This document shows, one piece after another, positions 1-32,000 of a DNA stretch of 32,000 nucleotides. The stretch lies in assembly GCA_002952755.1 (NCBI GenBank), contig CP025011.1, forward strand, positions 1 through 32,000, read 5' to 3'. A program made the position numbers and the translations under genes. The notes under the pieces are model-generated. The model ran no database searches. It had not been told where the DNA came from and worked only from the letters and a program-made list of their open reading frames with translations. Position 1 is the stretch's first letter; each line of letters opens with the position of its first letter. Origin of the DNA: Candidatus Saccharimonadota bacterium (GTDB lineage: Bacteria > Patescibacteriota > Saccharimonadia > Saccharimonadales > UBA4665).

Positions 1-209
1 AATACCAGAACACAACCGATTAAGAGCGAGGACTGTTTGAGTCTCTAAAGAGGCGAGTTCCGCAGCGACGGTTGTGTTCTGGTATTTTCGAGTAATGTTT
101 TACGTTTAGCGCCGAGAGTTTTTGGTTACTTTTTGCGGGACAAAAAGTAACAGGTAAAGGGCGTAATTCGCGGGTGGGGGATTTACTGAGGAGGGTTAGG
201 ATGTGAGAG
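1..209 (+). repeat. Composite repeat family A, copy A1. Nested hairpin with arms 1-17 / 70-86 and core 18-69, then a 41-nt invariant block (112-152) containing a small hairpin at 125-151, then a G-rich tail that runs to the dnaN stop.
   Basis: aataccagaacacaacc (1-17) is the exact reverse complement of ggttgtgttctggtatt (70-86); the arm may continue left of the window. Core: GATTAAGAGCGAGGACTGTTTGAGTCTCTAAAGAGGCGAGTTCCGCAGCGAC. Small hairpin: GTTACTTTTTG-CGGGA-CAAAAAGTAAC at 125-151. The whole module recurs reverse-complemented at 5232-5476. Confidence 0.8.
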
Positions 210-1301
210 CTAGCTCTTCAGGGGCATAATAATGTGCGAGTAATCGCTGGCTGCGGGGTCGCGCAAAAGGGATGGTTCGAGTTTGCCATTGAAAGCAAAG
301 CTCACTTCCTCGCCAGAGAGGACATGCAGCGCATCGAGCAGGTAACGAGAATTAATGGTAATCGAACCGCTGCCTTCTACTTTAGCAGGCGCCTTGGCGG
401 TATTTTCGCCAAGCTGGGAGGCGATAGAGCGGATACTCAGCTCCTTTGTTTCCTCGTCGATATTGAGTGTAATGCTGCCCGCACTTTCGCGGGCAAACAG
501 GCTGGAAATTTTTGCTGCATTCAGTAAGTCGGCACGCAGCAGGGTGGCGCTGGTAGTAAAGCTTGTCGGAATTAGCTTGCGGTAATCAGGATATTTGCCT
601 TCGATCAGCCGGGCAACCAGTTCTACATCACCAACCCGGAAAAGTACTTGCTGATCGTCGCTCGTTACCTGCACCTCGTCTTCGGCGTCGCCCAAAATAC
701 GCAGTAAGTCCTGCATAGCCGTTACCGGCACCAGCAGATTGATGTCCTCATCCGTTTTGAGTAATTCTTTTTCGGCCAAGCGGTAGCTGTCGGTAGCCGC
801 CACGTGCAATACACCGTCAGCAGTATGGAAGTACACCCCAGTCAATACTGGGCGAGCTTCGTCACCCGACGCGGCAATAACAACTTGTTGCAACGCCTTT
901 TTTAGGAGTGCCGATGGAACCGTCCACGTCTTACCCTCGGTAATCGCCGGCATAACCGGAAATTCCTCAGCAGATACACCATTGATAACTGATTGATATT
1001 GATCAGTCACGATATGCAATTTGTATTCATCTAACTGCAAATCAATGACACCACCCGGCAAACTACTGACAAAATCCTGCATCAGCCGGGCAGGAGCAGT
1101 GATCGCCCCCTCATCGGCAACTTTAGCGCCAATATAATGCGTGATGGCGATGTCTAAATTAGTGGCCGCAATGCTTAAACGATTGTTCACGGTTTTTATA
1201 AGAACATTGGCTAGCACGGGCAGGGTGCCGCGCGCATTGGCTACCCGGGCAACCGTACCTAGTGCTTTATTCAGGTTTTCCTGTGTGACTTGCAGCTTCA
1301 T
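210..1301 (-). CDS. dnaN: DNA polymerase III beta subunit (sliding clamp)
   Basis: 363-aa ORF. The N-terminus MKLQVTQENLNKAL...LPVLANVLIK and the three-domain length are typical of DnaN. It lies downstream of dnaA on the same strand. AAGGAG sits 9 nt upstream of the ATG. Confidence 0.97.
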   Translation of the reverse strand: MKLQVTQENLNKALGTVARVANARGTLPVLANVLIKTVNNRLSIAATNLDIAITHYIGAKVADEGAITAPARLMQDFVSSLPGGVIDLQLDEYKLHIVTDQYQSVINGVSAEEFPVMPAITEGKTWTVPSALLKKALQQVVIAASGDEARPVLTGVYFHTADGVLHVAATDSYRLAEKELLKTDEDINLLVPVTAMQDLLRILGDAEDEVQVTSDDQQVLFRVGDVELVARLIEGKYPDYRKLIPTSFTTSATLLRADLLNAAKISSLFARESAGSITLNIDEETKELSIRSIASQLGENTAKAPAKVEGSGSITINSRYLLDALHVLSGEEVSFAFNGKLEPSLLRDPAASDYSHIIMPLKS

Positions 1302-1566
1302 CGTTATGCACTCCTTACTATGTAACTAATTAAATATATTAGTTGTTATTGTTATAGGCCCTGTGGAAGATGGGGAAAACGCGTCAACTAACAGATGATT
1401 TAGGTATGCTTTGGCCTGTGAAAAAATAGCCAGGAGTATGTGCGCAAAACGGGGAAAAAGAAGGGGTTGTCCACTGCGTCCATGGCATGCAGCATATGAT
1501 TTTGTGCACAAATAGTGTTCACGCCTCGGCATCTCCACGGCTAATTCCCAGGTTTTTGCACAGCTT
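1302..1566. other. dnaA-dnaN spacer: candidate second oriC module (AT-rich DUE-like stretch plus weak DnaA boxes)
   Basis: AT-rich run at 1321-1356 (tgtaactaattaaatatattagttgttattgttata). DnaA-box-like 9-mers: tgtggaaga 1362-1370, ttgtccact 1467-1475, ttgtgcaca 1502-1510, each 7/9 to TTATCCACA or its complement. The 123-aa ORF listed here (1326-1697) looks spurious. Confidence 0.45.
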
Positions 1567-2961
1567 TTACGCATACAGTTTGTCCTTAATGCTAGTAATG
1601 GCGCTGCGGATATCGGCATCAAGGCGCGATTCTTTTTCGATTTTTTCGATGGAGTGAATGGCGGTAGTGTGGTCTTTACGTCCCAGCTCCCGGGCAATCT
1701 TAGGGAAACTGAGGTGTAGTTCGCTCCTGAGCATATACATAGCCACCTGGCGTGGTACCACGATGTCTTTATCGCGTTTTGGGCCTAAGATGTCTTCAAT
1801 TGGTATTTGGAAATGTCGTGCGGTGCGCTCAATGATTTGTTTGGCGCTAATGTGCTTAGGTCGGGTTTGGGCGCTGCCGAGCAGGCTGCTAGCAATGCCC
1901 AAGTTAGGATCGAGGGCGCGCATTTCGCAGAAAGCCAATAACTGGTTGAGTGCACCTTCCAGCTCACGGATGTTGGTCTGAACATTATTTGCCAGATACT
2001 CGGTAACGTCAGTAGGCAACGTGATGCCGTGATTATGGGCTTTGGTCTGCAGAATGGCGCACCGTGTTTCAAAATCCGGTGTTTGCATGTCGATGCTCAT
2101 ACCCCACACAAAGCGGCTGCGCAAACGCTCTTCCAGTGTCGGAATGTCGCGCGGTGGCTTATCACTGCTGATAATGATCTGTCTGCTGGCCTGGTGCAGG
2201 GCATTAAAGGTATGAAAGAATTCTTCCTGGACCTTTTCTTTGCCGGCGATAAATTGGATATCGTCAACGATTAGTACATCGGCACCACGGTAAAAGTCGG
2301 CAAAGTCGGTATTCTTTTTAAATCTTAGGGCGTCGACGAATTCCTGCAGAAACTGCTCGCTTGATATATAGACAACACGGGCTTGAGAGTTGCCGGCTAA
2401 TACTGTATTACCAACTGCCTGCATAAGGTGTGTTTTGCCAATGCCGACGCCTCCATATAAGAACAAAGGGTTATATTTTGTGCCTGGCTGGGCGGCTACC
2501 GCCTGGCAGGCCGCATAGGCCAGTTCGTTGCCGGAGCCAACGATGAAGTTGTCGAAGGTATAGCGCTCATTTAACCCTTGACGATAGGCGTGAGTAAGGC
2601 CTGTGGCCTGCGGTTTAGCTGGTGTGGCATGTGCGGTGCTGGCACCGGGAGAAGGGCGCAGGACGGCAGCTTCTTCTTCGCGAACTGGTGTGAGGGCAGT
2701 GTGGATCTTGTATTCGACCTGGCCGACGTTCGTACCGTTTTTACGCAATGTTTCGATGATCAGATCGTTATATTTACGCTCCAGTTGTTGCTTAATAAAG
2801 ATGTTGGGTACGCCGATAATGATGCGTTCGTCATCCTGTTTGAGCAACACCGTGTTTTTGAACCACGTAATAAAGTTCCCCCGCGAGAGCGAAAGCTCGA
2901 TCTCGCCTAACACTGCTTGCCACAAATCTGACGCTGTTTGCATCACCCTCTCACTCATCAC
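1567..2961 (-). CDS. dnaA: Chromosomal replication initiator DnaA
   Basis: 464-aa ORF with Walker A GGVGIGKTHL, Walker B LIVDDIQF, and a C-terminal DNA-binding region ending ...DHTTAIHSIEKI. Position 2961 is GTG. An ATG at 2958 or 2943 is a possible alternative start. Confidence 0.97.
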   Translation of the reverse strand: MMSERVMQTASDLWQAVLGEIELSLSRGNFITWFKNTVLLKQDDERIIIGVPNIFIKQQLERKYNDLIIETLRKNGTNVGQVEYKIHTALTPVREEEAAVLRPSPGASTAHATPAKPQATGLTHAYRQGLNERYTFDNFIVGSGNELAYAACQAVAAQPGTKYNPLFLYGGVGIGKTHLMQAVGNTVLAGNSQARVVYISSEQFLQEFVDALRFKKNTDFADFYRGADVLIVDDIQFIAGKEKVQEEFFHTFNALHQASRQIIISSDKPPRDIPTLEERLRSRFVWGMSIDMQTPDFETRCAILQTKAHNHGITLPTDVTEYLANNVQTNIRELEGALNQLLAFCEMRALDPNLGIASSLLGSAQTRPKHISAKQIIERTARHFQIPIEDILGPKRDKDIVVPRQVAMYMLRSELHLSFPKIARELGRKDHTTAIHSIEKIEKESRLDADIRSAITSIKDKLYA

Positions 2962-3245
2962 TTAATACTAAAAACTATACGCCTGACGGTTACTTTTCCA
3001 CAAGTTTTCGAACCATGTTTATAACACACCATCCTACAGACGGGCCGACTAGGGATTTATACACAATATCAAGGCACATCTGTTAATGTGTGGAAAGAAC
3101 TTGAGATTGTGTGGAAAACTTGCTAAAATTAATGGGTTAAACATTGTTATTTTCACCAGAAGATAATAATTACAGAAAACTAAAGGGGACTCGTGTCCAG
3201 CCAACACCTTGAAGGCGGGACGCTCGTCCTGTAGAGTGAGAGCAT
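2962..3245. other. oriC candidate: DnaA-box cluster between divergent dnaA and rpmH
   Basis: Boxes: TTTTCCACA 2994-3002 (8/9), TTATACACA 3057-3065 (8/9), TGTGGAAAG 3089-3097 (7/9, complement orientation), TGTGGAAAA 3110-3118 (8/9, complement orientation). AT-rich sequence lies at 3121-3180. The ORFs listed at 3049-3252 and 3170-3376 are spurious. Confidence 0.65.
3209..3237 (+). promoter_or_regulatory. rpmH promoter candidate (-35 TTGAAG, 17-nt spacer, -10 TAGAGT) that would give a leaderless or near-leaderless mRNA
   Basis: TTGAAG at 3209-3214 and TAGAGT at 3232-3237. The ATG at 3246 is only 8 nt downstream of the -10 hexamer, and no Shine-Dalgarno motif lies between them. Confidence 0.5.
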
Positions 3246-3383
3246 ATGCCAAAACGAACGTACCAACCCAAGAAACGCCACCGCGCTCGCCAGCACGGTT
3301 TTATGGCACGCATGGCCAACCGCGCCGGTCGTGCGGTATTGCGCCGTCGCCGTCTTAAGGGTCGTGTTGCACTCACTAAGTAA
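3246..3383 (+). CDS. rpmH: 50S ribosomal protein L34
   Basis: Too short for the ORF track, so translated by hand: [45 protein letters not shown] (45 aa). This is the classic L34 pattern, and the gene is in the conserved position before rnpA. Confidence 0.95.
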
Positions 3384-3423
3384 TTTGCAAAAAGTCTAAG
3401 CCTATAAGGAGTGCGCTCCAGCC

Positions 3424-3813
3424 GTGATCACGCAAGCTCATAGATTCCATGGTCGGAACTCTTTGCGCTTTGTGTATCGGCGCGGGCAAACGATTCGCAC
3501 CGGAGTCGTTTCTCTTAAGTATATCCGCAACCAGCGCGAAGAAAAGTATCGCGTAGCTGTAGTGGTGAGCCGTAAGGTGAGCAAGTCTGCAGTAGTGCGT
3601 AACCGTATCCGCAGACGGGTGTATGAGATTGTACGTAAAGAGGCGACATACATCGGGGCGGCATACGATTTAGTTTTCTTTGTGTACGACGAATCGGTAG
3701 CCACTGTTTCGCACGCCCAACTAGAGCAGGCAATTATCGGCAGCCTGGAAAGGGCCAAGGTACTTAACAGATCAGAACGTGCTATAGTAGAAAATAAGGA
3801 GACGCTCACGTAA
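3424..3813 (+). CDS. rnpA: Ribonuclease P protein component
   Basis: 129-aa basic protein containing ...VVVSRKVSKSAVVRNRIRRRVYEIVR. The order rpmH-rnpA-yidC is conserved synteny. It has a GTG start, with AAGGAG at 3406-3411. Its stop overlaps the yidC start (TAATG). Confidence 0.9.
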   Translation: MITQAHRFHGRNSLRFVYRRGQTIRTGVVSLKYIRNQREEKYRVAVVVSRKVSKSAVVRNRIRRRVYEIVRKEATYIGAAYDLVFFVYDESVATVSHAQLEQAIIGSLERAKVLNRSERAIVENKETLT

Positions 3814-4763
3814 TGTTTACGACACTGATCATTCAGCCGATTTTTAACCTCTTAGTTCTTATTTATGCGCTACTGCCAGGGCATAACTTTGGTCTGAGCA
3901 TCATTATATTTACCATCGTTGTCCGCCTGCTCATGTGGCCGCTTGTGAAAAAGCAGCTGCATCAGGTAAAAGTGATGCGCGCTATTCAGCCTGAACTGAA
4001 GCGCATCAAAAAAGCCGCCGCCGGTAACCGCCAGCAAGAATCGTTAATGATGATGGCGCTCTACAAAGAGCGGGGCATCAATCCGTTTGGTTCTATCGGC
4101 GTACTGCTTATCCAGCTGCCTATTCTGATTGGCCTGTATAGTGGCCTCCAGCGCATTTTGCACAATCCTAAGGAGCTTGAGACATTTGCGTACACACCTT
4201 TGCGGCATTTGCCTTGGATGAAGCAACTGGCCGGCGATATTCATCAGTTCGATCATACGTTATTCCATGTAGTCGATCTGACGCGCAGTGCGTTTGGACC
4301 TAAGGGCGTGTACTGGCCGGCCTTGTTTATCGTGCTCGGCAGCGCTGTGGTACAGTTCTACCAGAGTAGCCAACTGACACCTGCGCCGAAAGACGCTCGC
4401 AAACTGCGTGACATCTTGAAGGGTGCGAGTAGCGGCCAGCAGGCTGATCAGTCTGAGGTGAATGCGGCTGTAGCGCGGAGTACTCGCTTCTTGCTGCCCG
4501 CCATGGTCTTCTTATTTACAGTAAATATCCCTTCAGCATTGGGTCTGTACTGGCTGGTGGGTGGTATGGCGGCCCTCGTGCAGCAAACGATTGCGCTCCG
4601 TGACGACACTAAGGAGATGGAAGCTGAAGTATCTGCCAAGGACGCAAGCCGTGCTGCAGCTAAAGAAAAAGAAAAGCACGCCGTCGAGGCGGAAGTTGTT
4701 ACAATGCCTACCAAACCTAAGCCAGCAAAAAAGAAGAGTAATCAAAAGCGGAGGAAAAAATAG
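3813..4763 (+). CDS. yidC: Membrane protein insertase YidC (short, monoderm-type, Lys-rich C-terminal tail)
   Basis: 316 aa with multiple TM segments. The motif LLMWPLVKKQ...MRAIQPELKRIKK is typical of YidC/Oxa1, and the tail ends KPKPAKKKSNQKRRKK. Synteny supports the call. Confidence 0.92.
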   Translation: MFTTLIIQPIFNLLVLIYALLPGHNFGLSIIIFTIVVRLLMWPLVKKQLHQVKVMRAIQPELKRIKKAAAGNRQQESLMMMALYKERGINPFGSIGVLLIQLPILIGLYSGLQRILHNPKELETFAYTPLRHLPWMKQLAGDIHQFDHTLFHVVDLTRSAFGPKGVYWPALFIVLGSAVVQFYQSSQLTPAPKDARKLRDILKGASSGQQADQSEVNAAVARSTRFLLPAMVFLFTVNIPSALGLYWLVGGMAALVQQTIALRDDTKEMEAEVSAKDASRAAAKEKEKHAVEAEVVTMPTKPKPAKKKSNQKRRKK

Positions 4764-5219
4764 ATGGAAGACGCCATTCGTTACGCTAAGAAGTACCTCG
4801 AAGATTTGCTGTCTTTTTTTGGTCTGAACACCGATGTGTATGCCACCTCCGAAGATGAGGTGATCGAGCTGGAGGTGCCATCGACGCATCTGAACGGTTT
4901 TTTGATTGGCCAAAAAGGCGACAATATGCGCGCCATGCAGTTTTTAGTGAGTAACGCCCTGAAAAATCAGGGGTTCGATTATACGCGCGTGAATGTTGAT
5001 ATCGCCGAATATAAAAAGCAACGCGCCCAGCGTCTTAGCGACCAGGCAGAAGAATGGATGAAAAAGGTCAAAGAAGATAAAAAGTCTATGGATCTTCGCC
5101 CGATGAATGCCGCCGACCGTCGCACTATCCATAAGTTAGCCCAAGAATGGGGCCTCATCAGCGAATCTGACGGCGAAGGCCGTGATCGGCATATTGTGCT
5201 TAAGCCTGAGGCTGAATAG
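4764..5219 (+). CDS. jag: Jag/KhpB-type RNA-binding protein (KH + R3H domains)
   Basis: 151 aa. KH-like segment FLIGQKGDNMRAMQFL. R3H-like segment MNAADRRTIHKLAQEWGLISESDGEGRDRHIVLKP. It lies immediately after yidC, as in many bacteria. Confidence 0.85.
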   Translation: MEDAIRYAKKYLEDLLSFFGLNTDVYATSEDEVIELEVPSTHLNGFLIGQKGDNMRAMQFLVSNALKNQGFDYTRVNVDIAEYKKQRAQRLSDQAEEWMKKVKEDKKSMDLRPMNAADRRTIHKLAQEWGLISESDGEGRDRHIVLKPEAE

Positions 5220-5231
5220 AGTTTCGGCTGA

Positions 5232-5476
5232 ACTTACATATATCTCCTCATTACCTCCACCCCAAACCCCACAAACCAGACTTCCTCAGTAAATCCCAAC
5301 CCGCGACCTGCAATCCTTATATTGTTACTTTTTGTCCCGCAAAAAGTAACCAAAAACTCTCGGGACCAACATAAAACACTACTTAAAGAAAGAGCTTCTT
5401 GACCGTCGCTGCGGAACTCGCCTCTTAGAGGCTCAAACAGTCCTCACTCTAATTGGTCAAGAAGCTCTTTCTTTAA
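5232..5476 (-). repeat. Composite repeat family A, copy A2 (inverted relative to A1). Nested hairpin with arms 5383-5404 / 5455-5476 and core 5405-5454, plus an invariant 41-nt block at 5323-5363 that contains a hairpin at 5324-5350.
   Basis: ttaaagaaagagcttcttgacc (5383-5404) is the exact reverse complement of 5455-5476 (22/22). The core reverse complement AATTAGAGTGAGGACTGTTTGAGCCTCTAAGAGGCGAGTTCCGCAGCGAC is about 90% identical to the A1 core. The 41-nt block is identical to A1 112-152. The arms are unrelated to the A1 arms. The inner boundary near 5232 is approximate. Confidence 0.8.
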
Positions 5477-5678
5477 ATCGGTTTTACTCCAGGCCCCGAA
5501 CCCCGTCGGAGAGGGTAGGTGGATATTGTACCTAATACAGTAAATACTGAGTAGCTTTCAATCGCAGGACTACACGGCCGAACTATTCGGATATCTAGGG
5601 CTGCGATGGAGAGGTGGTTAGTGAATATCTTTTGCTTATTTTTGGGTTTGGGTTTGATCCGGGGTGAAAAAAGGCGGG

Positions 5679-6779
5679 TTATCCGATAATGCTTTTGTAG
5701 ACGGTGAGTGTTTCTTCGCTCATTTTTTTCCAGGAATATCTTTTGACTTGCTTGGCGCCAGCTGCAATAAGCTGGTTACGGAGTTTATCGTCATCTAATA
5801 CCTTGGCGACTTGCCTGGCGATGTCCTCTGGATCTTTCGGATTGCAGTAGACAGCGGCGTCGCCATACACTTCTGGCATGACGCTGGCGTTGCTGGACAC
5901 CACCGGGGCTCCGTGGGCCATAGCTTCTAGTGCGGTTAGGCCAAAACCTTCGCCAAGAGATGGTGTTACGTATAATTTAGTGTGGCTGTAGAGCCATTTG
6001 ACCTCTTCGTCGGGCAAAAATCCCGTAATGTGAATATGATCTGCAGAGGTAAAGGAGGCAATTTGCTCCTCAAGTTCGAGGTAGTGTTTTTCCTTCTTGC
6101 CGACAAGTAGTAAGTGAACATCAGGGTGAGACGTATGGAGCAGCTCGAAGGCCTTGCATAGTGTTAGTACGTTTTTGTGCGGGAATGCAGTGCCTAAGTA
6201 CATGATGAAATTGTCGGGGATATCTTTTGGCTTCACGGCTGCTGCTTTGATGGGCGGCTCGCTCGCTTCCAATGTGACTGCCAATTTTTTTTTGGTAAAA
6301 GGCTGAAATTCGATAAGCTCATTGGCAACCGTGTGAGTGGGTACGATAATGCGATCTGATTTTCTATGCCCCCACCAGAACAAGAAGTGGTATAACTTCA
6401 TCTTAAGCCAATATACTGGTGCGGGCGTGGTGCCCCGGCGAATGAAGTGGAACATCAGCAAATCGTGCGTAGTGGTCACGATGCGGCCAAAATAGAAGAT
6501 AGGCTGCTGGGTCATAGTGAAGTGTACGAGGTCTGGACGAAGACGATACACTTGCCAGGCAAAGCGCAATTGGTCGAGCGGGTTAAAGGAAAATTGCGGG
6601 AAGGGGCAGGGGACCGTTTTGAAGACGGGGGAGTGCATCTTCCAATTGTCATCAGGCTCGACGAGAATGGTGTAGCGGTTCACGTGGTCGATATCTTGCA
6701 GATGTTCGACTAGGCGGTCGGTATAACGGCCGGTACTGCTACGGCGGATGCGGGCGTCGATGACAATATGTTTCTGCAT
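5679..6779 (-). CDS. Glycosyltransferase family 4 (GT-B, group 1)
   Basis: C-terminal motif EGFGLTALEAMAHGAPVVSS. I prefer the ATG at 6779 (MQKHIVIDAR...) to the ORF-track start at 6839, which would overlap the divergent gene. Confidence 0.85.
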   Translation of the reverse strand: MQKHIVIDARIRRSSTGRYTDRLVEHLQDIDHVNRYTILVEPDDNWKMHSPVFKTVPCPFPQFSFNPLDQLRFAWQVYRLRPDLVHFTMTQQPIFYFGRIVTTTHDLLMFHFIRRGTTPAPVYWLKMKLYHFLFWWGHRKSDRIIVPTHTVANELIEFQPFTKKKLAVTLEASEPPIKAAAVKPKDIPDNFIMYLGTAFPHKNVLTLCKAFELLHTSHPDVHLLLVGKKEKHYLELEEQIASFTSADHIHITGFLPDEEVKWLYSHTKLYVTPSLGEGFGLTALEAMAHGAPVVSSNASVMPEVYGDAAVYCNPKDPEDIARQVAKVLDDDKLRNQLIAAGAKQVKRYSWKKMSEETLTVYKSIIG

Positions 6780-6785
6780 GCTTGC

Positions 6786-6795
6786 TATAATTATA
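6786..6795. promoter_or_regulatory. Overlapping divergent -10 elements in the palindrome TATAATTATA
   Basis: TATAAT at 6786-6791 on the + strand is 11 nt before the ATG at 6803. TATAAT on the - strand (6795-6790) is 10 nt before the ATG at 6779. The whole intergenic gap is only 23 bp. Confidence 0.45.
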
Positions 6796-6802
6796 CGCGA
6801 AC

Positions 6803-8128
6803 ATGCACCCCACCCGGCGAATACCATATTATGGCGCACTCGCGCTGCTTATATATATGCCGTTTCATGTGTTCTTAAGTCAGTCGCTGAGCCTGGTCAC
6901 GGGTGGACTAGATGAGTGGAAGGTAGCGAAAGACATCTTAGCAGCTGTATTAGCACTGTTCACTTTTTGTATAGTTATACAGCAAAAGCGTAGCACCAGG
7001 TTGAGTAATACCCTGCTGGGACTGGGCGTAGTCTATGGAATACTACATATAGCGCTCTGGATAGCGCATCCTCACATCTATCGCCCAAGCGCCTTGCTGG
7101 GCACGTTGTATAACAATCGTCTCTGGCTATACGGCTTTATTGGCTTAGGAGCGGCGCTTCTTACGAGACAAAAACAGTTCAACCAGACCGCACTTATGAA
7201 AGTGGTGCTTGGGGTAAGCACAATCGTTGCCGCACTGGGCGTCGCACAATATTTTTTGCCACATACGCTCTTGACGCACTTCGGATATGGACCAAAACGC
7301 GGCACGGTTGCGGCTTTTTATATTGATAACCGGCCCAATTTTCCGCGCATCATGTCTAGTTTACGAGACCCCAACTCGCTCGGGGCCTACCTCATCTTAC
7401 CGCTTACTTTACTTACGTCTCTTATGTTTCGTGCCGTTAATGACAAACAGCGAGCGCTGCTTATGATGCTGGCAGGACTGCACCTTATAGCGATCTTTCT
7501 GACCTTTTCGCGTAGCGCATGGGTAGGTGCTGCACTTTCGGTTGGATTGCTGCTGCTTTGGCAGTACTCATCGAAGATTATGGGGCTCCTGCGGCGGTGG
7601 TGGCCGGTGGCCGCTAGCGTATTGCTGATCGGCATGGTGGCAACTTACACCGCTCGTAACACCTATGTCTTTAAGAGTGTCGTGAGCCATCACACGGGTG
7701 CGCCGCAAGGTGTTGCCTATGATTCTAACGGTTTCCACTGGGTGTTCGCCAAGCGTGGTCTTGAAGGCATAGTTCGTAATCCGTTTGGTCACGGGCCAGG
7801 GACGGCCGGGCTCGCTTCGATTCAAAACCCAGCAGGCAGTTTTTTGACAGAAAACTACTATATTCAGATTGGGTATGAAGTGGGGGTGCTCGGCCTCCTC
7901 CTCTTTTTGGCTATCAATGTGGTGTTGTACCGACAGCTGTGGCGACGGCGAGATTCCCCTCTATCGGCCATGCTTCTCTGTAGCTCCTGGGCCTATGTCC
8001 TGGTGAACATGCTGCTCCATATGTGGAGTAATGAAGCGGTCGCAGCCCAGTGGTGGCTGTTGGCCGGATTCGTTGCTGGCCTGCCGACAAGCGCTGTCGG
8101 ATCTAAGAAGTTGATGCATAGATCATAA
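6803..8128 (+). CDS. O-antigen ligase / polymerase-like membrane protein (Wzy_C-type)
   Basis: 441 aa with about 10-12 TM segments. The signature ...FLTFSRSAWVGAALSVGLLLLW and a central extracytoplasmic loop are typical of the WaaL/Wzy_C family. Confidence 0.7.
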   Translation: MHPTRRIPYYGALALLIYMPFHVFLSQSLSLVTGGLDEWKVAKDILAAVLALFTFCIVIQQKRSTRLSNTLLGLGVVYGILHIALWIAHPHIYRPSALLGTLYNNRLWLYGFIGLGAALLTRQKQFNQTALMKVVLGVSTIVAALGVAQYFLPHTLLTHFGYGPKRGTVAAFYIDNRPNFPRIMSSLRDPNSLGAYLILPLTLLTSLMFRAVNDKQRALLMMLAGLHLIAIFLTFSRSAWVGAALSVGLLLLWQYSSKIMGLLRRWWPVAASVLLIGMVATYTARNTYVFKSVVSHHTGAPQGVAYDSNGFHWVFAKRGLEGIVRNPFGHGPGTAGLASIQNPAGSFLTENYYIQIGYEVGVLGLLLFLAINVVLYRQLWRRRDSPLSAMLLCSSWAYVLVNMLLHMWSNEAVAAQWWLLAGFVAGLPTSAVGSKKLMHRS

Positions 8129-8144
8129 GGTATAATATAAAACT

Positions 8145-8969
8145 ATGACCGCCAGTCTTAAGACATTTACTCAGCGCTACCGATACGCTGTCATTTTGCT
8201 TCGCCAGATGGTCGTGTCCGATTTCAAACTGCGCTATCAGGGGTCAGTTTTGGGGTATGTGTGGTCGCTGCTCCGTCCGCTATTCCTGTTTGTCATCATG
8301 TATGTGGTGTTCGTCCGATTTTTGCATATCGGAGACGACATACCCCACTACCCCGTGTATCTGCTTACCGGCATTGTGTTCTGGAATTTTTTTGCTGAGA
8401 TCACCAACAATGGCGTCTCGGCAATCGTCAGTCGCGGCGACTTGATCCGCAAACTCAATTTTCCGAAGTTTGTAATTATTCTATCGGCAGCCTGCGCGGC
8501 CCTTATTAATCTCGTGCTGAATTTGATTGTTATCGGCATTTTTATGTATACCAATCATGTACAGATTGGCTGGGGAGCACTATGGTCGCCGCTGTTTATA
8601 CTAGAGATTCTCGCCTTTGCGTTATCGCTTGCCTTTATTTTGAGTGCACTTTTTGTTCGCCTAAGGGATGTCAATTACATTTGGGAGGTGCTAATGCAGG
8701 CGCTCTTTTACGCTACGCCTATCATCTACCCCCTAAGTAAGGTGAGCAAGGATTGGCCTGCAGTCGCTAAAATACTACTGCTGAACCCCGTTGCTCAAGC
8801 CATTCAGGATATCCGCTATAACACGATTACACAGAAAACGGAGACGATTAGCTCCTTGAGCCACCACCTATGGTTTATATGTATACCTTTCGCTATCGTC
8901 GCTGTCATTGGCTGCGTGGCAATCGTTTTCTTTAAAAAACGTTCGCCTAGTTTCGCTGAAGAAGTATAA
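8145..8969 (+). CDS. wzm: ABC-2 type polysaccharide/teichoic-acid exporter permease
   Basis: 274 aa. The N-terminal motif FKLRYQGSVLGYVWSLLRPL and six TM segments are typical of Wzm/TagG. Confidence 0.8.
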   Translation: MTASLKTFTQRYRYAVILLRQMVVSDFKLRYQGSVLGYVWSLLRPLFLFVIMYVVFVRFLHIGDDIPHYPVYLLTGIVFWNFFAEITNNGVSAIVSRGDLIRKLNFPKFVIILSAACAALINLVLNLIVIGIFMYTNHVQIGWGALWSPLFILEILAFALSLAFILSALFVRLRDVNYIWEVLMQALFYATPIIYPLSKVSKDWPAVAKILLLNPVAQAIQDIRYNTITQKTETISSLSHHLWFICIPFAIVAVIGCVAIVFFKKRSPSFAEEV

Positions 8970-8972
8970 CCG

Positions 8973-9082
8973 GCCGGGCGAGACCATACTCCCACTTGCA
9001 GAGTCAAGCGTAGTACAACCAGACCGACTTCCAGTCGGCCTGCGTGAAACGCTCTGCAAGTGGGAGTATGGTCTCGCCCGGC
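8973..9082 (+). repeat. Nested hairpin repeat family B, copy B1: 31-bp perfect arms around a 48-nt conserved core
   Basis: 8973-9003 is the exact reverse complement of 9052-9082. Core 9004-9051: TCAAGCGTAGTACAACCAGACCGACTTCCAGTCGGCCTGCGTGAAACG. It fills the gap between the convergent wzm stop (8969) and GT4 stop (9089). Strand is the one on which the core reads TCAAGCG... Confidence 0.9.
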
Positions 9083-9088
9083 TAAAAC

Positions 9089-10243
9089 CTACTTTTCGAC
9101 GGCGCGTAGGATCTTTTTGTACACACTGGCAGCTATTGCTTCTTGAGTGAAGCTGGCCGCGGTCTTTTTGCCCTGTTCACTAAGCTGGTTGCGGCGGGCT
9201 TCGTCAGTAATAAGGTTTTCGATACACTCGGCAATGGCATCAACGTCTTGATAGTTAAAGTAGCTGGCTGCAGTACCGGCGACTTCATGGAATACCGGAA
9301 TATCGCTGGCAGCCACCGGTGTACCGTAACTCATTGCTTCGAGCAGCGGCATGCCAAAACCTTCGTAGCCGCTGGCATTCACGTACAGCACGGCATTTTT
9401 GAACAGCACGGCACGCATTAGCTCATCGACATATCCAAGATATTTAATATCGAAGCCTTGCCTGCGCAGATCGCGGATTTTATTCTCTTCGGCATTGCTT
9501 TTCCAGCCGATCCTTCCAGCTACCACCATAGTATGGGTGTTGCGGATAGTGGCCGGCAGTTTCGTATAAGCTTCTAAGATGCTCGGCAAATTTTTACGTG
9601 GCTCGATAGTGCTGAGGTAGAGGATAAAGGGTTTATGAATGCCTCCGTGGAGTAAAACAGAAGATTCCTCGCGGTCAGTAAACGTGCGAGGTGGCTCGGC
9701 CGGAATAGGTGTTACAAGAATACGATCTGTAGACTGGTGATATATGCCAGCAATCTTTTGCTTGCTAAATTCAGACACTGTAATAATAAAGCTGGAACGG
9801 CGTACAGCTACCGGCACAAACCGTTCCAGGTCACGCTGGTTTTTATCGGCTACATATTCGGGAAGATCTAGGTAGGTAAGATCGTGGATAACCGGGGCGC
9901 TTGGGGTGCGGCGCAAGCTAGGGTAGCTTAAGAAGTTGGGGTACAAGATAAAGTCGGCCGCGGTTTTGCTTAGAATTTCTACCGGGCATTCAATCCCCCA
10001 TCGGCGCAATTGATACAACACTTTACTGGGGATGAAACGAACTGCTTTATAGCGAATATTCGGCGCCTGGGGGAAATGGGTAATCGAACGCTTACCTAAG
10101 AAATTATAGTAAAAGCCAATGAGCTCAACTTGTTCCGGATACTGCGCCGCGAGGCCCATGATCAGGCGTTCGGTGTAATAAGCGACCCCTGTTTTATTGA
10201 CGAGCAATGGGCTGGCATCGAAGACGATACGGAGTGGACGCAT
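9089..10243 (-). CDS. Glycosyltransferase family 4
   Basis: Motif EGFGMPLLEAMSYGTPVAASD. The ATG at 10243 (MRPLRIVFDAS) is preferred; the ORF-track start at 10252 is TTG. Confidence 0.85.
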   Translation of the reverse strand: MRPLRIVFDASPLLVNKTGVAYYTERLIMGLAAQYPEQVELIGFYYNFLGKRSITHFPQAPNIRYKAVRFIPSKVLYQLRRWGIECPVEILSKTAADFILYPNFLSYPSLRRTPSAPVIHDLTYLDLPEYVADKNQRDLERFVPVAVRRSSFIITVSEFSKQKIAGIYHQSTDRILVTPIPAEPPRTFTDREESSVLLHGGIHKPFILYLSTIEPRKNLPSILEAYTKLPATIRNTHTMVVAGRIGWKSNAEENKIRDLRRQGFDIKYLGYVDELMRAVLFKNAVLYVNASGYEGFGMPLLEAMSYGTPVAASDIPVFHEVAGTAASYFNYQDVDAIAECIENLITDEARRNQLSEQGKKTAASFTQEAIAASVYKKILRAVEK

Positions 10244-10274
10244 ATATACCAATAATACCGTATAATGTGATCAA

Positions 10275-11468
10275 ATGGATGACAACGCAATACGAGTCGA
10301 GTCGGTATTCAAGTCGTTTGTATTACCGCATGAACGATCTCAATCGGTCAAGGGTTCTTTTACACGGCTGTTCCGCGGCGTACATAGCGGAGCAGAGAAT
10401 CAACAGGCACTGAGAGACGTGTCCTTCGAGATTAAAAAAGGTGAGTTTTTTGGAATCGCGGGCAGAAATGGCAGCGGCAAAAGTACGCTGCTTAAGATTC
10501 TGGCCGGTATTTATCAGCCAACGAAAGGCCAGGTGACGGTAGAAGGCCGGTTGGTGCCTTTTATTGAACTGGGCGTCGGTTTTAATCCGGAGCTTACGGG
10601 CCGGGAGAATTTGTATTTAAACGGTGCCCTGCTCGGCTTCTCAAAAAAAGAAGTGCTCACTATGTACGATGAGATTGTGGCCTTTGCCGAGCTGGAGCGC
10701 TTTATGGACCAGAAGCTCAAAAATTATTCGTCCGGCATGCAGGTGCGGTTAGCTTTCTCGCTTGCGGTTCGCGCCCAGGCCGACATCTTGCTCATCGATG
10801 AGGTGCTCGCCGTGGGTGATGCCGACTTCCAGCGTAAATGCTTTCACTATTTTCGGGCCCTAAAGAAGCAAAAGACAACGGTCGTTTTTGTGACACACGA
10901 CATGGGTGCACTCCGCGAGTACTGCGACCGGGCAATCCTGATCGATCAAAGCGAGGTGATTGCCAAAGGTGGAGCCGACGACATCGCCCAGCGCTACACG
11001 CAATTATTTATCGAAAAAGAAGTCGCCGAGGATGCTAAAAAGGTGCACGGGGAGCGCTGGGGGGGCGGCCAGGCGCGCATGGATGTGGTCGCTACCAATA
11101 AGCGTAAATACACTGAAGACGACAAAGAGATTATAGTCTCGACGCGGTTTACTGCCCAGAAAGACATGCAAGATCCTATCATTGGCTTCTCTATTAAAGA
11201 TGGTGCCGATAACGTGCTTTTTGGCACCAATACCAAGATTAAAAAAATACGTACCGGTCTGGTGCGTGCCGGTGAAAGCAGGGAACTCCTTTGGACCGTG
11301 CCGAATATTTTGGCCGATGGCCGCCAATATATTAATGCAACGATAGAACATAACGACGCCGTTACGGTCGCCGACTGGTGGACCGATGCGACGTACTTTA
11401 CTGTTCGCAAAACTGAGCAAACCGCATACCACCTCACGCCCTCTATAGAGGTTAAGGTGAAGAAATAG
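10275..11468 (+). CDS. wzt: Polysaccharide ABC exporter ATP-binding protein with a C-terminal extension of about 150 aa (Wzt-type putative glycan-binding domain)
   Basis: Walker A GRNGSGKST, signature YSSGMQVRL, Walker B LLIDEVLAVGD. About 150 further residues follow the NBD (ERWGGGQARMDVV...YFTVRK). Confidence 0.88.
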   Translation: MDDNAIRVESVFKSFVLPHERSQSVKGSFTRLFRGVHSGAENQQALRDVSFEIKKGEFFGIAGRNGSGKSTLLKILAGIYQPTKGQVTVEGRLVPFIELGVGFNPELTGRENLYLNGALLGFSKKEVLTMYDEIVAFAELERFMDQKLKNYSSGMQVRLAFSLAVRAQADILLIDEVLAVGDADFQRKCFHYFRALKKQKTTVVFVTHDMGALREYCDRAILIDQSEVIAKGGADDIAQRYTQLFIEKEVAEDAKKVHGERWGGGQARMDVVATNKRKYTEDDKEIIVSTRFTAQKDMQDPIIGFSIKDGADNVLFGTNTKIKKIRTGLVRAGESRELLWTVPNILADGRQYINATIEHNDAVTVADWWTDATYFTVRKTEQTAYHLTPSIEVKVKK

Positions 11469-11479
11469 ACGAAGATAGT

Positions 11480-11956
11480 ATGGCAACAAATGACAAAGAC
11501 GCGCGTATCAAAGAGTTAGAAGTTGCAAATAATGCTTACGTTGCCGAAATCAGCCGGCTAGCCGCAAGACTAGGTGAGCTGAACGGCGAAATGGGGCGCT
11601 TGCAGGGTGAATTATCGCAAAAGCGCGGCGTACGGCATCAGACAAGCGGCTTGTACCGTGCGCTTGATTTGGCAATCACTTCGCGGATTGAACGCAAAGG
11701 CCGCATCCGAAAACCACCACGCAGATCAGGAACAGTTGAGCCTATCTCGCCCCAAGTGCTGACTCTCGATAACGTACAGGAGCTTATGGGCCTGGCCCGC
11801 CGGTATGACTCGGCTGCTTACTTTCGCTATCGGGCCAGCAAGAGTGGTATGCGCCTTAGGTACCGGGTTGTAGGCCGTGTATATAGAACGTCACGTGATG
11901 CGGCCAAAGCCAGTGTGAAAGGTGCCTATCGTCTGGCGCGAAAGGTACAGAAATGA
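11480..11956 (+). CDS. Hypothetical coiled-coil protein with a strongly basic C-terminal region
   Basis: 158 aa. N-terminal heptad-like segment KELEVANNAYVAEISRLAARLGELNGEMGRLQGEL. Arg/Lys/Tyr-rich C-terminus. Its stop overlaps the start of the next gene (ATGA at 11953-11956). No family recognised. Confidence 0.55.
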   Translation: MATNDKDARIKELEVANNAYVAEISRLAARLGELNGEMGRLQGELSQKRGVRHQTSGLYRALDLAITSRIERKGRIRKPPRRSGTVEPISPQVLTLDNVQELMGLARRYDSAAYFRYRASKSGMRLRYRVVGRVYRTSRDAAKASVKGAYRLARKVQK

Positions 11957-14313
11957 GCAAAACAAAACTCGTCGTCGACGGCCAGGTGTTTCAGACCACT
12001 GCACGCGATCGCGGCATGGGGCGGTATGCGGTGTGCCTGCTCCAAGCGCTGATTGCAACAAAAACATACGATGTAACATTCATTGTAAGCTCAGAGCTGC
12101 CATTCCAGGAAGACGATCGGAAACTCTTATCTCGTATTTTCCAGGGGGCAGATTTCCATACACTTGATCTTCATACGACCAAACGACACAAGATTGAAGA
12201 AGCCTGCAAGCATAACGAGGCGGTGCTTGCGAACTACATGGAAACGCACGCCGCCCCAGACAGTATCTTTTTTATTCCGTCCCTCTTTCAGGAGCCGGTG
12301 GCGGCTGTTTTTCCTAAGGGTAGTACGGGCATGAAAGCGTTGCTGTTTCATGACCTTATCCCGTATCTGTACCACAATCGCTATGCACCAGTCATGATGT
12401 GGGAAAATTATCTGAAGCGCTTCCGTTACTTATTCGAAGCCGATCTGATTTTTGCGAATTCTCAAGCGACTGCCGACGATCTCAATATGTATTTAGGCGT
12501 TCCACGCCACAAACTGTGCCGGATTGATGGAGCGGCTATTCATACCGATTCGGCGAGCGAAAGACCAGCCCACATCGATACCTCGCGACCTTTTATTCTT
12601 TTAAACACCAGTGACGATCCGCGTAAAAATAATCTTCGTAGCATCCTGGCTTTTGAGGAATTTAAACGATCTTCCGATAAGGAATATAGCCTGATATTGA
12701 CCTCGCAAATACATAAGCGGGAGCGCGAGCACCTGCAGCGTTTTTCGCACAATTTGCAATTTACCGGCAACATTCCCGAGCGTGAGCTGAATTGGTTGTA
12801 CTCACACTGCGAAGCCGTACTGTTCGTGCCTGAAAACGAAGGCCTGGGGTTACCAGCGCTCGAGGCGGTAGATGCCGGCAAGAAAGTAGTCTGTTCGTCG
12901 ATTGACGTGCTGCGCGAGATTTCCACCGACGCATTTTTTTACTGTAATTACGAAAATAGCTATGCCATTGCGCAAGCGCTGGCCCAGGCCGTTGATCCTG
13001 CGGTAAAAGTGAATAAGGCAGCGTACAAAACGATTTTGAGCCACTATACGTGGCCGAGAACTGCCGAGCGCATGTTGCAGGGCCTCCAAGCTTGGACACC
13101 GCCAAAGCAAATCAAGAAGCCAAAGTTGGCAATTCTGATGCCAACGCCAAATGGCCTCACCGGCGTTGGCCTCACCGGCGCCATTCTACACCCCACACTT
13201 GCTGAACAGTTCGACATCGACTACTACCTAGAATATGGCTTGTCGAACGAGAGCGTCCGACCCAACTATTTGCAGTATGTAGCCCCTTGTTACCCGGCCA
13301 CAAGTTTTAGCGCCAAGCGCTACGCAACATATGACGCAGTTTTTTACCACATAGGGAATGGCGATTATCATCTAGAGAGCATCATGGCGGCTTTGAACTT
13401 GCCAGGCTATCTTATAGTTCATGACACCACGGTAGCTGAGGCCTATAGGGTGCTGCACGAAACGGGCATGATGAGCGAGGAGCGGGCGGCACTAGAAGCA
13501 CGTTTGGATACGCTAATAAAAACAACAAAAAGCAGCGACTATACTTCGCTGGCGAATCGTCAACTGGGTATACTCGTACACTCCGACTACGCCTATGAGG
13601 CGATGAACGAGGTGCTGGATACTGCGGTGTCCGTTTTGAAGGCTAATTTGCCCATAGCTGTCCCGCAAGCAGATAATCTGCACGATACGCAGGACAATAT
13701 AGTGATTGGGCTGGCCGGCGCCATTTCTGATGTGAAAGGCCTGGACGTTATAAAAAACATTGCTGAAGATCCGGAGTTCGATGGCTGTGACATTCGCCTT
13801 TTCGGTATTAGTCATGCCTCGCCCCAACGATTGGCTGAGCTTAGTGCCTATGATAACGTGAGCATTGCCACCAACGTCAGCGATTTTGACTTTCAGACCA
13901 ACGTTTCCAAGCTCGATATTTTTGTGAATTACCGCTTGGCATATAAGGGCGAAACGTCGAATACGACGCTCGAAGCAATGCGCCAAGGAGTCGTCGCCAT
14001 TGTCCGCAAAGTAGGTTGGTATGATGAATTGCCCGATGATGTCGTTGTAAAAGTGAAGGGTCCTGAAGCAGTGATTCCCCTGCTACGCGACCTGGTACAT
14101 GATGCTAAACGGCGCCAGGCTCTGGGTAAGCGTGCGAAAGCGTATGTCTCCCAACACTTCAGTACCGAGCAGTACGCGGTGGCTATGAAGGAGCTCCTAG
14201 CTCAAGATCTTACTAAAAACCCCAACGCTGCTTTGACGGCCACTTTGAAGTCAGGCAGGATAAAGAGTCCGAATGCGCTCCGCTCGTGGCTTCACAAGAA
14301 AGGCTTGGCATAA
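11953..14313 (+). CDS. Two-module glycosyltransferase (tandem GT4-like domains, WbdA-like architecture)
   Basis: 786 aa. The first module has EGLGLPALEAVDAGKKVVCSS. The second module starts near KKPKLAILMPTPNG and carries ...GETSNTTLEAMRQGVVAIV. Confidence 0.8.
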   Translation: MSKTKLVVDGQVFQTTARDRGMGRYAVCLLQALIATKTYDVTFIVSSELPFQEDDRKLLSRIFQGADFHTLDLHTTKRHKIEEACKHNEAVLANYMETHAAPDSIFFIPSLFQEPVAAVFPKGSTGMKALLFHDLIPYLYHNRYAPVMMWENYLKRFRYLFEADLIFANSQATADDLNMYLGVPRHKLCRIDGAAIHTDSASERPAHIDTSRPFILLNTSDDPRKNNLRSILAFEEFKRSSDKEYSLILTSQIHKREREHLQRFSHNLQFTGNIPERELNWLYSHCEAVLFVPENEGLGLPALEAVDAGKKVVCSSIDVLREISTDAFFYCNYENSYAIAQALAQAVDPAVKVNKAAYKTILSHYTWPRTAERMLQGLQAWTPPKQIKKPKLAILMPTPNGLTGVGLTGAILHPTLAEQFDIDYYLEYGLSNESVRPNYLQYVAPCYPATSFSAKRYATYDAVFYHIGNGDYHLESIMAALNLPGYLIVHDTTVAEAYRVLHETGMMSEERAALEARLDTLIKTTKSSDYTSLANRQLGILVHSDYAYEAMNEVLDTAVSVLKANLPIAVPQADNLHDTQDNIVIGLAGAISDVKGLDVIKNIAEDPEFDGCDIRLFGISHASPQRLAELSAYDNVSIATNVSDFDFQTNVSKLDIFVNYRLAYKGETSNTTLEAMRQGVVAIVRKVGWYDELPDDVVVKVKGPEAVIPLLRDLVHDAKRRQALGKRAKAYVSQHFSTEQYAVAMKELLAQDLTKNPNAALTATLKSGRIKSPNALRSWLHKKGLA

Positions 14314-15560
14314 TGAGCGGTATCATCTGGATTGATGTCACTGATTTTTTGAAGTGGCAAGGTAACTTTACTGCTTTTCAGCATATTCAGTACCACATGG
14401 CGCAACTGTATATGGCGAGTGATCACGATGCAGCCTTTTTCGTCTACGACGAACCGTCTCATTCGTTTTCGAAGGTTGATTTTGACCCCGACAAACTTTC
14501 GCATAGTGGTATGCGCATCGAGACTATGGCTGTACCACCAGTTGGTAGACGTTTCTTGCAGAAAGCCAAGCAAGCTACTCCTGCACCTGCAAAACGAGCG
14601 CTTAAGAAGCTTATGAAGGCTCGGCCTCTTGCACAAAGCGACGCGGCGCACGTGAACGGCCATGCGCCGTTTGCACAGGGCGATACTGTCGTTGTGCTGG
14701 GTGGTATCTGGCACGGCAGTTTCGCTACAGATATGGCGATTCAGAAACAACAAAAGGGCTTCCGCTTTGTGCACGTCGTGCATGATATGGTGCCGGTGGT
14801 ATGCCCGCAATGTGTCGTAGAAGATTTGCCGGAAGTATTTGCGGCTTATAAAGAAAAGATTTTCAGCATAGCCGATGGATTACTGATCAATTCCGAGTCG
14901 TCCAAGAAAGATGCGATTGCGTTTATGAAGCAGCGCAAGATAGCGATACCAAAACATACTGTATTTCGACTAGCCGATGAAGTCGCAACAGGTAAAACGC
15001 CTCGCGCTGTGCACGGCCTAAGACCACAGGAGTTCATTCTATCTCTAGGAACTATCGAGGGCCGCAAGAATCATATGCTCTTATACTATGTCTATAAGCA
15101 GGCAGCTCGCCAGGGTATTACACTTCCCAAAATGGTTATTGCCGGTCGGCACGGTTGGCTGGTGGAAGACTTTTTCTATCTGGTATCGCGTGATCCGGAA
15201 ATTAAGGACAAGATTATCGTCTTAGAGGGGGTCGATAACGAAGAGCGCGCATGGTTATACAAGCACTGCCTGCTGACAGTTTGGCCATCATTTTACGAAG
15301 GCTGGGGTATGCCTGTGGCCGAAGGGCTCACCTATGGCAAGGTCTCGCTCTCTACCGACACCTCATCGATGCCGGAAATTGGGGGCAAGCTGGTGGATTA
15401 TTTTTCTCCTTTCGACCCTCAGTCGTGCCTTCAGCTAATTGTAAAATATTTGGACACATCCACCAGGCAGCGGCGCGAACAGGAAATTAAGAGAAATTAC
15501 CGCGTAACTACTTGGGAAGACATGTTCCAGGTAGTTAGCCAGTTTATTGATAGTGTATAG
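14313..15560 (+). CDS. Glycosyltransferase family 4
   Basis: Motif EGWGMPVAEGLTYGKVSLSTD. The start is taken at the ATG at 14313 (MSGIIWIDVTDF...), which overlaps the upstream stop as TAATG. The ORF-track start is 14286. Confidence 0.8.
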   Translation: MSGIIWIDVTDFLKWQGNFTAFQHIQYHMAQLYMASDHDAAFFVYDEPSHSFSKVDFDPDKLSHSGMRIETMAVPPVGRRFLQKAKQATPAPAKRALKKLMKARPLAQSDAAHVNGHAPFAQGDTVVVLGGIWHGSFATDMAIQKQQKGFRFVHVVHDMVPVVCPQCVVEDLPEVFAAYKEKIFSIADGLLINSESSKKDAIAFMKQRKIAIPKHTVFRLADEVATGKTPRAVHGLRPQEFILSLGTIEGRKNHMLLYYVYKQAARQGITLPKMVIAGRHGWLVEDFFYLVSRDPEIKDKIIVLEGVDNEERAWLYKHCLLTVWPSFYEGWGMPVAEGLTYGKVSLSTDTSSMPEIGGKLVDYFSPFDPQSCLQLIVKYLDTSTRQRREQEIKRNYRVTTWEDMFQVVSQFIDSV

Positions 15561-15589
15561 TCGACGGCCAGTCTCAGTATTATATAGGG

Positions 15590-15636
15590 CATTTCGCGCA
15601 GGTCGGCGAAAGTCGATCTGACTGCAGTATGCTAGA
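15590..15636 (-). repeat. Arm-less diverged copy of the family-B core (copy BX)
   Basis: The + strand CATTTCGCGCAGGTCGGCGAAAGTCGATCTGACTGCAGTATGCTAGA aligns without gaps to the B2 + strand core (33/47 identical). The inner helix CAGGTCGGC-GAAA-GTCGATCTG is retained. No flanking inverted arms were found. It ends 1 nt before the stop codon at 15638-15640. Confidence 0.65.
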
Positions 15637-15637
15637 T

Positions 15638-16597
15638 TCAATCCCAGTACTTTTGGTATTCAAGGGTAGCAAGAATGCCAGCGGTGTCCGTCGGCAGTGA
15701 CGGATCACCTCCCAGCCCAACGTATCGTTCAAATAGTTGTCTTCGTATCTGTATACTGGTTGCCTTCGCTCGGAATCTTATGCGCTGTTCTTGCGCGAGC
15801 ATTTTCCCTAATGCTTGAATATTACTATGTAAGCAGTACCTTTCATTGTCATTAGCGGCTAAGTGATCGAAAAAGCCAAATCCCTTATCGCTATCGTATG
15901 TTGTGTTAGTGCCATTATCGTCAAGCAAGACCCCTGCTCTCGCTATAGTATCAACATCGTGAATTCCTTGCAGTAAATGGCCGTCGGTGATTTTGGCTCT
16001 CTCTTTCATTCCTAGGGAATCAATCTTTTTACCCGATACAAAAGAACTGACAATTGCCCCGCCATAGTTAGCGGCTACGGCCTTCTCGGAATTGGCGACA
16101 GGAATGTCTTTGAGTAGTCTTATCCTTTCTTCGACAAACTCTACTTTGTCAGCAAGCGTAAGTTTTGGTGGGCGCAGACCAGCATAGCGGTATTCCTGAT
16201 CCTTCTGGGGTATTTTTAATATGGCTCTGTCCCCCTCGGGCGTATGTATAGTAAACGCTCTAGAATGAAACCCTGATCGTCGACGCCCCAAAGGGCCGAT
16301 TGGCATAGCTTGGACAACTGGCAGAGACGCGAATCGTGCCACAGTACGATATCTTTCGAACGATTCCTGCAATCTGACACGGGTTTCGATATGCTCAGCG
16401 ACATGGTCTTGGGGTAACCATCCTTCAAGGGGCAGCCGCCTAACTGCTGTCTCTTGATGGGCGGTTTGTATGGCTTGATCTGGCTTAATGGCTGTGCTGG
16501 TAGCGAGAATACCGGCTAATTCCAGGCCGTGCTCGTATCGCGTATCTGTACTATAGTCGGCGAGGATGGCTGCGGCTTCGAATCTCGAATAAGGCAT
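15638..16597 (-). CDS. Hypothetical protein, possibly with a protein-kinase-like fold
   Basis: 319 aa. Kinase-like landmarks in order: RAILKIPQK (beta3-Lys-like), VLLDDNGTN (catalytic-loop-like D..N), GFGFFDH (DFG-like Asp). It is on the opposite strand to its neighbours and looks lower in GC on spot counts. The functional call is weak. Confidence 0.5.
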   Translation of the reverse strand: MPYSRFEAAAILADYSTDTRYEHGLELAGILATSTAIKPDQAIQTAHQETAVRRLPLEGWLPQDHVAEHIETRVRLQESFERYRTVARFASLPVVQAMPIGPLGRRRSGFHSRAFTIHTPEGDRAILKIPQKDQEYRYAGLRPPKLTLADKVEFVEERIRLLKDIPVANSEKAVAANYGGAIVSSFVSGKKIDSLGMKERAKITDGHLLQGIHDVDTIARAGVLLDDNGTNTTYDSDKGFGFFDHLAANDNERYCLHSNIQALGKMLAQEQRIRFRAKATSIQIRRQLFERYVGLGGDPSLPTDTAGILATLEYQKYWD

Positions 16598-16717
16598 AAT
16601 TTAATTAAGTATACAGAATGCGTCTAGCCCTTAGAAAAGCCCTATCTTAAAGGTCGCCGATTTTGGTTGGTGCTTATTCTCGCTCCGCGCGACATCTTTT
16701 GTTAGAATGAGCGTGAC

Positions 16718-17854
16718 ATGGTAGTTATTTTTTACGGAACAAGTGCCGAACTCATTAAATTGCTCGGCATAACCTGGCGCGTACCTCGATCCGAGTTGTT
16801 ACTCATCTGTACGGCACAGCACCATGAGGGCCTACAAAAATCTCATCCTCAATTTGGTATCGAGCCAGATGTGTATCTTTCTCATGGTTGGAGAGGCAAG
16901 GATGTCGCCAATATGAAGCAGGTGCTGGGTATGATGCTCGTTGCCCATGGCAATTTTGCCAAACAGTTTTTTGCCATCAAGAAAGAGATCAAAGCGCATG
17001 ATAAAAAGATGGGTACTCAGAGCATTGCTGTAGTGCACGGTGATACGCTTTCGACAGTGGCGGGATCATATCTCGGCCGTGCGCTTGGCCTTAGGATTGC
17101 CCATGTAGAGGCGGGCTTACGCAGCGGCACCTGGAAGAACCCGTTTCCGGAGGAGATGGATAGGCGTATTGCTGCCAAATTTGCCCGAGTGCACTTTGCC
17201 CCCAATCAGACAGCCGCCGATAACCTCACGCGCGAACAGGTGAAGGGCGAGGTGATTAATACGACCTTCAATACGGCAAAGGATGCTATCGAAAAGTCGG
17301 CCGACTTCGTAAGTGAGGAGTTTAAGCGCCTCAAACTGCCTAAGAAGTATTGTTTAGTCTTGCTTCACCGGACGGAGCTGCTAGAGAATAAAGCAGACTT
17401 TGGAGCTATTTTACAGGTAATTCATCAACACGCCTCTGCTCATACGCCCGTAGTCTTCACCATGCACACTACAACCCAGGAGAAGATAGATGTCTACGGC
17501 TTCGGCCACTATCTTAAAAAAGACGGCCTGCAGGTTATTCCAAAGCAACCCTACTTTGATTTTATGGCCATTGTCTCGCGCGCCGACTACATCGTGACCG
17601 ACGGTGGCGGCTTACAGGAAGACGCTTTCTTTTTTGGTATTCCCACCATGGTGCATAGGCTTACTACCGAACGCGAAGAGGGGTTGGGCCTTAACGCCGA
17701 TATCTCGCGCATGGATGTCCAAAAGACAGCTGATTTTTTGGAGCATCACCGAGATAAAAAGGAATTTGCCAAGCTCAGCAAACACTTCTCGCCTTCGCAA
17801 GTAGTGGTGGACTACTTTGCGGAACACCATTACGTCGCACTCGATGCAAAATAA
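16718..17854 (+). CDS. wecB: UDP-N-acetylglucosamine 2-epimerase family protein (divergent)
   Basis: 378 aa with the motif VVHGDTLST...AHVEAGLRSGTWKNPFPEEMDRRIAAKFARVHFAPN, characteristic of the Epimerase_2 family. Confidence 0.82.
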   Translation: MVVIFYGTSAELIKLLGITWRVPRSELLLICTAQHHEGLQKSHPQFGIEPDVYLSHGWRGKDVANMKQVLGMMLVAHGNFAKQFFAIKKEIKAHDKKMGTQSIAVVHGDTLSTVAGSYLGRALGLRIAHVEAGLRSGTWKNPFPEEMDRRIAAKFARVHFAPNQTAADNLTREQVKGEVINTTFNTAKDAIEKSADFVSEEFKRLKLPKKYCLVLLHRTELLENKADFGAILQVIHQHASAHTPVVFTMHTTTQEKIDVYGFGHYLKKDGLQVIPKQPYFDFMAIVSRADYIVTDGGGLQEDAFFFGIPTMVHRLTTEREEGLGLNADISRMDVQKTADFLEHHRDKKEFAKLSKHFSPSQVVVDYFAEHHYVALDAK

Positions 17855-17886
17855 AAAGAATGATGTCTGCAGCGACAACGGCTGCA

Positions 17887-18005
17887 GTGTTAGATTCTGA
17901 CATCCCTCCCTCTCATCAAGTAGAGCGTTTCACGCAGGCCGGCTTGCGCCGGTCTGGTTGCACTACGCTTGACTCTACTTGATGAGAGGGAGGGATGTCT
18001 AACAC
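17887..18005 (-). repeat. Nested hairpin repeat family B, copy B2 (opposite orientation): 25-bp + 8-bp arms with a 6-nt bulge around a 47-nt core
   Basis: 17901-17925 pairs perfectly with 17973-17997, and 17887-17894 pairs with 17998-18005. ttctga (17895-17900) is unpaired. The reverse complement of core 17926-17972 is TCAAGCGTAGTGCAACCAGACCGGCGCAAGCCGGCCTGCGTGAAACG. It lies between the convergent wecB-like stop (17854) and the GT2 stop (18008). Confidence 0.9.
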
Positions 18006-18007
18006 GC

Positions 18008-18973
18008 CTAGAGCTTGATGGTCTTACGAACGATGTAGAGTGGGCGGCGCTGACTTTCGCTTAATACGCGGGCCACATACATGCCGATGAGCCCTTGGGC
18101 AGATAGGATAGCTCCCACCAAGAAGGTAATCAGTACGCCTAGCATGGCAGTACCGGTAAAATGAATGTGCCAGGGATCGTTTAAGATGACTTGCTCGATT
18201 AAAATAAACCCACCAAGCACGAAGCTAATTGCCATAAAGAACAATCCAGTGTAGCCGGCAAAAAAGAGAGGCACGGCGCTTAAAGAAGTGAACGTGTCTA
18301 CAGCTAGTTGGACTAATTTTTTGAAGGTGTAGGTGGGAGTGCCGAATTGGCGGGGTTTGGCGTCGAATTCGATAAAATCGTGCCGGAATCCCAGCCAGTC
18401 GATAAGACCCCGAGTGATGCGGTTGTTCTCGGTGAGTTTATTGAATTCATCGGCTACTATACGATCAATAAGGCGGAAATCGGTAGATCTTGGTATAAGC
18501 TCCACACCTGTCAGTTTATTGAAGGCTGGATAGAAGAGTTTAGAACCGTATCGTTTTACAAAGCCTTCGCCTTGATTACTGGCGCGAATACCGATGACGA
18601 TCTCAGCGCCACCGCGCCATTTTTCGATAAAGTCAGGGATGAGTTCTACGGGGTACTGGCCATCGGCATCAAGGCTGATAAGTGCGTCTCCGGTAGCGGT
18701 TGCAATACCGGCACTGAGGGCGGCTTCTTTGCCAAAGTTGCGGGACAGATCGACAACCTGCACATTGCAGTTTTTGCCGCCAGATAGTTGCATAATCTTA
18801 GTGAGCGAATCGTCTTTACTGCCGTCGTTCACATAGATGACTTCAAACATGTACTGGGTAAGTTTGTAGAGTACCTTAAGTAGCTCGCTATGAAACCAGT
18901 CGATACTTTCGGTTTCGTTATATACGGGAACAATGATGCTAATGAGTGATATTGGTTTTGCCATGTCTCGCAT
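18008..18973 (-). CDS. Polyprenyl-phosphate glycosyltransferase, GT2 family (GtrB/ArnC/DPM1-like)
   Basis: 321 aa. Motifs IIVPVYNETESI, YVNDGSKDDS and DADGQYP, plus two C-terminal TM helices. It overlaps the 3' end of the upstream flippase gene. Confidence 0.85.
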   Translation of the reverse strand: MRDMAKPISLISIIVPVYNETESIDWFHSELLKVLYKLTQYMFEVIYVNDGSKDDSLTKIMQLSGGKNCNVQVVDLSRNFGKEAALSAGIATATGDALISLDADGQYPVELIPDFIEKWRGGAEIVIGIRASNQGEGFVKRYGSKLFYPAFNKLTGVELIPRSTDFRLIDRIVADEFNKLTENNRITRGLIDWLGFRHDFIEFDAKPRQFGTPTYTFKKLVQLAVDTFTSLSAVPLFFAGYTGLFFMAISFVLGGFILIEQVILNDPWHIHFTGTAMLGVLITFLVGAILSAQGLIGMYVARVLSESQRRPLYIVRKTIKL

Positions 18974-20231
18974 TTCCTAGTATTGATATCATAATAGCAG
19001 TAAACGCTGCAATAATCTGCGAAAGTATTGTTCCCTTCATGACTCCCCGGTTGTGTAGAAAGGCAAGGCCTATGCCAAACGTGGCAACTGCACAGAGAGC
19101 CGCGAGCGTCGTCTGGCGCAATTTATCGCGGCACAAATCAACGCCCAGCAAGATAAAGGCCAGGGCGAATAAAGCCGTGGCTACAGCCGATAGGCGTAGC
19201 AAATTAGTATATGAACCGGCTTGGATCCCGAGTAGCCCCTCGGTAAACACCTTGGGCCGCGGGATGAACATTAGCGCAAGAATGGTAGCGACGCCCATCG
19301 TCAGCTTAATAAAACGCCTCACCTGGGTATTGGCGGTTGACGTATTGGCAACGGCGAGGGGCAATGACAGCCACATCAGTGGGGTAGTGGCGTAGAGAAT
19401 GGTCTTCGCGATTGTCGCAACGGCTGCGTACTGTCCAGCTTCGTGCGGCGATAGCCAGAATTTAGAAATGACTACGTCGGCAGTCGAAAGAATGGTGAGC
19501 GCGCCGATGGCTACTAATGTAGTTACTGCTCGCCCCCGCTCAGCCCGCAAGTGCGTGAGTCTGCTCAAATAGAGCTGCATACTGCGGCGTGGCACTTTAG
19601 AATCTTGTATATTTGCTGAACCTGCCCGATCGACGATGTTAGCGACGATAACTATTACCAACATGCCGGCGCCGACACCGGCAATGGCGCCGCTGGTGCC
19701 GCCCCCGGCGAGCACAAATACGCTCGCCAGTAGTAGCTCACAGAATGAGGCGGACGCCCCCATAACGCCGGCGAGTGCGAAGCGTCCTTCTCCCTGGAGC
19801 CGCCCAATGGTAATCGTGAAGGGGATATTGACGAGTAAACTGAGCGACATAATGATAATCGGCAATACGCTATGAAAACCGAAGGAGCCGTGGCTAAAAC
19901 TCAGTACTGCCGAACCAACAGCGATAATCATCAGGATAACGGTACTCGCGGCAGTGTTGAGACCTTGTAAGGTACGGCTACGCAGATGCTCGTCCTGATA
20001 CTTTGCGGTGATAATAATCGACAACACATTGAGCACGACGTAGCCAACTGACAGCTGGGTAAGGAGCGAGATTAAAAACTGCACCTCGCCATACTCGCTG
20101 GTATTGACCAGGTGGGACATGACCGGGTAGTAGGCGTAATTCAGTAGTGAGGCCAGCCCAGAAAGCCCATAAAACAGGAGTGAACCTGAAAATATGCTGC
20201 GCAGTGGATTTTTACGTTCAATTTGTTTCAT
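18939..20231 (-). CDS. Polysaccharide flippase-like multi-TM protein (MOP/Wzx superfamily)
   Basis: About 430 aa and about 12-14 TM segments with no soluble domain. It sits between glycosyltransferase genes. The ATG at 20231 (MKQIERKNPL) is preferred over the TTG at 20288. Confidence 0.6.
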   Translation of the reverse strand: MKQIERKNPLRSIFSGSLLFYGLSGLASLLNYAYYPVMSHLVNTSEYGEVQFLISLLTQLSVGYVVLNVLSIIITAKYQDEHLRSRTLQGLNTAASTVILMIIAVGSAVLSFSHGSFGFHSVLPIIIMSLSLLVNIPFTITIGRLQGEGRFALAGVMGASASFCELLLASVFVLAGGGTSGAIAGVGAGMLVIVIVANIVDRAGSANIQDSKVPRRSMQLYLSRLTHLRAERGRAVTTLVAIGALTILSTADVVISKFWLSPHEAGQYAAVATIAKTILYATTPLMWLSLPLAVANTSTANTQVRRFIKLTMGVATILALMFIPRPKVFTEGLLGIQAGSYTNLLRLSAVATALFALAFILLGVDLCRDKLRQTTLAALCAVATFGIGLAFLHNRGVMKGTILSQIIAAFTAIMISILGNARHGKTNITH

Positions 20232-20297
20232 ATGTATCAGAAGACCGAACGATGGCCCGGGAGATCCTGCTATAATAGTAGCAACCAAAGGGGAGAT

Positions 20298-23200
20298 ATG
20301 CCAAAATCGTTAGCCATCTCTATTGTTATACCTGCTTATAACTCAGAGGGTTGGATTACAAAAACAGTCGAATATATCGACGCCGCGGTTGGACGTTCGC
20401 CGTTCACCGTGGAGGTTGTTATGATAAACGATGGCTCTACCGATAACACACTTGCGGAGATGCAGGCGCTCCAACCAAAGAGCAAGCGTCTGACCTATAA
20501 AATAGTAGATCTCGGTAAAAATAAAGGACGATATCTGGCTCGTAGGGCAGGGGTGGCCGCTGCCCAGCACGATTCGCTGCTTTTTATCGATTCCAGGGTG
20601 TTTATAGATAAAGACTCGCTGAAGTATTTGGCTAAAAAACTAGCTGACGATCCAAACCAGGTATGGAATGGTCACGTCCATGTGGCGAAAGAGGGCAATG
20701 TATTTGCCCGTTTTTGGGACGCGCTGGTGTGCATTGCCTGGCGGCGCTACTTTGCTCATCCACGGGAAGTGAGCTATGGCGTGGACGATTTTGATTATTA
20801 CCCAAAAGGTACCGGATTTTTCTTCGTCCCCAAGAAATTGCTAAAGCAGGCGATGTCTGTGTTTGAGAAGCGTGGCGGGGATTTGATGTTCTCGAGCGAC
20901 GATACACTGCTCATCCGTTATATAGCCTCCAAACAGCCAATCCATTTATCGCCTGACTTTTCGTGTGTGTATAACGGACGTTCCACGCTTAAACGCTTTT
21001 TGGTGCACGCTTATCACCGAGGGCAATTTTTTGTCGATGGTTTTTTCAGGCCAGGTAACCGGTTTTTTATGCCACTCCTGGGTGTGCTCGCCGTAAGTCT
21101 CGCTGGCCTCCTGGCGCTCTTGCTGTGGCCAGTTGCTATCCTGAAATTGCTGGTAGTTCTGCTGCTTATCGGAACAGTCGCACTGTTTGTCGGCGGCCTG
21201 GTGCTGCGCCTAACCTGGAAAGATGCAGCTTCGCTGGCTTGGTTAAGCCCGTTTTTTGGCGTCGTATACGGCGCGGGTATCTGGCGTGGTGTGGCACGGA
21301 AACTGCAGACCATGGGACTACGAGGCGTATGGAACTATGCTCGCCGATATCAGCCGGTGCTGAGCGGTACGATACTCGAATATGGGCTCGTCTTTCTGTT
21401 TTTCACACTCCTTACCTTTCTCTATACCGACAACATCGTTTTGCACATCAATCACCAGCTGTTTATTAACGGCCCAGGCGACGGTACGGCAGGTTTTTTG
21501 TGGCTTAATTACGCGGGTAATCACCTAAATCCACTTTCAGGCCATACCAACATTGTGAATTACCCGTACGGCGCACCGCTGGGGAGCCCGACGTATGTGG
21601 CATATACGGCGCTGCTTACACCTTTGTGGGTGCTGTCGCATATCTTTACGCCAATTGTTGCCCTCAACCTGGTGACCTTCTGGGGCTTCTTAAGCGGCGG
21701 ATTCGCCATGTATTGGCTTCTTAAGCGGCTGACACATAATGCACCAGTTTCGCTGCTGGCGGGATTTGCAGTGGCTTTCTCACCTTTCCATCTGGCGAAC
21801 TCCAGTATGCACCTCTCGTATATTTTTAGTATCGATTTTGTGCTTATTTTAGCTGCCTTTATCGGTTTGTGGCGTAAGCAAACCTGGAAGCGGGCGTTAT
21901 TGCTGGCGGCGACTGTAGCGCTAGCCTTCTATACTGATGCCTACTTTTTGCTGTTTGCCAGCTTGTTCCTGTTGACGCTTATTGGCGGCGGTCTGCTATC
22001 TGAGTTATTATTTTGGGATAAGCAGACACTGGCTAGCGTATGGCGCAAGGTGCGCTATTTGGCACTGGCATGTGCCTGTATTGGCGTGCTGGCGGCCCCC
22101 ATCGGTATCGTGCAGCTGACTGACAGCGGGCAGGTAAATAACACGCTGTCCCACGCACGGGGCGATATTGTTTCCGAGATTTCATACTATTCAGCACGGC
22201 CATTGGATTTTCTGCTGCCCCCGCTGTATCACCCGGTATTGCGTCACTCGCAAGAGTTTAATTTGTTACAAGCTTACAAGAATACGCGCTCTAATCCGGG
22301 CGAAAGTACGCTCTATATCGGGTACGCTATTATCTTGCTTTGCCTACTTGGTGTAGTGCTAACAACCGCGTATGTGATTCGGCGGCGCGGCCAGACCTTG
22401 AGTCGTTTGAGCACAGATGAGCGCAATCGATATTTGCTGATTGGATCGCTTTGTTTGGTTGCAGTGCCCATCCTGATAAGCTTTACGCTGCCGCTGCATG
22501 CGATGATTCATGGGCATCGCATTCCGCTGCCACCCGAGTTGTTTATAAAATATAATATTAGCTTCTGGCGGGTGTTGACGCGCTTATTCTTGCCTATTCA
22601 TGTGCTGTTGGTGCTTTTTGGAGCGATGTCGCTGAGTATACTTTTTAAAGCGACCAAGCCGTTCAAAGATGGCTCCATGGCGCGCACGCTCCAGCTGCAG
22701 TGGCTCGTAGCAGCGGTGCTTATCGGCGTGCTGGCGTTTGAATATGCCACCGGCTTTAACCGGCCAGCCTTTGATTTTAACCACATGCCTAAGGCCTATA
22801 GCTGGCTGGCACAGCAAAAAGATATCCCGGTAGTGGCAGAATTTCCCTTCATCGGGAAACCATGGGATCCGGCTGCATACGATGTAACCGCGCAGATGAT
22901 CCACCACAAGAAGCTGGTAAATTTGCAGCTACCAGAGCAAGATCCAAATATACACAATGGCCTAGTAGTGATTGATAATCCCGAAGCAGTTGATTATGTA
23001 GTGCTGCGCGGTGCGCAAGTCGGCATTACTCATGGCGAAAGATGCAATTTGACTTATCCATGGCTCACACTTATCTATAATGGGGAAAAAGACCCTGCCT
23101 ACGGGGACAAGCAATACTCACCGGTTTGTATCTATCGATTACACCGTGTTACGTCAGACAAACTATTTATCGATTTATATGGTGCATTTGCAAGTATGCC

Positions 23201-23540
23201 GACGATAAAGCAAAATAGCTACGCCGATCCCCTCTATGGAAATTATGCTGAAATGAAGGTTATAAACGACAGAGACGCCTTCGTAACCAAGCACACTCCC
23301 GCACGACTGACACTGACTCTGGGGACGGCACCGGCTATGAGCGCCTTCAAGGGGCACTGGCGCATATTGCAGGATAATATCGAATTAGCCAACGGTGAAA
23401 TTACAGGCGATCAGCCTGGGCAGGTTGACGTATCGATTGACGCTAGTAAGACGATCCAGATTCGAATTACAGATGTAGACGGCAATCCGCCGGCCGTGTA
23501 TCAGGTGGCAGCCAGCGACATTGTAGTTACTGCACTGTAA
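20298..23540 (+). CDS. Fusion protein: N-terminal GT2 glycosyltransferase, a large polytopic membrane domain (GT-C/YfhO-like?) and a C-terminal extracytoplasmic domain
   Basis: The start is at MPKSLAISIVIPAYN, with AAAGGGGAG upstream and TATAAT at 20271-20276. The GT2 motif is MINDGSTDNT. More than 12 hydrophobic segments follow, including a loop ...TDNIVLHINHQLFINGPGDGTAGF. The final ~300 aa (beyond the hydrophobic segment at ~810-830) are soluble. Confidence 0.75.
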   Translation: MPKSLAISIVIPAYNSEGWITKTVEYIDAAVGRSPFTVEVVMINDGSTDNTLAEMQALQPKSKRLTYKIVDLGKNKGRYLARRAGVAAAQHDSLLFIDSRVFIDKDSLKYLAKKLADDPNQVWNGHVHVAKEGNVFARFWDALVCIAWRRYFAHPREVSYGVDDFDYYPKGTGFFFVPKKLLKQAMSVFEKRGGDLMFSSDDTLLIRYIASKQPIHLSPDFSCVYNGRSTLKRFLVHAYHRGQFFVDGFFRPGNRFFMPLLGVLAVSLAGLLALLLWPVAILKLLVVLLLIGTVALFVGGLVLRLTWKDAASLAWLSPFFGVVYGAGIWRGVARKLQTMGLRGVWNYARRYQPVLSGTILEYGLVFLFFTLLTFLYTDNIVLHINHQLFINGPGDGTAGFLWLNYAGNHLNPLSGHTNIVNYPYGAPLGSPTYVAYTALLTPLWVLSHIFTPIVALNLVTFWGFLSGGFAMYWLLKRLTHNAPVSLLAGFAVAFSPFHLANSSMHLSYIFSIDFVLILAAFIGLWRKQTWKRALLLAATVALAFYTDAYFLLFASLFLLTLIGGGLLSELLFWDKQTLASVWRKVRYLALACACIGVLAAPIGIVQLTDSGQVNNTLSHARGDIVSEISYYSARPLDFLLPPLYHPVLRHSQEFNLLQAYKNTRSNPGESTLYIGYAIILLCLLGVVLTTAYVIRRRGQTLSRLSTDERNRYLLIGSLCLVAVPILISFTLPLHAMIHGHRIPLPPELFIKYNISFWRVLTRLFLPIHVLLVLFGAMSLSILFKATKPFKDGSMARTLQLQWLVAAVLIGVLAFEYATGFNRPAFDFNHMPKAYSWLAQQKDIPVVAEFPFIGKPWDPAAYDVTAQMIHHKKLVNLQLPEQDPNIHNGLVVIDNPEAVDYVVLRGAQVGITHGERCNLTYPWLTLIYNGEKDPAYGDKQYSPVCIYRLHRVTSDKLFIDLYGAFASMPTIKQNSYADPLYGNYAEMKVINDRDAFVTKHTPARLTLTLGTAPAMSAFKGHWRILQDNIELANGEITGDQPGQVDVSIDASKTIQIRITDVDGNPPAVYQVAASDIVVTAL

Positions 23541-25617
23541 AGTGGACAAACATACCCGTGGGATTCATCCAAGCCTTACCCTCAGCTACGAGGTTGAAGT
23601 ATTCGTTATAGTTGCCGGGTTGCACAGGAGCTTGCACCGGGAATTCGAAGGTTGCGGTGCCCCCTGGCGGCACTGAACTTTCCGAGAAACCAACTGCCCG
23701 GTTGCAGCTTAACCAAGCATTCGTACAGAACAGGCTATTTCTATCTTGAGGGTTCCATGTGCCAACATGCACCAGCGGCGCGCTGACCTTATCCCAAGTA
23801 ACATTGCCGGTATTTTTAACCGACATAACTATCCAGGCGGTCTGACCGTGGGTAAGGGTTGCATTCCAGCCAAGGGCAGTGGTTTTTGTGCTGTCGGTAA
23901 ACACCGTCTGGCCGAGCGGCTGCCAGCTATAGTTCGCAGCATTCACTGTGCTGGCAACAAACATACCCGTGGGATTCATCCAAGCCTTACCCTCAGCTAC
24001 GAGGTTGAAGTATTCGCGGTAATTGCCGCCTTGCGCAGGAGCTTGCATCCAGAAGCCAAAGCTGCCAAGACTGCCTGGAGGTACACTGGATTCGGTCATG
24101 CCGGCTGGCCGGTTACTACTCAGCCACCCTGAAGTAAAGCCGCTGCTACGATCTTGCCCATTCCAGGTGCCTATATCTATAGGGTTGGCCCCCGTATTGC
24201 TCCAGGTCTGATTCCCGGTATTCAGAGCAGTGATAACGACGTATACTTTTTGCCCTGAGACCAAATTGCCGGTATTCCAGCCAATAGAATTAGCCTTGGT
24301 ATTGTCGGTATATACCGTCTGATTAACTTCAGCCCATGACCAGGTTGGCGGTTGGACGTTAAAGGTAAAGTACTGGCCCGCGCTGTTGAACCAGCTCCGG
24401 CCTTCTGCCACGAGGTTAAAGTATTCTCTGTACCCGCCAGCGCCCGGTGCTTGAACGGGGAACTCAAATGTACCAGTTGCACCTGGGGCAACCGTAGCTT
24501 CATCGGTGGCGACTGCCCGGTTGCAGCTTAACCAAGCATTCGTACAGAACAGGCTATTTCTATCTTGAGGTCCGCTAGTGGCTAAGTGTACCGGGTTGGC
24601 CCCCGTATTGCTCCAGGTCTGATTCCCGGTATTTTTGACGGTGAGTACGACGTAGGCGGTTTGCCCCGCAACGAGGTTGGCGTTCCAGCCAAGCAGCGTA
24701 GTTTTGGTATTGTCCGTGTACACAGCTTGGTTCAGGACTTGCCAGGAGTAAGATGGAGTAAATTGACTGCCGAACCAGGAATTGAAAATACTATCAAAAT
24801 GTTGGTTGCCCGAGAAATGCGGCGTGTAGTAGTAGAGCGCTGCTGTAGCCCCGTTGCCTATCTGTACTGTCTGGCCGTCTATGGTGCGGGTACCGTCGTA
24901 GAACGCAGACGGACCGCCGACACACACCTGCCAGGTACCTTGCGTCATGGGGCCGGAGTAGCACGAGCCTGGTGTATTGTCGTCAGAGTTATTCCAGCTA
25001 CCACGTACAATAGCCCAATTCACATTGCCTTTGGCACGCTGTTCGCTAAATTTAAGCAACCAGGCGGCATGGATGATTTGCTGGGAGAAACCAGCCTTTG
25101 TTGAGTTGTTTACGCAGGTGTTGCTAACCGACGTGACAGTGGTGCCGTTAATGGTGTAGAGGTTGACGCCGCTATAACTATGCGTAGTGCCGCTATCTGG
25201 GCAGCCGTATCCAAGCGCACTAGTATACGCCGCAGTGCTACATCCGGCACCACCGCTAACGAGGCTCTGCTCTTTCTGCAGGGTAGTGAGTATGACTTGC
25301 GGATTGAGGTCGTATGCCTGCGCAGCATCGGCGATAACCCGGCCCGCCGACACATTGCCACCATACGTGAACCCTCCTGAAGGTGAGTAGCCGGTAGGGT
25401 CTGGTGCAGAGAAGCCGTTATTGGTACTGATACAGCTTTGGCTAAAGCCATTTAAAAAGCCATCAATACTACTTGCAGACATCGCGGCCGAATTATCGAA
25501 TATGCCGTCGTCCATAATGTCGCCAGAGTTAAAAGGATCGGCGTGAGCCAGATTAGGGACAATCGTGAGTCCTGCTGCGGCTATCAGACTGCAAAATATC
25601 AGCTTCGCTTTTTTCAT
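23527..25617 (-). CDS. Secreted protein: signal peptide, N-terminal domain of about 290 aa, and three tandem beta-sandwich-like repeats of about 135 aa
   Basis: Signal peptide MKKAKLIFCSLIAAAGLTIVPNLAHA. N-terminal domain motif LNPQVILTTLQKEQSLVSG. Three repeats each contain ...KNTGNQTW...REYFNLVAEG.... Its start overlaps the upstream gene stop (ATGA). Confidence 0.85.
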   Translation of the reverse strand: MKKAKLIFCSLIAAAGLTIVPNLAHADPFNSGDIMDDGIFDNSAAMSASSIDGFLNGFSQSCISTNNGFSAPDPTGYSPSGGFTYGGNVSAGRVIADAAQAYDLNPQVILTTLQKEQSLVSGGAGCSTAAYTSALGYGCPDSGTTHSYSGVNLYTINGTTVTSVSNTCVNNSTKAGFSQQIIHAAWLLKFSEQRAKGNVNWAIVRGSWNNSDDNTPGSCYSGPMTQGTWQVCVGGPSAFYDGTRTIDGQTVQIGNGATAALYYYTPHFSGNQHFDSIFNSWFGSQFTPSYSWQVLNQAVYTDNTKTTLLGWNANLVAGQTAYVVLTVKNTGNQTWSNTGANPVHLATSGPQDRNSLFCTNAWLSCNRAVATDEATVAPGATGTFEFPVQAPGAGGYREYFNLVAEGRSWFNSAGQYFTFNVQPPTWSWAEVNQTVYTDNTKANSIGWNTGNLVSGQKVYVVITALNTGNQTWSNTGANPIDIGTWNGQDRSSGFTSGWLSSNRPAGMTESSVPPGSLGSFGFWMQAPAQGGNYREYFNLVAEGKAWMNPTGMFVASTVNAANYSWQPLGQTVFTDSTKTTALGWNATLTHGQTAWIVMSVKNTGNVTWDKVSAPLVHVGTWNPQDRNSLFCTNAWLSCNRAVGFSESSVPPGGTATFEFPVQAPVQPGNYNEYFNLVAEGKAWMNPTGMFVHFTVQ
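23546..24633. repeat. Intragenic perfect direct repeats between the three domain-repeat units
   Basis: 60-mer 23546-23605 = 23957-24016 (411 nt apart). 59-mer 23693-23751 = 24512-24570 (819 nt apart). 41-mer 24182-24222 = 24593-24633 (411 nt apart). The sequence between these blocks is more diverged. Confidence 0.9.
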
Positions 25618-26231
25618 GAGGCAATGTCCAAGGTTTGAGCGTCATCGGCGCTGCTGGTCTGATTGCCAAGCGTAGCGCGAGCAGTAATATGCCATGATCC
25701 GGGCGTAAGCCCAATGTCCTGCGGCTTCCAGGACTGCCAATAGGTGCCACCGCCAGAGTCTGTTTTTTGTGTTGGTAGACTTTTAGTAACTCCATCTTTG
25801 GTAAAAACGATCTCGCAGGTGGCGCCAGCACTGGTAACGCATGACGACGCCAGTGAGGCGTTTTGAGGGATGTTATGATGCGCACTCACAAAATTGCCCG
25901 TAGGAGTAAGCGGCTGTTCGGTTGTTGGCGTTTGGGGATTGGTGCTGCCTGGCGTCTTGTTGTCGGAGGGATAGGTGCTGACATCTGAATTCGCAGGGGT
26001 GGTTCCAGAGTTGGGTGAAGGGTTGGCTTTTGGTGACGGCTGGGTGCCTTTCGTTTCGGTATTTATGGTCTGAGGCTTTGGTTTGGCTTTGAATGGGAAG
26101 GTGTGGGTGAACGCCAAGATTGCAACTAGCCCTCCGACGAGAAGACAGAGGGCTACGACTATAACGAACAATTTGCGCCGGTTTGATGAGGGGCGCTTAT
26201 GCGTAGTGGGAACATTTTGACGGTATACCAT
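25614..26231 (-). CDS. Membrane-anchored hypothetical protein (N-terminal TM, Pro/Thr/Ser-rich linker, small C-terminal domain)
   Basis: 205 aa. TM segment LFVIVVALCLLVGGLVAILAF, then a low-complexity PKPQT...PTTEQP linker. It is translationally coupled to the downstream secreted protein. Confidence 0.7.
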   Translation of the reverse strand: MVYRQNVPTTHKRPSSNRRKLFVIVVALCLLVGGLVAILAFTHTFPFKAKPKPQTINTETKGTQPSPKANPSPNSGTTPANSDVSTYPSDNKTPGSTNPQTPTTEQPLTPTGNFVSAHHNIPQNASLASSCVTSAGATCEIVFTKDGVTKSLPTQKTDSGGGTYWQSWKPQDIGLTPGSWHITARATLGNQTSSADDAQTLDIAS

Positions 26232-26391
26232 GGTAGTTTTTATTTTAGGCTAAGTGTATATGCTTACTCTACTACAATATAGAGAGCAAGGCAAGGTCCG
26301 GAAAAAACAACAACACCTTGACAGCCCGCTTCCATCGTCCATTCTGTTATGATGAAAGATACGGTCCGTTTTTAAATGGAAGGTACTGCGT

Positions 26392-27483
26392 ATGAAAATT
26401 ATCGTTACTGCCGGTGGCCAAGGCACAAAACTCTGGCCTTACTCACGCGAAGACAAGCCTAAGCAATTTCAGCCGATTGTCGGTGGTGTGTCGCTGTGCA
26501 CAGAAACCATTAATACCTTGCTCAAAAAGTTCGAACCAGAAGATATTTTTATTTCTACCAAGCGAAAGTTCATCAAATACATCTCCGAGCAATCGCCACA
26601 AATCCCTTTGCGTAACTACATCATTGAACCAGATACGTTAAAAGATACTGGCCCGGGTCACGGTTTGGCATTCTTGCGGCTCAGTATGTTAGCGCCCGAG
26701 GAGCCGTTTTTTTTGGTACAGGTAGACTGTATTCGTAAGCCCGAAGAGGCCTTTTTGCAGATGATTGTTGACGCTGGTAAGGTAGTTGCCCGGGACAAGA
26801 AGCTGCTCACGGGCGGCATTAAGGCCACCGAACCAAACATGGGCGCGGATTATTTAAAGCTGGGTGAGCAGGTACGAAGCAGCACCGACCAAGAAGTCTA
26901 TAAGGTAGATAAGTTTATTTATCGTGGATCGAGTTATAAACAGACAAAAGAGTTGATCGAGAGTTTTCATGTGGTGACGCACAGCAATCACTACTGCTGG
27001 TATCCCGAATTAATGCTTGAGGCGTACGAGCGCTACCAGCCGGAATGGCACAAGGCGTTACTCAAAATGCGCGATGTGTATGACAAGCCCGGTGAGGATG
27101 CCGCCATTAGCGAGATTTTTGACGCGATGGCAAAGGGGCCTACCGAAGAAGTCACCAAGCACGTGTTGGATAACGGCGATGGTCATGTTGTATTGCTCCC
27201 CTTCCGCTGGACCGACGTCGGCACCTGGGGGTCGGTATATGACTATTTTGTCGATGGCGACGGCAGCGAAAATTATGTGGACGGTAAGGCGACAACCGTG
27301 GATGTCTCGGGCACGCTGATCAAAACATCTAACCCTGACAAGCTAGTGGCGATTGCCGGTGTTGAAGATTTGGTAGTGATTGATACTGATGATGTGCTGT
27401 TGATCATCCCCAAGCACAAGATTGAAAAGATTAAAGATATTCAAAAAGCACTCCGTGAAAAAGGGAAACAGTCGTATCTGTAA
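26392..27483 (+). CDS. manC: Sugar-1-phosphate nucleotidyltransferase (mannose-1-phosphate guanylyltransferase-like)
   Basis: 363 aa. N-terminal MKIIVTAGGQGTKLWPYSREDKPKQF matches the GGxGTRLWPLSR..PKQF signature. GGAAGG lies 8 nt upstream of the ATG. Confidence 0.78.
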   Translation: MKIIVTAGGQGTKLWPYSREDKPKQFQPIVGGVSLCTETINTLLKKFEPEDIFISTKRKFIKYISEQSPQIPLRNYIIEPDTLKDTGPGHGLAFLRLSMLAPEEPFFLVQVDCIRKPEEAFLQMIVDAGKVVARDKKLLTGGIKATEPNMGADYLKLGEQVRSSTDQEVYKVDKFIYRGSSYKQTKELIESFHVVTHSNHYCWYPELMLEAYERYQPEWHKALLKMRDVYDKPGEDAAISEIFDAMAKGPTEEVTKHVLDNGDGHVVLLPFRWTDVGTWGSVYDYFVDGDGSENYVDGKATTVDVSGTLIKTSNPDKLVAIAGVEDLVVIDTDDVLLIIPKHKIEKIKDIQKALREKGKQSYL

Positions 27484-27502
27484 AATCTTTTAGTTGCGCC
27501 GT

Positions 27503-29053
27503 TTACGTTTGTACGACGTTGCTGGCCATCTGATGGAAGATACCGTCATCGGCAATGGCGGCGGCGACGATCGCATCGGCGCGCTGTTGGCTACTGGCGA
27601 CCGCGTATATACGCAGTTCAGGGCTGTTACCGGAAGGGCGCATATGGGCGATGTCGCCATTACTGAACAAAATACGGATGCCGTCGAGTGAATCGACTTG
27701 GGTGACGTCGCCAAAGCCCTTTGCCGGCGTAAAGTAGAAGGCCAGTTCTTGGCGATTTTCAGGAGTGTCATCGGTAAAAGCAGTTATCAGTGCCCGGGAT
27801 ATCTCGAGCGGGAAATTGGTAATAAGTCCGGACTCGCTAAACCGCTGTGGCAGGCGAGCAAAAAGCTCGGATAGGGCGAGCCCCTGGGAACGGGCGGCGA
27901 TTAAGGTCGCGACTATGGGCAATAGTGCGTCACGCGTCGGCAATGCGCTGAGTAATCCTGTCCCGATCATCAAATCGGCGCCAAGCATAAAACCACCATT
28001 TGCTTCCCACCCTACAACACGAGCCTTGCCCCCTAAGCTAGCTTGATACATTGCATCCAGGACATGGGGGGAGCCAACTTTAGTGCGCTGGCAGCTAATA
28101 TGATTACTGCCTAGATACACATCAAGTGCATCGGAAGCGTTTACAGGAAAGGCAGCAAAATCAGTCCCGCACCAGATGGCCACTTGTACTCCCAGAGTGT
28201 CGCCGCTATGAAATTGACCATGTTCGTCGGCTAGGATAGGGGAGCTGCTGTCGCTTGACGTCGAAACAATGGCGAACGCACCACGATGTTGCGCGGCCAG
28301 CTGTTGAAAATAGTTTTGATATGCAGGCGTCATGTTTTCACTGTCCAGCGGGACAAATGTCTCCGATCGTCCTACCGCTATGACCTCAGCTCCCAGCGTC
28401 TGCAACAGATCTGTCAGCAAGTCACGACCCACTGCCGAATGCTGGTAAAAAATGATTCGTGCATCTCTAAGTGCTTGTACGCCAAAGGTTGATACATATC
28501 GATTACGGTATGCGTCGCGCGCGCCAGTTTGCTCCGGCGGTAGATCACCCGCGGGTAACATACCTTGGGCATTAAAGGGCGCTTGATTTCCGTCTTGGGC
28601 ATAGAGCCATTGCCGGATTCCGGATACGGCTTGCATAATAGGCGCTTCGTTTGCTTTGAGCACCTCTCCACGCGGATGGAACAAGAGAAGACCATTACGG
28701 TCGCCACTTAAGTGACCTCCAGTAACCATGATGCATGGCTGATGCTGTGAGAAGGCATAATGAGCAAGAGCTGGGGTGGGGATCCGGCCATGATATTCGG
28801 CTACAAATCCGCCGTCGATGATTGCGCGGTGTACGGCGCACAAGATTCGTGGCGTGCTTTCCCGGAGATCGCCGGCAATGAGCACTGTGCCTCCTGGATT
28901 CAGTAGTTGTTGGTTACGTAAATAGGTTAAAAAACCGGCAGCATTGATATAACACTCAAGGTCGGTCATATCCTTGGCGAGTCCCCGCAGGCCGGAAGTG
29001 CCGAACCGTAATTCGATCGGCCTGTAGGTGAGTGAGTTTTGTAAGCTAGGCAT
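27503..29053 (-). CDS. Alpha-D-phosphohexomutase superfamily protein (PMM/PGM-like) with non-canonical active-site motifs
   Basis: 516 aa. FGTSGLRGL is at the N-terminus, and RPSGNSPELRIY matches the RPSGTEP..R.Y phosphate-binding loop. The phosphoserine loop reads TGGHLSGDRNG and the metal loop reads SSDSSSP. Confidence 0.8.
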   Translation of the reverse strand: MPSLQNSLTYRPIELRFGTSGLRGLAKDMTDLECYINAAGFLTYLRNQQLLNPGGTVLIAGDLRESTPRILCAVHRAIIDGGFVAEYHGRIPTPALAHYAFSQHQPCIMVTGGHLSGDRNGLLLFHPRGEVLKANEAPIMQAVSGIRQWLYAQDGNQAPFNAQGMLPAGDLPPEQTGARDAYRNRYVSTFGVQALRDARIIFYQHSAVGRDLLTDLLQTLGAEVIAVGRSETFVPLDSENMTPAYQNYFQQLAAQHRGAFAIVSTSSDSSSPILADEHGQFHSGDTLGVQVAIWCGTDFAAFPVNASDALDVYLGSNHISCQRTKVGSPHVLDAMYQASLGGKARVVGWEANGGFMLGADLMIGTGLLSALPTRDALLPIVATLIAARSQGLALSELFARLPQRFSESGLITNFPLEISRALITAFTDDTPENRQELAFYFTPAKGFGDVTQVDSLDGIRILFSNGDIAHMRPSGNSPELRIYAVASSQQRADAIVAAAIADDGIFHQMASNVVQT

Positions 29054-29102
29054 CAGAGTTTTATTATGACAGATTATGTGTGCTCATTCCATGAAGATAA
29101 TG

Positions 29103-29205
29103 AGCACTCCTCACCCACCGTTATGGAGAGTCAAGCGTAGTGCAACCAGACCAGCGTAAGCTGGCCTGCGTGTAACGCTCTCCATAACGGTGGGTGAGGA
29201 GTGCT
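29103..29205 (+). repeat. Nested hairpin repeat family B, copy B3: 28-bp perfect arms around a 47-nt core
   Basis: 29103-29130 (agcactcctcacccaccgttatggagag) is the exact reverse complement of 29178-29205. Core 29131-29177: TCAAGCGTAGTGCAACCAGACCAGCGTAAGCTGGCCTGCGTGTAACG. It lies between the glmS stop (29263) and the start of the phosphohexomutase-like gene (29053). Confidence 0.9.
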
Positions 29206-29262
29206 TCCCATCCGAATTTTGTAGCTGTCGGTGATGAGGTGACTCAAGGCACCCAGGGTACG

Positions 29263-31095
29263 TTACTCAACAGTGACCGATTTTGCCAGGTTGCGCGGCC
29301 GATCGACATCAAGGTCTTTGGCTGTGGCTACGTAGTACGAAAAGAGCTGCATGACGATCGCTTCCAGAATCGGCTCCGTTTGCTCTAAGCTTTTAGGAAT
29401 GTAAATAACATCGTCGGCATGTTTGGCAACGAGCTTGTCTCCCTCGGTAGCGACGGCCACTACCACGCCGCCCCGGGCCTTAATCTCCTGGATATTGCTG
29501 CAGGTCTTTTCCAGCAATGGACCGCTGGTGGCAAGTGCGAATGTTGGGAAATCCTTATCGATCATAGCTAATGGACCGTGCTTCATTTCGCCGGCGGCAT
29601 AGCCTTCGGCATGGATGTAGCTTACCTCTTTGAGCTTGAGTGCACCCTCGAGTGCGCATGGAAAACTATAACCCCGGCCGATGAACAGAAAGTCCCGGTA
29701 TTTTTTATACTTCTTAGCAATGCGCTCGATGGCTGGCGCTTGGTCTAAAATCTGCTGCGCCTTGCCTGGGAGCGCTTCGATCTCTTCGAGTAATGGTTGA
29801 TAAAGGTTATCGCCATTTTTGGACAGCTTGAGGCTAATAAGCAGCAGAACGACGACTTGGGCTATGAACGCTTTAGTACTGGCGACAGCCTGCTCGGGTC
29901 CGGCGTGGCAATATACGCCAGCATCGGTCATGCGGGCAATGGTGCTGCCCACGGCGTTCACAATCCCTAGACGCAGCACGCCATAATCTTGCACCTTTTG
30001 GAGCGCCGCAATGGTGTCAGCGGTTTCGCCCGATTGCGAGATAGCCAGCAGGGCGGTGCTACGCGAGAATGGTTCGTTGCGATACTTAAATTCGGATGCC
30101 AGCTGTACTTCTACCGGAATGCCGGTAATCTCTTCTAGCAAATACTCACCTACCAGGCCGGCGTAGTAAGAGGTGCCGCAGGCGACAATGACGATACGGT
30201 CGATATAGCGCAGTTGGTCGGCCACGCTTTCCAGGCCGCCAAGTTTGACTGTCCCCGTACTGGCGTTGCTCCGACCGAGCGAGGCCAGACGGATAGTCTG
30301 CGGCGCTTCAAAAATCTCTTTGAGCATAAAATGCGGGAAATCACCCAAATTAGCTTGATTGATGTCGAAATCAAGATGTTCGGTTTCGCGTTGCACCTGT
30401 TTGTCGTGAGCAAGATCAACGAGACGATAGCTGCCCTTCTCGATCACCGCCATTTCGTTGTCCTGTACGTATACCACTTCTTTGGTGTGCTGCAGGATGG
30501 CTGAAGGGTCGGAAGCGACGATGCATTCGTCCTTGTTCACGCCGATAACCATCGGGCTGCTCAACCGGGCAGCAAACAATTTGTCTGGCGCCATAGTGCT
30601 GCACGCCAAAATGGCGTAGGCGCCGCGAATCTCTTTAATGGCACTCACAAATGCTTCTTCAAAGTTGCTGGTTTTTTTGTAGTAGTAATCGATGAGATGG
30701 GGGATGGTCTCGGTGTCGGTTTCCGACGCAAAGTGGTAACCCTCTTTGCCGAGCCATTCTCTGAGCTCGACATAATTTTCGATGATGCCGTTATGCACTA
30801 CAAAAATTGTCTGGTCGGCATTGCTGTGGGGATGAGCGTTGACGACCGACGGTTTGCCGTGTGTAGCCCAGCGAGTATGGCCGATGGCGAGCGGTGTTTT
30901 TTGAAGCGTTGTTTCGTCTATCAGTTTTTGGAGGCCAGCTACACGGCCGAGTTGCTTGAGAAGGGTAGCCTCGCCTGTCTCGTCAAGGAGTGCGATACCA
31001 GCAGAGTCGTATCCACGGTATTCCAACGCCGAGAGACCGGACAGCACAATGTCAGCACCGTTGCGTCTTCCGATATAACCGACAATGCCGCACAT
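29263..31095 (-). CDS. glmS: Glutamine--fructose-6-phosphate aminotransferase (isomerizing)
   Basis: 610 aa. The N-terminal MCGIVGYIG has the catalytic Cys2, two SIS domains follow, and the C-terminus KSVTVE is typical of GlmS. Confidence 0.97.
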   Translation of the reverse strand: MCGIVGYIGRRNGADIVLSGLSALEYRGYDSAGIALLDETGEATLLKQLGRVAGLQKLIDETTLQKTPLAIGHTRWATHGKPSVVNAHPHSNADQTIFVVHNGIIENYVELREWLGKEGYHFASETDTETIPHLIDYYYKKTSNFEEAFVSAIKEIRGAYAILACSTMAPDKLFAARLSSPMVIGVNKDECIVASDPSAILQHTKEVVYVQDNEMAVIEKGSYRLVDLAHDKQVQRETEHLDFDINQANLGDFPHFMLKEIFEAPQTIRLASLGRSNASTGTVKLGGLESVADQLRYIDRIVIVACGTSYYAGLVGEYLLEEITGIPVEVQLASEFKYRNEPFSRSTALLAISQSGETADTIAALQKVQDYGVLRLGIVNAVGSTIARMTDAGVYCHAGPEQAVASTKAFIAQVVVLLLISLKLSKNGDNLYQPLLEEIEALPGKAQQILDQAPAIERIAKKYKKYRDFLFIGRGYSFPCALEGALKLKEVSYIHAEGYAAGEMKHGPLAMIDKDFPTFALATSGPLLEKTCSNIQEIKARGGVVVAVATEGDKLVAKHADDVIYIPKSLEQTEPILEAIVMQLFSYYVATAKDLDVDRPRNLAKSVTVE

Positions 31096-31113
31096 ATGTT
31101 TAAAATGTACACT

Positions 31114-32000
31114 TTACTTATTTCTTGTCAATGCCTGGTCGATAAATGATTGCATCTTAGCGGTGAACACTTCGGCGGAAAATTGCTGTGCCTCTTTCAT
31201 AATGGCTTTGGACGAAAATTGATTGGAGTTGAATGACTTTAGGACTTTGATAAGTGATTCTGGCGTTTGTTCGTCAAAGAACAACCCGGTCTTACCAGGC
31301 TGCACGTAATCGAGCGCACCGCCTGCCTTGTAGGCGATGAGCGGATTGCCTGCAGCCATCGCTTCTACCGACGCTATACCGAAATCTTCAAAACTGGCAA
31401 ATAAGGAAGCTTCCGCGCTGCTGAGCGCTGCCGGCATGTCTTCGTCGCTAATCCGATTGCCGTCTACCCGGTTAAAAAACGTGACAGTTGGTCCGGCTAG
31501 TTGCTTGAGGCGGGGAAGGTCGGGTCCGTCGCCAATTACCTTGAGCGGCAAGTGGAGTTTGGTACAGGCCTCGACAATAATATCGACTCGTTTGGCGGTG
31601 GCCATGCGTCCCATTGTCACAAACCCGCGGCGCTTGCCTTGTGGTGCGCTTGAGAAGCGTGCCACATCGATCGGAGGGAATATAATTGTTGCGTCGCGCC
31701 CATAGTATTTTTTGATATCTGCTTGAATGTGGGTGGAATTGGCAATGAAATAATCAGGACGCTGGCTGGCACGCAAGTCCCAGCGCCTGAGTGGCCCGAT
31801 GAGCAGACGAAGTCCGACACGGGCGAGGGGATCAAGCATGCCAAAGCCGGGACGTTTCATGTAGTGGTCATAGTGCCGCCAATAATAATGGGTGGGTGTG
31901 TGACAATAGCAGATATGCATTGTGCCTTTAGGAGTACGAATGCCAAATGCTTCACCGTTACCCGAGCTGCTAATCACCAAGTCATATCCCGAGAAATCCA
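31114..32000 (-). CDS. Glycosyltransferase family 4 (5' end lies beyond the window)
   Basis: The reading frame stays open to the window edge. The C-terminal half carries a GT4 nucleotide-sugar-binding motif (FEDFGIASVEAMAAGNPLIAYKAGG). The Met at 31980 in the ORF track is probably internal. Confidence 0.85.
   Translation of the reverse strand, partial: DFSGYDLVISSSGNGEAFGIRTPKGTMHICYCHTPTHYYWRHYDHYMKRPGFGMLDPLARVGLRLLIGPLRRWDLRASQRPDYFIANSTHIQADIKKYYGRDATIIFPPIDVARFSSAPQGKRRGFVTMGRMATAKRVDIIVEACTKLHLPLKVIGDGPDLPRLKQLAGPTVTFFNRVDGNRISDEDMPAALSSAEASLFASFEDFGIASVEAMAAGNPLIAYKAGGALDYVQPGKTGLFFDEQTPESLIKVLKSFNSNQFSSKAIMKEAQQFSAEVFTAKMQSFIDQALTRNK

Follow-up and report, generated by a model that had tools for sequence, protein, structure and literature searches.

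Two families of hairpin repeats with conserved cores and copy-specific perfect stems at gene 3' ends in a Candidatus Saccharimonadales chromosome

In our study, a chromosomal stretch of 32,000 nucleotides (hereafter the window) of Candidatus Saccharimonadales (TM7, candidate phyla radiation) was found to contain hairpin repeats of two families, the previously undescribed family A and a second family, B. Three copies of family A and four copies of family B were found in ~37 kb, comprising the window and a contig that continues it, and all of them were intergenic. Family A, with at least three copies, has a modular anatomy with mosaic conservation, in which conserved modules that pair in a strand-specific manner alternate with segments that differ between copies. 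The copies lie at the 3' ends of genes, and neither family was found in relatives. The explanation that we favour, tentatively and at somewhat less than an even chance, is that family A is a structured repeat, old and specific to its lineage, which would act in cis at gene 3' ends and whose stem would be kept perfect by homogenisation of its arms at the DNA level.

Genomic setting and anatomy of family A

The window starts in the replication-origin region of the chromosome. The dnaN open reading frame was found at 210-1301 on the minus strand (stop codon 210-212), followed by dnaA at 1567-2961 on the same strand. These two genes face rpmH, rnpA, yidC, and jag, beyond which a cell-surface polysaccharide gene cluster was found by Pfam and NCBIfam scans. 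The five ORFs nearest to the copies A1 and A2 were identified as dnaN, dnaA, rnpA, yidC, and jag by the Pfam tags of a contig of the same strain (L001). The closest DnaN proteins were only 87% identical, and those named by organism were mostly from Saccharimonadales. Three DnaA-box-like 9-mers cluster between dnaA and rpmH (2994-3118 and 3246-3383), which is likely to be oriC. A1 and A2 flank this 5-kb origin block in inverted orientation, and recombination between the two copies would invert the block. Further along the window, a 696-aa protein is encoded at 23527-25617 (minus strand). It contains internal repeats of 137 aa (411 nt) and carries an Ig-like domain at the C-terminus, and the 3' end of its gene shares 14 nt with a convergent gene for a 1105-aa glycosyltransferase.

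Copy A1 (1-209) is a modular repeat on the plus strand, located directly after the dnaN stop, and it is truncated because the window begins within its 5' arm. The remaining 5' arm (1-18) was 100% complementary to 69-86 and forms the locus-specific perfect stem. It was followed by the conserved core of 50 nt (19-68), which contained a 13-bp fold (3 + 5 + 5 bp) with G·U on the plus strand and was the same as A2 in 47 of the 52 aligned columns. The 3' arm was placed at 69-91, in which 69-86 is proven to be paired and 87-91 probably pairs to the left of the window. The full arm probably runs to 91 (GGTTGTGTTCTGGTATTTTCGA, 22 nt) and is probably 22 nt as in A2, because a GTA(A/G)TG block starts right after the arm in both copies: GTAATG in A1 and GTAGTG at the equivalent place after the 22-nt arm of A2. 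Block X (92-118), the 3' half of an outer imperfect stem whose partner lies left of the window, was 78% identical to A2, in which the counterpart pairs with the 5' flank. Module H (119-151) contained TTTTTG followed by a perfect 11-bp hairpin, GTTACTTTTTG-CGGGA-CAAAAAGTAAC (125-151), and was 100% identical to A2 and 94% to A3. It is part of a 41-nt block (112-152), which was 100% complementary to 5323-5363, where 0 chance matches are expected. Then came an unconstrained linker (152-167), with 35-44% identity among A1, A2, and A3, followed by module T (168-193), a conserved G-rich sequence (TCGCGGGTGGGGGATTTACTGAGGAG) with 88% identity to A2 and 74% to A3. The tail GGTTAGGATGTGAGAG (194-209) abuts the dnaN stop codon and was like the tail of A3 and unlike that of A2.

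An earlier note on this DNA had outlined much of this anatomy. The hairpin that it described is present, although its coordinates had to be corrected from arms at 1-17/70-86 with a 52-nt core to arms at 1-18/69-86 (18 bp) with 50 nt between them. The ~90% identity of the core to A2, the 41-nt block identical in A2, the perfect hairpin inside this block, the partly conserved block before it, and the unlike arms of A1 and A2 (9 of 22 positions identical ungapped, 13 of 25 in a gapped alignment) were all recovered. The G-rich tail does end at the dnaN stop, but it consists of two parts, of which 168-193 is conserved and 194-209 is not A2-like.

A2 (5225-5520, minus strand) is the sole complete copy of family A. 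In plus-strand coordinates, it contained the 5' half of the outer stem at 5477-5499, the 5' arm at 5455-5476, the core at 5405-5454, and the 3' arm at 5383-5404, followed by X at 5357-5382, H at 5324-5356, the linker at 5307-5323, T at 5282-5306, and the tail at 5220-5281. The order of parts in family A, as read from A2, is outer imperfect stem, 22-bp perfect stem, core, module H, linker, and module T. The 22-bp perfect stem is nested in a longer hairpin, in which 23-26 nt on the 5' side pair with block X on the 3' side. The variable arm thus lies between conserved sequence on both sides, as the earlier note had held.

The third copy, A3, was found ~4.8 kb right of the window end, at 1-115 of a contig of the same strain (L023; nhmmer E = 2e-14). 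The contig was obtained by a GlmS look-up and reaches 4.9 kb beyond the right end of the window. Only the 3' modules of A3 were present. Block X was followed by module H, which carries two substitutions, by a shortened linker, by module T, in which 7 nt are inserted, and by an A1-like tail. Its arms and core lie beyond the contig end, the contig starting 6 nt outside the expected arm position, and family A is therefore read from one complete copy (A2) and two partial ones (A1 and A3). The earlier note had allowed that only two copies might exist, explained by a single local duplication. With the diverged A3 to the right of the window, family A is not the product of such a duplication.

The pairing of family A is strand-specific. 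Thirteen pairs make up the fold of the core, and one of them is an invariant G·U. Two of the differences between A1 and A2 affect its stems, and each is a one-sided change that leaves a wobble pair on the same strand. The outer stem of A2 holds four G·U pairs, and its duplex energy was -22.2 kcal/mol on the A-forward strand versus -14.5 on the other strand, with shuffles at -11.5 +/- 3.1. The fold of A2 as a whole was -109 kcal/mol on the forward strand versus -82 on the opposite strand; the corresponding values for A1 were -69.5 and -51.

Family B, gene-end location, and absence from relatives

Family B was found to contain three copies with long perfect arms around a 55-nt core. B1 (8973-9082, structured strand minus) contained perfect arms of 31 bp, including a conserved AGAG/CTCT, B2 (17899-17999, plus strand) arms of 27 bp, and B3 (29103-29205, minus strand) arms of 28 bp, both of which were confirmed on independent contigs. 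The arms of B1-B3 were unrelated between copies, whereas the cores, apart from the apical loop, shared 93-100% identity. At the apex of the inner hairpin the sequence is different in each of the three copies, yet pairing is kept. The fourth copy, B4 (15586-15640, plus strand), was found by a profile search and contained a diverged core (~75% identity) with no long arms, the fold being kept by compensatory changes. A 15-pair structure of the B core was 100% paired in the four copies, whereas shifted controls pair only 25-35%; four of its pairs have changed on both sides (compensatory) and a G·U is invariant. The structured strand of family B was always co-directional with an upstream gene.

The 3' end of B4 overlaps the stop codon of a convergent ORFan gene. 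This adjoining gene (15638-16597, minus strand; 319 aa) lies within the glycosyltransferase cluster. Orthologues of it were sought for an older B4 site, and its sole match among 5.8 billion proteins was itself; no Pfam, NCBIfam, or PDB match was found. B2 gave a sub-threshold Rfam match to MIR1120, a plant miRNA family derived from MITEs (30.9 bits versus a threshold of 86), because the model has a conserved stem sequence (cuCcCUCcgUccc) to which the B2 arm CATCCCTCCCTC is similar. We judged this generic long-hairpin match to be a coincidence.

The likeness of the A and B cores had suggested one superfamily in the earlier note. The covariance model of the B core scored the A cores at noise (7.9 bits), and the strands that had been compared are opposite functional strands by the wobble-pair evidence. 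The superfamily link is therefore not supported, and what the two families share is an architecture.

The elements were located at gene ends. All convergent junctions in the window with a spacer of >20 nt hold an element (A2, B1, B4, and B2). Of the other two elements in the window, A1 directly adjoins the dnaN stop codon and B3 is located after glmS. No A or B element was present in any of the divergent, promoter-bearing spacers of the window. No promoter or U-tract terminator was detected at the elements, the scan count being equal to the shuffle count, and no T run follows any A or B element on either strand; the GC-rich stem plus U tract of an intrinsic terminator was thus not found. The sense-strand 3' flanks of dnaN (170-209, minus), jag (5220-5264, plus), and the GT1 gene (5634-5678, minus) contained 36-47% C and 7-9% G, and such C-rich, G-poor flanks resemble Rho-utilisation sites. 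The G-rich tail of family A is the antisense of a C-rich gene 3' flank.

Both families were absent from six related dnaN loci with 79-87% DnaN identity, obtained by DnaN-homologue look-ups, and from ~90 kb of related sequence. In the relatives, recF or another gene follows dnaN within 10-60 nt. No long perfect inverted repeat with a spacer was found at the related dnaN loci, and perfect inverted repeats that reach 14-15 bp were absent from L011, L012, L013, L016, L021, and L022. The exception among the relatives was found in L019, in which the region between rnpA and dnaA, likely the origin, contains a perfect palindrome of 36 bp with no spacer between its arms (1399-1434); this palindrome is unrelated to A and B. 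Also unrelated to them is an uncalled small ORF in the 427-nt dnaN-recF gap of L022 (1200-1560), which begins with MRIKCFEDV and whose product we take to resemble the four-helix-bundle (23S rRNA intervening sequence) proteins.

Further copies were also sought in larger collections. The A core had chance matches only in 185,579 species genomes, and the small hairpin and the B core had no match in JGI metagenomes or IMG/VR. No A or B element reached the gathering threshold in Rfam, in which lax searches returned generic hairpin noise. A chimeric peptide query for spurious ORFs that might be called over the elements returned nothing.

Short-read contigs of the same strain matched the window without mismatch over 123-5352, 5482-9003, 9053-17979, and 24604-32000. 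Three sequencing runs yielded independent contigs that were 100% identical to the window to the left and right of the elements and extend over arms and cores; the elements are therefore not assembly artefacts. At every A and B element, the Logan short-read contigs of the strain break off (L001, L002, L017, L018, L023, and L025-L027), and the two contigs at B3 abut within the loop of its inner hairpin. Palindromic k-mers, hairpins that are read through poorly, or heterogeneity, for example inversion of the core, could account for the breaks. One contig, L026 (SRR9952756, an accession outside the SRR349542xx series), was from the same strain and was 100% identical over 2.2 kb, including the complete left arm of B1.

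Conserved modules, variable stems, and their possible origin

The pairwise identity of the family-A copies depended on the module. It was 0.90 in the core and 0.94-1.00 in H, followed by 0.71-0.88 in T and 0.54-0.78 in X, whereas it was 0.35-0.44 in the linker and 0.41-0.52 in the arms. The linker between hairpin H and module T, 9-17 nt long, has thus diverged as much as the arms. It follows that the copies are old enough for saturation at unconstrained positions and that the conserved modules were kept by selection. It also follows that a fast-evolving or programmable stem is not needed to account for a variable segment amid conserved ones.

The variable stems of the five armed elements of both families amount to 126 bp with 0 mismatches and 0 G·U pairs, whereas the conserved stems of the same hairpins carry both. 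Compensation at the RNA level alone would leave G·U intermediates. The strict Watson-Crick pairing of 126 bp therefore points to self-templating at the DNA level, one arm being copied from the other. Exactly five loci of the window contained perfect inverted repeats with arms of 14 bp or longer and a spacer of 30-80 nt. These loci are the elements A1, A2, and B1-B3, and 20 Markov shuffles of the window contained no such locus. Template switching that homogenises the arms of inverted repeats, and is able to invert the spacer, is documented (PMC8604942, PMC7202029, PMC3820800). A motif common to some arms and tails, CTCCTCA, showed no significant enrichment.

We propose that family A may be a non-autonomous, multi-copy element built from a three-layer hairpin (outer imperfect stem, 22-bp perfect stem, and 50-nt core) followed by H and T. 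The conserved modules would be held by purifying selection on one strand, where G·U is tolerated as it would be in RNA or another single-stranded nucleic acid. The 22-bp stem would be constrained only to remain a perfect duplex, its sequence having drifted to saturation like the linker. The arms would stay Watson-Crick through repeated re-copying of one from the other at the DNA level by intrastrand template switching. The element, once transcribed, would form a long double-stranded RNA hairpin, which may mark, block, or process the end of the transcript. Such a hairpin would insulate convergent genes and could conceivably, as we infer by analogy with REP/BIME or phage lambda sib hairpins, be a substrate of the RNase III type. 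Several points weigh against this explanation. Family A was read from a single complete copy and two partial ones, and the scans detected neither a promoter nor a U-tract terminator. Homogenisation must spare the core and the outer stem with its G·U pairs, which is explained by invoking selection alone, and the near-identical cores of B1-B3 with unrelated arms fit arms made at insertion better than slow drift.

The last of these points belongs to the main rival explanation, in which the core alone is mobile and the arms are made at each insertion by fold-back (self-primed) synthesis, copying 20-30 nt of the flank inverted. Nucleation would be by the closing helix of the core, which has 3-4 bp (AGAG/CTCT in B and ACC/GGT in A). 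We consider this explanation unlikely, and it fits family B better than family A. In family B, the arms are perfectly Watson-Crick, unique to the locus, and variable in length (27-31 bp including AGAG/CTCT), nothing is conserved outside them, and the armless B4 is without complementary AGAG/CTCT termini. Inspection of the sequence revealed no direct repeats, and hence no target-site duplication, around B1-B3 or A2, and no empty long palindromes of this kind were found in the window or the relatives; both agree with fold-back. In family A, however, the arms are internal, with conserved modules on the 3' side and, in A2, a pairing partner on the 5' side. For them to be simple copies of a target flank, the core would have had to enter another repeat at the same site in independent events. 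Moreover, no similarity was found between the arms and their own flanks, which also stands against copying from the flank.

The elements might also be a hairpin of a new, self-templating kind, either mobile or maintained, which may be conceived in two ways: the core could build a locus-specific perfect stem from neighbouring DNA at insertion, or the perfect 22-bp duplex, fixed in length, could be processed into locus-specific small RNAs. We regard this as decidedly unlikely. In the small-RNA case, an obligate episymbiont would possess a bacterial counterpart of the pri-miRNA, a cassette whose targets might be host or phage sequences.

A structure-specific mobile core might instead insert into the loops of pre-existing hairpins or palindromes, the arms then being the stem of the target itself. 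IS1397 inserts in REP loops, and the arm-core-arm unit of A2 lies exactly at the apex of the conserved outer hairpin; the lack of a target-site duplication would also agree with such insertion. However, the 32-kb window contained 0 unoccupied perfect palindromes of at least 14 bp, and such targets were equally lacking at the six related dnaN loci, the palindrome of L019 being the exception among the relatives. Natural terminator stems are far shorter and imperfect, and B4 is a core that has no stem, so that we hold this explanation to be very unlikely.

The 22-bp stem could also be programmable, as a guide/passenger duplex like that of a pri-miRNA or a guide RNA scaffold, and be matched to phage, the host bacterium, or another locus. 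The variable segment is apparently 22 nt in both A1 and A2 and lies between conserved sequence, the perfect duplex is sandwiched by G·U-containing stems, and CPR bacteria host TIGR-Tas with stems that are "variable but consistently palindromic" (PMC12045711). However, the arms had no match in the rest of the window, and the four arms of A2, B1, B2, and B3 had no exact match in IMG/VR, a search that covers host genomes and Saccharibacteria phages poorly. By BLAST, neither A2 nor B2 matched any of the phage records searched, and A2 was also without a match among the plasmid records. The 32-kb window contained no gene for a reverse transcriptase (RT), nuclease, transposase, or recombinase, and no effector or Nop-domain (Tas) gene; no RT was found either when the 19 larger ORFs between 5.7 and 32 kb were scanned with Pfam and NCBIfam. 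The copies are dispersed and not arrayed, and TIGR loops hold variable spacers whereas the loops here are conserved with no visible box C/D motif. A guide in a perfect hairpin cannot pair with its target unless it is processed. The identical B1 arm in an unrelated sequencing run is a further but weak point, the strain being otherwise identical. This explanation is, in our view, highly improbable.

The earlier note had spoken of a programmable or fast-evolving cassette and had loosely compared it with retrons, while stating that no RT or nuclease gene lay in the window. That statement was confirmed. The cassette is not supported, the linker (35-44% identity) being as diverged as the arms and the arms matching nothing at the loci, phages, and plasmids against which the note had proposed to compare them and which were searched as above. 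The retron analogy is not supported either: Rfam returned no retron family, either at the gathering threshold over the window or at E<=10 over A1 and A2. A retron msr/msd is like family A in having a small hairpin beside a long hairpin, whereas family A has no RT adjacent to it or in the window, occurs in several dispersed copies, and does not match the hairpin order and the a1/a2 repeats. The programmable-cassette and retron readings thus found no positive support and are highly improbable, and none of the observations shows the variable stem to serve as a guide that can be programmed.

Ordinary paralogous non-coding RNA genes, with a stem that evolves purely by compensatory substitution at the RNA level and no process at the DNA level, would account for the mosaic conservation and for the strand-specific G·U of the conserved stems. 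However, G·U intermediates are common in the neighbouring conserved stems and number 0 in the 126 bp of variable stem, which makes this extremely improbable. The inverted placement of A1 and A2 around the dnaA block and the contig breaks at the elements might suggest that the repeats arose by faulty assembly or by one local duplication in inverted orientation around the origin region. This explanation has virtually no probability and is refuted by the third, diverged copy elsewhere (A3) and by the independent contigs of three sequencing runs, which cover arms and cores without mismatch, the arms also differing between copies.

Comparison with known repeats and significance

The A and B elements are bacterial hairpin repeats with an inverted conservation pattern. 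The REP/BIME/REPIN sequences, which are mobilised by RAYT (TnpA-REP), are like A and B in being short, multi-copy, non-coding, hairpin-forming, and extragenic, in their preference for gene 3' ends and convergent junctions, and in having no target-site duplication. They are also thought to act as mRNA 3' stem-loops, as A and B are read here. In REP, the arms of the palindrome are conserved (often with a GTAG or CGTC tag) and the loop varies, whereas in A and B the core loop is conserved and the stem differs in each copy. The stems of A and B are, moreover, 22-31 bp long and perfect, and no RAYT gene was found in the 32-kb window. The extragenic, multi-copy, 3'-end-biased occurrence of REP/REPIN was thus found in our elements, whereas its conserved arms were not (9/22 ungapped and 13/25 gapped, A1 versus A2).

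The MITE-like repeats of bacteria (Correia/CREE, ERIC, RUP, BOX, and bcr1) are like A and B in length (100-300 nt), in being intergenic, dispersed, and lineage-restricted, in their potential to form a long hairpin when transcribed, and in their modular or mosaic build. MITEs contain terminal inverted repeats conserved in the family and usually target-site duplications, whereas A and B contain neither.

The closest published analogue was found in the TIGR units of TIGR-Tas, which occur in CPR/Patescibacteria and in phages and contain variable, consistently palindromic stems around a loop of ~50 nt (PMC12045711). These units form tandem arrays beside a Tas (Nop-domain) gene, and their loops contain two variable spacers of 8-12 nt flanked by box C/D (PMC12045711). 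A variable but consistently palindromic closing stem is thus common to TIGR and to A and B. In contrast to the arrays, A and B are dispersed single units located 3-11 kb apart with no Tas gene or Nop-domain match in the window, and their cores are 90-96% conserved and contain no RUGAUGA or CUGA boxes.

Phage lambda sib and the other 3' hairpins processed by RNase III (retroregulation) are like A and B in that a coding region is followed by a long, near-perfect stem of 20 bp or longer, which in A and B would likewise act as double-stranded RNA. They are single-copy and form no repeat families, whereas A and B are multi-copy and would be processed by analogy.

Seven copies of two structured families in ~37 kb, filling nearly every convergent junction, were unexpected because the genomes of the candidate phyla radiation are small and streamlined. 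A practical effect is that short-read assemblies of the lineage break at every copy. The combination of a conserved loop with a copy-specific perfect stem is unusual and is the reverse of the classic REP and MITE layout. The presence of G·U-tolerant and strictly Watson-Crick stems in one hairpin makes these repeats a natural test case for homogenisation of arms at the DNA level or for a new route by which hairpins are made.

Follow-up and report, generated by a model that had tools for sequence, protein, structure and literature searches.

Several described systems place short palindromic sequences between bacterial genes. REP sequences and their BIME and REPIN arrangements, mobilised by RAYT transposases (TnpA-REP, HUH Y1), are short, do not code for protein and are found outside genes, at gene 3' ends. 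Each is an imperfect palindrome with a conserved mismatch, conserved over its full length, directly abutted by GTAG and often found in inverted pairs, and these non-autonomous repeats can stabilise transcript ends. MITEs such as Correia/NEMIS, ERIC, RUP and BOX are intergenic elements of ~100-150 bp that are present or absent among relatives and are co-transcribed with neighbouring genes; their terminal inverted repeats are conserved, bind transposase and decay independently, and they leave direct target-site duplications. Integron attC sites are copy-specific palindromes at gene 3' ends that conserve structure over sequence, carry conserved unpaired bases and are recognised as folded single strands; the base of their imperfect stems (the R and L boxes) is conserved and the centre varies. 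PATEs of the IS200/IS605 type are defined by distinct left and right subterminal hairpins, a fixed target tetra- or pentanucleotide and a lagging-strand-template bias. Furthermore, the correction of quasipalindromes by intramolecular template switching is known from earlier E. coli genetics. According to published evidence, template switching turns imperfect bacterial inverted repeats into perfect ones (PMC5941160). Such correction is a DNA-level process, like the one considered below, and would mirror substitutions and indels from arm to arm; it is, however, a mutational mechanism and not an element, and leaves a conserved core, a defined length and insertion unexplained.

Saccharimonadales and other bacteria of the candidate phyla radiation have tiny, tightly packed genomes, and to our knowledge very little is known of their mobile DNA or non-coding RNA. 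The repeat described here, family B, measures ~100-110 bp (about 105 bp) and occurs at gene ends in the small genome of a member of the Saccharimonadales. It was characterised in a window of 32,000 nt, which is the whole stretch of DNA analysed. Like REPs, family B copies are short, non-coding, extragenic and found at gene 3' ends, appear non-autonomous, may stabilise transcript ends, and contain an imperfect palindrome within the 20-40 nt range with a conserved mismatch and GTAG nearby. Unlike REPs, they are conserved in the centre only and not as a whole unit, and they stand singly, each within its own perfect arms of 26-31 bp. The earlier note had called the repeat REP-like. The palindrome and the mismatch bear this out, but no GTAG or GTGG lies directly 5' of the hairpin: GTAG is found 6 nt upstream of helix P3 in five copies, and is replaced by GAAG in one metagenome copy (L103) and by ATAC in a diverged relic. 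No RAYT gene was found within the 32 kb window or beside the metagenome copies.

With MITEs, family B shares its size, its terminal inverted repeats, its intergenic position, its presence or absence among relatives and, presumably, co-transcription with neighbouring genes. In contrast to MITE termini, its termini are variable and yet perfectly complementary, so that conserved terminal inverted repeats are lacking, and target-site duplications are not general. Copy-specific palindromes at gene 3' ends, structure conserved over sequence, conserved unpaired bases and possible recognition as a folded single strand are features in common with attC sites, whereas the pattern of conservation is the reverse and the stems are perfect. 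The attC combination of R''/L'' and L'/R' boxes at the stem base, integrase and attI was not found, with no integrase among the scanned ORFs and no cassette array nearby. A single central hairpin, no shared flanking motif and a 2:2 orientation of the cores distinguish the family from PATEs. Nor do the copies resemble intrinsic terminators: no T-run follows any of them on either strand, and a terminator scan recovered no copy as a full hairpin. Family B is best classed among the extragenic palindromic repeats, where its inverted pattern of conservation is unusual.

Architecture and distribution of the family B hairpins

The window begins at the replication-origin region (dnaN 210-1301, dnaA 1567-2961, then rnpA, yidC and jag) and continues into an O-antigen-like polysaccharide locus with wzm/wzt, many glycosyltransferases, glmS and a phosphoglucomutase (PGM) gene. 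Its proteins map to a 1.45-Mb contig, and among named organisms their nearest relatives belong to Candidatus Saccharimonadales. The window holds three full family B copies (W1, W2 and W3) and the relic (Table 1). The inverted-repeat scan reproduced the 31/31 pairing that the earlier note had seen at W1, and alignment located the same core at the two further places it had named, in reverse complement at W3. Each window copy is enclosed by a different perfect inverted repeat, as had been claimed (31/31, 28/28 and 27/27, with zero mismatches), around a loop of 48 nt in W1 and 47 nt in W2 and W3. Chance alone would not be expected to yield a perfect inverted repeat of ≥26 bp within 32 kb; in ~1.7 Mb of other loci, only ~9 unrelated examples were counted. 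The three loops are one core, TCAAGCGTAGTRCAACCAGACC-(stem-loop)-GGCCTGCGTGWAACG.

Table 1. Repeats and related features in the window, and S element sites on other contigs.
Feature	Position	Strand	Evidence or structure	Gene setting
W1 (copy 1) left arm, 31 nt	8973-9003	.	31/31 complementary to 9052-9082, inverted-repeat scan	Convergent genes; W1 is 3 and 6 nt from the two stops
W1 core, 48 nt	9004-9051	+	Sequence, fold, alignment, covariance model R1	
W1 right arm, 31 nt	9052-9082	.	Inverted-repeat scan; confirmed in Logan contig L156	
W1 helix P2	9008-9011 with 9049-9052			
W1 internal loop	9012-9019 / 9043-9048			
W1 helix P3	9020-9025 with 9037-9042		A.C mismatch 9023.9039	
W1 helix P4	9026-9029 with 9033-9036		Loop 9030-9032	
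Block missing from L155 junction, 117 nt	8972-9088		G + 110-nt hairpin + TAAAAC; alignment, both flanks matched, single gap	
W2 (copy 2)	29103-29205	+	Arms 29103-29130 / 29178-29205 (28/28), core 29131-29177	Tandem genes; 57 nt after glmS stop (29263), 49 nt before PGM start (29053)
W3 (copy 3)	17899-17999	-	Arms 17899-17925 / 17973-17999 (27/27), core 17926-17972 reverse-complemented	Convergent epimerase / GT2 genes; 44 and 8 nt from the two stops
Relic, diverged core copy without arms	15586-15640	-	nhmmer, alignment, pair counts, DNA fold	Convergent genes; abuts stop codon of ORF 15638-16597
Family A copy 1	1-86	+	Arms ≥18 bp (cut by window start), 50-nt core	
Family A copy 2	5360-5499	-	Inner arms 5383-5404 / 5455-5476 (22/22), core 5405-5454; outer imperfect arms to 45 nt (78%)	
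S element	87-215	+		
S element	5260-5388	-		
S element, contig L004	1-116			
S element, contig L143	15324-15452			

Together with three metagenome copies (L086, L091 and L103), the family is known from seven members, namely six full copies, which formed the alignment used for pair counts, and the relic. Cores range from 47 to 52 nt. Their outermost helix (P2) has 4 bp (GCGT/ACGC) and leads to a conserved asymmetric internal loop (AGTGCAAC / CGTGWA), a second helix of 6 bp (P3) and an apical stem of 3-4 bp (P4); P3 and P4 make up an imperfect palindrome of 23-25 nt. The apical stem covaries (GACT/AGTC, AGC/GCT, GGC/GCC) below loops of TCC, GTAA and GCAA, so the compensatory changes and loops described in the earlier note are all seen in the three window cores. 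The A.C mismatch within CAGACC/GGCCTG, which it had considered invariant and which reads as G.U on the other strand, is present in 6/6 full copies and in the relic (7/7). On the other hand, the part shared between arms is not limited to the 4 bp (AGAG...CTCT) first reported; about six inner pairs are semi-conserved across copies, as G-N-A-G-R-R. Conservation of the core is partly a matter of ascertainment, because the pattern used to search metagenomes required 20 core bases to be identical. Only the core and these ~6 inner pairs would be held in sequence, with the core folding as a single strand and the apical stem-loop free to vary, and the core may be the cis-acting part recognised by a propagating agent.

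The relic was recovered with an nhmmer profile of the three window cores (E 3e-4). Its P2 is compensated (GCAT/ATGC); in P3 a C-G pair has become T-A, the A.C mismatch is retained and a second A.C, equivalent to G.T on the opposite strand, has been gained. Its loop reads GAAA on the + strand. The window hairpins have fold z-scores of -12 to -14 on both strands, and the stability of the RNA hairpin on either strand is -70 to -88 kcal/mol.

Given that the same arms and cores occur in assemblies of three sequencing runs (Logan contigs of SRR34954208, SRR34954209 and SRR9952756, each carrying them independently), the hairpins are not assembly artefacts. Logan contigs typically break at hairpin repeats: the inner end of the W1 left arm is the exact end point of three of them. 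W3 is confirmed at the start of contig L156, and both halves of W2 were found, in contigs L004/L005 and L149. As regards an inverton (invertible promoter), in which loci served by one recombinase share their inverted repeats and both orientations coexist in a population, the arms here differ between loci, and in two runs Logan contigs that lead out of the W2 arm enter its core in one orientation. Also in two runs, the ends of L004/L005 and the start of L149 meet at the apex of the apical hairpin of W2, around 29152. The contigs flanking W2 overlap by 5 nt only (CGCTG), though no 31-mer is repeated there. Coverage was probably lost at the apex of the hairpin; a physical break or heterogeneity may also be the cause.

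All family B copies are intergenic and follow stop codons, with the full copies 3-57 nt after the stop, and half of the copies lie between convergent genes. The distance of 2-6 nt from stops proposed earlier holds for W1 but not for W3 or W2 (Table 1). All window copies lie on one replichore, because dnaA and dnaN are located at 210-2961, and on this single replichore the cores are oriented 2:2. Every copy has housekeeping or polysaccharide genes beside it, and no transposase, reverse transcriptase or recombinase was found near any copy among the scanned ORFs of the window and the metagenome copies.

An exact core 22-mer had no match in 185,579 GTDB representative genomes or in viral contigs, and a looser gapped core pattern had none in viral contigs. 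In metagenomes, a gapped pattern returned 57 stretches, three of which were true members by profile score: L086 and L091, from one sample, and L103, on a 1.2-Mb contig, which adds two metagenomes beyond the window. Their arms, all new sequences, pair at 26/26 (L086), 28/29 with one T.G mismatch (L091) and 26/26 (L103), and all three sit after stop codons of housekeeping genes; CTP synthase, dnaE and DEAD helicase genes are among these neighbours. No family copies were present at the GlmS loci of 80 species. Covariance model R1 and nhmmer recovered known members only over ~370 kb of loci from Saccharimonadales and other candidate-phyla-radiation bacteria; R1 gives W1 77.8 bits, with W1 itself a seed member. 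Another route to further copies, through spurious ORFs, yielded conserved peptides of just 6-8 residues and was dropped because changes in apical length shift the frame.

The repeat had not been matched to a known family from sequence by the earlier reader, and Rfam 15 agrees, with 0 matches in the window at gathering thresholds. A permissive Rfam scan of the full hairpin returned generic miRNA-precursor models only (≤41 bits against gathering scores of 60-100), the core alone matched rsmX at 11 bits (E 2), and the relic had no match. In the literature on such repeats in Saccharibacteria or Patescibacteria, nothing relevant was found. Several by-eye ideas, namely hammerhead, hairpin, twister or pistol ribozymes and group II intron domain V, received no Rfam support and were rejected. 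A by-eye reading of the internal loop as a K-turn or loop-E was unconvincing and was likewise set aside.

Copy-specific arms and the junction lacking W1

Across the six-copy alignment, 25 of 27 arm pairs changed on both sides and none (0/27) on one side only. Watson-Crick pairing accounts for 98.7% of arm cells in the six full copies, with one mismatch in ~167 arm pairs and no one-sided G-U intermediates seen. The outer 20-25 bp of the arms are different in every copy, and homology between the arms of window copies is not significant outside the inner few pairs. Pairing stops abruptly, in that it is not significant past the perfect family B arms (p 0.4-0.9). Between L086 and L091, the cores are identical at 50/52 positions and the arms, of 26 and 29 nt, are only ~62% alike, with each substitution and each indel mirrored in the opposite arm; 16 nt of their left flanks are ~69% alike. 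No long hairpins lacking the core were found in the window.

The earlier suggestion that arm pairing is either created with the element or actively maintained is upheld by these counts, since the pairing is far too perfect for independent drift and thus suggests that the arms are created or maintained by templating. A single mismatch in a helix of 27-31 bp costs little stability. Mirrored indels and the absence of one-sided intermediates are hard to obtain by independent mutation plus selection, and templated copying is the simplest cause. One arm may be copied from the other by DNA synthesis, through fold-back or intramolecular template switching, either at each new copy (giving copies that start out perfect and are soon turned over) or continually in place, and the outer 20-25 bp would be under no sequence constraint. 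Copying of this kind would explain the strict Watson-Crick pairing, the abrupt ends and the copy-to-copy differences together.

A junction without the hairpin was found on L155, a 1.6-kb JGI contig reached via the nearest homologue of the GT1 gene beside W1. This contig shares the convergent wzm/GT1 pair; the two Wzm proteins show 77% identity and agree at each of their last 13 residues. Its wzm and GT1 stop codons overlap by 4 nt, so that it has no intergenic DNA, and neither W1 arm resembles either flank. The W1 arms arrive with the element, because the whole hairpin is one clean insert relative to L155, and according to the same alignment they are neither older intergenic DNA nor a copy of the local flank. 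Instead of never having had the hairpin, L155 could have lost it precisely.

An imperfect 7-bp direct repeat surrounds W1 (TATAACC at 8965-8971 and TAAAACC at 9083-9089, 6/7), where L155 has a single TTTAGCT; for that copy, p is about 0.01, and the repeat could be a target-site duplication. None of eight other hairpins has a target-site duplication (2-4 of 7 positions matched), and we claim none for the family because the direct repeat occurs at W1 only. In the region 8970-10274, the GT1 gene itself is inserted in opposite orientation between wzm and wzt, in both the window and L155, relative to contigs L153 and L154, where wzm leads directly to wzt. No close donor of this gene was found above 74% identity.

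In ~150 kb of loci from relatives (GlmS 81-86% and DnaN 86-87% identity), no copies of family B or of a second hairpin family, A, were found, and the glmS 3' flanks of contigs L143, L146, L147 and L157 contained no element. The gap between jag and the GT4 gene is 459 nt in the window, versus 3 nt or an overlap in relatives. The high repeat density remarked on in the earlier note is accordingly lineage-specific.

Family A, the S element and other repeats

Family A has the architecture of family B around a different core, of 50 nt, and two copies lie in the window (Table 1). The stem of copy 2 has two layers, with 22 perfect inner pairs followed by 23 outer positions that are ~56% complementary (p 0.03), and its outer right arm is the start of another repeat, the S element. 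This two-layer stem could represent a nested insertion, or correction reaching a limited distance from the core.

The S element is a conserved non-coding sequence of ~110-125 nt that contains TTTTACGTTT..GAGAGTTTTTGGYTACTTTTTGCGGGACAAAAAGTA, with an 11-bp hairpin, and a G-rich tail (..GGATTTACTGAGGAG). It always stands just after a stop codon and is followed by a large perfect hairpin, which is family A in the window and a different hairpin with a 62-nt core in L143. At least three copies exist in this genome, and a relative whose GlmS is 85% identical has also conserved the element; neither Rfam nor viral contigs contain it. Within window positions 1-5500, two units of family A plus S, downstream of dnaN and jag and mutually inverted, bracket the origin genes. 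In relatives, recF follows dnaN after 10-20 nt, and jag abuts or overlaps the GT4 gene. The rest of the 459-nt jag/GT4 gap (5500-5678) contains more S-related fragments: part of the S tail recurs in direct orientation as CAGTAAATACTGAG, and TTTGGGTTTGGGTTTG runs in the inverted direction with respect to CCCCAAACCCCACAAACC (5260-5277). These fragments suggest repeated rearrangement of the modules.

A third type of hairpin, with 18-bp perfect arms around a structured core of 62 nt, is found at 15064-15161 of L143 and also in L144. In L143 it lies 13 nt after the PGM stop codon; the gap there measures 400 nt and contains an S element as well. The corresponding PGM/manC gap in the window (27484-27502) is just 19 nt and is therefore an empty site for the composite of this hairpin and S. 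Furthermore, three perfect palindromes without a loop (15395-15422, 15942-15977 and 19006-19033), with a common centre, ACTCCAGTT|AACTGGAGT, and outer A/T-rich arms of varying length, occur in L015, from another assembled genome of Saccharibacteria. They look like a separate repeated palindrome family.

Candidate explanations and implications

For family B, we lean towards a non-autonomous palindromic insertion element whose core alone is constrained in sequence and whose arm is re-templated by fold-back or template-switch synthesis, a description that we judge to have about an even chance of being correct. Within a single lineage of Candidatus Saccharimonadales, the element would have been inserted whole at the 3' ends of genes. 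As a side effect, transcripts of either strand would gain a very stable hairpin beside the stop codon, and where genes are closely packed this hairpin would probably block read-through or 3' exonucleases. Decay of an old copy would fit the armless, diverged relic.

The main alternative, possible though less probable, is that the hairpin is a functional cis-acting RNA of transcript 3' ends, serving as a factor-binding terminator or insulator, as a barrier to 3' exonucleases or as an RNase III site. A protein would bind the internal loop, and selection on transcripts of both strands would permit only Watson-Crick pairs; selection on both transcripts of convergent genes could indeed account for such strict pairing. 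The location of the copies shortly after stops, half of them between convergent genes, agrees with this, as do the very stable folds on both strands, the covarying core helices and the GNRA loops of W2 and W3. The relic, which keeps P2 and P3 by compensation, has G.U pairs on one strand and ends in a GAAA loop, is explained by a functional single-stranded structure, possibly RNA, no less well than by a decaying mobile element. However, no copy is followed by a U-tract, and core orientation relative to the transcribed strand is mixed (reverse in W2, forward in L086 and L103). Wobble pairs in the core favour the reverse strand, whereas the arm wobble of L091 and the GNRA loops favour the forward one. 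Selection alone should also leave mismatches and G.U pairs in the arms, yet one-sided variation is absent. Close relatives do without the hairpin at the same junctions, and Rfam offers no match.

A bolder version of the insertion-element reading, which we find rather doubtful, is a 'hairpin transposon' in which the loop region alone is heritable and the stem of 26-31 bp is rebuilt for each copy by self-primed fold-back synthesis. Arms would then be perfect at birth and drift along copy lineages, and a putative Saccharimonadales enzyme would recognise the conserved hairpin with the A.C mismatch together with the UGCA internal loop. This mode of propagation would be analogous to rolling-hairpin replication; we know of no description of it for chromosomal repeats.

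It is improbable that the core alone is mobile and that the arms derive from the target, either as a pre-existing hairpin into whose loop the core was inserted or through inverted duplication of 26-31 nt of flank. Window arms are statistically unrelated beyond their inner ~6 bp, and a neighbouring 9-bp hairpin (GTGCTCATT/AATGAGCAC) includes the 5 outermost nt of the left arm of W2, as this idea would allow. A perfect hairpin of 21 bp with a 3-nt loop also occurs in L006, another Saccharibacteria assembled genome. On the other hand, long perfect hairpins without a core are absent from the window, and the arms of L086 and L091 resemble each other together with 16 nt of flank, as if copied together. 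At W1, target-derived arms are contradicted unless L155 lost its hairpin by deletion: the empty site has no intergenic DNA, and the arms are unlike both flanks. The earlier note's idea that the element targets hairpins, or forms by fold-back of the target, thus fails at this copy, where the hairpin is wholly extra DNA.

A structured recombination site, similar to integron attC and marking cassette ends in the variable polysaccharide locus, appears quite improbable. In its favour, the GT1 gene whose 3' end adjoins W1 is an insertion between wzm and wzt when compared with L153 and L154, gene order is broken between glmS and PGM where W2 lies, and copies are always at gene 3' ends. L155, however, has the same wzm/GT1 arrangement and no hairpin, copies from other organisms lie beside CTP synthase, dnaE and DEAD helicase genes, the conserved part is central where that of attC is at the stem base, and no integrase is nearby. 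Finally, that the arms are guide- or spacer-like foreign sequences, displayed as short hairpin RNA on a conserved scaffold, is hardly credible: their length of 26-31 nt is within the CRISPR spacer range and every arm is unique, but 20-mers of three arms had no exact match in 2.9 million viral contigs, the other loci compared had none, and no array, promoter or associated effector gene accompanies the copies.

In this lineage, several families of structured intergenic inserts have expanded at places where relatives have overlapping stops. The part that is usually conserved in such elements, their termini, varies in family B and is yet perfectly paired. If, as the insertion-element reading holds, the arms are re-templated at each copying, such hairpins would reveal a new signature of DNA mobility and offer a natural setting in which to study template switching at palindromes. 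If the hairpins are instead a device at transcript ends, they would show how convergent genes are insulated in genomes without canonical terminators. As a practical consequence, such hairpins break short-read assemblies of these genomes.
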